Assembly: GCA_947307265.1 (NCBI GenBank)
Contig: CAMZIP010000001.1
Coordinates: forward strand, 1-55,837
Source: an uncultured Bacteroidales bacterium
Lineage (GTDB): Bacteria; Bacteroidota; Bacteroidia; Bacteroidales; UBA932
Reading direction: 5' to 3'
Length of the DNA stretch: 55,837 nucleotides
Of the stretch, positions 1 through 55,837 are shown piece after piece. Below the pieces are notes generated by a model, which was not told the origin of the DNA, did not search any database, and saw nothing but the letters and a program-made list of their open reading frames with translations. Every line of letters begins with the position of its first letter. The stretch's first letter is position 1. Position numbers and translations under genes: made by a program.

Positions 1-355
1 TCGGGTAGAAAGCCTCGGGTATGTACTCTACGCGGACTCCGTCCTTGCCTATCATCACCGAGACGACGTCGAAATGAACTTCCTTCTTAATGCCGTGCGC
101 CCCTATATATGCGGACGCGGCGTGAGCCAGATGCCGGACCTTGCGGCTGTCAACCTGCTCCTGCGGCTCCATCCGGGCCGGATCGTGCAGAGTCTTGACC
201 TCCACAATATGCAACCAGCGTTCTGACTCCATTATCAGATCCACTTCTTCGTGCCCTTTGCGCCAATTGCGCTCACGAAGCACATATCCGCGACCTGACA
301 GCCATTCCAACGCAATCTCCTCTCCTACCTTTCCCGTTTCTTTCCTCCCGCTCAT
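1..355 (-). CDS. yraN: YraN-family (UPF0102) endonuclease-like protein; C-terminal end runs off the window edge
   Basis: Absent from the ORF track because there is no stop inside the window. Reverse-strand ATG at 355-353. My translation MSGRKETGKVGEEIALEWLSGRGYVLRERNWRKGHEEVDLIMESERWLHIVEVKTLHDPARMEPQEQVDSRKVRHLAHAASAYIGAHGIKKEVHFDVVSVMIGKDGVRVEYIPEAFYP fits the YraN pattern (G..GE..A...L...GY.....NWR...E.DL....VEVK). Confidence 0.75.
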   Translation of the reverse strand, partial: MSGRKETGKVGEEIALEWLSGRGYVLRERNWRKGHEEVDLIMESERWLHIVEVKTLHDPARMEPQEQVDSRKVRHLAHAASAYIGAHGIKKEVHFDVVSVMIGKDGVRVEYIPEAFYP

Positions 356-375
356 CTACCTGGCAACTTAATCTA

Positions 376-383
376 CAAATGTA
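376..383 (-). promoter_or_regulatory. Bacteroidota -7 promoter box TACATTTG (TAnnTTTG) for yraN
   Basis: Plus-strand caaatgta is TACATTTG on the minus strand, 20 nt upstream of the ATG at 355. Confidence 0.4.
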
Positions 384-419
384 ATAAAAAAAGAATTGAA
401 TTTATATTCTGACATTCCG

Positions 420-2624
420 TCAGTTGAACAAATACTCCACCCGGAGGCGGAAATCCTGCCTCAGAGCTGCATCAGCACCTGATGAAAGCAGCGTGAACGA
501 CTCTACGCCGACGCGCAGATCGTGCCTCAGGGAACCCGTTTGGAATGATACGTCCTGCGCAATCCGAACCTGTGCGCAGGCGGCCGAAGGCAAATCCCGG
601 GGCGTATATGCATTGGCTATGAGATCGGCGTGGAGACCGCGTCCCGCCGTGCTTCCCACGGGGATAAATGCCGAAGCGGCAAGGTACAGCCTGTTGCGGA
701 CCGCAAACGGAGCGTAATCCACTTGCGGAAGCGTGCGGTCATCCATCGGCAGGAATGCTGTCCAGCAATCCTCCCAGGCCTCTGCAGTCAGGGTTCCGCA
801 CGATTTGGCGTGGGTATAGACATATCCTGCGCGGGCTTCGATATTGCGGAGCGGACGGACAGCTGCGGCAAGATGCAGGCTCAGGGAATGACCGATAGTC
901 GTTCCTGTAAGGCAGAGAGCGTCAATCGAAGGATTGGAAACGGCTGTGGTATGATAAAGCGTCCATTCGGAAAGCGTTTTCTGCCAGAGGCATTCGGCGG
1001 CAAGCGTCAACGGCAGGGCGACGGGAACGCCATAATCGGCGGAAAGAGAGGCCTTCAGGACCTGCGGCGGCTCGACGGTCTGCGAAAGGATGCGCAGTCC
1101 TCCTTTGGAGAAATCTCCCCCGCTCCGCTGCACGAAAAGCGGCATTGCGGCCCAATAACCGGTAAGCGGACGACTGCTGAATACACCCGTTCCTGCGCGC
1201 AGCAAAAGGCTGCTTAGGACCTGCCAGCGAATTTCCGCCCTGGGCATTACCTGGACTCCGGTTGCAGGCCAGTGCGAAGTTGCATAAGGCTTCTCGCGTC
1301 CGTTCAGGTCCTTAAATGTGAGCAGCGAAGGCGCCGCCTTTAGTCCGGCAGCATCGGGCAGGATGCCCTGAATCCGCAGACCTGCCGTCAGTGACAATGA
1401 CTGCGAAGGATGCCAGATGCCCTGTAATGCACCGCCAATCCTGCTGTACGCGACATTTGCGGAGGCGGCATCATTTACGAAGTAACCGTTATTATTCTCG
1501 TATTCTGCAGCCAGAACGGCACTGAACGCGCCGTAATCGGCCGTAAGAGACTCTTTCAAGCTGAGCAGCCCTTCCTTCTGCTGCAGGCCGAAATGACTTG
1601 TATTGCCCGTATAAGAGGCCTGGAAATCGTTATTCAGCCAAGATGTAATGCGATTGCCTGAGCGAAGCGAAACAAGCGTCGAAGTGCCGCTATAAGCATC
1701 CGAACCTCGGAATGCCGTCAGCGAAAGATTCTGCCCCGGATGCAAGTCGGCATCCAGTCGCGCGAGAAGCGAAATGCCCGATGCCATATCAGTATCTGCG
1801 CCTGATGCGGAAACAAGGTCCGCTGCCGCGAAGAAATGAAGCTTATTTCGTAAGAGCGGCCCACCGACGGCAAGGCCGATGTCGCGCATCGAATCATCTC
1901 CGCCAAGGTGGAAACGGTATCCGGCATAAGCAACGGCGCGGAGGGTATCGTCACCACGGCGTACTGCGGCATCCACGGCACCGCCGGTAAAGCCGTCATT
2001 GCGGACATCATACGGAGCCACGGATACCTGTACCGCAGAAATCGCATATACGGGAACCAGGGACTGAGCCGAGCCCAGCGGCGCCCCACCCAGCGACCAG
2101 GCTGTATGGCGCGGATCCGCTCCGGCAAGACCGGACGAAGGTGATGCATAAGGAGAATATGCAGCATAATCGGCAAGTGTGCGGCCGAATGAAGGAAGAG
2201 TTTCCTTACGGAGCGCATCCAGCTGCGTATCAAGAGCGAGCGGCAAGTGGGCAGCCTCAACCTCGACAGGCACGACCTTTTCGTTCATATCGAAGGCTAT
2301 GTCGAGTTGTACGTCCAGATGCAGCGTAGCGCCCGGAAAGATGTTTACGACCTCGGCGCATCGCGTCTCGTATCCGAGCATCCGATATGTCAGGCTGTAT
2401 GTTCCGGCGGGCAGGCCCTCGAAATGATATGCACCGCTTTCATCGGTAACCGCAGTCCAGCGCAGGGAACTTCCCTGGCAACACGCCTCAACCTCAACGC
2501 CGCCGAGTGTTCCGAGATCGTCCGAGACAAAGCCGCGGCACGCAGAGACGCCCACCTGCGCCATTACAGGGCAGGCCATCAGCAGGCAGCTGAGCATAAT
2601 CACGGTGAGACGTGCATATTTCAT
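420..2624 (-). CDS. Outer-membrane beta-barrel protein, Oar-like TonB-dependent-receptor family, with an N-terminal carboxypeptidase-regulatory-like domain
   Basis: ORF 420..2735 trimmed to the ATG at 2624, which begins a signal peptide (MKYARLTVIMLSCLLMACPVMAQ). It has a CarboxypepD_reg-like segment (DESGAYHFEGLPAGTYSLTYRMLGYE). The motif VSVAPYDVRNDGFTGGAVDAAVRRG is shared with the receptor at 4728..8004. The C-terminus is ...RVEYLFN. It is shorter (734 aa) than its neighbour, and its plug region looks degenerate by eye. Confidence 0.7.
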   Translation of the reverse strand: MKYARLTVIMLSCLLMACPVMAQVGVSACRGFVSDDLGTLGGVEVEACCQGSSLRWTAVTDESGAYHFEGLPAGTYSLTYRMLGYETRCAEVVNIFPGATLHLDVQLDIAFDMNEKVVPVEVEAAHLPLALDTQLDALRKETLPSFGRTLADYAAYSPYASPSSGLAGADPRHTAWSLGGAPLGSAQSLVPVYAISAVQVSVAPYDVRNDGFTGGAVDAAVRRGDDTLRAVAYAGYRFHLGGDDSMRDIGLAVGGPLLRNKLHFFAAADLVSASGADTDMASGISLLARLDADLHPGQNLSLTAFRGSDAYSGTSTLVSLRSGNRITSWLNNDFQASYTGNTSHFGLQQKEGLLSLKESLTADYGAFSAVLAAEYENNNGYFVNDAASANVAYSRIGGALQGIWHPSQSLSLTAGLRIQGILPDAAGLKAAPSLLTFKDLNGREKPYATSHWPATGVQVMPRAEIRWQVLSSLLLRAGTGVFSSRPLTGYWAAMPLFVQRSGGDFSKGGLRILSQTVEPPQVLKASLSADYGVPVALPLTLAAECLWQKTLSEWTLYHTTAVSNPSIDALCLTGTTIGHSLSLHLAAAVRPLRNIEARAGYVYTHAKSCGTLTAEAWEDCWTAFLPMDDRTLPQVDYAPFAVRNRLYLAASAFIPVGSTAGRGLHADLIANAYTPRDLPSAACAQVRIAQDVSFQTGSLRHDLRVGVESFTLLSSGADAALRQDFRLRVEYLFN

Positions 2625-2629
2625 ATTGA

Positions 2630-2637
2630 CAAATATA
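2630..2637 (-). promoter_or_regulatory. -7 promoter box TATATTTG, only 5 nt upstream of the ATG at 2624
   Basis: Plus-strand caaatata is TATATTTG on the minus strand. It lies directly downstream of the terminator at 2642-2678. Confidence 0.4.
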
Positions 2638-2641
2638 CAAC

Positions 2642-2678
2642 AAAAAAGAAGAGGCCGGCTCCAAAACGGACCGGCCTC
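2642..2678 (-). terminator. Rho-independent terminator after the lipoprotein gene 2701..4710
   Basis: Perfect 8-bp GC-rich stem: GAGGCCGG (2651-2658) pairs with CCGGCCTC (2671-2678) around a 12-nt loop. On the minus strand it is followed by TTCTTTTTTG. Confidence 0.75.
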
Positions 2679-2700
2679 CTTTATTTCGGCTATTGCCGAA

Positions 2701-4710
2701 TTACTCGGTGATGAAATGATCGTTGCTCCAGACACCGACCTGAAGATTAGCGTTGTAACGCGTAGGCCAGCAGATCAGTTTGCCGGTACCGGACATTTCG
2801 ATAGTATTCTTGACCTGGGCGTATGCTGCGATGGAGTACATACCCTGGGTGATCTTGCCGTTGCGGTTGCTCTTGGTAAGAGGAGTCTCGAAGTTCACGC
2901 CGTCAAGCATAACCTGGCAGTTCTGCCAACGCAGGTAGCAGTCGAGAAGAGTCTCCAGAGGCATAACCTTCGGAGCGGGAGCCTCGCCTTCGGTAACCGT
3001 AGCCTCAGAAACATCCAGGCCGGTGAGCTCTGCAAAACCGTTGTAGAGCTTGACCTTACCGGTGACCTTGCCGGTGATCTTCTGACCAGCCTTGAAGGTG
3101 TGACCGCTCAGGTAGAGCTGGACACCGCCGGTAGCATCCTCGATGAATGCGCTGCCGCCGTTGACGTAGCTTACCACTGCATCGGTCAGATGCGCGGTAA
3201 ACTCAGATTCTGCCGCCACTGTGTTGTCGATGATACCTGCTATCGTGGTGATAACGGGCTCGGCTTCGACGACCTTGAGGTTCTTGATCTCCCAGGTTGC
3301 GTAAGCATTCGCGTTGGAGTTGTACTGGAACTTGATCTGGATGAGGTTGCCTGCAAACTTCTTGAGGCTGATGTCACCCGAACCGACATAGTTCCAGTTG
3401 TTGCCGGGTGAATAGACAGGGATCAAAAGCTCTTCCCAGTTCTCGCCGTTGTCCTTGCTCACGAAGAGCTTGAGCTCCTGGTTGACATTTGCGGCAAAGC
3501 GCTGTACGTGCTCGAAGCTAAGGACTGCGGATGAAACGCCGGAAAGGTCGATGTTGGGGCTGATGATCTCCGCCTGGGACGTGACCTTCGCGGTTGCGGT
3601 AGCTTTCATACCATAGCTCTCAGTGTTGACCCAGATGCTTGCAACACCTTCTACAGGGATGACATTTACAATCTCCCAGCCGCCCGTAGTACCGAGGAAG
3701 GACTCCTCGTACGGAAGAGGGAATGCAGCGAAGCCTGCTGCCTGATTGATGGTGACCGTAACCGAAGAAGCATCCTTGCCGGAAGTCGATTTGAGAGTGA
3801 TCACGCCCGTGCGGGCATCTGCGGTATTCTCGGCTGCGACGATGCTGACCAGCGTGGTGTCGGCAACCTTGTTCATACTGGAAACCGTAAGCCACGAAGC
3901 GTCGGAAGTGAACTCGATGGAAGCGCCGGAGTAAACCACCTTTGCAACAACGGTGGTCTCATCCTTGGGAACATCGAACGATGCGGGAGTTACGGAGATG
4001 AGGGACTTCTTGTAAGCGACTACCGAAGCGGTCTTTTCAACCGTCTCGGGGGTGCCCTTGTAGCTCATCAGCTCTCCCTTGACGGTCATTTCGTCGCCAA
4101 GAGCGAATTCCTTACCCGTGGTGAACGGCTTGCCGTTGAGCCAGGAGCCGCGGTAGATCTGGAGTGCCTTGTCTGCGGCGAACTTGCCGTCATCGGAGAT
4201 ATAAAAAGTAGCATTGCCGTACTGGGCGCTGATCTCGACAATCTTGCAGACAATACCTTTGACACAGTATTCGCCGTCCAGATAATAGCTCTGGCCGTCA
4301 CCCTTGTCGATAGCCTTGATGGCAGCAAGCGCCTCGGCGACCGTAATTACTACGGGATCGGTCTTCTGTGCATACTGGACGAGATTGAGGTACTGCGTCT
4401 TGTTGTTGCAGAGGAACTTCACCTCGGCAGTGCGGGTGGCCTTGGTCTTCTCGGCGGAGAAGGTGACGGTAGCCTCGCCTTCGCTGCCGGAGAGAGGAGT
4501 GGCGGTAAGCCAGTCGCCGAGAGAGCCCTCGTCAATCTGCCATGCGCCGTGTGCGGTAAACTTAGCCTGAGTGGTACCTCCATTGACGTCAATGGAGACA
4601 AAGGACTTCTCAAATTCTACCTCGGAGGAAAGATTGGGCATTTTATCGTCGCAGGAGACTGCGATACCGAGACAGAGAACAAGTGCCGATACAAAATATC
4701 TTAATTTCAT
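2701..4710 (-). CDS. Multidomain surface lipoprotein with two BACON-like modules, OB-fold-like/DUF5689-like modules and a MAM/choice-of-anchor-J-like module
   Basis: ORF 2701..4770 trimmed to the ATG at 4710 (MKLRYFVSALVLCLGIAVSCDD, lipobox). BACON-like segments: GGTTQAKFTAHGAWQIDEGSLGDWLTATPLSGSEGEATVTFSAE and EFTSDASWLTVSS...ARTGVITLKS. OB-like segments: GEYCVKGIVCKIVEISAQYGNATFYISDDG and GGSAFIEDATGGVQLYLSGHTFKAGQKITGKVTGKVKLYNGFAEL. The domain names are by-eye assignments. Confidence 0.7.
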   Translation of the reverse strand: MKLRYFVSALVLCLGIAVSCDDKMPNLSSEVEFEKSFVSIDVNGGTTQAKFTAHGAWQIDEGSLGDWLTATPLSGSEGEATVTFSAEKTKATRTAEVKFLCNNKTQYLNLVQYAQKTDPVVITVAEALAAIKAIDKGDGQSYYLDGEYCVKGIVCKIVEISAQYGNATFYISDDGKFAADKALQIYRGSWLNGKPFTTGKEFALGDEMTVKGELMSYKGTPETVEKTASVVAYKKSLISVTPASFDVPKDETTVVAKVVYSGASIEFTSDASWLTVSSMNKVADTTLVSIVAAENTADARTGVITLKSTSGKDASSVTVTINQAAGFAAFPLPYEESFLGTTGGWEIVNVIPVEGVASIWVNTESYGMKATATAKVTSQAEIISPNIDLSGVSSAVLSFEHVQRFAANVNQELKLFVSKDNGENWEELLIPVYSPGNNWNYVGSGDISLKKFAGNLIQIKFQYNSNANAYATWEIKNLKVVEAEPVITTIAGIIDNTVAAESEFTAHLTDAVVSYVNGGSAFIEDATGGVQLYLSGHTFKAGQKITGKVTGKVKLYNGFAELTGLDVSEATVTEGEAPAPKVMPLETLLDCYLRWQNCQVMLDGVNFETPLTKSNRNGKITQGMYSIAAYAQVKNTIEMSGTGKLICWPTRYNANLQVGVWSNDHFITE

Positions 4711-4727
4711 AACGCTGTGTTTTCGGA

Positions 4728-7700
4728 TTAGTTGAACATATACTTGATACCGATGGAAGCGTACCAGCACTGACCTACGTTAGTGTTGTTGACCCAGGTC
4801 TGGGTGGTGCCGCTGACAGCCTCGGGAGTGGAGAAGGTCGGATAACCCTGTGCATCCACGCCTTCATACTGGAGGATACGGCCGGAGTTGAGTTCCGGAT
4901 TCATATACTTGCTCACGCCCCAGTTGTTGTTGAAGAAGTTGAGCAGGTTCTTGATATCCATACTGAGCTGGAGAGTATTGGTGCTCTTGCCGATCTTGAC
5001 GGTGAAGTCGTGCTTGTAGCTGAAATCAAGTCTGTGGACCCAAGGGCTATAGACTGCATAACCCTCAGCGTATTTGCCCTGGTTCTTGCTCAGGTAAGCA
5101 TCGTTGTGTACGAAATCCATAAAGCGGTCACGGTCGTCGTCAGAGACGAAACGGAACTCCTTGGAAGCAACCTGCTCATCGGTAGGGATGAAGAGGGAGT
5201 CGTACTTGTAGTTGTCACCGTTCATATCGTTGGTCAGCATATATGAATAGTTGTAACCACCGCGCCAAGCCTCATAGATGAAGCTGAAGTGGTTACCGCT
5301 GCGGTCATCGTGAGTGAGAGCAGCAACTACGCGGTCAGGAGTATTGTTCTGAGCGAGGTGAACCGTGGTGTAGTTCGGGCCCATAACCGTAGGAACATAG
5401 TTGAAGATGGATGCAGGGTCCGAGCCGGGGAGGGAGGTAAGCTCCTTCGCGACGACGTGGGTGTAAGCAGCCATCAGGGAGAGACCCTTGACGGGACGCA
5501 TATTGACGGTGACGTTGCCGGACCAGGTATAACCCTTGTCGGTGTTGGTCAGCACGTAAGCGGGCGAGCCGGTGTACTTGAAATTCTTCGGATAGACCGG
5601 ACGGTTGTCGACGCCGTTGAAGCGGGCGAAACCGTTGACCGGGATCATATTCCAGTCTTCCATCGTGGAGGCGTTGATGTTCTTGTTGAACATACCCTCG
5701 ACGGTGATGGTGAACGGGAACGAAGTGGGGAATGAATAGTCAACTGCGAGTGAAGTCTTCCATACCTGAGGCATCTTGAAGTTGGGGTCGACTGCTGCAA
5801 GCTTGGAAGGAATCTTGCCGTCTTCTGCGGAAATGGTCTGAGGATAACCCAGCTCGGCCCACTTTGCACGCATCGCTTCGTAATCGGTGATCAGGTCGCC
5901 CTTGAATGCCTCAAGGTTGGGGTCTGCACTGACAACCACACCGTCCTTATACTGGGTGCTGATGATACCGTTATACTGGTTCATCGAAGAGTTGGAAGGC
6001 ATATTGGTGAGGAACACCAGAGGAATACGGCCGGTGAAGATACCGGTACCGCCGCGAACCTTCAGGAAATTGTTGCCCAGAACATCCCAGGTGAAGCCAA
6101 GGCGGGGCGAGAGAAGCGGAGTGGGCTTGGGCCACTTGCCGGTGTCGATATGGCGGATATTGCCGTTTACATTGGGATATTCGAGAGCGTAGACAGCATT
6201 GTTGGTAATGATGTTGCTGTTGTCGAAGAAGAAGTCGTCGATACGCAGACCTGCGGTGAGCATAAAGTTGTCGGTGACATTCCAGTCATCCTGTGCATAG
6301 AGGCTTGCCTTGTGGTACATTACGCGGCTTGCAGGATCGTCACGCATCAGGTTATCGTAACCGTAGGTGAAGCAGACGGTCTCGGGAGTAGCGCCCGTGA
6401 GGAAGTCTTCGAGAGAATTGTAACGATAATAACCCGTACCGTTGCGGAGGTAGGAGTTGTCCGCCATCTGGTACTCATATGCAAGACCCGCGGTGAGCTT
6501 GTGGGCGCCCATATACATCGTGAAGTCATCCTTGAGGTTGAACACGTTGTTGTGGTAGCCGTTCTTCCAGGTGAAGAGCTCGTAACCGAGGGACATATAC
6601 GGAGTGACAGTACCCGTGCCGTCAAGTATATCGATGAACGGGAAGTACTTCGAAGGAGTATCGCGGGTGGTATCGAGCTTGGAGAAGGTTGCCAGGAACT
6701 GGTTCGACATATTGTCGTTGATCTTGCTGTTCAAGTCGAACGAGAACGAGTGAACCAGGTTGTTCATATTGTAGAACGAGTTTGCGAAGGACATTGAATA
6801 CTGGCTGAGGCGGTCCTCAGTAGTACGCAGGAAGCAGTCGGATGATGTACGGTTGGTAAAGTTGCATTCGCGCGAAACGGTGTAGTTGTAACGGAGTGCA
6901 AGGTGGTGCTTGTCCGTGATATTCCAGTCGATGCGGGCGAGAGCCTTGATATTGCTTTCGTCGCCGAGGAAGTTCTGGTAAGCGCCGGTCTCATATCCGT
7001 ACTTTTCCCTGACATAATTGCTGACCTTCTCCATATCGGCGACGGTCACGCGGGAAATGTTGAGGGCAGGATCTGCAACGCCGTCCTTAGAAGGCTTCCA
7101 GTAGGAAGTAACCTCCGGGTGCGGAATGTATTCGAAGTTGACGAAGAAGAAGAGCTTGTTCTTGACGATGGGGCCGCCGAGGGTCATACCGTAAGTGGTG
7201 GTACGGTCTTCAGCGCGGTCGCCGAGCTCGAGACCCGCGACAGTGTTGCCGCGCATGAACTCGTTGCGGTGATAGACGTAAGCACTTCCCTTGAAGGTGT
7301 TGGTACCGGACTTGGTGATAGATGAAGTTGGTCTGATGGACGTCATAGGGGCTGATGACGATCTGTACTTCTTCGATAGCGTCGAGGGAGACAGGGTTGC
7401 CGCCGCCCGGAAGATCACCGGAGAGACCGAAGTTGTTATTGAAGTTCGCACCGTCGATGGTGAAGTTGGAAGAACGGTCATCTGCGCCCATAAAGGTCAT
7501 ACCGTTACCGCCGTAGGGAGAAAGTCTCGTAAGGTCGGTAAGATTACGGCTGACAGTAGGCAGGGAAACGATCTGGCTATTGTTGATGTTGGTAGCCGAA
7601 CCTGTCTTCTCAGTGTTGAACTTGGTAGCGGCGTCAGCCACGACAATAACCTTTTCGAGTACCTCGGCAGAAGGATTCATCCTGATGTCAAGGCCGAAAG

Positions 7701-8004
7701 CGTGTGCCAGCTGCAGGGTTATGTCCTGATAGAGGACGGTTTCATAACCGAGCATCTGATACTTGACCTCGTAGGGACCGCCGCTGCGCATACCCGGGAT
7801 CGAGTAGTAACCATCAGCGTTGGTCACTGCGTAATAGGAAGTACCGGAAGGCGTGTGTGTTGCGATAACCGCTACACCCGGAACGCCGCCATCGGCATCG
7901 GTGACCCTACCGTTCATTGAAGCGGTGGTGACCTGAGCGTTTGCAGAGATGCCGGAGATGAGGACTGCCAGCATCACCAAAACGGATTTGAAAAACTTGT
8001 TCAT
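4728..8004 (-). pseudogene. Oar-like TonB-dependent receptor (about 1090 aa if intact) interrupted by a frameshift near 7317-7326
   Basis: Two overlapping ORFs (7210..8064 and 4728..7481) carry the N- and C-terminal parts of one receptor. The N-terminal part starts at the ATG at 8004 (MNKFFKSVLVMLAVLISGISANAQ) and has a CarboxypepD_reg-like domain and plug-like motifs, ending ...IVISPYDVHQTNF. The other frame continues ITKSGTNTFKGSAYVYHRNE...GIKYMFN. A real lesion and an assembly error cannot be told apart here. Confidence 0.8.
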
Positions 8005-8061
8005 AGGTATTTGATAAGGATTGAAAATAGTTGATTTCCTAAATATTTCACTATATCGAGG

Positions 8062-8069
8062 CAAATATA
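8062..8069 (-). promoter_or_regulatory. -7 promoter box TATATTTG for the receptor gene 4728..8004
   Basis: Plus-strand caaatata is TATATTTG on the minus strand, 57 nt upstream of the ATG at 8004. Confidence 0.4.
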
Positions 8070-8130
8070 GTTCAAATAAACATCACCGCAAAAGGAAAAA
8101 AACAATATTTTTCATTTTAAAATCTTTTAT

Positions 8131-8160
8131 TTTGAGGTATTGAAATTCTTCGTATCTTTG
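8131..8160 (+). promoter_or_regulatory. Bacteroidota promoter for metK: -33 TTTG and -7 TATCTTTG
   Basis: TTTG at 8131-8134, an 18-nt spacer, then TATCTTTG at 8153-8160. This predicts a leader of roughly 125 nt before the metK ATG at 8292. Confidence 0.55.
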
Positions 8161-8291
8161 CAGTCCCAGTGGATGGATTTGACTGCTTGCTACCACTATA
8201 AAAAAACGCTAAAACGAGCCTACCCCGAACGGGGTGTATATGAATGTCAAATCCTCCATCGCGGAAGATTTGATTTTTTATTTTTAAGGCT
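8161..8291 (+). promoter_or_regulatory. Structured metK 5' leader with mutually exclusive antiterminator and terminator helices (candidate riboswitch or attenuator, class unassigned)
   Basis: GGATGGATTTGAC (8171-8183) can pair with GTCAAATCCTCC (8246-8257) as 9+3 bp with one bulge. This helix encloses a 62-nt domain that contains the hairpin ACCCC-GAAC-GGGGT (8222-8235). The same 3' strand forms the 5' arm of the terminator at 8247-8285. Confidence 0.55.
8247..8285 (+). terminator. Leader (attenuator) terminator immediately upstream of the metK start codon
   Basis: TCAAATCCTCC (8247-8257) pairs with GGAAGATTTGA (8263-8273) at 10 of 11 positions around the loop ATCGC. It is followed by TTTTTTATTTTT (8274-8285), and the ATG is at 8292. 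Confidence 0.6.
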
Positions 8292-9536
8292 ATGTATCTC
8301 TTTACATCAGAATCCGTTTCGGAAGGACACCCGGACAAGGTGGCCGACCAGATTTCAGACGCTATACTTGATGATTTCCTCCGCCAGGATGAAAATGCCC
8401 ACGTGGCCTGCGAGACGTTCGTCACCACGGGCCTCGTCCTGATTGGCGGCGAAGTAAGTTCGCGCGATGCGTGGGTGGACATCCAGAACGTCGCCCGCCG
8501 CACCATCCGCGAAATCGGCTACAACAAGGGCGAATACCGTTTCGACGCGGAATCCTGCTCGGTAATCTCCGCGCTGCACGAGCAGAGCGCCGATATTGCG
8601 CAGGGCGTGAACCGCGAAACCCTGCTGGAGCAGGGAGCCGGCGACCAGGGTATTATGTTCGGCTATGCCTGCAACGAGACCGAACAGTATATGCCGCTGG
8701 CGCTGATGCTTTCGCACCTGCTGCTCCAGGAACTTGCAGCCATCCGCAAGGAGAATCCCTCCCCTATGCCTTACCTGAGGCCCGATGCAAAGAGCCAGTT
8801 TACCATCGAATACGAGGATGACAGCACTCCCGTCCGCATCCACACCATAGTGGTTTCTACGCAGCACGACGAGGATGTCGAGCGCGAAAAGATCGAGGCC
8901 GACGTCCGCGCCATCCTGCTTCCGCGCCTGCTGAAAAAGCTTCCCGCACGCACGGCGGCGCTGTTCAAGGGGGATTACATACTGCACGTCAATCCTACAG
9001 GCAAGTTCGTCATCGGCGGCCCTCACGGTGATACCGGTCTTACCGGACGCAAGGTCATCGTGGATACCTACGGCGGCAATTCAGGTCACGGCGGCGGCGC
9101 ATTTTCAGGCAAGGACCCGAGCAAGGTTGACCGCAGCGCGGCGTACGCAGCCCGTCACATCGCCAAGAATATGGTCGCGGCAGGCGTTGCAGACCGCTTT
9201 ATGATTCAGTTGGCTTACGCAATAGGCGTTGCAAGCCCTGTGAGCGTTTTCGTCAACACTTTCGGCACGTCGCACTGCAATATGTCTGACGGACAGATTG
9301 CAGCACGCATCCGGGAACTGTTCGACCTGCGTCCGGCAGCCATCATCAAGCGCTACGGCCTTACCAACCCGATATACCGTCCGACGGCCGCATACGGCCA
9401 TTTCGGTCGCGAGCCTTTCGAGCAGGAAGTGACTCTTATCCGCAACGGAAAGGAAGTCCGCCGCAAGATTCAATTCTTCAGCTGGGAAAAACTGGACTGC
9501 ACCGATCTTTGCCGGAAGGAATTTCCGGGTAAATAA
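8292..9536 (+). CDS. metK: S-adenosylmethionine synthetase
   Basis: The 414-aa ORF opens [27 protein letters not shown] and contains [12 protein letters not shown] and [19 protein letters not shown], the canonical MetK motifs. Confidence 0.97.
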
Positions 9537-12032
9537 TTACAGCTGGAAATCGACTACCGTAATGCCCGCGCCGCCCATTTCAAGGGCCTCGTCGCGGACT
9601 GAAGCCACGCCCGGAACGGTGCGAAGATATTTGCGAATCTCTTCGCGAAGAGCGCCCGTGCCCTTGCCGTGAAGTATCTTGACCTGTCCCATACCGAGCA
9701 TCAGGGCATCGTCGATGAAGCGGACCACGATTTCCATTGCATCTGCAAGCCTCTCTCCGCGAATGTCGATCGAGGGAGAGAATTCCAGACGGCGGCGGGA
9801 GAGCGAGGTGTTGTCGAAACTCTGCCTTGCCGGACGGCTTGCGCGCGTTTCTTCGCGGTAGCGGTTTTCACTTACCCGCTCCACTTTAGCCGGGACGACG
9901 CGGCTTATGACGCTTCCGACCGATACTGAAATGGTCTTGGCTGAAATGCGAACCACCTCGCCTACGAATCCGCTGTCCTTCAGAAGCACCTTGTCGCCGA
10001 CCTGCAACGGACGGTTATCAACTTCGGGAGCGGCCTTCTTGGGCTTGTCGGAAGGCTTTTCCTCTCCGCGACGGCGGCGACGTTCCGCCTCACGCTCCTT
10101 GCGGGCGACTATGCGGGCCATCTTCTCCTCTATTTTGCGGTCTGATTCGGTAGTATCGACATTTTCCACCTTTTCGCGGAATTCCTTCAGGTCGCGGCGG
10201 ATCTCGCGCGTCTTTTCTTTCTCCGCCTGAGCCTCGCGAATGTCGCGTATGGTCTGCTCTACCCGCTTGTTGGCCTCATTCAGAATCTGCGAAGCCTCGC
10301 GGCGGGCACCGTCGAGTATCTCCTTCTTGAGAGCCTTGATCTCGCTCAGTTCTTTCTCGTAGCGGTCCGTCAGGTTCTCCAGCGTACGGTCAGTGGCCTT
10401 GATATGGGCCAGTTTCTCGTCGAGGGCCTTGCGGTTGCGGGCAATCTTGCGCAGGTTGCGTTCGATATTGACGAAATCCTTGCCGGCACGTTCTTCAGCT
10501 GAACGGACAACATCTTCGGGCAGGCCGATCTGCCGCGCCAGTTCGAATGCAAACGAATTGCCGGGCAGTCCCTGTTCGAGCTTGAACATCGGGCGGATAT
10601 TGGCAGCATCAAACAGCATCGCACCGTTGGCAACACCGGTATTCCCGGAGGCGTACATCTTGAGGTTGGTATAGTGCGTCGTGATTACGCCGTAAACCTT
10701 CATTCGGTCCAGTTCGGCCAGGACAGCTTCGGCTATCGCACCGCCGGCGGCAGGCTCCGTACCGCTTCCGAATTCGTCAATCAGCACCAGCGAATGCTCC
10801 GTCACGCCCTCGAGCATATCCTTGAGGTTGGACAGATGCGAACTGTACGTGCTGAGATCGTTCTCGATGGACTGGTTATCGCCTATATCGATGAAAATGC
10901 GGTCGAACACCAGCATTTCGGATATTTCGGAAGTGGGTATCAGCAGGCCCCACTGAAACATATACTGCAGCAGGCCTACCGTCTTGAGGCATACGGACTT
11001 ACCACCGGCATTGGGGCCGGAAATGAGCAGTATGCGCTTGTTGCGGTTGAGAGTCAGCGACAGGGGCACTATCTCCTTGTGTTCGCGGCGCAGGGAGGCC
11101 TCCAGAAGCGGATGGCGTGCTTTGCGGAGGATCAGTTCGCCGGTGGTCGAGAGAATCGGCATTCCGGCAATCATTTCTACGCCTGTAACTGCCTTTGCGT
11201 GAATGAAATCCAGTTCGCCAAGGAAGTCGGAAGCAGCAATCAGTTCCGGCAGGTAAGGGCGCAGGAATTCGCTGAATTCAAACAGTATGCGCTGTATTTC
11301 ACGCTGCTCTTCGAATTGCAGTTCGCGTATCTGGTTTTCGAGCTCGATGACCTCCAGAGGCTCTACGAAAGCCGTTTTGCCGCTGGAAGATTCGTCATAT
11401 ACAAGTCCGGGAATCTTTTTCTTGTTGGCGACCGGGACGGGAATGAGCATTCGGCCGTCGCGTACCGAAGCGGCCGCCTCGTCATCGATTATGCCTTCGG
11501 CGCGGGCGCTGCGAAGAATGCTATCGATGCGTTTTGCTATCACTCCGTCTTTTTCGCGGAGCGAACGGCGAATCGACTGCAGGGCCGGGGATGCGGAGTC
11601 GCGGACTTCATTGTCCCGACCGAGAATCAGAGAAATGCGGCGCGTAACCTCCGGATAATAGACGATACCTTCAGCCAGAGCCCTCAACGACGGATACAGG
11701 TCATCTTTGCATTTATCGAAAAATCCGAGAACCAGCCTCAGCGTATCCATTGCCGTGCGCAGGCGCACCAGCGAAGGCAGGTCGATCCAGGTAGAAGGGG
11801 CTTCGAGAGGCTTAAGGAACGGCCTTGCATCTACGTAACCGGCCGTCGGGAACGAATCCTCGAACAGGCAGATGAGACGCATTTCATCCACAGGACGCAG
11901 GCGGGAAAGGATTTCTTCGGCATCGGTAGCCATAACCTCCCCGTCCACGCGCTTTCGCGCATAGTCCGTGGCGCAGCGTTCCCTCACCGAAAGGCGGATG
12001 CGATCAAATCCGATTTTACGTTCGAGGTCCAC
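9537..12032 (-). CDS. mutS2: Endonuclease MutS2 (MutS ATPase core plus C-terminal Smr domain)
   Basis: 831 aa. It has a Walker A site (LLISGPNAGGKSVCLKTVGLL), a lysine/glutamate-rich coiled-coil linker, and a C-terminal Smr domain (IDIRGERLADAMEIVVRFIDDALMLGMGQVKILHGKGTGALR). The only in-frame start after the upstream TGA is the GTG at 12032-12030. Confidence 0.93.
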   Translation of the reverse strand: MDLERKIGFDRIRLSVRERCATDYARKRVDGEVMATDAEEILSRLRPVDEMRLICLFEDSFPTAGYVDARPFLKPLEAPSTWIDLPSLVRLRTAMDTLRLVLGFFDKCKDDLYPSLRALAEGIVYYPEVTRRISLILGRDNEVRDSASPALQSIRRSLREKDGVIAKRIDSILRSARAEGIIDDEAAASVRDGRMLIPVPVANKKKIPGLVYDESSSGKTAFVEPLEVIELENQIRELQFEEQREIQRILFEFSEFLRPYLPELIAASDFLGELDFIHAKAVTGVEMIAGMPILSTTGELILRKARHPLLEASLRREHKEIVPLSLTLNRNKRILLISGPNAGGKSVCLKTVGLLQYMFQWGLLIPTSEISEMLVFDRIFIDIGDNQSIENDLSTYSSHLSNLKDMLEGVTEHSLVLIDEFGSGTEPAAGGAIAEAVLAELDRMKVYGVITTHYTNLKMYASGNTGVANGAMLFDAANIRPMFKLEQGLPGNSFAFELARQIGLPEDVVRSAEERAGKDFVNIERNLRKIARNRKALDEKLAHIKATDRTLENLTDRYEKELSEIKALKKEILDGARREASQILNEANKRVEQTIRDIREAQAEKEKTREIRRDLKEFREKVENVDTTESDRKIEEKMARIVARKEREAERRRRRGEEKPSDKPKKAAPEVDNRPLQVGDKVLLKDSGFVGEVVRISAKTISVSVGSVISRVVPAKVERVSENRYREETRASRPARQSFDNTSLSRRRLEFSPSIDIRGERLADAMEIVVRFIDDALMLGMGQVKILHGKGTGALREEIRKYLRTVPGVASVRDEALEMGGAGITVVDFQL

Positions 12033-12814
12033 TACTTGTATGAATCTTCAATTGCCCTGCGCAACTCGGTGATACTCGATATGGTCTTGTAGCGGCCGTT
12101 ATCTGCTATCCATATCTCTCCGGTCTCCTCGGAAACGACCACCACGAAGGCGTCGGAAACCTCCGAAATACCCAGCGCGGCCTTGTGACGCATACCGTAA
12201 TGCGCAGGCAGGTTGGGGTTGTCGGACATCGGAAGGGTGCAGCGCGCAGCGATTATCCTTGACTGTGACATTATCACCGCGCCGTCGTGCAGCGGTGCAT
12301 TCTTGAAAAATATACTCTCTATCATACGGCGGCTGATGACTGCATCCACCTCGTCGCCGGTCTCGATATAGTCCGTAAGCGTATTTTCGTGCGTCAGCAC
12401 TATCAGGGCGCCGGTCTTCTTCTCTGACATCAGTTTGCAGGCGGCGGTAATCTCCTCCAGGGCGGCGAAACTGATGGCGTCCTTATGCCCCGTGCGCAAT
12501 ATGCGGCCGAGGAAACTATGCTTCAGGACAGGTGTTATGCGGTTACCGATATTGAGCAGGAAGCGTCGTACGTCCTGCTGGAAAATGATCAGTATGACTA
12601 TCACCCCTCCTCCGAGCACCTGCCCCAGGACAAATGATATAAGTCTCATATCCAGCGCCTTGAATATAATCCACGCGATATAGAGAGCCAGTATCACGAG
12701 GAAAATGTTGAGCGCCGAAGTGCCCCTCAACGCACGGAAGAGCCCGTAGATAAGCAAACCTACGAGCAGGACGTCCAGGACATCTACGAATCTTATTTCC
12801 AGCAAATCGAGCAT
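12032..12814 (-). CDS. cdaA: Diadenylate cyclase CdaA (c-di-AMP synthase, DisA_N domain, N-terminal TM helices)
   Basis: ORF 12032..13240 trimmed to the ATG at 12814 (MLDLLEIRFVDVLDVLLVGLLIYGLFRALRGTSALN). It has three hydrophobic helices followed by TGALIVL...APLHDGAVIM...RCTLP...HYGMRHKAALGISEVSDAFVVVVSEETG. The upstream 142 codons of the ORF have no supporting features and overlap the comF promoter and gene. Confidence 0.9.
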   Translation of the reverse strand: MLDLLEIRFVDVLDVLLVGLLIYGLFRALRGTSALNIFLVILALYIAWIIFKALDMRLISFVLGQVLGGGVIVILIIFQQDVRRFLLNIGNRITPVLKHSFLGRILRTGHKDAISFAALEEITAACKLMSEKKTGALIVLTHENTLTDYIETGDEVDAVISRRMIESIFFKNAPLHDGAVIMSQSRIIAARCTLPMSDNPNLPAHYGMRHKAALGISEVSDAFVVVVSEETGEIWIADNGRYKTISSITELRRAIEDSYK

Positions 12815-12862
12815 ACGGTGCAAAAGTAAGAAAGTGTTTTGAATTTTGCTATTTTTGTCCGT

Positions 12863-13576
12863 ATGAAATGTGGGGTTGGTCCCGCTTGGAACGCACTGTC
12901 CGATCTTCTGTTCCCCAGAGAGTGCGTCGTATGCGGCGGGAAATTGGATGTAGGGGAAGATTCTATCTGCGGCACCTGTCTGTGCGACGTGCCTTATACC
13001 AGATTCTGGGACTGGGATGAAAATCCTGCCGAAAGGCGGATTTGGAAGTATGCCGGCATCGTCAGCGCGGCTTCGCTGTTCTTTTATCGGTACGAAGGAG
13101 GCTATGCTTCGCTCGTGCATCAGGTCAAATACGGAGGCAGGCCGGATCTCGGACACCGTCTCGGATTCAGTCTGGGACGGAAAATGGCTGATTCGGGGCG
13201 TTTCGGCTACGTGCAAGCCGTGGTACCGGTGCCCCTTCATCCGCTGCGGCGGCTCAGGCGCGGTTACAACCAGGCCGAAAAGATTGCCGACGGCATCGCG
13301 GAAGGTCTCGGAGGTCTGCCCGTAGTCACCGGTCTGCTGCAGCGCAACCGCATCACGCGCACGCAGACGCAGCTCTCCGGAGAAGAAAAGCGGCGCAACG
13401 TTTCAGGGGCGTTCGAAGCAAATCTTGAGAGCGCACGGCAACTGGCGGCAAGCGGCATCCGCAACATTCTGGTAGCGGATGACGTGCTGACCTCCGGAGC
13501 CACCATAAGCGCGGCGGTCCATCCGCTGATGGAAGCATTCCGCATCAGCGTGGCTACGATAGGATTTGTAGAATAG
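12863..13576 (+). CDS. ComF-family protein (phosphoribosyltransferase-like with an N-terminal Cys4 zinc finger)
   Basis: ORF 12839 (TTG) trimmed to the ATG at 12863. It contains FPRECVVCGGKL...ICGTCL, then LHPLRRLRRGYNQAE, and the PRTase motif ILVADDVLTSGATI. Confidence 0.85.
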   Translation: MKCGVGPAWNALSDLLFPRECVVCGGKLDVGEDSICGTCLCDVPYTRFWDWDENPAERRIWKYAGIVSAASLFFYRYEGGYASLVHQVKYGGRPDLGHRLGFSLGRKMADSGRFGYVQAVVPVPLHPLRRLRRGYNQAEKIADGIAEGLGGLPVVTGLLQRNRITRTQTQLSGEEKRRNVSGAFEANLESARQLAASGIRNILVADDVLTSGATISAAVHPLMEAFRISVATIGFVE

Positions 13577-13578
13577 GA

Positions 13579-14205
13579 TTAAAGCGCAGGCTGCGTAACC
13601 GTAAATGCTGCCTTGACCGAAGCATACTCCGTCAGCGCGCAGGTAACGGTCAGTTCGCGCTGTGCGCCGGTATCGTTGCGCGGCAGCGAAATGGCGAGGA
13701 TGGTCGTGGCATCAGCGGCTGCGGGGCTTACCTCGGCCTGGGAAATGCTCTTGGACAGAACTTTCCACGGACGGGAAGATTCCAGACGGACACGGATTCC
13801 GCCGCCCTCTGCGGGAATGGTGCCGGTTGTTTCGGCAAATCCGATCCACGGCTTCGATGCGAGCGTAACCCAATGCTTGCCGTTGGACTTGGAGCTGGAG
13901 CCTTCCTCCTGAGCCACGAACGAGATACGGATGGTCTGCGTGGTGGCTGAAGTGCTCTCGGGCACGGTAATGACCACCGGCTCAATGCCGGACATAAAAC
14001 CGGATGCAGGCTCGACGGTAACTCCTTCGACATCGCAGGATGCAGTCCAGAAAGTATTCGAACTGACATACACCGTAGTCTGGCCGCCCTTGTAGTCCAT
14101 CTGTGAACTTGCGGGCTGAATCTTGATGGTAGGCGTAACCGTTGTGGTGCAGGCTGAAAGCAGCAGCACGAGTGCAGAGAGGATTATGTGACTGTGTCTG
14201 ATCAT
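13579..14205 (-). CDS. Lipoprotein with two BACON-like domains
   Basis: Opens MIRHSHIILSALVLLLSACTTT (lipobox). Two Ig-like segments carry SSNTFWTASCDVEGVTVEPASG and SSRPWKVLSKS...VSPAAADATTILAISLPRNDTGAQRELTVTC. Confidence 0.7.
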   Translation of the reverse strand: MIRHSHIILSALVLLLSACTTTVTPTIKIQPASSQMDYKGGQTTVYVSSNTFWTASCDVEGVTVEPASGFMSGIEPVVITVPESTSATTQTIRISFVAQEEGSSSKSNGKHWVTLASKPWIGFAETTGTIPAEGGGIRVRLESSRPWKVLSKSISQAEVSPAAADATTILAISLPRNDTGAQRELTVTCALTEYASVKAAFTVTQPAL

Positions 14206-14209
14206 ACTG

Positions 14210-14217
14210 CAAAAGTA
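14210..14217 (-). promoter_or_regulatory. -7 box TACTTTTG, 4 nt from the ATG at 14205
   Basis: Plus-strand caaaagta is TACTTTTG on the minus strand. Confidence 0.4.
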
Positions 14218-14229
14218 CTGTTTTTTTTC

Positions 14230-14237
14230 TAACTTTG
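14230..14237 (+). promoter_or_regulatory. -7 box TAACTTTG for the gene at 14256
   Basis: TAACTTTG lies 18 nt upstream of the ATG at 14256. It is divergent from the box at 14210-14217. Confidence 0.4.
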
Positions 14238-14255
14238 AAGCCGCAAAGGATTTTT

Positions 14256-14627
14256 ATGAAGAAACGGATTATTCTCCCTGTAGCCGCAGCAGGCCTGATA
14301 CTTACGGTGATGCAGTTTACCGGATGCGAGCACTATGTCCTTCCGGAACTCACCCTCAGTCCTGATACGCTGTACTTCAATGCGCAGGCCGACAGCCAAC
14401 TGGTTTCGGTCAATACCAATGTCATCTGGTACAGGGAAGACGATGCGACCAGCGAAGACTGGTTCTCGTTCAGCCCCTCTGACGGCGAAGGCAGCGACGT
14501 GATGACCGTCCGCGTCAAGGCCAACTCGGGCAGCGACCGCAAAGCCGGTATAGTTTTCCGTTCGGAGACAATCTCCCGCACCCTCCATATCTTCCAGGAG
14601 GGTGAAGGTTTTTCTACAGACGATTAG
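14256..14627 (+). CDS. Small lipoprotein with a single BACON-like domain
   Basis: ORF 14235 (TTG) trimmed to the ATG at 14256 (MKKRIILPVAAAGLILTVMQFTGCEH). It then reads LSPDTLYFNAQADSQLVSVNTNVIWY...EDWFSFSPSDGEGSDVMTVRVKANSGSDRKAGIVF. Confidence 0.7.
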   Translation: MKKRIILPVAAAGLILTVMQFTGCEHYVLPELTLSPDTLYFNAQADSQLVSVNTNVIWYREDDATSEDWFSFSPSDGEGSDVMTVRVKANSGSDRKAGIVFRSETISRTLHIFQEGEGFSTDD

Positions 14628-14636
14628 CAGCAGTTT

Positions 14637-16301
14637 TTAGTGCTCCTTGATAACCTCGCCGTGTTCCTTGACAATGGCGCGGAGCCAGTGTTCGGGGAAT
14701 GCAGGGTGCATCGGGTTCTTGGGAATACGCCTGCCCGCACCGTTGTCCAGGAATGAACCGTCCTCTGCCTGGTGCTTGACGTTGCCGTCCATATACTTGA
14801 CCAGCAGATAATTGTTGAGTTCGTTCCATTCGTTGCAGAGCAACTTCGTACGGCCGGAGCACCATTCCGTCATTGCATCGAAAGCATAGGATGCGTTGCC
14901 GTTGTCGATCATACGGACCAGCTTTTCGTCCTGTTCCTTCAGCAGACGCAGGTTATCGGCCTCATAACGGTCGATATGCGTACGGATTTCCGGCGCAACG
15001 CGGTCGTAGAGCAGATATGCAAAGTGCGCGACGCGGTTGAACAGCCAGAAAGCGGAAGTCGGACTGTAGGTCATCATATCGCCGTTGCCTTCGGCAAAAC
15101 ATTCCGGAACGGCGGTTACGCTTGCATAGATAGGCGTAAGAGCCGAGGTTGCGGCATCATCCACGCCGAACCAGGTAACGGCACCTACCTCATCCGGCAG
15201 CCAGCCGCGGGCCTGCGCCACGAACCAGAAACCGGTCTGCTGCGTAGCGATCGAACGCTCGAAAACATAACGCTCGCCATCCACCGACCAGCGCATCGGG
15301 CGCCAGCGGTACGGGAGATGGTGCGGACCTGCGCCGAGATCATTCGAGAAATCGAGTGCCGTGCCCTCGAAATGGTCGCGCATAACGTTTGCCACGTCCA
15401 GGACGGAGATTTTTTCATCCGGCTTGACGTAGAGGGGCATCTTGTTGGTCTTATTGTGTCCCATCGCGAAATCGAGATACTTATCGGCATCGAATCCGCT
15501 GCCTGCCAGCAGGTTGAAAGCAGACCAGACGCGGGCCTCGCAGGCGCGCAGGCCGCCGAAATCAGCCGGACAATATGTATCGCAGAAACTGAATTCCTCA
15601 TCCTTGCCGTCGAAATAGCCGGCCTTGCGTGCGAAAGAAATCACGTCCTTGGAATAGAGGCAGTTCTCAGGATCATTCAAAGGGAAAGTATGAATACGGC
15701 TCTGGTTTGCGTGAGCGCAGATATAACCGTCGGGGATGCGGATAGCCACCCAAACGGCACCCTTCTCTATCGTACCCTTGCCTATCACCTCCATAATCCA
15801 GCATTCTTCGGTATCGGCAATGGAGAAAGACTCGCCTTCGCTCGGATAGCCGTACTTCTGGAGCAGCGCATCCATCGTGCGGATGGCCTCGCGTGCAGTG
15901 CGCGCACGCTGCAGGGTGATATAGATCAGCGAACCGTAGTCCATCACGCCGGAGGGATCGACCAACTCTTCACGGCCGCCGAAGGTGGTCTCGCCGATAA
16001 TCAGCTGATGCTCGTTGATATTGCCGACAGTCTGCCAGGTATGAGGCACCTGTGCAATTTCGCCGCGATAAGTACCGCCGTCCCAGTCATAGATGGAAAG
16101 CATCGAACCGGGCGCCCAGTCGCGCGAAGGATGGAAATAGAGCTCGCCGTAGAGCACGTGCGAGTCAGCGGCATAACTGATCATACAGGAACCGTCCACG
16201 GACGCTCCCTTGGTGACGATAATGTTGGTGCAGGCTTCGGTGCGGGGCATAGCTGCTGCCATAAGGAGCAGGCACAGCGCGATTCGGGTAAAATGCTTCA
16301 T
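14637..16301 (-). CDS. Peptidase family C69 dipeptidase (secreted)
   Basis: ORF 14637..16364 trimmed to the ATG at 16301 (MKHFTRIALCLLLMAAAMPRTEA). This is immediately followed by the catalytic-Cys N-terminus CTNIIVTKGASVDGSCMISYAADSH that is typical of C69 enzymes. Confidence 0.85.
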   Translation of the reverse strand: MKHFTRIALCLLLMAAAMPRTEACTNIIVTKGASVDGSCMISYAADSHVLYGELYFHPSRDWAPGSMLSIYDWDGGTYRGEIAQVPHTWQTVGNINEHQLIIGETTFGGREELVDPSGVMDYGSLIYITLQRARTAREAIRTMDALLQKYGYPSEGESFSIADTEECWIMEVIGKGTIEKGAVWVAIRIPDGYICAHANQSRIHTFPLNDPENCLYSKDVISFARKAGYFDGKDEEFSFCDTYCPADFGGLRACEARVWSAFNLLAGSGFDADKYLDFAMGHNKTNKMPLYVKPDEKISVLDVANVMRDHFEGTALDFSNDLGAGPHHLPYRWRPMRWSVDGERYVFERSIATQQTGFWFVAQARGWLPDEVGAVTWFGVDDAATSALTPIYASVTAVPECFAEGNGDMMTYSPTSAFWLFNRVAHFAYLLYDRVAPEIRTHIDRYEADNLRLLKEQDEKLVRMIDNGNASYAFDAMTEWCSGRTKLLCNEWNELNNYLLVKYMDGNVKHQAEDGSFLDNGAGRRIPKNPMHPAFPEHWLRAIVKEHGEVIKEH

Positions 16302-16343
16302 AAGACCGTATTTGTTTGGAAGTACGAAGATAGCAAAAATCGC

Positions 16344-16351
16344 TATCTTTG
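16344..16351 (+). promoter_or_regulatory. -7 box TATCTTTG for the gene at 16374
   Basis: TATCTTTG lies 22 nt upstream of the ATG at 16374. Confidence 0.45.
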
Positions 16352-16373
16352 CAATGCAACACAATCAAACGCA

Positions 16374-16790
16374 ATGATGAAAATACGCCTCAACTGCCTC
16401 GCAACCATACTTTTGCTGACCGTTTCGGCCTTCAGGCTCGGTGCGCAGAACAATCCTGGCGAAACGCAGACTCCTGCCGAAATGGCTGCCACGGTGGCGG
16501 AATATCTGATCAATTACCTGGATCTCGACGATCGCCAGGCATTCCAGATAGAGGTTAAACTGCAGGAGGTTTATCCGCAGATGATCGAGGAAATCGAGGC
16601 TGTACGGCGTTCGGGCGCCAATTCTGCCGAATCGTACGATAAGGTTTACGATAAATGGTATGCGCAGCTGGACTCGACCTACCAGCAGGTGTTTACCGAC
16701 AAGCAGTGGGCCCGCTACCTCAAATCGCCCTACGGACGCGAAAAGAAAGCGCGTGACAAACGCATCCGCAAGCGCAGCGGAGTGCAATAA
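16374..16790 (+). CDS. Small secreted (periplasmic) protein, possibly Spy/CpxP-like
   Basis: This is the in-frame tail of the spurious 672-aa ORF 14772..16790. The ATG ATG at 16374 starts a signal peptide (MMKIRLNCLATILLLTVSAFRLGAQ). The mature part is helical and charged, with two LTxxQ-like motifs (LDDRQ, FTDKQ) and a basic tail. Confidence 0.6.
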   Translation: MMKIRLNCLATILLLTVSAFRLGAQNNPGETQTPAEMAATVAEYLINYLDLDDRQAFQIEVKLQEVYPQMIEEIEAVRRSGANSAESYDKVYDKWYAQLDSTYQQVFTDKQWARYLKSPYGREKKARDKRIRKRSGVQ

Positions 16791-16808
16791 AAAGCCTTAA
16801 AATATAGA

Positions 16809-18416
16809 TTACTCGGGTGCGAAAATCGGATCGGGATCTTCGCCGGGTACCGGTACGGGATCCAGTTCGCGGTTTTCAACGGTCCAGACCTTCATCGAGT
16901 TGAACTCTCCCCACGAAAGGAAGAGCGCGACGCGCGTCTGACCGGGCACTGCCAGTTTCTTGGCGGTATGGAATAGCAGCGAATAGGTGCAACTGTAGCG
17001 ATAGCGGCCTGCGCCTGTCTGCTCGTCATACGAGAGGGTTTCGACGGCAAATGCCGGATTCGCCTCGACGGCCACAGTACCGTTTTCGAGCATCATCGCC
17101 CTGAAACCCAGGTCAAGCGAAGCGGCATATTCCTCGAAATCAGCGTAAGGAGCATCGAGAGTCGCCATTTCTTCGGTAACGATAACCGTATAGCGGAATA
17201 TCGAATCGCCGTAGAATCCGTCGGAATGCGGCACTTCGAAATCAGGTTTGCGCTCTGCGGTGCGCTTGAGCGACAGCGTGCTGCCGTCGGTAAGCGTAAG
17301 AGTCACGAAATCAGCATCCACCTCGGCTGATTCGAAGAAATTGAACTGTACCTCGGATTGAGCCTTTATGCGGTTGCCGGATGCATCGAGCATCCAGGTC
17401 CATTCGTCGCTGTTGACGGAACCGACTGTGAAATAGAACACTCCCTCATCCTGCTTTATGCCGACCGTAGGCTGGCGGTCAAGCGGCGAAGCCGGAACGC
17501 GTTCACCGTTCACCAGAAGCCAGGTCGCTTCGGCGCTGTCTCCGTAACGCACGGTCCAGTACAGGTCGCCCGTTTCGCTGTCGGCCGCAATGCCGATATT
17601 GACGCTTGCAGTAACGTCGCGGCCGCTTCGAACGGTGAAAATATTGCCGTTTGCAAGCTGGATGCTGTATCCTACGATTGAACCGTCTTCGATAATCTCA
17701 TTGCATCTCGCTATAAAAACACCGAAATCTGCATCTGTCATTATCGAAGTATATGCGTTGATATTGTCGTTGACTTCGGCGCAGAGGTCAGAAAGTTCCT
17801 CGAATCCCTTCTGCGTCGGAACCGTAACCATAGTGCCGTTGCTGAGCGTAAAGCGCACGTAATAGGGATCAGACAGGTCTATATCGCGGAAGAAGGAAGA
17901 TCCTTCAGTTCCGATTGCCTCGAAAAGCGTAGTCCAGTGGGCGCCGTTGTCATAGGTCACCTGCCAGTAGCCCTCGAAAACGCGGAGCATCGGAACGATG
18001 GTCTCAGCCGTGATCTTGCGGCCGTAACTGTCGAGCAGCCAGGTCGGCTGGCTCGAACCCATCTTGACCGTCCAGCAGTAATAACCAAGGGCAGAGTCGT
18101 AACGGATGCCCATAACGGGAGTATCTCCGTTGGTGCCGTTCTTGAGCGTTATGACGGTACCGCTCTGGAACACAACGACACAGCCGGTAGACGTAGGCTG
18201 GACGCTGCGGATATAGTCGTTGCCCTGAAGGGCTTTTACAAGCGTACTGAGACTGGTAATGCCGTCGTTGATAGCCGAAACCTGCGTCTCGAGGTTGGAA
18301 ACACGGCCCGTGAGCGCAGCGAGTTCGGATTCGACGGATGAAGTGCAGGCTACGGTCATAGTCAGCAGCACTGCCGCGAATGCGCGGCTTATATGCCTGA
18401 AAATCTTACTTGCCAT
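16809..18416 (-). CDS. Coiled-coil surface lipoprotein, paralog 3 of 3 (DUF4988-like N-terminal coiled coil plus repeated YYWTV modules)
   Basis: Has a lipobox (LLTMTVAC), a heptad-like stretch (ELAALTGRVSNLETQVSAINDGITSLSTLVKALQ), then TLKNGTNGDTPVMGI...YYCWTV...WLLD, and later LYWTV...WLL and FYFTV...WML units. Its start overlaps the stop of the upstream paralog by 11 nt. Confidence 0.8.
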   Translation of the reverse strand: MASKIFRHISRAFAAVLLTMTVACTSSVESELAALTGRVSNLETQVSAINDGITSLSTLVKALQGNDYIRSVQPTSTGCVVVFQSGTVITLKNGTNGDTPVMGIRYDSALGYYCWTVKMGSSQPTWLLDSYGRKITAETIVPMLRVFEGYWQVTYDNGAHWTTLFEAIGTEGSSFFRDIDLSDPYYVRFTLSNGTMVTVPTQKGFEELSDLCAEVNDNINAYTSIMTDADFGVFIARCNEIIEDGSIVGYSIQLANGNIFTVRSGRDVTASVNIGIAADSETGDLYWTVRYGDSAEATWLLVNGERVPASPLDRQPTVGIKQDEGVFYFTVGSVNSDEWTWMLDASGNRIKAQSEVQFNFFESAEVDADFVTLTLTDGSTLSLKRTAERKPDFEVPHSDGFYGDSIFRYTVIVTEEMATLDAPYADFEEYAASLDLGFRAMMLENGTVAVEANPAFAVETLSYDEQTGAGRYRYSCTYSLLFHTAKKLAVPGQTRVALFLSWGEFNSMKVWTVENRELDPVPVPGEDPDPIFAPE

Positions 18417-19854
18417 AGCCTATCGTTATTATAGTTGAATTCAACGTACCTGCCCCGTCTGAGACAAGGAGAGTGACGCGCGACGTACCTCCGGTAAATG
18501 TCGAAGGAGATGTGATGACCAACTTGCCGCGGCGGTAGTTTTCTGCCTGAATCCAGGCTGTGAAACCGTTTTCGGCCACGGGAAGTATCTGCGTATTCTC
18601 GTCAGCCTCTGCGATGTAGTAGTTGAGCGAAACTGTCTCGCCGCCCACCATCTGGACGGACGGTTCGATGTTTATCGTAAAACCGGGGAATCGCGGAATG
18701 AGAACCGACTCGCCGTTGACCGTAATCTGGTAATAACGCGAACCGTATTCCGTAACTGCGGAAACCGGGTTTTCGGGGACATCTGTCTGTGCGACAACCT
18801 TCTCTCCGTCAACGGTCAGCCATTCATAGGTCTTGCCGCCGTCATAACTCACCGTCCAGTAGTAGATATTGTCATCGTCGCGCTCCAGACCGATCTTCGG
18901 GATGAAGACCTGCGGTGCATCTGCGCGAACCCGTTCTCCGTCAACCCTGAGCCACTCGAACGTGCCTGCATCCGGATCGGTGACTATCCAGTAATATACA
19001 CCTCCGTCGGCTGCGGCCGTTATCTGGGGCATCTTGCGGTTGGTACCGTTGTAGAATGCCAGGGTGCGGCCGTCTGAGAGATACAGCCTGTAGCCTATCA
19101 CCTTTCCGCCTGAAATGATGGAAGAAATGGACTTGGCATAAACCAGTGCATTGTAAACGTCGTAGAGTGATTTGAGGGATTCCAGATTGTTGTTGGCATT
19201 ATCCATATCCGTCACTATCTGGCGGTACATATCCGCCGTAGGCAGATTGACCTGGACTCCGTCAAGGAAAGTAATCTTTACATATCCGTTCTCCGTCGTG
19301 ACGTCAAAGACGAAGGCGGTACCGGATTTGCCCGTAGCGGGGCCTAAATAGACCCAATCGCGGCCTTCATTGTATGAGACATACCAATTGCCGTCCAGAA
19401 TCTTTACGCGCGGAGAAATGGCCGTAGCGGCGACTTTCTGGCCCGTGTCGGGCAGCAGGATGAAATCACCCTCGCCGTCTCCGTATGAAACGGCCCAGTA
19501 GAACAGTCCGTCATCACCCTGTTTGAAGCAAAGAATCGGCGTATCGCCGTCCGTACCGTTGGTAAGAGTGATTTTACCGCTCTTCTCGAAGGTAATCTCG
19601 TATGATATGATTTCGCCTTCGGCATCGAAGACAGGCTTCACGTCCTGGACGAAATCGCTTTTTTCAACTATGTTCTCGACTATGACGCGCAGGCCTTCGA
19701 GAGTGGAATTGTAATTTGCCACATACTCCTCCAGCGTCCTGATGCGGCGGTCAAGCATCGTCAATTCGCTGTCAAACCTGTCGAGGCAACCGCCGGCAAA
19801 TGTGATTGTCAGCAGGAGCGCAAATATCCGGAAAAATCTCTTCATCATTTTCAT
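18406..19854 (-). CDS. Coiled-coil surface lipoprotein, paralog 2 of 3
   Basis: Opens MKMMKRFFRIFALLLTITFAGGC, followed by a coiled coil (LTMLDRRIRTLEEYVANYNSTLEGLRVIVENI). It then reads TLTNGTDGDTPIL...FYWAVSY, then VYYWIV...WLRVDGERV and IYYWTVSY...WLTVDGEKV. There is an ATGA overlap with the upstream paralog. Confidence 0.8.
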   Translation of the reverse strand: MKMMKRFFRIFALLLTITFAGGCLDRFDSELTMLDRRIRTLEEYVANYNSTLEGLRVIVENIVEKSDFVQDVKPVFDAEGEIISYEITFEKSGKITLTNGTDGDTPILCFKQGDDGLFYWAVSYGDGEGDFILLPDTGQKVAATAISPRVKILDGNWYVSYNEGRDWVYLGPATGKSGTAFVFDVTTENGYVKITFLDGVQVNLPTADMYRQIVTDMDNANNNLESLKSLYDVYNALVYAKSISSIISGGKVIGYRLYLSDGRTLAFYNGTNRKMPQITAAADGGVYYWIVTDPDAGTFEWLRVDGERVRADAPQVFIPKIGLERDDDNIYYWTVSYDGGKTYEWLTVDGEKVVAQTDVPENPVSAVTEYGSRYYQITVNGESVLIPRFPGFTINIEPSVQMVGGETVSLNYYIAEADENTQILPVAENGFTAWIQAENYRRGKLVITSPSTFTGGTSRVTLLVSDGAGTLNSTIITIGYGK

Positions 19855-21293
19855 AGCGGCCGGATATTAATGGTTTTGAGAACAGTGCGGGTACCGGTAT
19901 TGCAGATATTGAATACCAGTATCACCTGACCGGACGTAGAAGAGAATTCGGCAGGTGAATCTATTATGATGACCGGAGCGTTGGAATAATGCACACTGAA
20001 ACCGTCCTGCGTCATTGCAGAAACGGTCGTGGTGCGATTATCGTCGCCATAGACCTTATATGGCAGTGAAATCGATGCGCCGGGAGCCATCTCGATCTCG
20101 GTCTCTATCTCGACGGAGAATATACGCGGAAGGCGGTATATCTCGCCGGAAATCATCCGTACCGTAACCCAGACCGGATCTGACATATCCACGTCTGCGA
20201 AAATGGCGCCTGCGGCATCCAGAATTGCCTGGACACGCTGGCCGCTGCCATTTTCGTCGTATATGAATACCGGATCGGCATCGCCTATCTTGATCGTCCA
20301 ATAGTAATGACCGTCCTCGTCATCCTTCATCATCCCAATGACGGGAGTGGAAGCCTCATCGCTGACAGCCTGGATACGCATTCCCGTTGCATCCGTAATC
20401 CACTGGGGGAACTGGTCTCCGTATGCCATAGCCCAATAGTATTTACCGTCGGTGCTGTCTTCGAGGAGCGTAATGACAGGCACGTTGCTCTGGCGGACGC
20501 TGTAGATATCGCATTTGTCACCGTTGGACAGTTCGATATGCGTCGAAATGGTATCTTTTCCATCTACCGTCACCGAAATATCGGTAATGCTGATCCAGGA
20601 AGAAGCCATTGCACGCACCAGAACCGCCTGTGCCTCAGCATTGGCATTGATCTGGTCCAGCTGGGAACGCAGCGCGGAATAAACCGCAAACAGCGGCCAC
20701 TCGTACACGGTGCCGTTGCTCATTATCACGCGGACGGTCTCGGTGCCGACCTGGAAACTCTTGAACATCGCGTCGGCATCCTCGCCGGACGCAGGTCCGA
20801 GTTCCTCATAAGTCACGCCGTCATAGGTGATATACCAGGATTTGTTGCGGATGATGATATAGGGAACCTGTCCCATACAGGGAACGGGATTGCCGTTGGT
20901 ATCTTTCAGAAGCACCGGCTCGCCGCCATTGTAACTTACAGTCCAGTAATAAATGCCGTCCGAACCCTTGGTGGAGCCGACATAGGGCACCGAACCGGCG
21001 GTACCGTTGTACAGCGAAACCGGCTCACGATGAAGGAAGAAAATACGGTAACCTATCGTCTTGCCTGAATCATCTTTCAGCAGACTTGTCCCGGTCACCA
21101 TATCCTTTTCCTGCACGGCCTGCGCCATCGTCTTGATAGACATCAGGATGGCATTGTAGCGGCTGCACTGGGCTTCCAGCGAATCCACCCTTGCCGTCAT
21201 CTCGTCGATCCTCTCCCGGTAGCCGTTGTCGCAACCGGTAAAGGCCGCTGCTGAAAGCAGGATTATCACTATTGCCAGAAAAGCACGTCTCAT
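19851..21293 (-). CDS. Coiled-coil surface lipoprotein, paralog 1 of 3
   Basis: Opens MRRAFLAIVIILLSAAAFTGC, followed by a coiled coil (IDEMTARVDSLEAQCSRYNAILMSIKTMAQAVQ). It then reads LYNGTAGSVPYVG...IYYWTVSYNGG, and later KYYWAMAYG...WI and HYYWTIKIG units. Confidence 0.8.
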   Translation of the reverse strand: MRRAFLAIVIILLSAAAFTGCDNGYRERIDEMTARVDSLEAQCSRYNAILMSIKTMAQAVQEKDMVTGTSLLKDDSGKTIGYRIFFLHREPVSLYNGTAGSVPYVGSTKGSDGIYYWTVSYNGGEPVLLKDTNGNPVPCMGQVPYIIIRNKSWYITYDGVTYEELGPASGEDADAMFKSFQVGTETVRVIMSNGTVYEWPLFAVYSALRSQLDQINANAEAQAVLVRAMASSWISITDISVTVDGKDTISTHIELSNGDKCDIYSVRQSNVPVITLLEDSTDGKYYWAMAYGDQFPQWITDATGMRIQAVSDEASTPVIGMMKDDEDGHYYWTIKIGDADPVFIYDENGSGQRVQAILDAAGAIFADVDMSDPVWVTVRMISGEIYRLPRIFSVEIETEIEMAPGASISLPYKVYGDDNRTTTVSAMTQDGFSVHYSNAPVIIIDSPAEFSSTSGQVILVFNICNTGTRTVLKTINIRPL

Positions 21294-21314
21294 ATATTGA
21301 TTACGTTATTTCTT

Positions 21315-22463
21315 TTAGAAAAATACTCCGGTATGAACATAAAATATGCCGCTGCCGGTATTGTGCCTGCTGTCTTCTGCGCGAAGCGGCTTGACGTATT
21401 CGAACGTGAACGCCGTTCCGCCCGGAAGATGGATGTGTATGCCGGCACCTGCGGACAGGTGCATTTTCTCATTGGTAAATGACTGCGCTGCAAACGGCAA
21501 CAGCACGCGGCCGCCGTCGAAGATACCGCAGGGCACCAGACGGAAATAATCTGAGCCAAGAGGGAGGCGCAGTACCTCGAACCGAAGTTCGGAATTGAAA
21601 AACGCCACGCTGCGGCCCTGAATGCGGTTGCGGAGAATACCGCGCACGCGTCCCGAGGACAGGATATCATCGTAAGGAAGCGCGTAGAATGCAGGGTCCT
21701 TGAGAAATCCTTCCGCCTGCAGGCGATATGCCAGCACGAGGCGGTCCGAAACAAGCGGCAGCCAGTGCGAGAACATTCCCTTGTAGCCCATAAATTCGTG
21801 GCTCGTGCCGAGTAATGTGGGTGCATACCTGAACTCAGCATCTGCCTTGACGCCGGACGTGGTATATTCGTCATCATTGCGCAAATCCAGATCGAAACCG
21901 GCGTGCAGCATACTGATTATGCCTCCGTCCGCATCATCGGGAATGATAGTTCCGCTTGCCACGAGCATATCGTAGAGAGTCGGAATATCTCCTTCCTTGC
22001 CGGTAAAATGGCCCGTTTTGAGGTAACGGAATTCATAACCGGCTTTCCAGCGCAGGTCGCGCCAGATCGGGCCCGTCAGATCCACTGAGACATTTGCAGT
22101 ATTGCGGTTGATCTTGTAATAATCATCGTTATACACGGCAAAAGCATCGGTATCGTAGCCGTTGAAGCCGTAGAAAAACTCTCCTTTCTCACGGAAATAG
22201 CCGCCGTTGACCGCCAGATCTATCCCGACTTCCGGGAATATTTTGGTGTATCTCACCTGCGCAAGGGCGCTGCCGCTGGTAAATGCGGAGGCACCTAAAT
22301 AGAACGATGACGCCGAGGGAGTATGGTCATATTGGAGTTCCGCTCCGTAGCGGAGTTTGTTGTGCGAATCGTAAGACAGAATAATGCCGGTATGCAGCCG
22401 GGCATATGAATAGCCGGCTGTCGCGAGAAGCAGCATTATACCAGTAAGCAGTCTTTTCATCAT
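21315..22463 (-). CDS. Omp85/BamA-TamA-family outer-membrane beta-barrel with no POTRA domains
   Basis: ORF 21315..22487 (TTG) trimmed to the ATG at 22463 (MMKRLLTGIMLLLATAGYSYA). It has an Omp85 L6-loop-type motif (RVRGILRNRIQGRSVAFFNSELRF) and the C-terminal beta-signal ...GIFYVHTGVFF. At 382 aa there is no room for POTRA repeats. Confidence 0.75.
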   Translation of the reverse strand: MMKRLLTGIMLLLATAGYSYARLHTGIILSYDSHNKLRYGAELQYDHTPSASSFYLGASAFTSGSALAQVRYTKIFPEVGIDLAVNGGYFREKGEFFYGFNGYDTDAFAVYNDDYYKINRNTANVSVDLTGPIWRDLRWKAGYEFRYLKTGHFTGKEGDIPTLYDMLVASGTIIPDDADGGIISMLHAGFDLDLRNDDEYTTSGVKADAEFRYAPTLLGTSHEFMGYKGMFSHWLPLVSDRLVLAYRLQAEGFLKDPAFYALPYDDILSSGRVRGILRNRIQGRSVAFFNSELRFEVLRLPLGSDYFRLVPCGIFDGGRVLLPFAAQSFTNEKMHLSAGAGIHIHLPGGTAFTFEYVKPLRAEDSRHNTGSGIFYVHTGVFF

Positions 22464-22526
22464 ATAATAAGATGCACTGCGCAACAACTTTGTTGCAAAT
22501 CAGGGCTGCAAGGTAGCAAAAATTGT

Positions 22527-22534
22527 TAAATTTG
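22527..22534 (+). promoter_or_regulatory. -7 box TAAATTTG for the EEP gene
   Basis: TAAATTTG lies 5 nt upstream of the ATG at 22540. Confidence 0.45.
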
Positions 22535-22539
22535 CAGAT

Positions 22540-23499
22540 ATGGCCTACACGATTATGTTCTGGAACGTAGAGAACCTCTACGATACGCTGGACGACCCTG
22601 AGAGAGATTACAATGCCTTCACGCCTACCGGAGAAGCCCGGTGGACAATAGATAAGTATAACAGGAGACTGGACAACCTGAGCCAGGTTTTCTCCGCAAT
22701 TTCAGATGCTCACGGCGGGTTTCCGATCCTCGTAGGACTTTCGGAAGTCGAGAACGGCTCCGTACTCAGGGCCCTGATCGGCAGGAAGAGGTTTTCAGGC
22801 AGCCATTACAAGTACATCCATTATGAATCGGCCGACACCCGCGGGGTGGACTGCGGCCTGCTCTACCGCAGCGACAAGTTCAAACTAATCGGCAGCGAAC
22901 CGGTGAAACTGGTGCTTCGCAGCGGTCGCCCTTACTGCGGCCGGGATATCCTCGCAGCCTGGGGGCGGCTGGACAACGAGATCGTCATCGTGTATGTCTG
23001 CCATTTCCTGTCGCGTCGCGCAGGAGTCAATGCATCGGCAGGATTTCGCCGCGCAGGCGCAGAAACGGTCCGCGACCACGCACAGCAGATGCGCGAGATT
23101 TATCCGGATGCAAAAGTCATCATAATGGGCGATATGAACGATTCTCCACGCGACGAATCGCTTGCCGAGCTGCTTCGCGCAAGGCGCAACATCCATACTA
23201 TCGAGCCGGGCGAGTATTTCAATCCGTTCTGGCAGTTGCTGGACGAAGGCAAGGGCACGAGCGTCTATGGCAACCGCTGGGTACTGTACGACAATATCAT
23301 CGTCAGCTCCAATATGCTTGACACCCTGCCCGATACCCACGGCCTGCATATCGTCAAGTGCGATCCCGATCATTACGGGGAAATCTTCCGCCGCCCGTTT
23401 ATGATGCAGAAGGGCCATCCCCGGCGGGCCTTCAACGGGCATTCGTTCCAGGACGGATTCAGCGACCATCTTCCAGTCATCATCCGTATCAGCCGATAA
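22540..23499 (+). CDS. Endonuclease/exonuclease/phosphatase (EEP) family protein
   Basis: The N-terminus is FWNVENLYD, there is an internal IIMGDMNDSPRD, and the C-terminus is FSDHLPVIIRI. These are the hallmark EEP catalytic motifs. No signal peptide is visible. Confidence 0.85.
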   Translation: MAYTIMFWNVENLYDTLDDPERDYNAFTPTGEARWTIDKYNRRLDNLSQVFSAISDAHGGFPILVGLSEVENGSVLRALIGRKRFSGSHYKYIHYESADTRGVDCGLLYRSDKFKLIGSEPVKLVLRSGRPYCGRDILAAWGRLDNEIVIVYVCHFLSRRAGVNASAGFRRAGAETVRDHAQQMREIYPDAKVIIMGDMNDSPRDESLAELLRARRNIHTIEPGEYFNPFWQLLDEGKGTSVYGNRWVLYDNIIVSSNMLDTLPDTHGLHIVKCDPDHYGEIFRRPFMMQKGHPRRAFNGHSFQDGFSDHLPVIIRISR

Positions 23500-23511
23500 T
23501 CGTTACGACAT

Positions 23512-23552
23512 AAAAAAACCGGCGGGAATTGAATCCTGCCGGTCTCTTTTTA
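23512..23552. terminator. Bidirectional rho-independent terminator between convergent genes
   Basis: AAAAAAACCGGCGGGAATTGAATCCTGCCGGTCTCTTTTT. The stem is ACCGGC(G)GG paired with CC(T)GCCGGT, flanked by an A-run and a T-run. Confidence 0.7.
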
Positions 23553-23568
23553 TTCAGCCTTTAATGGC

Positions 23569-24939
23569 TTAGTTGGCCTGAATGACTTCAGTCACCTTGA
23601 CGAAGGTTGTCTCCTTCTTTGCAACGTGCTTCCAACGATAGTTGAGGACAAACTTCTCAGCCATAAAGTCGTAGTAGCTTTCTTCGTCGGGGTCAGCCTC
23701 CAGCGTAGCCGGAGAGTTGTTACGGGTACCCTTATCTGTGACAAGAATGTACTCGACCTTGTTGTGACGGAGATCATCACCTTCAATAACCCTCAGGCGC
23801 ATATACTTGTTGTTGTACGTGGTTGCCGAAGCAGCCGTAGCGGCAGCACCTGCGATGGTATTGTTGGTTGCAATCTGAAGTTCGATGATATCTGCTTCAT
23901 AACTGACCGGAGACTTCTTTGCAGCATAAGCCTGCGAACGGTTGGTCATTTCGGCTTCGACGACCATCGTGCTTGCGTAGTTCTTCTCGTAAATATTCTT
24001 CAACTCAACCTTGAGGAACAGCGAGGACTTCTCCGAATTGGGAGCATAAGCTGAAGTCGTGGTCATAGTGAGAGGAAGGATATATACCTTGCGGAACTCG
24101 AGCTGGGAACCGTCGATATGGACGTTAAGCAGAGGCAGGTCGTGGTCGTTCTTATAGACGAGCTGGCTGTCGAATGTCACAACCTCCTGCGGGAGAATGA
24201 GAGAATCCTTGTAAGCCGGCTTCATTGCCTCGGGATTGTAGGCGACATTGATGGTATAATTGCCGTCAGGAACGCCATAAGAAGCAATCTTGAACTGGCC
24301 GTCGAATGAACCTTCCATCTCTGTGGTACCCTTCTTTCTCTTGGCATAGACCTTGGCGCTGTTAAGAGCGGTGCTGTATTCGTTAGCCTTGAAGTAGAAA
24401 GTAGGCTCCTGGAAAACTATACCGTAGAGTGCTCCGTTGAGTTCTTCATCCGGATTGAGCACATACTTGGAAGTCGAGGTAAGTTTGACAGGGATGACAT
24501 ACAATTTGGCGGGGTCCAGACCTGCGGAACGGATTGCAGCGGTATTGAAGGTCACCGGAATGCTTGCGAGGTTTTCGCCTGCTGCAATGGTGACGCTCGT
24601 ACCGGAAATTGTATAGCAGTTATCGGGAAGTTTCTCTACCATACCTGCATACTGCTGGGTCTCGTCTGCGTTATAGGCATCGATGAGAGCCTGGTCAACT
24701 GCGAAGCCGACCTTGATCTCTTCCTTGCGGTATTCCGGACGGAGACCGGAAGCAAATACGCCGATAGATGACGAATATGTGCCGCCCTCATAGTCCCAGA
24801 CAATATTGGAAGTGTACCCGTGCTGGGGAAGGTAGATATACGCGTTCTCGTTGTCAGCCCATCTCTCCTCCGCCTTCTCGCAGGAGACGGCAGTAATGGC
24901 GAAGATGGCGATCAGTGCGGTAAATAAATACTTTTTCAT
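23569..24939 (-). CDS. DUF1735 (BT_3987-like)-type PUL-associated surface lipoprotein
   Basis: Opens MKKYLFTALIAIFAITAVSCEK (lipobox). It then has the typical DUF1735 segment VGFAVDQALIDAYNA...LPDNCYTISGTSVTIAAGENLASIPVTF...LYVIPVKLTSTS. It lies directly downstream of a SusD gene. Confidence 0.7.
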   Translation of the reverse strand: MKKYLFTALIAIFAITAVSCEKAEERWADNENAYIYLPQHGYTSNIVWDYEGGTYSSSIGVFASGLRPEYRKEEIKVGFAVDQALIDAYNADETQQYAGMVEKLPDNCYTISGTSVTIAAGENLASIPVTFNTAAIRSAGLDPAKLYVIPVKLTSTSKYVLNPDEELNGALYGIVFQEPTFYFKANEYSTALNSAKVYAKRKKGTTEMEGSFDGQFKIASYGVPDGNYTINVAYNPEAMKPAYKDSLILPQEVVTFDSQLVYKNDHDLPLLNVHIDGSQLEFRKVYILPLTMTTTSAYAPNSEKSSLFLKVELKNIYEKNYASTMVVEAEMTNRSQAYAAKKSPVSYEADIIELQIATNNTIAGAAATAASATTYNNKYMRLRVIEGDDLRHNKVEYILVTDKGTRNNSPATLEADPDEESYYDFMAEKFVLNYRWKHVAKKETTFVKVTEVIQAN

Positions 24940-24951
24940 AGCAGAAAGATA

Positions 24952-26847
24952 TTATTCCCAACCGGGGTTCTGATAGAATGCTTCGTGATCCTCGTACTTG
25001 ACGTACTCGGTGTAAGGAATCGGCCACCAGTACATACAGTCGCGCCAGACGCGGTCTTCGACCTTCTCGCGGACATATTCGAACTTGGTCGGCTTGCCGG
25101 ATGCGTTCCACGCAATAGGGATGACACGTACACCGTAGATAGGCTCTCCGAGTTTGTCGCCTTCCTTCCAACGGCGAAGGTCATAGAAGCGGTGACCCTC
25201 GAAGCAAAGTTCGATTGCACGCTCGTGGTGGATAACTTCACGCATCTGCTCCTGAGTAAGGGAACCTGAAATTGCAGGCATATTGACACGGCGGCGGATA
25301 AGGTTGATCATATCTGCTGCGGTCTCAAGCGGCTCCTCCCACTCCATCAACGGGCGGATACCACCCTTCGGATCGGGTTCATACGGACCGTATGCCTCGT
25401 TGAGGGCCTCTGCGTAGTTGAGAAGAAGTTCTGCGAAGCGGAACAGGATACGGCCGCGCTTTGCGGAAGTATAGTTACCGGACTTGTAAGAATAGACCTT
25501 CTCGGACAGGAACTTGCGGTAATAGTAACCGGTCTTGGTGGAGTTCTTGAGGGTAGGATCGCGGTGGATGCCGTAGGTGTGACCTTCGACAGCATCGTAA
25601 ACATCGATCGTATAAGCCTTCGAAGAGGACTCGCCCCAGGTGTAGCCATTGTAGAGGACCGAGCTGTAGAAACGGGGGTCACGCTTGTTGTTGGCGTACA
25701 TATTGGCGACGTGGGTAGGATTGTTCCAGTCGAAAGGAACAGCCTTGCCACCCTCGAGATACTCGAACATATCGACGAAGTTCTGGGTCGGGTTGTTGTA
25801 ACCGTAGCAGCCGTCGACACCTGCAGGGAGGTTATAGACCTCGTTGTAGATGGAACCGCTCGTGGTCTGGATGGTGCTCCAGATAACCTCGACGTTGTCC
25901 GTACCGGTCTTGAGACTGATCTCGTAACCATAGGTACCGGAAGCCGAATAAGGACGGCTGAAGTTGGTTACGGTAGCCAGATCGTAGAATTCGTTGAGGT
26001 CGATAGCCTCGCGTGCAGCATCTGCAGCAGCGATCCAGCGGTTGCGGTCACCGATCTCACCCTTTGCCAGACCGAAGTTCTTGAATTCGCCCTGATAAAG
26101 CGGAGAAGCATAGTAAAGCAGAACGCGGGACTTGAGAGCTGCAGCGGCCATCGAATTGGGACGGCCCCAGTTGTCCTCATCCCAGAGTGCGGGCAGCGAA
26201 TCGATTGCGCTGTCGCAGTCCTTGATGATCTGGGCGACGCACTCGTCCATAGTGTTGCGGCCGCGGTAGAGATCCTCATTGACCTCCTCGACCTTGGTCG
26301 AAATCACGTACGGACCATACTTGCTAAGCATATCGAATGCGAAGAATGCACGGTAGAAATAAGCCTGGCCCTTCCACCACGTGCGGTCGTAACGGCGCGT
26401 AGGGTCATTCAGGTCGTCGATGAGGACCGAATTGTCAACGTTTTCAAGGAACAGGTTTGCTTTACGGATTGCCATACAGGAATTGTAGTAAGGGCTCCTG
26501 CTGGTAATGCCGATGTACGAAGTACGATAGTAGATCGTAGGGATGTTTGCGGGGTTCCAGACACCGTTGGTGAACTTCTGGACACCTGCCGTAGGGAGCG
26601 AGTGCTCCATCTCGTCAGTCGCGCAACCCAGCATACCATAACTGCCGTAGACATCGCAGACACGCGGTGCCGGCATATGGTCCACGGGGATACCTTCGAG
26701 GATTCCCTTTGCATACTTGTAAAATCCCCAGACATCCTCCGAACCGCGGGCTGCATCCGGCGGCCACGGCTCCAGGAAGTCACGCTTGCAGGAAGAAAGC
26801 GACAAAACCGAAAGGCTGATCAAAACAGCTATAATAAACTTTTTCAT
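24952..26847 (-). CDS. SusD/RagB-family nutrient-binding lipoprotein (pair 1)
   Basis: Opens MKKFIIAVLISLSVLSLSSCKRDFLE and has RAFFAFDMLSKYGP, LLLNYAEALNE, ERAIELCFEGHRFYDLRRW, and the C-terminus YQNPGWE. Confidence 0.92.
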   Translation of the reverse strand: MKKFIIAVLISLSVLSLSSCKRDFLEPWPPDAARGSEDVWGFYKYAKGILEGIPVDHMPAPRVCDVYGSYGMLGCATDEMEHSLPTAGVQKFTNGVWNPANIPTIYYRTSYIGITSRSPYYNSCMAIRKANLFLENVDNSVLIDDLNDPTRRYDRTWWKGQAYFYRAFFAFDMLSKYGPYVISTKVEEVNEDLYRGRNTMDECVAQIIKDCDSAIDSLPALWDEDNWGRPNSMAAAALKSRVLLYYASPLYQGEFKNFGLAKGEIGDRNRWIAAADAAREAIDLNEFYDLATVTNFSRPYSASGTYGYEISLKTGTDNVEVIWSTIQTTSGSIYNEVYNLPAGVDGCYGYNNPTQNFVDMFEYLEGGKAVPFDWNNPTHVANMYANNKRDPRFYSSVLYNGYTWGESSSKAYTIDVYDAVEGHTYGIHRDPTLKNSTKTGYYYRKFLSEKVYSYKSGNYTSAKRGRILFRFAELLLNYAEALNEAYGPYEPDPKGGIRPLMEWEEPLETAADMINLIRRRVNMPAISGSLTQEQMREVIHHERAIELCFEGHRFYDLRRWKEGDKLGEPIYGVRVIPIAWNASGKPTKFEYVREKVEDRVWRDCMYWWPIPYTEYVKYEDHEAFYQNPGWE

Positions 26848-26854
26848 ACGCTTC

Positions 26855-29800
26855 TTAGAATGTTAAATCGACACCGATGCTGTACAGTTTGGTCTGCGGG
26901 TAGCGGTATGAACCTGCCCACGCATCCTCTGCGTCAGCGTGATACTTACTCATATATGAGAATGTGAGAGGGTTGTAGGCATTGAGATAAATCTTTGCCT
27001 TGTCCAGAGCGATACCCTTGAGCCAGCGGTCAGGAAGGGTGTAGCTGATCTCGATATTCTTCAGACGGAGGTAGGTCGAACTGACCATCCAGAAATCGGA
27101 GCAGGTCACGTTGTTGGCGTTAGCCGCACCGGTGGTGAATCTAGGATAGGTTGCAGTCGCATAGTTGATGACATTGCCGTCGGTATCGAGCTGGCAACGG
27201 TCCTTCATATAGTACTGAGCAGTACCGCTGTCATAAAATGCGTGGAATGCATCCATCGAAGTATTGAACCAGTTGGACATATAACCGGTACCCTGGAGGA
27301 GGAAGTCGATGCCCCAGCCCTTGTAGTTGAAGTTGAGATTCATCGCATACACCGCACGCGGGTCACGGCCCTCGCCGATTGCAGTACGGTCGTTGGAGTC
27401 GACGACATTGTCACCGTTGAGGTCGGCATACTTGAGGTCGCCCGGGCCGTAAGTACCGAGCAGCTGCTCAGGGCTGTTGTGAACGTCGTCCCAATCCTTG
27501 AAGAAACCGAGGCACTTGAAACCGAAGTCCATACGGGTACGGCGGCCGGTCTCTACGAGGTTCTCGTAGTCGCGCGGACCCTCACCCATAGAGAGGATCT
27601 TATTGTCGTTGTAAGAACCGAATGCCAAGATGGAATACTTGAAATCACCGATCTTGTCGCTCCACTTGAGGGACAGCTCGATACCCTGGCTGCGGACGAT
27701 ACCGTCGTTACCGATAGGGAGACGGTCTTCCAGTGAACCAAGGACGTTAGGATAAGTTGCCTTTGCTGCGGTATAAGCGTCATAGCGCTTCTCGTGCCAG
27801 ACTTCGAGGTCGAAGTCCAACTTGTGGTTGAACAGGGAACCTTCGAGTGCAACGTTGTACATAGCAGCCTTTTCGACCATAACCTCAGGGTTGGGGACGC
27901 GGCCTTCGCGGACGTGGGTGACGGTTGCAAGCGTAGTACCGTAGTACATATAGCCGCTACCGGTCCAGTAACGAGCACGTGCGGGATAACGCTCGTCGTT
28001 ACCGTTGATATCGGTAAATTCGTAGAGGTTGTTACCGGAGAGACCTGCCGTAGCGCGGAGTTTCAGGTAGTTGACAGCCTTTGCCTTCTGCATGAAGTCC
28101 TCACCGGAAATGACCCAGGAAAGACCGACGGCAGGATAGAGCTGGCGGGGATTGTTCGTAAAGTAGAACTTATCGCTGCCGGAAATTGCCGCAGTCACGT
28201 CAACGTAGTACTTATTCTTATAGGAGTATGCACCCCAGAAACCGAAAGTATGATAACGGTAGTCAGGAGAGTTGTTCTTGAGCGTCTGGGTAAGCTGCCA
28301 GTTGCTGAAGAGCATTGCATCTACCTTGTGGTTGCCGAAAGTACGGTCGTACTTGAGTTCGACGTCGCCGCCATAGTAACGGGTAACGCCGTAAGCGCCG
28401 GATGCCGTCAGGGAAGTAGGCTCCTTGAACGAACGGTACACGTCCGCACCCGAGTCATCCTTCGAGTACTGCCAGACCTGGAAAGTACGGGAATGAGTGA
28501 CAGAGTATGAATTGTAGCCGTCAAGGTGACCTGCAGCCTCGAGGGTAAGACCCTTGACGCCAAACTTGGTAAAGTCGGCGATGAGTTTACCGGTGAACTG
28601 GTAGTAACGGCGGGTCTGCTCATAGTAACCGCCCTCGGTGATAAGACCGAACGGGTTGTTCTGATAGACTGAGTTACCACCGATCATCAGGACTTCCTTA
28701 TTGAGGGTGGGATCGATACCGTAGAAATACATAGGATATGCATTCGCAGGGTTCTTGATCTCACTCATCACAGTACCTGCCTCAGATGCCGTAAAGTCGG
28801 CAGCGGGCCTCTTGCGCTCCTCGATACGGCCTGATACCATACCGGTAAACGTCAGCCAGTCGGTAAGGTTGATATCGAGGTTGGAACGGAGGTTATACTT
28901 TGCATAGTTGGTCTTGGTCGAGAATGCGGGGTTGAAATCCTCATACTTGAGCAGACCGCCCTGATAGGTATAACCTGCAAGGACGAAGTAACGTGCTACC
29001 TGGTTACCACCGCGCATTGAAATGGAAGCGTTGCGCTGGGAAGTGAAGTCCTTGAAGAGTTCATCATAGAAGTTCACGTCAGGATGAGTCAGAGGACTCT
29101 GGTGGTTCTGGTAGAGTTCGAGGTCCTTATCTGTATAAATAGGTGCCAGACCGTCATTGATCATTGCCTCATTGTACCAGGATGCATAGGTGTAAGCATC
29201 TACATAATCGGGGAGGCAGTCGGTCGGCATAAGAAGACCTTCATTGTACTTCACGTCGATAGTACGCTTGTTGGTATCACCGTGCTTGGTGTTGACCAGA
29301 ATGACGCCGTTTGCACCGCGAAGACCGTAGATAGCCGTTGCAGCAGCATCCTTGAGGATGGAGAACGACTCGATCTCATCTGCGTTCAGTTCGGCGAAGT
29401 TACGCTCGAAACCGTCCACGATGATAAGCGGTGAAGGATCGCCATACACGGAACTCGTGTTGCTGCAGCCGCCGTCGAGGGTACGGACGCCACGGATGAC
29501 GAAGGTTGCCTCGTCATAACCGGGAGCACCTGCCAGCTGGCGGGAAGTCATACCGAGCACGCGGCCAGAAAGAGCATTACCGAGGGATGTAACCTTACTC
29601 TTTGCCAGATCTTCATCGGTGATGGTCCACAGGGAAGCGGATACCTCACGTTTCTTGGCTGTACGGTAAGGGAGGTTGACGTTCTCGCGGGTACCCAGAC
29701 CGGCGGGTGCCTCCTTCATCACGATGCGGAGGAAACCGTCTGAATTGATTGTCTGGAGATACTCGTAGAAGAAGTCGGTATTGAATGCGAGGACGGAGCC

Positions 29801-30037
29801 GAGCGAAGGAACGGTAATCTCGAAATCACCGTTCTCGTCGGTCATCGTATCGATAAAGGTATCCTGGACGGTAACAAGAACGCCCATCAGAGGATAACCC
29901 TTCTCGCTCACGACATTACCATAGATGGTAACCGGCTTGTTTTCGTCTTTCTTCTTACCCTGCGCGAAAGTTACGGACTCAACGCAAAGCAGGAGCGCGA
30001 AAAGCAGCGTAATATATTTAAAAGCTTTCATTTTCAT
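26855..30037 (-). CDS. SusC/RagA-family TonB-linked outer-membrane protein (pair 1)
   Basis: ORF 26855..30061 trimmed to MKMKAFKYITLLFALLL (ATG at 30037; 30031 is an alternative). It has a CarboxypepD_reg segment (IYGNVVSEKGYPLMGVLVTVQDT), a plug (IRGVRTL...PLIIVDGFE...IESFSILKDAAATAIYGLRGANGVILVNTK), and ends ...SIGVDLTF. There is no STN domain. Confidence 0.93.
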   Translation of the reverse strand: MKMKAFKYITLLFALLLCVESVTFAQGKKKDENKPVTIYGNVVSEKGYPLMGVLVTVQDTFIDTMTDENGDFEITVPSLGSVLAFNTDFFYEYLQTINSDGFLRIVMKEAPAGLGTRENVNLPYRTAKKREVSASLWTITDEDLAKSKVTSLGNALSGRVLGMTSRQLAGAPGYDEATFVIRGVRTLDGGCSNTSSVYGDPSPLIIVDGFERNFAELNADEIESFSILKDAAATAIYGLRGANGVILVNTKHGDTNKRTIDVKYNEGLLMPTDCLPDYVDAYTYASWYNEAMINDGLAPIYTDKDLELYQNHQSPLTHPDVNFYDELFKDFTSQRNASISMRGGNQVARYFVLAGYTYQGGLLKYEDFNPAFSTKTNYAKYNLRSNLDINLTDWLTFTGMVSGRIEERKRPAADFTASEAGTVMSEIKNPANAYPMYFYGIDPTLNKEVLMIGGNSVYQNNPFGLITEGGYYEQTRRYYQFTGKLIADFTKFGVKGLTLEAAGHLDGYNSYSVTHSRTFQVWQYSKDDSGADVYRSFKEPTSLTASGAYGVTRYYGGDVELKYDRTFGNHKVDAMLFSNWQLTQTLKNNSPDYRYHTFGFWGAYSYKNKYYVDVTAAISGSDKFYFTNNPRQLYPAVGLSWVISGEDFMQKAKAVNYLKLRATAGLSGNNLYEFTDINGNDERYPARARYWTGSGYMYYGTTLATVTHVREGRVPNPEVMVEKAAMYNVALEGSLFNHKLDFDLEVWHEKRYDAYTAAKATYPNVLGSLEDRLPIGNDGIVRSQGIELSLKWSDKIGDFKYSILAFGSYNDNKILSMGEGPRDYENLVETGRRTRMDFGFKCLGFFKDWDDVHNSPEQLLGTYGPGDLKYADLNGDNVVDSNDRTAIGEGRDPRAVYAMNLNFNYKGWGIDFLLQGTGYMSNWFNTSMDAFHAFYDSGTAQYYMKDRCQLDTDGNVINYATATYPRFTTGAANANNVTCSDFWMVSSTYLRLKNIEISYTLPDRWLKGIALDKAKIYLNAYNPLTFSYMSKYHADAEDAWAGSYRYPQTKLYSIGVDLTF

Positions 30038-30054
30038 AGCATTGATCTCCTCTA

Positions 30055-31899
30055 TTACCATCCGGGGTTCTGTTCTATACCAAGGTTATAGACTTCATCC
30101 TGCGGAATCGGATAAAGATACATACGGCCGGCGTCGAAAATACGGTCTTCAACCTTGATGCGGTTGTAAGAGTAAGTAGAACCGGACTTGACGATGTCAA
30201 CGCCGTAGATAGCGCCTCCGATCAACTCGGGACCGCGCTTCCAGCGGAGAATATCATAGAAGTACTGATCCTCGAACGCAAACTCGATGATACGCTCGTT
30301 CTGGATCTTGTCGCGTGCCTGCTCCTTGCTCATACCGGTAGGAAGACCGGGAAGGCCCTGAGGAAGCACAGGGAAATCAGGATTCTCGGTGCGCTCGACC
30401 AGGACGTAGTAGTACGGGTCGGACTGGTTGTTCTGAATCTGGTTGTTCGGCGGGCAGATGAGACGTGCACGGACGGTATTGATTGCCTCGATGGCAGACA
30501 TTCCGCCGTTGCCGTTATCCGGACCGTAAACCTCGTTCATTGCCTCTGCATAGTTGAAGTACATCTCAGCCAGACGGATGTAGAACGGATAAGTCTTGCA
30601 ACCGCCGGGGTTGTTCTTGTTCTTGCATTCGCGGCCCCAGTACTTACGCAGGTAGTAACCGGTGCGTGAGTAGAGGTGATTCTTCGGATCGCGGTCAGCA
30701 CCGTAGGTGGTACCGTCACGCCAGGTTTCGATTGCGCGGTTGATCCACATACGACCGTTGTAGAGCACCGTATAATAGAAACGCGGGTCGCGGTTCTTGT
30801 AGATGTTGGCTACGTGGTCAGGATTGTTCCAGTCGAAATCTTCAACGCCCGTAGCCACGCCAAGTTCATTGTACGTGATGACAGGGAAACGGTCCACGAA
30901 GTTCTGAGTCGGCGAGTTGCTGCCGTAGCCCCAGAACATATCACCGGGAGTTGCCTGCTCGTAGTTGATCATACGCGTGTTGAAGTTGGTAGCATAGGTA
31001 CCTGCGCGTTTGAAGACGATCAACTCGGGGTTCTGTGAAGGAGTCTTGCGGAGGAAGAGGTTCTGCCAGTCAGTGGTCAGCACGTGGAAACCCTGCGCTT
31101 CGCAATAGTCGAGGCAGTCCTTTGCAGCTTCAGCCGCTGCCTTCCATTTGGATGCATCACCGGTGGGGTTGTGCAGAGGGCTTGCCACAAGAAGGGTGAC
31201 GCGGCTGCGGAGAGCCTTGCACCAGGTCTTGGTAGCACGACCGTAATCTTCCCAGGAACCTTCATCGGACCACCAGTCGGACAGAAGCGCCTCTGCGGTG
31301 TCGAGCTCGCTCATAATGAAAGCGATAGTCTCGTCGAATGAGGAACGGGGAATCTTATAGTCCGACTCGAGGTCGAGAACTTTCTTTACAAGGGGAACAC
31401 CGCCATAACGCTTAGCCAGCTCGAAATAGAAGTAAGCGACCATAAAGTGGCACTCACCCTTCATCAGAGGCTTGCGGCCTGTAGGTTCATTGTTGAAATT
31501 GTCAACATTGTCGAGGAACATCCAGGCGCGGCGGATCTGCTTGTAGCAGCGATACCATACGTCAGAAACTTCGGTAGCGGCGGCGGTTGCCTTCCAGTTA
31601 CCTACGTTGAATGAACGGTTGGTAGCGCCATAGGAAGCAGTGTACTCCGACATATCGGTCGCACTCTCGAGGAAACCGTAGTATTCGTCGAACTTGTAGT
31701 TAGCCTGAATACGCGGCATATAATAGTACATCATATCCAGGTAACGCTGAGCGCGCAGATAATCCTGGAAGATGTATTCCTTATCCTGCTCGCTGCTCGG
31801 AGCCTGGTCCAGGAACTTTTCGCAAGAAATGGTTGTCAGTGCCATAACGGCGAATACAACCGTTGCAATGGAATATCGAATTATCTTTTTCATAATCAA
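30055..31899 (-). CDS. SusD/RagB-family nutrient-binding lipoprotein (pair 2)
   Basis: Opens MIMKKIIRYSIATVVFAVMALTTISCEKFLDQAPSS and has YFYFELAKRYGGVPL, EMYFNYAEAMNE, ERIIEFAFEDQYFYDILRW, and ends IEQNPGW. Confidence 0.92.
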   Translation of the reverse strand: MIMKKIIRYSIATVVFAVMALTTISCEKFLDQAPSSEQDKEYIFQDYLRAQRYLDMMYYYMPRIQANYKFDEYYGFLESATDMSEYTASYGATNRSFNVGNWKATAAATEVSDVWYRCYKQIRRAWMFLDNVDNFNNEPTGRKPLMKGECHFMVAYFYFELAKRYGGVPLVKKVLDLESDYKIPRSSFDETIAFIMSELDTAEALLSDWWSDEGSWEDYGRATKTWCKALRSRVTLLVASPLHNPTGDASKWKAAAEAAKDCLDYCEAQGFHVLTTDWQNLFLRKTPSQNPELIVFKRAGTYATNFNTRMINYEQATPGDMFWGYGSNSPTQNFVDRFPVITYNELGVATGVEDFDWNNPDHVANIYKNRDPRFYYTVLYNGRMWINRAIETWRDGTTYGADRDPKNHLYSRTGYYLRKYWGRECKNKNNPGGCKTYPFYIRLAEMYFNYAEAMNEVYGPDNGNGGMSAIEAINTVRARLICPPNNQIQNNQSDPYYYVLVERTENPDFPVLPQGLPGLPTGMSKEQARDKIQNERIIEFAFEDQYFYDILRWKRGPELIGGAIYGVDIVKSGSTYSYNRIKVEDRIFDAGRMYLYPIPQDEVYNLGIEQNPGW

Positions 31900-31905
31900 T
31901 CCTCC

Positions 31906-34900
31906 TTAGAACTTAAGATTGACACCGAAACTGATACCCATTGTCTGCGGATAGACAGCACCAGTAGAACCGGTAGGGGTCTCAGGGTCAACAACTTTCA
32001 GTTTGTCCCAGGTGACCAGGTTGACGCCGCTCACATGAACGCGTGCACCCTTGATGATGGCATCCTTGCGGGTCTTGAAAGTATAGGACAGTTCCACGTT
32101 CTTCAGACGGAGATAAGGGTTGTCCTTGAGGAAGAACGAGTTCTTGTTGTGGTTCTGGCTCGTACCGCCGACGTGAAGTGCGGGATAGGTAGCCGTATCA
32201 GCCGTTTCCGGAGTCCAGCGACCCTGGTGGATTGCCTGGACGCGGCCGCGGTTGTAGAACTCATACATCAGATAGTTGGAAATGAACACACTGCTGTGAG
32301 CCGCACCCTGGAAGTGGATATCCAGGCTGAAGCCCTTATAGTCGAGTCCACCGGAGAAACCGTAAACGATCTCAGGAATCTTGGAGTAACCGATGGGGAC
32401 CTTATCGTATTCATTGACAACACCGTCACCGTTGTAGTCGAGGTACTTCAAGTCGCCGGGTATCGGCGTGGTACCGACCTGCTGGACGGGAGAGTTGTCG
32501 ATTTCTTCCTGATCCTTGAAGAAACCGATGACCATATAACCGAACTGCTGTCCGATGGCACGGCCCTCTTCCTTCTGCCAAGCCAGCATACTTGCAGCCT
32601 CATCCTTGAAAACGACTTCGTTGTGGACGTAGGTGAAGTTGCCGCGCAGATTGTAAGCGAGGTCCTTGGTGATATTGTCACGGAAGCTCAGGTCAAACTC
32701 CCAACCGTTCTTCTTGGTCTTACCGATGTTCATATCGGAGAAACCGATACCGATGACACCGGGGATGGAGTTAGGTGTCATAAGAATATCGCTGCGGTTC
32801 TCGAGGAAGCGATCCACCGTGAGGTTGAGTTTCTTCCAGAGGGTGATATCGAAACCGATATTGGTCTGGTAAGCCTTCTCCCACGTTGCCAGAGGATTGG
32901 CGATGGACGGCTCGGTGGTGTAACCGTTGGAGTCACCAGCATCCTGACCGAAGTAAGAATAAGAGGTGGAACCGGTTGTCCACTTGCCTTCCTTATAGAT
33001 GAATCGGGTATTTGCGTAGTCATTACCGGTAAGACCATAGGAGAGACGCAGTTTCAGACGCGTGATGGTCTTGTTGTTCTTGAGAAATGACTCGTTGTGT
33101 ACGTTCCAGCCCAGGGAAACCGAAGGGAAGAGACCGAAACGGCGACCGGGAGCGAAGTTCTCACTACCACGATAAGCAGCGTTGACCTCAACGTGATAGA
33201 TGTCCTTGTATGCGTAATTGAAACGTCCGATGAAGCTGACTGACTTGTACGGAATGGAAGTACCTGTACGATAGTCAGAAACATTGGCGATACCGGTTGC
33301 GCTCAGGTTGTGGTTGCGAATCTGGCCTTTCCAGTTGACGATGGCCTCACCGTAAGCCTTACGGGTCGAGGATAGCGAACCGTCGGACGTGGAATAGAAG
33401 ACCGGCTCGAGGAATGCCTGATAGCGGTCATCGCGACCAGCCTCGGAAATCAGCTGATATGTCGACTGGGTCTCCGTCCACTGGCCGTAGTTACCGAAGT
33501 TGGAGTCGTAAGCCATACGGAGTGAAACCGTCAGGCCCTTGACCCACTGGCTGAAGTCATACGTAACCTTGAGGGAGGACTTGATCGTATTGTTCTTTGC
33601 ACGGTACGAACCACGGGTATTGAGCAGATACAGAGGGTTGGCTGCGGGGAAGTCGGTCGTACCGGCATAGGAGCCGTCGGGGTTGAGCGCAGGCATCACC
33701 CACGAAGGAATACGGTTCATATACTGGAAGATATCCGTATTCTCGTACGGCTGTGACTTGTCCGTCATACCACCGCTGATATCGAGCGAGATCGTGAGAG
33801 CTTTTGTCAGTGCAACGTCCACGTTGGAACGGAAGGTGTAGCGCTGATAGCCGAACTTAGGGTCATAAATACGGCCCTGAGTGGTCTTCAGCTGACCTTC
33901 CTGGTACATATAAGTACCGGAAACGTAGTACTTGACGCTCTTTGTACCACCTCGGATGCTCAGCGAGTTGTTGGTCTGCGACGAGAACTTCTTCATCATG
34001 ATGCTGTACCAGTCGGTGTCAGGATAACGGTACGGGTCGTCCTGGATGCGGTAATGCTCCAGGGTAGCCTCGTCGTAAATCGGCTCCTGACCATCATTCA
34101 TAAGGGCCTCGTTGTAGAGAAGCAAGCTCTCGTATGAGTTGAGGTAGTGGGGATAACGCGTCGGGGTGTTGAGGGTGTACGATGTCGAGAAGGACACTGA
34201 AGGACGGCCTTCCTGACCGCGCTTGGTAGTCACGAGAATGACACCGTTTGCCGACTTCGAACCGTACACTGCCGTTGCCGCCGCATCCTTGAGGATCGAG
34301 AAGGACTCAATCTCGGAAGGGTCGAGGCGGAGGAACTGTGCCTGGTTGCTCTCGACACCGTCGATGACGTAGAGAGGTTCGGCATCGTTCCAGGTACCTG
34401 CGCCGCGGATATACATCGTCGACTCATCGGCACCCGGCTGACCGCTGGACTGCATTGTAACCAGACCAGGGATACGGCCCGCGACCGCGTTGGAAATATT
34501 GGAGACCGGAGATTTGACGATATCATCGGCCTTGACGGTGGAAATAGCAGATGACATTGCCGACTTCTTCTGCTCACCGAATGCGATGACGACCGTCTCC
34601 TCGATCATCGTCGCTTCAGGTGCCATATTGACGTCGATCACCTGACGCTTACCGACCGGCACGCTCTTCGTCTCATATCCGAGGAAACTGAATGCCAGCG
34701 TTGCCTTGCTGTCCACCGTAATCTCATAATGTCCCTTGGCATCGGTGGTGGTACCGAGGGTAGTACCGACAACGACCACATCGACGAACGGGAACGGTTC
34801 TCCCATCTCGTCCTTGACCGTACCGGTAATCTTGACTTTTCCGGCTGCTGCCTGATTTCCTGTCTGCGCCGTCGCGGGTATGCTCAGCAAGAGCATAAGT

Positions 34901-34968
34901 GCTAACGCCATACAGCTTTTCAAGATGAAAGGCATCACTCCGAAAAAGGATTTCCTAATGTTTTTCAT
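31906..34968 (-). CDS. SusC/RagA-family TonB-linked outer-membrane protein (pair 2)
   Basis: Has a signal peptide ending PATAQ, KITGTVKDEMGEPFPFVDVVVVGT, a plug (IRGAGTWNDAEPLYVIDGVE...IESFSILKDAAATAVYGSKSANGVILVTTKRG), and ends ISFGVNLKF. There is no STN domain. Confidence 0.93.
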   Translation of the reverse strand: MKNIRKSFFGVMPFILKSCMALALMLLLSIPATAQTGNQAAAGKVKITGTVKDEMGEPFPFVDVVVVGTTLGTTTDAKGHYEITVDSKATLAFSFLGYETKSVPVGKRQVIDVNMAPEATMIEETVVIAFGEQKKSAMSSAISTVKADDIVKSPVSNISNAVAGRIPGLVTMQSSGQPGADESTMYIRGAGTWNDAEPLYVIDGVESNQAQFLRLDPSEIESFSILKDAAATAVYGSKSANGVILVTTKRGQEGRPSVSFSTSYTLNTPTRYPHYLNSYESLLLYNEALMNDGQEPIYDEATLEHYRIQDDPYRYPDTDWYSIMMKKFSSQTNNSLSIRGGTKSVKYYVSGTYMYQEGQLKTTQGRIYDPKFGYQRYTFRSNVDVALTKALTISLDISGGMTDKSQPYENTDIFQYMNRIPSWVMPALNPDGSYAGTTDFPAANPLYLLNTRGSYRAKNNTIKSSLKVTYDFSQWVKGLTVSLRMAYDSNFGNYGQWTETQSTYQLISEAGRDDRYQAFLEPVFYSTSDGSLSSTRKAYGEAIVNWKGQIRNHNLSATGIANVSDYRTGTSIPYKSVSFIGRFNYAYKDIYHVEVNAAYRGSENFAPGRRFGLFPSVSLGWNVHNESFLKNNKTITRLKLRLSYGLTGNDYANTRFIYKEGKWTTGSTSYSYFGQDAGDSNGYTTEPSIANPLATWEKAYQTNIGFDITLWKKLNLTVDRFLENRSDILMTPNSIPGVIGIGFSDMNIGKTKKNGWEFDLSFRDNITKDLAYNLRGNFTYVHNEVVFKDEAASMLAWQKEEGRAIGQQFGYMVIGFFKDQEEIDNSPVQQVGTTPIPGDLKYLDYNGDGVVNEYDKVPIGYSKIPEIVYGFSGGLDYKGFSLDIHFQGAAHSSVFISNYLMYEFYNRGRVQAIHQGRWTPETADTATYPALHVGGTSQNHNKNSFFLKDNPYLRLKNVELSYTFKTRKDAIIKGARVHVSGVNLVTWDKLKVVDPETPTGSTGAVYPQTMGISFGVNLKF

Positions 34969-34981
34969 ATCAAGAAAAGTA

Positions 34982-34989
34982 CAAAATTA
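34982..34989 (-). promoter_or_regulatory. -7 box TAATTTTG for the SusC/SusD locus
   Basis: Plus-strand caaaatta is TAATTTTG on the minus strand, 13 nt upstream of the ATG at 34968. Confidence 0.45.
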
Positions 34990-35050
34990 TCCGCGTAAAT
35001 ATACGAATAAATCGCCAAAAGACCAAAAAATAGGTATGCCCTGCAGGGGC

Positions 35051-35076
35051 AACAAAAAAGCCGGCCTAAGCCAGCT
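35051..35076 (-). terminator. Rho-independent terminator after the tRNA (end of the str-tRNA transcription unit)
   Basis: The minus strand reads AGCUGGC-UUAG-GCCGGCU (7 bp including one G-U) followed by UUUUUGUU. It starts 6 nt after the tRNA 3' end. Confidence 0.7.
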
Positions 35077-35082
35077 TTTTTG

Positions 35083-35156
35083 TGGTCCCTGCAGGGCATG
35101 ATCCTGCGACTCCCTGATTATGAGTCAGGTGCTCTAACCAACTGAGCTAAGGGACC
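35083..35156 (-). tRNA. tRNA with anticodon CAT; elongator type, most like tRNA-Ile2 (lysidine) but tRNA-Met cannot be excluded
   Basis: The reverse complement GGTCCCTTAGCTCAGTTGGTTAGAGCACCTGACTCATAATCAGGGAGTCGCAGGATCATGCCCTGCAGGGACCA folds as a 7/4/5/5-bp cloverleaf with the anticodon loop CTCATAA. The G1:C72 pair and the lack of a 3xGC anticodon stem argue against an initiator. The acceptor stem GGTCCCT (C4:G69, C5:G68) resembles E. coli ileX. No CCA is encoded. Confidence 0.9.
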
Positions 35157-35185
35157 GGTTTCACCGGGGTCAAGCCCCGACGAAA

Positions 35186-35491
35186 TTAGACTTTAATCTC
35201 AACCTCGACACCGCTGGGAAGTTCAAGCTTCATCAGCGCATCGACAGTCTTCGGCGTCGAGCTGTAGATATCCAGCAGGCGACGGAAAGAGTTGAGCTCG
35301 AACTGCTCACGAGCCTTCTTGTTGACGAAGGTCGAACGGTTGACCGTAAAGATCTTCTTGTCAGTCGGAAGGGGAATCGGACCGCTGACGACAGCGCCCG
35401 TGCTCTTCACAGTTTTCACGATCTTGTCGGCGGACTTGTCCACCAGTGCGTGATCGTAAGACTTGAGTTTAATTCTGATTTTCTGACTCAT
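35186..35491 (-). CDS. rpsJ: 30S ribosomal protein S10
   Basis: ORF 35186..35515 trimmed to the ATG at 35491 ([29 protein letters not shown]...[13 protein letters not shown]). The upstream 8 codons overlap the fusA stop. Confidence 0.95.
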
Positions 35492-35514
35492 ATCGTTAAC
35501 TTTTTTGTATTTCA

Positions 35515-37632
35515 TTATTCGTCATCATCGGACTGGACGCGGCGGCCCTGCTTGCTGATAACTTCCTGTGCGATGTTGGAAGGAACCTCTGCATAATGCG
35601 AGAACTCCATCGAACTGGTCGCACGGCCGGAAGTGATCGTACGCAGAATCGTCACATAGCCGAACTGCTCCGAAAGCGGAACCTTGGCCTTGACGATGCG
35701 GGCGTTGCCCTTGCTGTCCATATCGACAATCTGGCCGCGGCGGCGGTTCAGGTCACCGACCACGTCACCCATATAGTCCTCCGGGGTAACAACTTCGAGA
35801 GACATAATAGGCTCCATAAGTACAGGAGCGCACTTGCCGAGCGCGTGGCGGAACGCCATACGGGCGCAAATCTCGAACGAAAGCTGATCGGAATCCACCG
35901 GGTGGAACGAACCATCCAGCAGACGGACCTTGAGTGAAGTGACTTCGTAACCTGCGAGAACACCGTTTGCCATCGCTGACTTGAAACCTTTCTCGACGGA
36001 AGGGATAAATTCGCGGGGAATATTACCGCCCTTGACCTCATCCAGGAACTGAAGGCCTGTTACGCCCTCGTCCGCAGGACCGATCTCGACGATAATATCC
36101 GCAAACTTACCACGACCGCCAGTCTGCTTCTTGAAGACTTCGCGATGCTGGGTGCTCTTGGTGATGGCCTCCTTGTAGTTGACCTGGGGAGCGCCCTGGT
36201 TGATCTCTACGCCAAACTCACGGCGGAGACGGTCGACGATGATATCGAGATGCAGCTCACCCATACCGCTGATGATCGTCTGACCGGTCTCGGCGTTGGA
36301 CTGAACTGTGAATGTAGGGTCTTCTTCGGCCAACTTGCCCAGAGCCACTCCGAGTTTGTCGAGATCCGCCTGAGTCTTGGGTTCGACTGCCAGACCGATC
36401 ACAGGATCGGGGAAGGTAATCGACTCAAGAACTGCAGGAGCATTCTCTGCACAGATGGTATCACCCGTGCGGAGTTCCTTGAATCCGACTGCTGCGCAGA
36501 TATCGCCTGCCTCGACAAAGTCGATGGCGTTCTGCTTGTTGGAGTGCATCTGGTAAAGTCGGGCGACGCGCTCTTTCTTGCCGGTACGGGTGTTGAGCAC
36601 GTACGAACCGGCATCGAGTCGTCCCGAATAAGCCCTGAGGAAAGCAAGACGACCCACGAAAGGATCTGTTGCAATCTTGAAGACGAGAGCGCAGAACGGC
36701 TCGCTTGCCGAAGGCTTGCGCTCAATCTCAGCGCCGGTACGGACATCCGTTCCCTTCACGCTGCCCTTGTCGAGCGGTGAAGGCAGATAGCGTACGACTG
36801 CATCCAGCAGGAACTGGACGCCCTTGTTCTTGAATGAAGAACCGCAGCACGCGGGAACGACCGCCATATCGATGGTCGCCTTGCGCAGTGCGTCGATAAT
36901 CTCCTGTTCGGTAATTGAATCAGGATCATCGAAGAACTTCTCCAGAATCGTGTCATTGTACTCTGCGACTGACTCGACCAGGCGGCCGCGCCATTCCTCG
37001 ACCTCATCCACCATATCGGCAGGAATCGGACGCTCCTCGAAATTGACGAGCTCCTTGCTTGCCGAATCATAGTAGTATGCCTTCTTGGAAATCAGGTCAA
37101 TGATGCCTTCGAACTTATCTTCGGCACCGATCGGGAGACAGATGGGAACTGCATTTGCACCGAGTTTCTCGTGGATCTCTTCGATCACTGCGAGGAAATC
37201 TGCGCCCGTGCGGTCCATCTTGTTGACGTACGCAATCTTGGGAACGCGATACTTATCGGCCTGACGCCACACGGTTTCGGACTGCGGCTGGACGCGGCCC
37301 ACGGCGCAGAACGTCGCGACCGTACCATCCAGGACGCGGAGCGAACGCTCCACCTCTACCGTGAAATCCACGTGACCCGGAGTATCGATAAGGTTAATCT
37401 GGTATTGCTGGTTGTTATAACGCCAGAACGCAGTAGTTGCTGCGCTCGTGATGGTAATACCGCGCTCCTGCTCCTGGACCATCCAGTCCATAGTCGCAGC
37501 GCCGTCGTGCACCTCGCCTATCTTGTGGGTCTTACCCGTGTAGAAAAGGATTCGCTCTGACGTGGTGGTCTTACCGGCATCAATGTGAGCCATAATACCG
37601 ATATTCCGCGTGTATTGGAGATCTCTTGCCAT
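35515..37632 (-). CDS. fusA: Elongation factor G
   Basis: 705 aa, with [33 protein letters not shown] and VNKMDR GTPase motifs and full-length EF-G similarity. Confidence 0.97.
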
Positions 37633-37650
37633 TCCCCTTGATTGTTAAGA

Positions 37651-38127
37651 TTAGATGCGGAAGTGTGCAAATGCCTTGTTGGCCTCTGCCATCCTGTGCA
37701 TTTCCTCTTTTCTCTTGAATGCCGCACCTTCGCTGTTGTACGCGGCTATGATTTCTGCTGCCAATTTTTCAGCCATTGAATGGCCGGCGCGCTTGCGGGC
37801 GTAGAGTATCATATTCTTCATTGAGAGAGAGACTTTACGTTCCGGACGCACCTCTATAGGAACCTGGAAGTTCGCACCACCGACTCTGCGGCTCTTGACC
37901 TCGACCTGCGGAGTCACGTTTTCCAATGCTTTTTTCCAAATCTGGAGAGGAGCCTCGTCAGAATCCTTCATCTTCTCGCCTACCATATCAATGGCATCGT
38001 AAAAAATAGAATAAGCGATACTCTTCTTCCCCTGCAACATAAGATTGTTCACGAAACGGGTAACCTCGACATCGTGAAACTTAGGATCAGGAAGTAGAAT
38101 CCTCTTTTTAGGCTTCGTTTTTCTCAT
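37651..38127 (-). CDS. rpsG: 30S ribosomal protein S7
   Basis: 158 aa, reading [36 protein letters not shown]...[19 protein letters not shown]. Confidence 0.96.
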
Positions 38128-38158
38128 TTTTGTTGGGAATTAAGTGAAAATTAAGTGG

Positions 38159-38545
<387 letters not shown>

Positions 38546-38598
38546 AAATGGTTAATAATCTTATAATTAAATACTTTTCCGCATTTTTTTGCGGACCG

Positions 38599-38606
38599 CA
38601 AATTTA
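38599..38606 (-). promoter_or_regulatory. -7 box TAAATTTG for the str cluster (rpsL-rpsG-fusA-rpsJ-tRNA)
   Basis: Plus-strand caaattta is TAAATTTG on the minus strand, 53 nt upstream of the rpsL ATG. It is followed by the palindrome TTGCGG-a-CCGCAA. Confidence 0.45.
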
Positions 38607-38652
38607 ATCCTTTTTTCGGGATTTACAAACAAGTTTTTGACAAATATGCCTT

Positions 38653-40341
38653 TCAGCGCACAGAAAATGCGCTTCTGGCATATACGGGCTGACCGTCCGA
38701 AGTAAGGCCTTCGACCACTACTGTATAGTCCCCCGCAGCCTCCGGGAGACGGACGTCGATGGACACTGCTCCGCCCGCAGGCAGATCGACCATCGGATGC
38801 CAGTACACCGTGCGGCGGAAATCCGGCCAGAGCGAAGCATCCGGCAGCGAAGCGCCGGTATATGCGGCAGGATAACTGACGCCGCGGAACTTGAGCACGC
38901 GCACGCGGTCTCCGAACGTCATTGACGGCAGATTATGCTTATAGGTGGTGAAATCCACTATCCCGTCATAATACTCGGGGCCAATCTTGAACGAATTCGG
39001 GAAGATGCGTATCAGTTCGACCAGTTGCGGATCGTAGTTGTATAGGCGGCTATGGTCCGTGACCGGCACTCCGTCCAGCAGGAACAGCGATTCGCCGTTG
39101 CGGAACGAGACTTTGTTGTTGCGGCTTCCGCGACGTCCTACCTGGAGCCTGCGGCCGCCTTCACGCGCGCGTATTTCAAAGAGGTATTCGGTGAATACTT
39201 CGGCAAATGTCGGGAACCGGCGGTAATCATCCAGCCGGTAAAGAATGCTGCCCGAATCGTCAAAAAGCAGGTTGTTGCGCACCGGAATATACTCGTACAG
39301 CGTATCGGCGCTGAAATTGCGCTCTATCTGCACCGCAGCCGCCATTTCGGCCAAAGAAGCGGCCACTGACGGGCAAAGTTGCAGCGGAAGCGGAGCCTCG
39401 ACGCCGGTTGCGGCAAACGGACTTACGAGTTCCAGATGCCCCTTGAGAGTGGAATCCGGCGCCACCATTTCGCATACAAGATCCTTGTCGCCGTAGATAT
39501 TGTTGGTGAAGAATGCCACCGACCCGTCCTCTCCTATCGGGGACATATATATGTCGGAGCGGTTGCCTGGGGCCGAAATAATGGCCGTCTTGCCCACCCA
39601 TTCGCCGCGACGGGAAGGATCTGCACCCACGATATGGGCGCGTACCACCTCTCCCTCGTAATCCGGTATCACGTCCTGCGAAAAACCTTTGTTGCCTACT
39701 GCAGCGGCTGCTGAAATGAAGTCTGCGACAGTAGGATTTGCATTGTGGGCGATACCTTCCTCACGATATACCGAGACGGAAACAGAAGCGGCTGAAACGG
39801 CGTCGGAAACCAGTTGGAGCGGAACAACGGCCGAGGGCTGAACCTGCTGCGGCACCTCAACCTTCACTATTCCGGCCTCAACGGCCGGTGCAGGTGCGGA
39901 TTTATAATCTTCAGGCGCGACTGCCACCGCAAGTCCCCTTTCGCGGCTGAAAGGATTGAAGACAGATACGGTGCGGGAGGCGATGCCGTTATAATCGTAA
40001 GCGATTTCGGAGCGGTTCTGCGACGTATAGGCCACAAGCCGGTAATTGCCAGTAGGCAGATTGGAAGGGATATTCATATATCCGCAGCCTCGCCCGTCAA
40101 GCAGCGCAATCTTCGCGCCCTGGAGCATCTTCGTGCCGTCGTGCAGCTCAAGATAGAGCACGCTACTGACTGATGAAAGCTGCTTCGTATTGACATCGAG
40201 ACAGAAAGCCGAACACCAGATACGGTCACCCGTCACATAAATATCCTTGTCCGTGACCACGTATGCGCGCTCGACGACCCTGGCATTTGAAATCCAGGCG
40301 AAGCATACGCTGCAGAGCAATATGGCTAAAATACGTCTCAT
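38653..40341 (-). CDS. Secreted 562-aa protein with MG2 (alpha-2-macroglobulin)-like N- and C-terminal segments and a central plug-like segment; module A gene 4
   Basis: ORF 38653..40356 trimmed to the ATG at 40341 (MRRILAILLCSVCFAWISNA), which gives the same stop-N-ATG junction as the paralog at 46796. MG2-like N-terminus: YVVTDKDIYVTGDRIWCSAF...LYLELHDG...GRGCGYMNIPSNLPTGNYRLVAYT. Plug-like segment: LFLLDGVPVTDHSRLYNYDPQLVELIRIF. MG-like C-terminus: WPDFRRTVYWHPMVDLPAGGAVSIDVRLPEAAGDYTVVVEGLTSDG. Confidence 0.7.
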   Translation of the reverse strand: MRRILAILLCSVCFAWISNARVVERAYVVTDKDIYVTGDRIWCSAFCLDVNTKQLSSVSSVLYLELHDGTKMLQGAKIALLDGRGCGYMNIPSNLPTGNYRLVAYTSQNRSEIAYDYNGIASRTVSVFNPFSRERGLAVAVAPEDYKSAPAPAVEAGIVKVEVPQQVQPSAVVPLQLVSDAVSAASVSVSVYREEGIAHNANPTVADFISAAAAVGNKGFSQDVIPDYEGEVVRAHIVGADPSRRGEWVGKTAIISAPGNRSDIYMSPIGEDGSVAFFTNNIYGDKDLVCEMVAPDSTLKGHLELVSPFAATGVEAPLPLQLCPSVAASLAEMAAAVQIERNFSADTLYEYIPVRNNLLFDDSGSILYRLDDYRRFPTFAEVFTEYLFEIRAREGGRRLQVGRRGSRNNKVSFRNGESLFLLDGVPVTDHSRLYNYDPQLVELIRIFPNSFKIGPEYYDGIVDFTTYKHNLPSMTFGDRVRVLKFRGVSYPAAYTGASLPDASLWPDFRRTVYWHPMVDLPAGGAVSIDVRLPEAAGDYTVVVEGLTSDGQPVYARSAFSVR

Positions 40342-40342
40342 A

Positions 40343-41659
40343 CTATTTGTGGTCATTGGGCCAGTAGGATGGTTTGTTCTTGTTGCCGCCCCTCATCTGA
40401 CAGTCCACGCAGCGGCGCGGCATCCATTCATAATAGATAAACGGATCCGAGGTATCATCCCCCCTGTCAGTGGGGACATAAGGCCTGTAATCGAACCCGT
40501 AGTAATAACGGTGCCAATCGACCGGCATTGGCATTGATGATATATCGGTAACCGGGGTCTTGCGGTAAAATCCATCGCCGCTTACGAACCTGCGGCAGAT
40601 GGATACCGTGGAGGCATTGACGTAGCCGAGCACTATTTCGGTCTCATCATCGAGACTGAAGATATTGCCGTAACACTCCGAAGGCTGGGGCGAGAACAGG
40701 CCTCCGACATCGGTCGTATTGGATTTCAGCGCTTTCCAATATCTCCAGGCATCAGCGGAGAGTGACTCCTGTATCATATCGACGCAGTAGAGATAGGCGA
40801 TTTTCTGCGAAGTATTGTCCAGACCGTACAGTTCATACTGGCTCAGACGGTCCTCCGCAAGGCCTTCGCTGCTTGCCGTCATTATCGAACCCTGCGTGCC
40901 GGTATTCCAGCAGTAATAGGTATTCTCACCGTCCTGGTAGGCCAGGACTTCATTGGTGGAAGGATTATAATAATACTGCGCGTAAAGCTGGGCTGTGTAT
41001 TCCCAGCTCTCGCGGGCAAACCAGCGATAATAACGCGACGATGTCTCTCCGGAAGTATTCACGTTGAAATACATCATCGTCCTCTCATCGTTGATCTTTG
41101 TGCCGACGCTGTCAAGATGCGAAGTCCGCTGCACCTCCAGCCACTCGGAAGCATAGCGGAGCGTATCTCTCTTCAATACTTCCCAACCCTCCCATTCGTA
41201 AGTGTAATACTCGATGCGCAGGCGGCAGCGTACGTCAGGATTCAGATCGCGGGTATCTATTGCGCGGCTGTAACTGTCCAGGGCCATTTCGGTCAAAACC
41301 CTGTCCAGCGAATCCCCAGGCCGGGGTACAACAGGCGGATTCAATATATTCCACGAATTCCACGAAATATTCCACGAAGGGTATATGGTACCATCCTCTG
41401 CTTCGACATATACATCCCACAGACTCGATTCCATCCACCGGGTCCCGGTGCTTGTTGTATAATAATCACCGTTACTCTCCTGTCCTATATTCATCGAACG
41501 GCCAATCCTGAAAACCGACTGCATCCCGGCAAGGATGTCACCCTCTACGACCAGGAAAGAATCCTGGACATCCGGCAGCTCAGGCTCGTAATCATATACA
41601 CAGCCGAAAACCGTCAGGGAGGCTATCAGTAGGGATAATATGACCTGCGAACGCTTCAT
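40343..41659 (-). CDS. DUF4249-like lipoprotein; module A gene 3
   Basis: Opens MKRSQVILSLLIASLTVFGC (lipobox), then FLVVEGDILAG..., with the C-terminal motif CVDCQMRGGNKNKPSYWP. It sits directly downstream of a TonB-dependent receptor, which is the usual DUF4249 context. Confidence 0.65.
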   Translation of the reverse strand: MKRSQVILSLLIASLTVFGCVYDYEPELPDVQDSFLVVEGDILAGMQSVFRIGRSMNIGQESNGDYYTTSTGTRWMESSLWDVYVEAEDGTIYPSWNISWNSWNILNPPVVPRPGDSLDRVLTEMALDSYSRAIDTRDLNPDVRCRLRIEYYTYEWEGWEVLKRDTLRYASEWLEVQRTSHLDSVGTKINDERTMMYFNVNTSGETSSRYYRWFARESWEYTAQLYAQYYYNPSTNEVLAYQDGENTYYCWNTGTQGSIMTASSEGLAEDRLSQYELYGLDNTSQKIAYLYCVDMIQESLSADAWRYWKALKSNTTDVGGLFSPQPSECYGNIFSLDDETEIVLGYVNASTVSICRRFVSGDGFYRKTPVTDISSMPMPVDWHRYYYGFDYRPYVPTDRGDDTSDPFIYYEWMPRRCVDCQMRGGNKNKPSYWPNDHK

Positions 41660-44364
41660 CAGAATTCAAGATTGAAATTGATATAAGGAATCGGATATGC
41701 AAAGACGCTCATCATATGTCCCTTGATGACACCCCTGCTGTTGATATCGTAATATACCGAATAGGCATTGTGCCGTCCGGTGACGTTATATACGCCCATA
41801 GTAAATGAAAGGTGCGCCAGTTGGCGGAGATAGTGCCCCGGCTCCACGACCAGCGCAAGGTCCAGGCGGAAATAATCCGGGATGCGGTACGCATTGCGGT
41901 CGGAATACACCAGGCGGGTACCGCCGGCATACTCGTAAGTGCCTATCGGGAGCGTAACCGGGCGGCCTGTCGAATAATCTACGTTGGCCGAGATGCTGTA
42001 TCGGTGCGTAAATTTATAGTTGAGCACGGCCTTGAGTTCGTGCGGCTTGTCGTAGGAGGTACAATACCATTCCCCGCGGTTGATGGCCATCTTGCCGCGG
42101 TTTCCCATCTCCCGCTGCATCGAACGCGACCAGGTATATGAAACCCAGCCGTTAAGTTTGCCGAGCGTGCGGCGCATCATCAATTCCACGCCATAGGCGC
42201 GGCACTCCGTGGGTACAAGTTCGTCGGCCAGATTCTCATTCATAGCCAGACGTGCGCCGGGCATATAGTCCACGAAGTTGTTGACTCTCTTGTAATATAA
42301 TTCAAGCGAGAAATCTATCGGATTGGCACCTGCGGTCAGATACAGGCCGGTAGCCGCCTGCCAGCCGTTCTGCGGAGCAAGTTTACGGTCGGCAAGTTTC
42401 CAGGTATCGGTAGGCGAAATGTTGATGCTGTTGGAAATCTTGTGGATGTACTGGTGCATCGTATTGAATCCCGCCTTCCACGAGAAACGCGGCGTGAAGG
42501 ACATCTTGCCGGAAATGCGGATTTCCGGAGCGTGATAGAAGCTCCTGTCGTTAAGCGAACCGTACATCACGTAGCGGAGGCCCGCATCTACTGACAGCCT
42601 GCGCGTGATCTGCCATTCGTCGCTGACGTATGCAGCGGCCTCCAGACCGCGTTCCAGCGCAAGCGAACGGTCCTCGACTATTGACTCCTCGCCGAGCGGA
42701 TGGCGCGCGCCGGGCTGAAGCTGGTAGAGCACTCCAGAGCCGCCATAGGTCAGCGTATGCGATTCGCTGAGCGGCGACTTGATGGTCACCTTGGCGAACG
42801 GCTGGCTTATCTGAGTCTGGTAGGTATAAGCTGCTGCGGCATTGAACGTATCATCCACGCGGTAGCCGTACTCGTCATATCCTGCAGCGATAACCATCGA
42901 ACGCCCGCCGTCGAAATTGCTGCGCCACTTGAGGGAAACGTTCAGGTTGTCGTAGCGGTACGAAGTATCGTTGCTGAAGCCGAATTTGTCACGGGAAATA
43001 TAGCCGTAGGCGTGCAGGGAATGGTTGCGGCCGAACTTATGCGTAAGGCCGATATTCAGGTCGCGGAATGATGCACTGCCGTCGGTATATTGGAGATCGG
43101 GCGGCACGATGCCTTCGAACAGGTCATTGGGCCGCAGGCGCAGCATCCAGTCGCTGTAGGTGGTGCGGGCGCCGATGATGAATGTGGTATTCTCACTGCC
43201 TATAGGCCCCTCGAGGTGCAGGCGGCTGGTCAGCAGGCCTATGCCGAGCGAGCCGGAAAGTTTCTTGCCGTTGCCTTCGCGCGAACGGACCTCGAGCACC
43301 GAGGAAATGCGGCCGCCGTATTCGACGGGAATGGAACTCTTATACAGCTCGATATCGCTTACCACGTCGGGGTTGAATACCGACATCAGGCCGAACATAT
43401 GGCTCGGATTGTAGATAGTGCCGTTGTTGAACAGGATCAGGTTCTGGTCGGACGAGCCGCCTCGGACGTTGAAACCGTTTGAAACCTCACCCACCGACTT
43501 GACGCCCGGCAAGGTAAGCAGCACTTTCAGCACATCGGCTTCGCCAAATACTGCCGGAACGTTCTTGATGGCAGACATCCGGACGGTTTCGATACCCATC
43601 TTGGACGAACGGTGGCGTGCCATACTTTCAGCCGTAACCACGGCGCCCGTAAGCGTCAGCACGCGCTCTTTCATCTGAACGTCGAAATTGCCGTCATCCC
43701 AGACCTTCAGCATATAGCGGCCTTCCTCCATCGACCAGCCGTCGTAGCAGAGGATATTGTCTCCTACGGGCAATGAAATTTTATAGAAACCGGACGCGTC
43801 GGTCTGCGCATAAGCAGTACCGCGGTCGTCATATACCGAAATGCCGGCCAGCGGCTCGCCTGTCGCGGCATCCCGGACATATCCGCTGACTGAAGCCTTG
43901 CCGGAAGTGCGGGCGCCGATTTCGCCTATCTCGTATATCTTATTGGCAAACGTGGCCTGCTGCTCCTTTTCGCCGAAAATATCGGCCTGAACGTCGGCAA
44001 CCGGCTGCTGCTCCTGACGGTTTTCAAAAAATCCCGCCGGAAGCGAAGTTACCAGCGTGCGGCCATAGAGAACGATGTACAGGTCCCTGTATTCGCTGAT
44101 ACGATAGCCGTTTTCACGCAACTGACGGAACGCCTCCTGCATAAACTGCTCTTTCTCATCTGCATAGACAGTATATATCCGGCGGTCTTCACCACCGTGC
44201 ACCCAATATACCGGAACATTGTACTGCTCTCGCATATATGTCAGGAGCGAATCTATCTCCACCTTTGAGACGCCGGGCCGCACCTCGGCCTTCTTTCGCG
44301 GCGGAGCGGCAAATGCCTGGACTAGCGCCAGCATCAGGAAAAATATCAGCAGCACGCGTCTCAT
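41659..44364 (-). CDS. TonB-dependent receptor with an STN-like N-terminal extension, CarboxypepD_reg domain, plug and barrel; module A gene 2
   Basis: 901 aa with the signal peptide MRRVLLIFFLMLALVQAFA. It has an extension of about 110 aa (IDSLLTYMREQYNVPVYWV...FMQEAFRQLRENGYRISEYRDLYIVLYG), VSGYVRDAATGEPLAGISVYD...GFYKISLPVGDN, and a plug (VPAVFGEADVLKVLLTLPGVKSV...FNVRGGSSDQNLILFNNGTIYNPSHMFG...IELYKSSIPVEYGGRISSVLEV). It ends YINFNLEF. Confidence 0.85.
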   Translation of the reverse strand: MRRVLLIFFLMLALVQAFAAPPRKKAEVRPGVSKVEIDSLLTYMREQYNVPVYWVHGGEDRRIYTVYADEKEQFMQEAFRQLRENGYRISEYRDLYIVLYGRTLVTSLPAGFFENRQEQQPVADVQADIFGEKEQQATFANKIYEIGEIGARTSGKASVSGYVRDAATGEPLAGISVYDDRGTAYAQTDASGFYKISLPVGDNILCYDGWSMEEGRYMLKVWDDGNFDVQMKERVLTLTGAVVTAESMARHRSSKMGIETVRMSAIKNVPAVFGEADVLKVLLTLPGVKSVGEVSNGFNVRGGSSDQNLILFNNGTIYNPSHMFGLMSVFNPDVVSDIELYKSSIPVEYGGRISSVLEVRSREGNGKKLSGSLGIGLLTSRLHLEGPIGSENTTFIIGARTTYSDWMLRLRPNDLFEGIVPPDLQYTDGSASFRDLNIGLTHKFGRNHSLHAYGYISRDKFGFSNDTSYRYDNLNVSLKWRSNFDGGRSMVIAAGYDEYGYRVDDTFNAAAAYTYQTQISQPFAKVTIKSPLSESHTLTYGGSGVLYQLQPGARHPLGEESIVEDRSLALERGLEAAAYVSDEWQITRRLSVDAGLRYVMYGSLNDRSFYHAPEIRISGKMSFTPRFSWKAGFNTMHQYIHKISNSINISPTDTWKLADRKLAPQNGWQAATGLYLTAGANPIDFSLELYYKRVNNFVDYMPGARLAMNENLADELVPTECRAYGVELMMRRTLGKLNGWVSYTWSRSMQREMGNRGKMAINRGEWYCTSYDKPHELKAVLNYKFTHRYSISANVDYSTGRPVTLPIGTYEYAGGTRLVYSDRNAYRIPDYFRLDLALVVEPGHYLRQLAHLSFTMGVYNVTGRHNAYSVYYDINSRGVIKGHMMSVFAYPIPYINFNLEF

Positions 44365-45077
44365 TCCGCACCCTCCACATATCGCAACACGCGGAGCGCA
44401 TACTGCCCGATATTGAAATACTGGCCTTTTTCAAGTGCGGAGACATACTTGCGAATCTCCTTCTTGCGGTCTTTATAACACTTGAGGATATCCCCGCGGC
44501 GGCGCAACTGCTTTACCTCACCCGATGCGGAAACATAGTAATAGCGCACCTCCCGGATGAAAATATTCGCAATGCCGTAATGATACTGGCCATCATATCC
44601 GGCCTCGCTGCGGCGGCGTCCTTCAGGGTCCTCCCGAAGCGTCTTGGTCACCTGCATCAGCAGCTTGGCGCGACCGTCGAAAAGCACTTCGCAGAATCCG
44701 TCAGGCACCGCTTTGCCGTACGTACGGCGCGGATAGACGAATTTCCGGTCTCCGATAATGAAATACTCCACCTCATCGCGGTTGAGCAGCATCGCCTGAT
44801 GCCGGGACTGGGGACGGACGAGCACCTGATTGGCGTAAGCGTCGATATTGATCTGCACGTCGAAGTAATCCCGGCCGTTGTAGCGAATCATTCCGCTGCG
44901 AAAATCGGGAGACTCCCAGTATGGCGTGCCGTTGAACAGGAAATCATATCCCACATCGATGCGGCCGCGCCACAGAAGAGAAGCCTCTCCTGCTTCCTGC
45001 ATATACAGGCCGTAATCGTCCTGCGCCTGCGCTACAAGCGGAATCAACGACAACAATATCAGCAGAAGCCTTCGCAT
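44361..45077 (-). CDS. Secreted 238-aa protein of unknown function; module A gene 1
   Basis: Has the signal peptide MRRLLLILLSLIPLVAQAQ. It is clearly paralogous to 50678..51400 (shared motifs LLYRG/LLWRG, F.FNGT.YW..P.., YNG/H.DY, INIDA, LNRD.VE, G(D)RKFV, YY..A..G...Q.RRRGD.LK.YK). I do not recognise the family. Confidence 0.7.
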   Translation of the reverse strand: MRRLLLILLSLIPLVAQAQDDYGLYMQEAGEASLLWRGRIDVGYDFLFNGTPYWESPDFRSGMIRYNGRDYFDVQINIDAYANQVLVRPQSRHQAMLLNRDEVEYFIIGDRKFVYPRRTYGKAVPDGFCEVLFDGRAKLLMQVTKTLREDPEGRRRSEAGYDGQYHYGIANIFIREVRYYYVSASGEVKQLRRRGDILKCYKDRKKEIRKYVSALEKGQYFNIGQYALRVLRYVEGAE

Positions 45078-45095
45078 AGGTGCAAATATAAAAAA

Positions 45096-46796
45096 CTATT
45101 CCATTACGATGTCAATCTGCCGGCGGCAATATACGGGCCGTCCGTCCGAAGTAATACCTTCGACCACGATGGAATATCTTCCGGGGCGCAGAGGAGCGTG
45201 GAACTCCAGATGGGTGCCGCGGCCGGGAGCCATCTCCACCAGCGGATGCCATAGCGCCGTCTGCCTGTAATCTGGATATACCCCGTCAGAGGCTTCCAGC
45301 CCGGTACTGGCTGCAGGATAGAGCACGCCCTGGAAATCAATCACCCGCACATTGCCGCTGAAACGCATTGACGGCAGATTGCGTTTGTAAGTCACGAAAT
45401 TGACGATGCCGTCGAACTGTTTCGGCCCGACAACGTGGCAGAACGGATAGATATTGATGGACTCGACCAGCAACGGGTCGTAATTGTATATCTTGTCGTG
45501 ATCCGGAACGGGAACGCCGTCAAGCATTATGAGCGAACTTCCCTCCGAGAAACGGGAATCGACATCATTCTCACGCAGACGGACCTGAATATCGCGGCGG
45601 CCGCCGAGCATCCGGGCGCGGATTTCCGGAATAAACTCCACGAATACCTCGCGCATCAGCGGGAAACGGGTATAGTCATCCAGATGGTAAGTAATCCGGC
45701 CCGCTTCGTTGAAAAGCAAATTGTCTCGCACCGGAAGCCATTCGTAGAGCGTATCGGATGCAAAACGGCTTACCACCTGCATCGCACTTGAACGCGACTG
45801 GAGGTCTTCTGCCAGCGAAGGATGCAGCACAAGCGGTGCGGGAGCCTCAACCGCAGGCGTAACGAACGGAGAAACTATCTCAAGATGACAGGTAGATGTC
45901 GAGTCTATATCCTCGATCTCGCTCACCAGTTCTTTGCGGCCGAGGATGTTACCTGTATAGAAAACTGCCTGACCGAGACTGTCGATGACAGAGTAGTAAA
46001 CGTCAGATTTATTGCCCGGAGCGGCAATAAACGCAGTATTGCCGGCCAATTCTGCTATCTTGTCGGGCGCGATACCGGCGACGTGCGCGCGAATCACCTC
46101 TCCGTCATAATCAGGCATAAACGAGCCGGAGACGCCGGAGGTTATGGAACCTGATATTTCATCGAGAAATGCCTCTATAGTAGCGTTATCACGATGGGGA
46201 ACCGCATCTTCGCGGAATACCGAAACTGAAACCGAACCGCCCTCAGGAAGCAGCAGCGAAAGCGGAACAACCTCACCTGCAACTGCCTGTGAGGGATACT
46301 CCAACTGCAAAGAAGCAGATGAAGAAGGCACCACAGAAACGGCTACGGCATTCAAGTCATCCACGACCTTCACGCCGCCCTTGACACGTTCACGAGTGCG
46401 GGTATTGTACACGGAAATGGTCTTGGAACATACACCGTTCCAATCATATCCCTCCTCGTTCTTATTGAGCGAAGTATAAGCGATAAGCCTGTAACTGCCG
46501 GTAGGCAGATTTTTCGGCAGAGAGATAAAACCGGCGCCGCGGCCATCCATAAGGCCTATTTTCGCGGTAAGCGCAAGCCCTTCGGCACTGTGCAGTTCGA
46601 GGTAGGCGACGCTGCTCACGGTACTTGGACGACGGGTGGCGGCATCAAGACAGAAAGCCGAACAGCCGACTTGCTCGCCGGCCAGATAGACATCCCTGTC
46701 CGTGACTATGTAAGTGCGCTCGAACACGCCGGAAGCGGCGCGGGAGGGCACTGAAGCCAGCAAGAGAGAAGCGATTATAGTAACAACCAGGCGCAT
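45096..46796 (-). CDS. Secreted 566-aa MG2-like/plug-like protein; module B gene 4 (paralog of 38653..40341)
   Basis: Opens MRLVVTIIASLLLASVPSRAA and contains YIVTDRDVYLAGEQVGCSAF...YLELHSAEG...GRGAGFISLPKNLPTGSYRLIAYT, LIMLDGVPVPDHDKIYNYDPLLVESINIY, and YPDYRQTALWHPLVEMAPGRGTHLEFHAPLRPGRYSIVVEGITSDG. Confidence 0.7.
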   Translation of the reverse strand: MRLVVTIIASLLLASVPSRAASGVFERTYIVTDRDVYLAGEQVGCSAFCLDAATRRPSTVSSVAYLELHSAEGLALTAKIGLMDGRGAGFISLPKNLPTGSYRLIAYTSLNKNEEGYDWNGVCSKTISVYNTRTRERVKGGVKVVDDLNAVAVSVVPSSSASLQLEYPSQAVAGEVVPLSLLLPEGGSVSVSVFREDAVPHRDNATIEAFLDEISGSITSGVSGSFMPDYDGEVIRAHVAGIAPDKIAELAGNTAFIAAPGNKSDVYYSVIDSLGQAVFYTGNILGRKELVSEIEDIDSTSTCHLEIVSPFVTPAVEAPAPLVLHPSLAEDLQSRSSAMQVVSRFASDTLYEWLPVRDNLLFNEAGRITYHLDDYTRFPLMREVFVEFIPEIRARMLGGRRDIQVRLRENDVDSRFSEGSSLIMLDGVPVPDHDKIYNYDPLLVESINIYPFCHVVGPKQFDGIVNFVTYKRNLPSMRFSGNVRVIDFQGVLYPAASTGLEASDGVYPDYRQTALWHPLVEMAPGRGTHLEFHAPLRPGRYSIVVEGITSDGRPVYCRRQIDIVME

Positions 46797-46797
46797 A

Positions 46798-48033
46798 TCA
46801 AATGTCTATTGTAGGCCAGTCGGCAGGTTTACGTTTCGTACCGCCCTTGCTGCGGCAATCCACGCAGCGGTGAGGCAGCCAGGTATATTCGGCGACGCCG
46901 GAACCGTCATCAGGCTCTTCGCTCGGATCAGGTTCCTCTCCACCGTCAGGATCCGGCGGGAAATACATCCTGTACGGCCACCAGTCCAGTTCGTGATAAT
47001 ACTTGTTCCACTCATTCCTGCGGACAAGTTTGGGCACTTCGGGGAACCCCTCCGGAGCCACGTAGAACTGCGTAGCGTGATTGGGAATCATTATCCGGGC
47101 CTCGGACACCTGCGAAGCACTGATATAGCCTATCACGTATTCCGTGGTATCCTGCAGGTTATGGATATTGCCGCGAATCTCAGAAGGCTGCGGGGAGAAA
47201 AGACCGCCGACTTCCGAAGAATTGCGTGCTATATTGTTCCAGTAGCGCCAAGCATCTTCGGAAATGGACTCCTGGATCAGGGAAATCTTGTAGTAATACG
47301 AGATGCGCTCGTCGCGGCAGTTGATGCTCATCACGGGATAATCGACCAGACGGTCCTGCTCCATCTGCAGCGTAGAAGCTGTCATTATATCCGGGGCGCT
47401 GCGGCGCATCCAGCAATAATAGAAATTGGCCCCGTCGGCGAAATACGTCACCGAATCCGTTGCAGGATCGAAATACACCGTAGCCTGGAAATCAGCCTTG
47501 TACTCATATATTTCGCGGCCAATCCAGCGGTAATAGCCGCCGTCCGCGTCCCCGTGGGCCGAGACGCATATATCCATCCATTCCCGATCTTCGGAAATCT
47601 GATATGACAAGCTGTCAACCTGCGAGGTATGCAGGATATCCTGCCAGTCGCAGGCATAGGTCGAACCGTCGACGACCACCACCAGGCGGCACTGCTGCGA
47701 AACGTCCAGTTTTCGGGTATCTATCAGGTAATAAGCCTGCTCGGCATAATCGCCCGTTCCGGCTTCGACCTTGACTGCGTATTTGCGCTGGCCGTTCTTG
47801 CTCTCGACATAGACCGAAGCATCGATCAACGGCGGAAGGTCGGGTGTCGCGAGTGTCTGAGAGCCGGTCACCAGCACCACCGTCCAGTCTCCCGCGAGGA
47901 TATCACCCTCGATGGAGATGATTCCTCCTCCACCCTCGACCTTAGCCTCGAACGGATAGACGCACGAGACTGCCAGAAATGCTGCGAAAGCAGAAGCGAC
48001 CAATATCCGCAGGGTATGAACAATACTTCTCAT
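46798..48033 (-). CDS. DUF4249-like lipoprotein; module B gene 3
   Basis: Opens MRSIVHTLRILVASAFAAFLAVSC (lipobox), then ISIEGDILAGDWTVV, with the C-terminal CVDCRSKGGTKRKPADWP. It is paralogous to 40343..41659. Confidence 0.65.
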   Translation of the reverse strand: MRSIVHTLRILVASAFAAFLAVSCVYPFEAKVEGGGGIISIEGDILAGDWTVVLVTGSQTLATPDLPPLIDASVYVESKNGQRKYAVKVEAGTGDYAEQAYYLIDTRKLDVSQQCRLVVVVDGSTYACDWQDILHTSQVDSLSYQISEDREWMDICVSAHGDADGGYYRWIGREIYEYKADFQATVYFDPATDSVTYFADGANFYYCWMRRSAPDIMTASTLQMEQDRLVDYPVMSINCRDERISYYYKISLIQESISEDAWRYWNNIARNSSEVGGLFSPQPSEIRGNIHNLQDTTEYVIGYISASQVSEARIMIPNHATQFYVAPEGFPEVPKLVRRNEWNKYYHELDWWPYRMYFPPDPDGGEEPDPSEEPDDGSGVAEYTWLPHRCVDCRSKGGTKRKPADWPTIDI

Positions 48034-50681
48034 CGCAGTTTCAGGTTAAGGTTGACATAGGGAATCGGCGTTGCGAAAACGCTCATCATATAACTCTGGA
48101 CCGTATCGCCCTCCGTCCGATAGAATACCGAATAGGCGTTGCGGCGGCCTGTGACATTGTACACGCCGAAAGTCAGCGACATATGCGCGAACTGCTTCAG
48201 GTTATGGCCCGGCTCGATGATCATCGCCAGGTCGAGGCGGAAATAATCCGGTATGCGATAGCTGTTGCGGTCCGAGTACAGCAGGCGGTATGAGCCGCCG
48301 TAATAGTATTTTCCGACAGGAATGGTTACCGGACGGCCGGTAGAATAATCGAGGTTGGCCGAAATGCTGTAACGGTGCGTAAACTTATAATTGGCCACCA
48401 GTTTGAAATCGTGCGGCTTGTCATAAGAAGCATTGTACCAGCGGCCGCCGTTGATGGTTTCCACGCCGCGATCCTCCATCTCTCGCTGCATAGCACGGCT
48501 GTAGGTATATGAAACCCAGCCGTTGAGCTGACCGAGATTCTTGCGGGCCATCAGTTCGATACCGTACGAACGGCCGTAGGTCGGCACCAGTTCCGCTGCA
48601 AGATTGTCATTCATTTCAAGCACCGCGCCGCTTCGGAAATCCACGAAATCGCGCACGTGCTTGTAGTAAATCTCAGCCGAAAGATCCACCTGTCCGCCTG
48701 CAACCGTCGAATACCAGCCTGCAGCAGCCTGCCAGCCGGTCTGCGGCTTGATGGAGGCGTCACTCAGTTTCCAGGTATCGTTGGGCGATATGTTGATGCT
48801 GTTGGAAATCTTGTGAATGTACTGATGCATCGTGTTGAATCCGGCCTTGAGGGTGGTCGTCTCGCTGAGCGAATATTTGCCGGAAATGCGTACTTCCGGA
48901 GCGTGGTACATCTTCGTACCTCCTGTCAGCGAGATATAATTGCTGTAGCGCAGGCCTGCCTCGATCGAAAGAGCATCCGTGGCCTTCCATTCGTCGCTGA
49001 TATAGGCTGCGCTCTCCCAGGCATTTTCGCGCGTCAGGAAACGGGCTGCCACGAGGGACGAATCCCCGAGCGGCGTGCAGGAGCCCGGCTGCAGGTCATA
49101 ACGCACCGTCCCGACACCGTAGGTAACGGTATGACGGTCGCTGAGCAGCGTCTTGAACGTCGTGCGGACATAGAACTGACGGATACCTGAGGCCAGCGTG
49201 AAAGCAGAGGCGGCATTGCCAGAATCCTCCGTCTGGTAACCGTAATCGTCATATCCTGCAACCGTAACGGCAGAAGTGCGGTCCGAGAACTGTGCGCGCC
49301 ATTTGAGAGAAACGTTCAGGTCGCGGTAACGGTAGGTCGTATCGTTGCTGAAAGCAAACCGGTCGTAGGAGTAATATGCATACGCGTGCAGCGAATGGTT
49401 GCGTCCGATACGCTGTCCGATGCCGAAATTGATATCGTGGAAATGCGCGTTACCGTCGCTGTAGGCGCTGTTTTTAGGCAGCAGCTTAAGCATCCAGTCG
49501 CTGTAGGTGGTGCGGGCGCCGAGAATGAAGGTGGTATTTTCGCTGCCAAGCGGGCCCTCGAGATGCAGGCGGCTGGTCAGCAGGCCCACGCCGAGCGAAC
49601 CGGTAACTTTCTTGCTGTTGCCGTCGCGGCTGCGGACCTCCAGCACCGAAGATATGCGGCCGCCGTATTCGACGGGCATCGAACTCTTGTAAAGCTCCAC
49701 GTCGCTGATGACATCCGAATTGAATGCCGACAGCAGGCCGAACATATGCGTAGGATTGTAGATGGTGCCGTTGTTGAAGAGTATGAGGTTCTGGTCGGTG
49801 GAGCCGCCGCGCACGTTGAAGCCGCTGGAAATCTCGCCTACCGACTTGACGCCAGGCAGTGTCATAACCACTTTGAGGGCATCGCTTTCGCCGAATGTTA
49901 CAGGCACGTTCTTGATGGCCGAAATGCGGACCGTCTCGATGCCCATACGCGTCGAACGGTGCTGGCGCATACTTTCGGCTGTCACCACGGCTCCGGTCAG
50001 GGCCACGACCTTCTCCTTCAGCAGCACGTCCATCGCCCCGTCGTCATACACGCGCAGGTGATACTGCCTGTCTTCCATCGAAAAGCCGCTGAACTTTAGG
50101 ACATTGTCGCCGACCGGCAGAATTATCTTATACGCGCCGAATGCATCTGTCTGTGCAAACGCGCCTTTCTCGTCATAGACCGCCACGCCCGCTATCGGTT
50201 CGCCGGTAGCGGCATCCCGCACGAAACCCCGAACCGTTGCCTTGCCGCTCTTGCGGGCCGTAACCTCGCCTATTTCATAGATTTTGTTTTCAAATCCGGT
50301 AACAACCGTCTCATCTTCCAAGACCATCTTTTCTGCCGGAGCCGCTTCTGCGGCAAAATAACCCGCGGGCAGGTCGGAGACCATATCCGCGCCGCGATAG
50401 ATAAAATATCGGCCGTCCATCAGGTTGATGGAATAACGGTGCGAACGAAGTTGTGCGAAAGCCTCGTCTATAAATGCCTGGCCTTCGCCGTGAATCGTAT
50501 AGGAAGCCTTGTCGGTCGTGTCCGGCACGGCATAAACCTCCAGATGCAGCGAATCGCGGAGATATTGCACCACCTCCATCGCATCGGCCTTCGAGACACC
50601 GCGGCCCGACTGGGCGGCAGCACCCGGAGCGAAGAGCGCCAGAACGGCGGCGAAGGTGATTATATGACGCAAGTATCTCAT
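48030..50681 (-). CDS. TonB-dependent receptor with STN-like extension, CarboxypepD_reg, plug and barrel; module B gene 2
   Basis: 883 aa and colinear with 41659..44364. The plug region is nearly identical (VPVTFGESDALKVVMTLPGVKSV...FNVRGGSTDQNLILFNNGTIYNPTHMFG...VELYKSSMPVEYGGRISSVLEV). It ends YVNLNLKLR. Confidence 0.85.
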   Translation of the reverse strand: MRYLRHIITFAAVLALFAPGAAAQSGRGVSKADAMEVVQYLRDSLHLEVYAVPDTTDKASYTIHGEGQAFIDEAFAQLRSHRYSINLMDGRYFIYRGADMVSDLPAGYFAAEAAPAEKMVLEDETVVTGFENKIYEIGEVTARKSGKATVRGFVRDAATGEPIAGVAVYDEKGAFAQTDAFGAYKIILPVGDNVLKFSGFSMEDRQYHLRVYDDGAMDVLLKEKVVALTGAVVTAESMRQHRSTRMGIETVRISAIKNVPVTFGESDALKVVMTLPGVKSVGEISSGFNVRGGSTDQNLILFNNGTIYNPTHMFGLLSAFNSDVISDVELYKSSMPVEYGGRISSVLEVRSRDGNSKKVTGSLGVGLLTSRLHLEGPLGSENTTFILGARTTYSDWMLKLLPKNSAYSDGNAHFHDINFGIGQRIGRNHSLHAYAYYSYDRFAFSNDTTYRYRDLNVSLKWRAQFSDRTSAVTVAGYDDYGYQTEDSGNAASAFTLASGIRQFYVRTTFKTLLSDRHTVTYGVGTVRYDLQPGSCTPLGDSSLVAARFLTRENAWESAAYISDEWKATDALSIEAGLRYSNYISLTGGTKMYHAPEVRISGKYSLSETTTLKAGFNTMHQYIHKISNSINISPNDTWKLSDASIKPQTGWQAAAGWYSTVAGGQVDLSAEIYYKHVRDFVDFRSGAVLEMNDNLAAELVPTYGRSYGIELMARKNLGQLNGWVSYTYSRAMQREMEDRGVETINGGRWYNASYDKPHDFKLVANYKFTHRYSISANLDYSTGRPVTIPVGKYYYGGSYRLLYSDRNSYRIPDYFRLDLAMIIEPGHNLKQFAHMSLTFGVYNVTGRRNAYSVFYRTEGDTVQSYMMSVFATPIPYVNLNLKLR

Positions 50682-51400
50682 TCTCCGTATTCTACATAAC
50701 GCATAACGATGAGGATGAACTCCTCAAGGCCGATACTGTATTCAGTTTCTTCGGCACGGATTATCTTCTTAAGCGCGCTCCGATGCTCCTTGTAATGCTT
50801 CAGCAGGTCTCCGCGGCGGCGAATCTGGGTAATTTTGCCGTCTGCCGCCTCATAATAGAAAGTGACATTCGGCAGATATACGTCATACACGTTTCTCAGA
50901 ACGGCAGTACCCTTTTCTCCGGTATCCAGAAGGCGCTCATTTGTGACCGTCTCGAGACGTTTGACAACGTGCTTGTAGATGCGCGCGTGGCCGTCGAAAA
51001 TAATCTCATAATAACCCTCCGGCAGGATATCCGGAGCGAGAAAGGCGCCGTTGACGAACTTCCTGCCGTCCAGCGTCAGAGATTCGACATAATCGCGGTT
51101 GAGCATTACCTGCGCACCCTTCTGGGGCTCGATAACCAACGCCTGCTGACGCGCAGCGTCGATATTTATGGCATCGCACTGATAATCCTTATGGTTGTAA
51201 CGCACCGTTCCGGAATAATAGAGCGGCGTGTCCCAATAATACGTTCCGTTGAACTGAAACTTGTACGCGAGAGGCTTGCGGCCACGGTAGAGAAGCGATG
51301 AAGCCTGCGCAGAATCCCGGTAACGCATATAATCGGCATCCTGGGCGGCAGCATTTGCCACGCAGGCCGCCAGCATAAATATCAGCAGAAACCTTCTCAT
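50678..51400 (-). CDS. Secreted 240-aa protein of unknown function; module B gene 1 (paralog of 44361..45077)
   Basis: ORF 50678..51784 trimmed to the ATG at 51400 (MRRFLLIFMLAACVANAAAQ). The upstream 128 codons lie inside the MATE gene in another frame. Confidence 0.7.
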   Translation of the reverse strand: MRRFLLIFMLAACVANAAAQDADYMRYRDSAQASSLLYRGRKPLAYKFQFNGTYYWDTPLYYSGTVRYNHKDYQCDAINIDAARQQALVIEPQKGAQVMLNRDYVESLTLDGRKFVNGAFLAPDILPEGYYEIIFDGHARIYKHVVKRLETVTNERLLDTGEKGTAVLRNVYDVYLPNVTFYYEAADGKITQIRRRGDLLKHYKEHRSALKKIIRAEETEYSIGLEEFILIVMRYVEYGE

Positions 51401-52719
51401 TCTCCGGGAACGCGAATATAGATATTTTTTCGGTAAACCGCTGTCTGATAGATAGAACGGAATACCAAATGGCCGAAGTACGCTATATAGATGGACTGCA
51501 CTCCGAACTTGCCTGCCGTAGCCCAATAGAGCAGCAGGAATACTACCGCAGAACCGATGGTACAGTTGCGAAGCGCACGGGACGCGGTCGCACCGATATA
51601 GATACCGTCCCAGGTAAAAGCGATGCAACTCATTACCGGCATCAGCAGCAGCCAGAAGAGGAACGGTCCGCAGGCCTCTATTACCTCCTGATTGTCTGTA
51701 ATGATGCTTATCATCCAGCGCGGCAGGACTGCATACAGGACAGTTGAAACGACTGCAATCACCATACACCAGAAAAAGTTCCACCGCACGGTGGCTTTCA
51801 GGTTTTCTTTATCCTGCGCGCCGATATAACGGCCGGTCAGAGCCTCCCCCGCGTATGCAAATCCGTCCACGAAGTACGAATATAGCAGCAGCAGTTTCAT
51901 CATCACCGAACTGACTGCCAGTTGCGTATCTCCGAAACGGGCCGCCAGCGCAGTAAATCCGGTATAAACCACCAGAAGTGATATGGAGCGGACGAAAAGG
52001 TCTATATTGATCGAGAAGAATGATCGAATCTTCGCCCATCGGGCGCTCTGCCGTATGCTGGCGAGCCGCAGGATGCCTCGGTAACGGATCATTATCAGTG
52101 CAGATGCCAGTATCAGGCCGCTCCACTGAGCAATCAGCGTACCTGCAGCGACGCCGTTGATGCCCATCGGCGAATGGAATGCCAGCAGCCAGCTTGCGAT
52201 CATATTGACCACATTGACCCAGATATCCACCACCATCGCAAACACGGTATTCTGCATACCGATAAACCAGCCCTTGAATACAAACAGCGAAAGAGTTGCC
52301 GGAACCGCCCAGATGCGGATGAAGAAGTAATCCTTGGCGATAGCGGCCACCTCCGGCGTACAGTCGACCAGCATAAATGCCACCTTGACGTACAGCCATT
52401 GTATCAGCAGGCAGACCAAGGCCACCGACATTGCCGTCATTATGCCCTGCATAAAAGTCTCTGCAGCGCATTTCCAGTCCTTGCGGCCGTATGCCTGAGC
52501 CGTTATGCCGCCCGTCCCGACGCGCAGGAAACCCATATTCCAATAGAGCAGGTCGAACAGCATCGAACCGATGGCGATGCCGCCGATGCTCACCGCGTCT
52601 CCAAGATGACCGGAGATTGCCAGATCCACGATTCCCACCAACGGGACCGTGATGTTGGCAAGGATGCTCGGACCTGCAAGTCCGAGAATCTGGCGGTTGA
52701 TGGTGCCTGCTCTGCTCAT
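51397..52719 (-). CDS. MATE-family efflux transporter
   Basis: 440 aa and polytopic. The N-terminus INRQILGLAGPSILANITVPLVGIVDLAISGHLG and the segment GFLRVGTGGITAQAYG are typical of MATE (DinF/NorM-like) proteins. Confidence 0.88.
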   Translation of the reverse strand: MSRAGTINRQILGLAGPSILANITVPLVGIVDLAISGHLGDAVSIGGIAIGSMLFDLLYWNMGFLRVGTGGITAQAYGRKDWKCAAETFMQGIMTAMSVALVCLLIQWLYVKVAFMLVDCTPEVAAIAKDYFFIRIWAVPATLSLFVFKGWFIGMQNTVFAMVVDIWVNVVNMIASWLLAFHSPMGINGVAAGTLIAQWSGLILASALIMIRYRGILRLASIRQSARWAKIRSFFSINIDLFVRSISLLVVYTGFTALAARFGDTQLAVSSVMMKLLLLYSYFVDGFAYAGEALTGRYIGAQDKENLKATVRWNFFWCMVIAVVSTVLYAVLPRWMISIITDNQEVIEACGPFLFWLLLMPVMSCIAFTWDGIYIGATASRALRNCTIGSAVVFLLLYWATAGKFGVQSIYIAYFGHLVFRSIYQTAVYRKNIYIRVPGE

Positions 52720-53657
52720 CGGTACTTGGTCTCCTCCTCGAGCATTCCGAGGTATGAATTATACCGCTCCGCGGAAATTTCACCCGAATCCACCGCCTCC
52801 TTGACTGCGCAACCGGGTTCGTGAGTATGCGTGCAGGGCTTGAAGCGGCAGCGGTCCATTACCTGGAGCATCTCCGGGAAATAAGTGCTCAACTCTTCAG
52901 GCTCAATGTCCACCAGTCCGAAACCGCGGATACCGGGGGTATCTATCAGGAAACCGCCTCCGGAAAGAGGATGCATCTCGTAGAACGTAGTGGTATGCTT
53001 GCCCTGTTTGTTTGAAATCGAAATCTCGCCCGTACGGACCTTGAGGGTGGGATCGAGAGCCGAGATGAGGGAACTCTTGCCTACTCCGGAGACGCCGGAG
53101 AACAGCGAAACCTTGTCGCGGCACATCTCGCGGATGTTGTCGATGCCTTCGCCCGTAAGCGCGGAAATGGTCAGCACCTGATAGCCTGCGCGAGTGTAAA
53201 TATCTTCCCAGTAGCGGCATTCCGCCGTTTGGTATTCATCGTAGATATCGATCTTGTTGATGACAATCACCGGATGCACCTGATATGCCTCGCAGGTTAT
53301 CAGGAAGCGGTCCACGAAGGCAGGTTTAATCTCCGGGAGAGCCACCGTTATGACCAGGAACACCCGGTCGAGGTTGGCTGCGATGACGTGCGACTGGCGC
53401 GAGAGATTTGCCGAACGGCGAATGATGCAGTTGGTGCGGGGCAGAATGCGTTCGATGGTCCCCATCGGCTCCGGCTCGTCCCAGTCGATGACATATTCGA
53501 CACGGTCTCCGACTGCGACGGGATTGGTGGCCTGCGAAGCATCGAGCCGCACACGCCCCTTAATCACCGCGGGAATGAGTTCCCAGCGGGGAAGTTCCGA
53601 CAGCAGATAATGGCTGCCGGTATGCTTGACAACAGTCGCTGTTCCGTGTTGCTTCAT
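52716..53657 (-). CDS. rsgA: Ribosome small-subunit-dependent GTPase A
   Basis: 313 aa with an OB-fold N-terminus, a circularly permuted GTPase (VINKIDI...FSGVSGVGKSSLISAL...LIDTPG) and a C-terminal zinc knuckle (CRFKPCTHTHEPGCAV). Confidence 0.92.
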   Translation of the reverse strand: MKQHGTATVVKHTGSHYLLSELPRWELIPAVIKGRVRLDASQATNPVAVGDRVEYVIDWDEPEPMGTIERILPRTNCIIRRSANLSRQSHVIAANLDRVFLVITVALPEIKPAFVDRFLITCEAYQVHPVIVINKIDIYDEYQTAECRYWEDIYTRAGYQVLTISALTGEGIDNIREMCRDKVSLFSGVSGVGKSSLISALDPTLKVRTGEISISNKQGKHTTTFYEMHPLSGGGFLIDTPGIRGFGLVDIEPEELSTYFPEMLQVMDRCRFKPCTHTHEPGCAVKEAVDSGEISAERYNSYLGMLEEETKYR

Positions 53658-53663
53658 ATCCTA

Positions 53664-53671
53664 CAAAGTTA
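53664..53671 (-). promoter_or_regulatory. -7 box TAACTTTG for rsgA and the downstream co-directional genes
   Basis: Plus-strand caaagtta is TAACTTTG on the minus strand, 6 nt from the ATG at 53657. Confidence 0.4.
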
Positions 53672-53691
53672 ATAATTTCCGCAAAATAGAT

Positions 53692-53699
53692 TATCTTTG
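53692..53699 (+). promoter_or_regulatory. -7 box TATCTTTG for the polyprenyl synthase gene
   Basis: TATCTTTG lies 21 nt upstream of the ATG at 53721. Confidence 0.45.
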
Positions 53700-53720
53700 C
53701 GGCCATAAAGTACAGCTGCA

Positions 53721-54704
53721 ATGTATTCTCAGGAAATTATCGACGGCATCGTGGAGAAAGCCATCCGGAGCCAGTCCTTCGACCGCGAACCGCAGAAACT
53801 CTACCGCCCTATCGGCTATATGCTCGGGCTTGGCGGCAAGCATCTGCGCCCGCGACTCTGCTTGACCACTTACAACCTTTTCAGCGACCATATCGATGAC
53901 CACATCATCTATCCGGCGCTGGCGCTCGAAACATTCCACCAGTTCACGCTGATTCACGACGATATTATGGACAATTCGCCTACCCGTCGCGGACAGCCTA
54001 CGGTATATGCCCTCCACGGGACTAGCAACGCCATCCTAAGCGGTGACGCGATGAACATCCTGGCATACCAGTATCTCGCCTGCGCTCCTTCCCACCTCAT
54101 CGGAGACGCGCTGAAACTCTTCAACGACATCTCTCTCAAGGTCTGCGAAGGACAGCAGCTGGATATGGATTTTGAAGACCAGGCCCTGATTTCGATGGAC
54201 GAATATATGGGAATGATTGCGCTCAAGACAGGCGTCCTGATTTCAGGCGCCATCAAGATGGGCGCACTGCTGGCTGAGATTCCCGAAGCCATTACCGACG
54301 CCCTCGCCCGCTACGGAATGCAGTCGGGACTGGGCTTCCAGATTGCAGATGACTATCTGGATACGTTCGGCGACGAAAAAGTCTTCGGCAAACCGATTGG
54401 CGGCGACATCGTCAACAACAAGAAGACCTGGCTGCTGGTGGAATGTATGCACCGCGCGGCCTCTTCTGCTTCAGACAAGAAGAAACTTGCGGACCTGCTG
54501 AAACTGGACGAAAGTCATCGCGAGGAGAAAATCAAGGGTGTTCGCGAGCTCTACGTCAACCTCGGTGTCAAAGAAGATGCAGGTAAAGCCATTATGGAAT
54601 GCTACGACAAGGCTCTGGAAGCACTTGACGAGGCTAAATTGAGCCCCGAGGGCCGCGAGCGTATGGTTATTCTCGCCGATCAGATGATTCACCGTGAAAA
54701 ATAG
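53721..54704 (+). CDS. Polyprenyl diphosphate synthase family protein (trans-isoprenyl diphosphate synthase)
   Basis: 327 aa. The first aspartate-rich motif is LIHDDIMD and the second is GFQIADDYLD. Confidence 0.9.
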   Translation: MYSQEIIDGIVEKAIRSQSFDREPQKLYRPIGYMLGLGGKHLRPRLCLTTYNLFSDHIDDHIIYPALALETFHQFTLIHDDIMDNSPTRRGQPTVYALHGTSNAILSGDAMNILAYQYLACAPSHLIGDALKLFNDISLKVCEGQQLDMDFEDQALISMDEYMGMIALKTGVLISGAIKMGALLAEIPEAITDALARYGMQSGLGFQIADDYLDTFGDEKVFGKPIGGDIVNNKKTWLLVECMHRAASSASDKKKLADLLKLDESHREEKIKGVRELYVNLGVKEDAGKAIMECYDKALEALDEAKLSPEGRERMVILADQMIHREK

Positions 54705-54717
54705 CCGGTTTGAGATA

Positions 54718-55837
54718 ATGGCCCCGGCGGGCAATTTCGAATGCCTGCAGGCCGCCATCCAAGGTGGCGCGAACTCCGTGTATTTCGGGGTTGGCCGTCT
54801 CAATATGCGTTCCCATTCAGCCAATAATTTCGCACCGGAAGACCTGGCTGAAATATGCCGCATTTGCCGCAAGGCAGGCGTAAGGACATACCTGACGCTC
54901 AATATCGTGCTCTACGGAGAGGATCTCGCGCCGATGCGGGAGGCTCTCGACGAGGCCCGACGCGCCGGAGTGGATGCCGTAATCGCCTCCGATATGGCAG
55001 CCATCCTCTACGCGCGCAGCATCGGGATGGAGGTGCATATCTCTACGCAACTCAGCATTTCAAATATCGAAAGCCTGCGATTCTATGCACAGTGGGCGGA
55101 CGTGGTCGTGCTGGCCCGCGAACTGCGTCTCGAACAGGTGGCCGAGATTGCCCGCACCATCGAGGAAGAAGGCATCAAAGGCCCCTCCGGACGCAACGTG
55201 CAGATAGAAATGTTCTGCCACGGAGCCCTCTGTATGGCCATTTCCGGCAAATGCTACCTTTCCCTGCACGAATACAACTCTTCTGCCAACCGGGGCGCCT
55301 GCTTCCAGTTATGCCGCCGCGGATACGAGGTGAAGGATCTCGAGACCGGAATGCAACTCCAGATCGACAACCAGTACATAATGTCTCCCAAAGACCTATG
55401 CACGGTCAAATTCCTGGATAAAATGGCAGCCGCGGGCGTTACGGTATTCAAGATTGAAGGCCGGGCCCGCAGCGCGGAATACGTCAAGACCGTGGCACAG
55501 GCATACCGCGAAGCTGCCGATGCAGTCGAGGCAGGAACATTCGGCGAAGAACTGGCTTCATCGCTGTACACCAGGCTCGAAACGGTATTCAACCGCGGAT
55601 TCTGGGACGGCTATTATCAGGGCGCACGGCTCGGCGAATGGAGCGAGGTCTATGGCAACCGCGCCACCCGCACCAAAACCTATCTTGGTCGCATCACCAA
55701 CTGGTATTCACGCCTCGGCGTGGCGGAGATAACCGTCGAAACCGGAAGCTTCCGCACTGGCGACCACCTGCTCATTACAGGCGCCACTACCGGAGTGCTG
55801 GAATGCGACGTGACGGAAATCCGCACCGACCGTCAGG
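54718..55837 (+). CDS. Peptidase U32 family protein (partial, continues beyond the window)
   Basis: Absent from the ORF track (open-ended). My translation from the ATG at 54718 is MAPAGNFECLQAAIQGGANSVYFGVGRLNMRSHSANNF...HGALCMAISGKCYLSLHEYNSSANRGACFQLCRRGYEV...FKIEGRARSAEYV, which includes the U32 signature. An in-frame GTG at 54694, overlapping the previous gene, is an alternative start. Confidence 0.85.
   Translation, partial: MAPAGNFECLQAAIQGGANSVYFGVGRLNMRSHSANNFAPEDLAEICRICRKAGVRTYLTLNIVLYGEDLAPMREALDEARRAGVDAVIASDMAAILYARSIGMEVHISTQLSISNIESLRFYAQWADVVVLARELRLEQVAEIARTIEEEGIKGPSGRNVQIEMFCHGALCMAISGKCYLSLHEYNSSANRGACFQLCRRGYEVKDLETGMQLQIDNQYIMSPKDLCTVKFLDKMAAAGVTVFKIEGRARSAEYVKTVAQAYREAADAVEAGTFGEELASSLYTRLETVFNRGFWDGYYQGARLGEWSEVYGNRATRTKTYLGRITNWYSRLGVAEITVETGSFRTGDHLLITGATTGVLECDVTEIRTDRQ

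Follow-up and report, generated by a model that had tools for sequence, protein, structure and literature searches.

A tandemly duplicated four-gene module comprising a TonB-dependent transporter, a DUF4249 lipoprotein and two further exported proteins, conserved in Bacteroidota

Layout of the two units and assignment of their products

The window, a 55,837-nt stretch of DNA from an uncultured Bacteroidales bacterium, had been described in an initial annotation as holding two co-directional four-gene units separated by 18 nt. The ORF map agreed with this description: unit B (51400-45096) and unit A (45077-38653) both lie on the minus strand and comprise four genes each (Table 1). We designate the protein families, in gene order, F1 (about 240 residues), F2 (the receptor), F3 (the DUF4249 lipoprotein) and F4 (about 565 residues).

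Within the units, ATGA overlaps join b1 to b2, b2 to b3 and a1 to a2, a TGATG overlap joins a2 to a3, and 1 nt separates b3 from b4, much as had been noted. The description did not hold for the a3/a4 junction, where the first ATG of a4 creates an overlap of 14 nt. The second ATG (M6, MRRILAIL..., at 40341) leaves a 1-nt gap to the a3 stop, as in unit B, and would therefore be the more likely start, giving a protein of 562 residues. Upstream, the stop codon of the MATE gene and the ATG of b1 overlap as ATGA; the mechanical ORF of b1 extends further, to a GTG at 51784. In the 18-nt spacer, TATATTTG matches the Bacteroidetes -7 promoter motif TAnnTTTG and is a candidate box by this motif alone. 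A sigma-70 promoter scan returned 15 promoter-like sites (shuffled mean 13.3) and a terminator scan 23 terminator-like sites (shuffled mean 14.3, SD 4.1), none of them convincing between genes. Export signals, read by eye, were found on all four proteins, as previously claimed: type-I-like signal peptides on F1, F2 and F4 (a1, b1, a2, b2, a4 and b4) and lipoboxes on F3 (a3 and b3).

Table 1. Features of the two units, in the direction of reading of the minus strand
Feature	Position	Strand	Description	Basis
b1	50678-51400	-	F1 family, 240 aa from ATG at 51400, type-I signal peptide	
b2	48030-50681	-	TonB-dependent transporter, 883 aa	
b3	46798-48033	-	DUF4249 lipoprotein, 411 aa, lipobox AVS/C; putative extracellular lid	
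b4	45096-46796	-	F4 family, 566 aa, type-I signal peptide; macroglobulin-like beta-sandwich array	
Inter-unit spacer	45078-45095	-	18 nt, TTTTTTATATTTGCACCT; contains TATATTTG	motif match
a1	44361-45077	-	F1 family, 238 aa	
a2	41659-44364	-	TonB-dependent transporter, 901 aa; architecture as b2	
a3	40343-41659	-	DUF4249 lipoprotein, 438 aa, lipobox VFG/C	
a4	38653-40356	-	F4 family, 567 aa from first ATG	

The domains expected by the initial annotation were largely recovered: CarboxypepD_reg, Plug, barrel and DUF4249 were found in both copies, and MG2 in a4, but in b4 the MG2 score remained below the cut-off. In b2, a signal peptide is followed by an STN-like N-terminal domain, CarboxypepD_reg, the TonB-box-like segment GAVVTAES, Plug and the barrel. 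CarbopepD_reg_2 of Pfam matched both receptors, Plug (PF07715) scored 31.3 bits in a2 and 30.4 bits in b2 (Pfam cut-off 23.9), and the barrel (PF00593, TonB_dep_Rec_b-barrel) scored 61.4 and 82.7 bits, respectively (cut-off 27). A short stretch of both receptors (about 40 residues) also matched PF25183 (OMP_b-brl_4). The TonB-box-like segment, L.GAVVTAES, was recognized by inspection alone between CarboxypepD_reg and Plug; its L238, G240 and A241 do not vary among six orthologues, and there is a resemblance to the DEVVVTG box of Bt1763 (PMC7782687). The two receptors are very distant from all solved TonB-dependent transporters, a PDB chain being matched by the CarboxypepD_reg part only.

[quoted passage not shown] The SusC/SusD (RagA/RagB) systems, also of Bacteroidota, share with the present units a CarboxypepD_reg-like domain ahead of the TonB box (here the TonB-box-like segment) and plug, and a lipoprotein, here putatively at the surface, encoded next door. 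Yet, a2 reached only 28.3 bits with TIGR04056 (NCBIfam cut-off 368), b2 gave no match, the adjoining lipoprotein is DUF4249 rather than SusD, and two extra exported proteins are present. Membership was therefore rejected.

DUF4249 (PF14054) was clearly recognized in a3 (85.9 bits) and b3 (100.2 bits; cut-off 28.5), and a conserved C-terminal motif, noted for b3, reads W..RCVDC..GG.K.KP..WP. From the lipidation cysteine, the F3 sequences continue as CVYDYEPE and CVYPFEAK; since this is a weakly acidic export signal, the surface exposure of F3 is uncertain. PDB searches yielded nothing meaningful with the a3 sequence and only spurious matches to de novo designs with the DUF4249 family profile.

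F4 had been labelled MG2-and-plug-like, of which only the first half stood. MG2 reached 39.1 bits in a4, above the cut-off of 32.8, but only 28.4 bits in b4, and it matched 41 of 44 family members at E <= 0.01. The a4 model (pLDDT 88, pTM 0.87) displays an N-terminal MG2 domain, more beta-sandwiches and one long helix, and Foldseek aligned it with the MG arrays of A2M, C3, C4, TEP1 and ECAM at E values of 1e-10 to 1e-8; this likeness is domain-wise only (TM-score 0.14-0.24) and gives no function. MG2 was the sole Pfam match in F4, with no thioester, bait-region or receptor-binding domain; no C-x-E-Q motif was seen in the a4 and b4 sequences, and a PDB sequence search with a4 gave nothing meaningful. 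F4 thus resembles the bacterial alpha2-macroglobulins (ECAM/YfhM, Salmonella A2M) in its MG2 domain, its Foldseek match to MG arrays (E ~1e-9) and its export to the envelope. It differs from them in its length (about 565 instead of about 1600 residues), in being a non-lipoprotein, in lacking the three domains just mentioned and in its genomic partner, which is a transporter; that of the bacterial alpha2-macroglobulins is a penicillin-binding protein. A Plug domain in F4 was rejected, as the isolated C-terminal part gave E = 0.018 and 16 bits (cut-off 23.9), only 2 of 44 members matched at E <= 0.01, and profile-profile comparison (hhalign) gave a probability of 0.5% for homology with the receptor.

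Conservation of the module and age of its duplication

Loci in other genomes were taken from the 80 best genome hits. All four genes were present at 65 of the 67 assessable receptor copies, usually in the order F1-F2-F3-F4, and the set was retained in two rearranged loci (L008, F1-F2-F4-F3; L010, F3-F1-F2-F4). The loci span Parabacteroides, Tannerella, Dysgonomonas, Muribaculaceae, Prevotellaceae, Chitinophagaceae and Mucilaginibacter, and a distant F1 from marine sediment is also part of this module. The four genes constitute a single unit, conserved and widespread in Bacteroidota. The proposal of such a unit was exposed to the objection that the 240- and 565-residue families might not be syntenic with receptor/DUF4249 pairs elsewhere; the objection fails in view of this co-occurrence and of the fusion of F1 to the receptor in 15 loci (see below).

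No conserved fifth gene emerged when 1344 flanking ORFs from 79 loci were clustered. Neither a sigma/anti-sigma pair nor TonB/ExbBD nor an inner-membrane transporter was conserved in these flanks, no ECF sigma and FecR-type anti-sigma factors were found beside the units of the window, and Rfam detected no riboswitch around the modules, either in the window or in the four diverse loci scanned. The only recurrent flank, observed in about 10 loci from few lineages, consisted of rpsL, rpsG and fusA, and the neighbours at the 79 loci offered no clue to a substrate or a regulator. Bacteroides species, and likewise BT2172, were absent among the 80 best genome hits.

The closest described system is the BT2172/BT2173 pair of Bacteroides thetaiotaomicron, for which cofitness was reported and AlphaFold-Multimer placed the lipoprotein on the outer face of the receptor (Price et al. 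2023, bioRxiv 10.1101/2023.03.17.533168); the receptor/DUF4249 operon is conserved across dozens of genera (PMC11003636). Both that pair, which is restricted to Bacteroidota, and the present units have a non-SusC TonB-dependent transporter directly upstream of a co-directional DUF4249 lipoprotein. They differ in gene number: BT2172/BT2173 was published as a two-gene pair, whereas the conserved unit here has four genes, one of them occurring in some loci as a fusion with the receptor. The searchable literature contained the receptor/DUF4249 pair only, presented as a putative receptor and lid without substrate, one further evolution preprint mentioning BT2172, and no characterised four-gene system of these families. 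This agrees with the earlier statements that the association is known but uncharacterised and that the flanking genes belong to no recognised system. In the literature searched, only the receptor-lipoprotein pair had been described. The present analysis extends a published two-gene association to a defined four-gene one, with about 1600 clusters of the F1 family and several orders.

Judged from the alignment statistics, the four pairs of proteins are paralogous far beyond chance: a1 and b1 share 40% identity (E = 6e-49), a2 and b2 60% (E = 0), a3 and b3 38% over the C-terminal 318 residues (E = 2e-72; the N-terminal third is unalignable), and a4 and b4 46% (E = 0). The conservation is indeed as uneven as had been remarked. 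Identity between the receptors amounts to 33% in the signal peptide and N-terminal domain, 66% in CarboxypepD_reg, 80% in Plug and 62% in the barrel, and the 34-nt identical run of DNA (43142-43175 = 49489-49522) is exact and the longest common to both units. A Plug that is the best-conserved part is ordinary for the TonB-dependent transporter class.

We also considered that the duplication might be an artefact of assembly. This was ruled out, since the copies are just 38-60% identical and the genome found to be closest (L007) has the same A/B pair. A neighbour-joining tree places copy A with the single copy of another genome (L001), away from copy B. The low identity, the pair in L007 and the grouping of copy A with L001 together support the old duplication that had been proposed, and the tree indicates that it is older than the split from this single-copy relative. 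Tandem copies were also present elsewhere, as doubles in L005, L022, L027, L040, L071 and L082 and as a triple in L021; tandem duplication of the module arose repeatedly and independently.

F1, its fusion to the receptor and the STN-like domain

Pfam did not detect STN (PF07660) in the N-terminal domains of the window's own receptors. However, the corresponding domains of three orthologues passed its cut-off of 28.4 bits (L085, 34.7; L081, 29.7; L084, 29.6), a fourth scored 25.9 bits (L067), and the receptor N-terminal domains are homologous across loci. By this transitive homology, the domain of the window's receptors is STN-like, though too diverged to score itself, and the label it had been given can be kept. 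Weak FecR_C scores were obtained with some orthologous N-terminal domains, and the N-terminal-domain profile returned only spurious de-novo-design matches from the PDB.

F1 has no family in Pfam or NCBIfam (59 members were scanned against Pfam). A word-index search with a1 retrieved just 2 proteins, and an exhaustive profile search was required to reveal the family, which then counted 1634 cluster representatives at E <= 1e-3. The a1 model is of moderate confidence (pLDDT 72). Its core, spanning residues 55-192, is rich in beta-strands, and two helices lie at the C-terminus; confidence is low for the conserved stretch near the N-terminus (residues 20-53). Foldseek found no structural relative among PDB entries (lowest E, 0.05), and a PDB sequence search with a1 yielded nothing meaningful. 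A FecR-like nature of F1 found no support, there being no FecR Pfam match in the 59 members and no fold match in the PDB.

The position of F1 was suggested by natural fusions. At 15 loci, F1 and the receptor share a single reading frame, with F1 at the N-terminal end, exactly where the STN-like domain would otherwise lie, and the same fusion is found in the gene-called proteins P0139, P0194, P0234 and P0238. The STN-like domain is kept in none of the 15 fused receptors, compared with 48 of the 52 unfused ones; fused F1 and the STN-like domain are mutually exclusive. As the fusion is at the receptor's N-terminus, free F1 would be located in the periplasm, and the term 'secreted' formerly applied to it is better read as periplasmic. 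The STN domain would then normally serve to tether F1. The fusion thus supplies the topology of one uncharacterised component and assigns to the STN domain what would be a non-signalling role, docking.

Lipobox-like N-termini were seen in 12 of 147 members of the F1 family and 3 of 120 of the F4 family, type-I signal peptides being nearly universal otherwise, and neither Pfam nor NCBIfam revealed a type IX secretion tail domain in the proteins of the units. F4 is probably periplasmic as well.

A proposed four-component transport apparatus and its alternatives

Bacteroidota are dominant in the gut and in many soil communities, and they owe their success largely to outer-membrane TonB-dependent transporters. 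To our knowledge, SusCD and a few systems for vitamins, haem and siderophores aside, neither partner nor substrate is known for most non-SusC transporters.

We propose, with a probability of about 0.6, that each unit encodes a four-component lidded TonB-dependent transport apparatus. F2, with its Plug, barrel and TonB-box-like GAVVTAES, would be the energised channel, and F3 its extracellular lid or ligand-capturing partner, as proposed for BT2172/BT2173. F1 would be soluble, located in the periplasm and anchored to the N-terminus of the receptor by the STN-like domain, which would dock F1 instead of an anti-sigma factor. F4 would be a second non-lipoprotein part, probably periplasmic, that takes over, holds or processes the imported ligand, the direction of transport presumably being uptake. 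The tandem units are old paralogues, and from the pattern of conservation a diversification of specificity may reasonably be supposed; units A and B would most likely deal with distinct, though related, ligands. The parts that diverged most between the copies are F1 (40%) and the STN region (33%), and Plug (80%) diverged least, a pattern that fits co-diverging cognate interfaces.

Could the module serve mainly in cell-surface signalling, from ligand to receptor, STN, F1 and a regulator encoded elsewhere, with transport being secondary? STN is the signalling module of TonB-dependent transducers (PMC7782687), the N-terminal domain is STN by transitive homology, and the weak FecR_C scores point in the same direction. 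The FecA/FecR/FecI-type transducers are alike in that the periplasmic N-terminal STN domain of a receptor binds a partner (here, putatively, F1). In contrast to that system, however, the flanks of 79 loci contain no conserved regulator, be it an ECF sigma factor, an anti-sigma factor or another, and the candidate partner is soluble, without FecR match or PDB fold match, and can replace STN by fusion. F1 cannot span the inner membrane, since its signal peptide is cleavable and it lacks a membrane anchor, and its covalent fusion to receptors without STN is more in keeping with a structural subunit than with a relay that is released. Furthermore, STN precedes CarboxypepD_reg here, the reverse of the order in SusC-type transducers (PMC7782687). 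We consider this reading unlikely. Still more doubtful is an outward or structural role of the barrel, either in TonB-dependent export or as part of a complex for envelope assembly or tethering, with F1 or F4 as cargo or scaffold. A role of this kind has been reported for Myxococcus Oar. Two of the four parts are exported non-lipoproteins without a recognised enzymatic or binding domain, no inner-membrane importer is linked, both receptors match PF25183, and the module adjoins the housekeeping genes rpsL-rpsG-fusA in 10 loci. Yet, an F1 fused to the periplasmic end of the receptor cannot be exported cargo, the PF25183 match covers only about 40 residues, the rpsL neighbourhood is confined to few lineages, and the published cofitness and lid model of the related pair favour uptake.

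The two copies might also handle the same ligand, their divergence reflecting gene dosage or the pressure of phages, bacteriocins or host immunity on surface parts. The independent recurrence of tandem duplication (six doubles and one triple) would accord with this, as would the lipoprotein being among the most diverged parts. If surface selection alone were at work, the parts that appear to be periplasmic should be spared; F1 and the STN region have, however, diverged as much as the surface parts or more, and an identity of 40-60% is far past the needs of dosage. Ligand sharing therefore seems improbable, if slightly less so than an outward role of the barrel. That F1 and F4 are mere neighbours without functional connection to the receptor/DUF4249 pair is hardly credible: neither carries a recognised transport-linking domain, but this reading is effectively refuted by the co-occurrence across orders and by the F1 fusions, and the retention of the set in rearranged loci and the overlapping stop and start codons speak against it too.

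More tentatively, and as a possibility that we rate well below the four-component apparatus itself, the module may represent an undescribed, widespread class of four-component TonB machine of Bacteroidota, in which a repurposed STN recruits F1 in place of an anti-sigma factor and the macroglobulin-like F4 receives the cargo in the periplasm. It would form a line for import and handling across the outer membrane, serving a ligand class that TonB transport has so far not been known to cover, with the paralogues insulated from one another by co-diverged F1/STN interfaces. The four-component apparatus constitutes a testable model of the positions and binding partners of the proteins, and cultivable carriers of the module, Parabacteroides hominis and Mucilaginibacter aquatilis, are available for genetics.

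Organization and conservation of the four-gene unit

Eight co-directional ORFs on the minus strand form two four-gene units between a MATE efflux gene and rpsL. Each unit encodes an exported protein of about 240 aa (F1), a TonB-dependent receptor (F2), a DUF4249 lipoprotein (F3) and an exported protein of about 565 aa (F4), numbered a1 to a4 in unit A and b1 to b4 in unit B. On sequence comparison, the counterparts are clearly paralogous, with identities of 40% (a1/b1, E = 6e-49), 60% (a2/b2, E = 0), 38% across the C-terminal three quarters (a3/b3, E = 2e-72) and 46% (a4/b4, E = 0). The initial annotation had reported these tandem units and an identical 34-nt run, and both observations were confirmed, the run being exact (43142-43175 and 49489-49522) and the longest common to both units. 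The ATGA or TGATG overlaps or 1-nt gap that it described within units, and the 18 nt between them, were also found, except that the first ATG of a4 gives a 14-nt overlap with a3. The second ATG (MRRILAIL...), 1 nt past the a3 stop, is the more likely start, since b4 follows b3 with the same spacing.

Features of the two units, their surroundings and related loci
Feature	Position	Strand	Remark
rsgA	52716-53657	-	4-nt overlap with MATE gene
MATE efflux gene	51397-52719	-	flank of unit B
b1	50678-51400	-	ORF, unit B
b2	48030-50681	-	ORF, unit B
b3	46798-48033	-	ORF, unit B
b4	45096-46796	-	ORF, unit B
a1	44361-45077	-	ORF, unit A
a2	41659-44364	-	ORF, unit A
a3	40343-41659	-	ORF, unit A
a4	38653-40356	-	ORF, unit A
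rpsL	38159-38545	-	flank of unit A
F3 C-terminal motif	a3 residues ~412-435 (~40355-40430), and b3 equivalent	-	alignment A7
TAnnTTTG upstream of rsgA	53664-53671	-	motif match, intergenic
TAnnTTTG in 18-nt spacer before a1	45083-45090	-	motif match, intergenic
TAnnTTTG upstream of rpsL	38599-38606	-	motif match, intergenic
Long F4	L084 13971-16346; L085 13860-16277; L080 13739-16162
Module upstream of rpsL-rpsG-fusA	L001 5239-11686; L003/L004 5456-11731		~10 loci in all

A scan of one genome per GTDB species with six aligned receptors gave at least 579 relatives. The 80 best of these were retained, representing 79 loci, and all ORFs of these loci were searched with profiles from the four paralogue pairs. 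Conservation of the unit with receptor/DUF4249 pairs, as initially proposed, was borne out: all four families were present at 65 of the 67 receptor copies whose flanking DNA was long enough, the exceptions being an unrelated transporter (L029) and a weak F1 match (L067). The order F1-F2-F3-F4 was kept nearly throughout, and rearranged loci retained all four families (L008 6544-12849, F1-F2-F4-F3; L010 3321-9746, F3-F1-F2-F4). The module occurs in many uncultured Bacteroidales, Prevotellaceae, Muribaculaceae, Parabacteroides, Tannerella, Dysgonomonas, Chitinophagaceae (Puia, Niastella, Paraflavitalea) and Mucilaginibacter. Reverse searches located F4 homologues and two distant F1 homologues, one from marine sediment, in the same module. 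An exhaustive profile search gave 1634 cluster representatives of F1 (E <= 1e-3); wherever sources name F1 or F4 homologues, the name is 'hypothetical protein'. Clustering of 1344 flanking ORFs revealed no fifth conserved gene and no linked sigma/anti-sigma pair, TonB/ExbBD or inner-membrane transporter.

Price et al. (2023) described BT2172/BT2173 as a putative pair of receptor and lid and reported their cofitness and a multimer prediction; the fast.genomics paper reported the conserved pair again, and a 2025 preprint persistent BT2172 mutations in mice. Full-text searches brought up no other papers, these do not mention 240-aa or 565-aa partners, and searches for such partners gave no result. 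Compared with the published receptor and DUF4249 pair, the present unit has F1 and F4 in addition.

The receptor and its fusion to F1

Both a2 and b2 contain CarbopepD_reg_2, Plug and a TonB-dependent barrel (Pfam). Their identity is 33% in the signal peptide and N-terminal domain, 66% in CarboxypepD_reg, 80% in Plug and 62% in the barrel. They are not SusC-type receptors (28 bits, where TIGR04056 requires 368) and are remote in sequence from all solved transporters, PDB chains matching the CarboxypepD_reg part only. Pfam gave no STN match to their N-terminal domains. Orthologous domains exceeded the STN threshold of 28.4 bits in L085 (34.7), L081 (29.7) and L084 (29.6), that of L067 reaching 25.9; the earlier description as "STN-like" is therefore supported through transitive homology.

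In 15 loci, F1 and the receptor are fused in an ORF of about 1020-1250 aa, the N-terminal end being matched by the F1 profile and the sequence from about position 105 on by the receptor profile. Gene-called proteins of 960-1048 aa share this layout, with CarboxypepD_reg and Plug following F1; their alignment gives the order signal peptide, F1, linker, conserved LPxxYF motif and remaining receptor. In P0234 and P0139, F1 is complete through its C-terminal helices and RYVE-like end. The fused proteins lack the receptor's own signal peptide and its N-terminal domain of about 80 residues, this STN-like domain being kept in 0 of 15 fused versus 48 of 52 unfused receptors. In a neighbour-joining tree, the fusions formed one large clade and, separately, a second branch that unites L079 with the upstream L005 copy.

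Everything N-terminal of the plug of TonB-dependent transporters is periplasmic, a location established for the N-terminal extension and STN domains (PMC7782687). Fused F1 is therefore periplasmic, and we infer the same for free F1. Type-I signal peptides are nearly universal in the F1 and F4 families (lipobox-like N-termini in 12 of 147 F1 and 3 of 120 F4 proteins), and Pfam and NCBIfam gave no type IX secretion tail, so both proteins are presumably periplasmic. In the window, N-terminal sequences, read by inspection, contained type-I-like signal peptides in a1, b1, a2, b2, a4 and b4 and lipoboxes in a3 and b3. In the module's receptors, the STN domain would hold F1; its loss exactly when F1 is covalently joined suggests, rather than demonstrates, that this is its role in the receptor family.

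No Pfam or NCBIfam family matched a1 or b1. In the F1 model (pLDDT 72, pTM 0.67), two helices at the C-terminus accompany a beta-rich core that was modelled with confidence (about residues 55-192), the conserved N-terminal stretch (20-53) being poorly modelled. Foldseek found no PDB relative (best E = 0.05), and the FecR-like fold expected beforehand was supported neither by this search nor by a Pfam scan of family members.

The four-component reading of the initial annotation is thus well supported, and the fusions extend it. The module is best modelled as a TonB-dependent transporter with a lid and two further components in the periplasm, of which one is tethered via the STN domain, and is present here as two old paralogues; it should interest mainly students of outer-membrane transport in Bacteroidota.

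The lipoprotein and the macroglobulin-like protein

Pfam assigned a3 and b3 to DUF4249. Beyond the Pfam model, a C-terminal motif with a CxxC pair, W..RCVDC(R/Q)..GG.K.KP..WP, was strongly conserved in the lipoprotein alignment (A7), and another cysteine (a3 position 250) was invariant; these could be a disulfide or metal site. In a marine-sediment MAG (L086/L087 6587-7846), an extra DUF4249 gene precedes F1, placing two such genes around one receptor.

MG2 (Pfam) matched a4 and b4, the latter slightly under cut-off. The confident F4 model (pLDDT 88, pTM 0.87) gave Foldseek matches to the arrays of macroglobulin domains in alpha2-macroglobulins, complement C3/C4/C5, TEP1 and, from bacteria, ECAM and Salmonella A2M (E 1e-10 to 1e-8); since TM-scores were only 0.14-0.24, the likeness is domain-wise. 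Unlike in alpha2-macroglobulins, Pfam detected no thioester, bait or receptor-binding domain in F4. The "plug-like" character first ascribed to this protein (stretch LLDGVPV...) found no support from Pfam Plug or profile comparison with the receptors and was rejected. Mucilaginibacter and Chitinophagaceae have F4 homologues of about 800 aa, some 230 aa over the Bacteroidales length, in which no further Pfam domain was detected.

Age of the duplication and genomic setting

The closest genome among the best 80 relatives, an uncultured rumen Bacteroidia MAG (L007; receptor 91% identical), has the same tandem pair, and L001 has a single module at the same MATE-to-rpsL position. In the neighbour-joining tree, b2 and its L007 orthologue were sister to a group of the L001 copy, a2 and the L007 orthologue of a2. 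Because the single copy groups with a2, leaving b2 outside, the duplication would predate the split from the L001 lineage, unless rate differences mislead the tree; this agrees with the old duplication initially proposed. The specificity diversification suggested along with it is a reasonable possibility. Independent tandem doubles occur in L005, L022, L027, L040, L071 and L082, and three consecutive modules in L021 (1-15525). L027 shares two of the three L021 receptor lineages. The tandem in L005 (1-11671; also L006) is mixed, with a fused F1-receptor upstream (gene product 1045 aa) and a separate F1 downstream.

rpsL, rpsG and fusA recur beside the module in only about 10 loci. It lies directly upstream of them in several Bacteroidales lineages, as in the window, its position elsewhere not being conserved; we found no functional reason for this placement. 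rsgA, the MATE gene and units B and A form an uninterrupted co-directional string (51397-53657 onward, minus strand) running into rpsL-rpsG-fusA. Transcripts of rsgA-MATE may continue into unit B, since the start codon of b1 and the stop codon of the MATE gene overlap (ATGA). We scanned the window for the Bacteroidetes -7 motif, TAnnTTTG; its count was not above chance (22 against a shuffle mean of 17.4), so that the argument for the intergenic sites as putative promoters is weak and positional only.

Rfam gave no riboswitch near the modules in the window or four diverse loci. A SAM-II (long-loop) riboswitch at 8163-8222 (+; 57 bits), immediately preceded by TAnnTTTG (8153-8160), lies directly upstream of the SAM synthetase gene metK (8292-9536, +) and looks like an ordinary metK leader. 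A tRNA gene (35083-35156, minus strand; 66.6 bits, Rfam) lies downstream of fusA.
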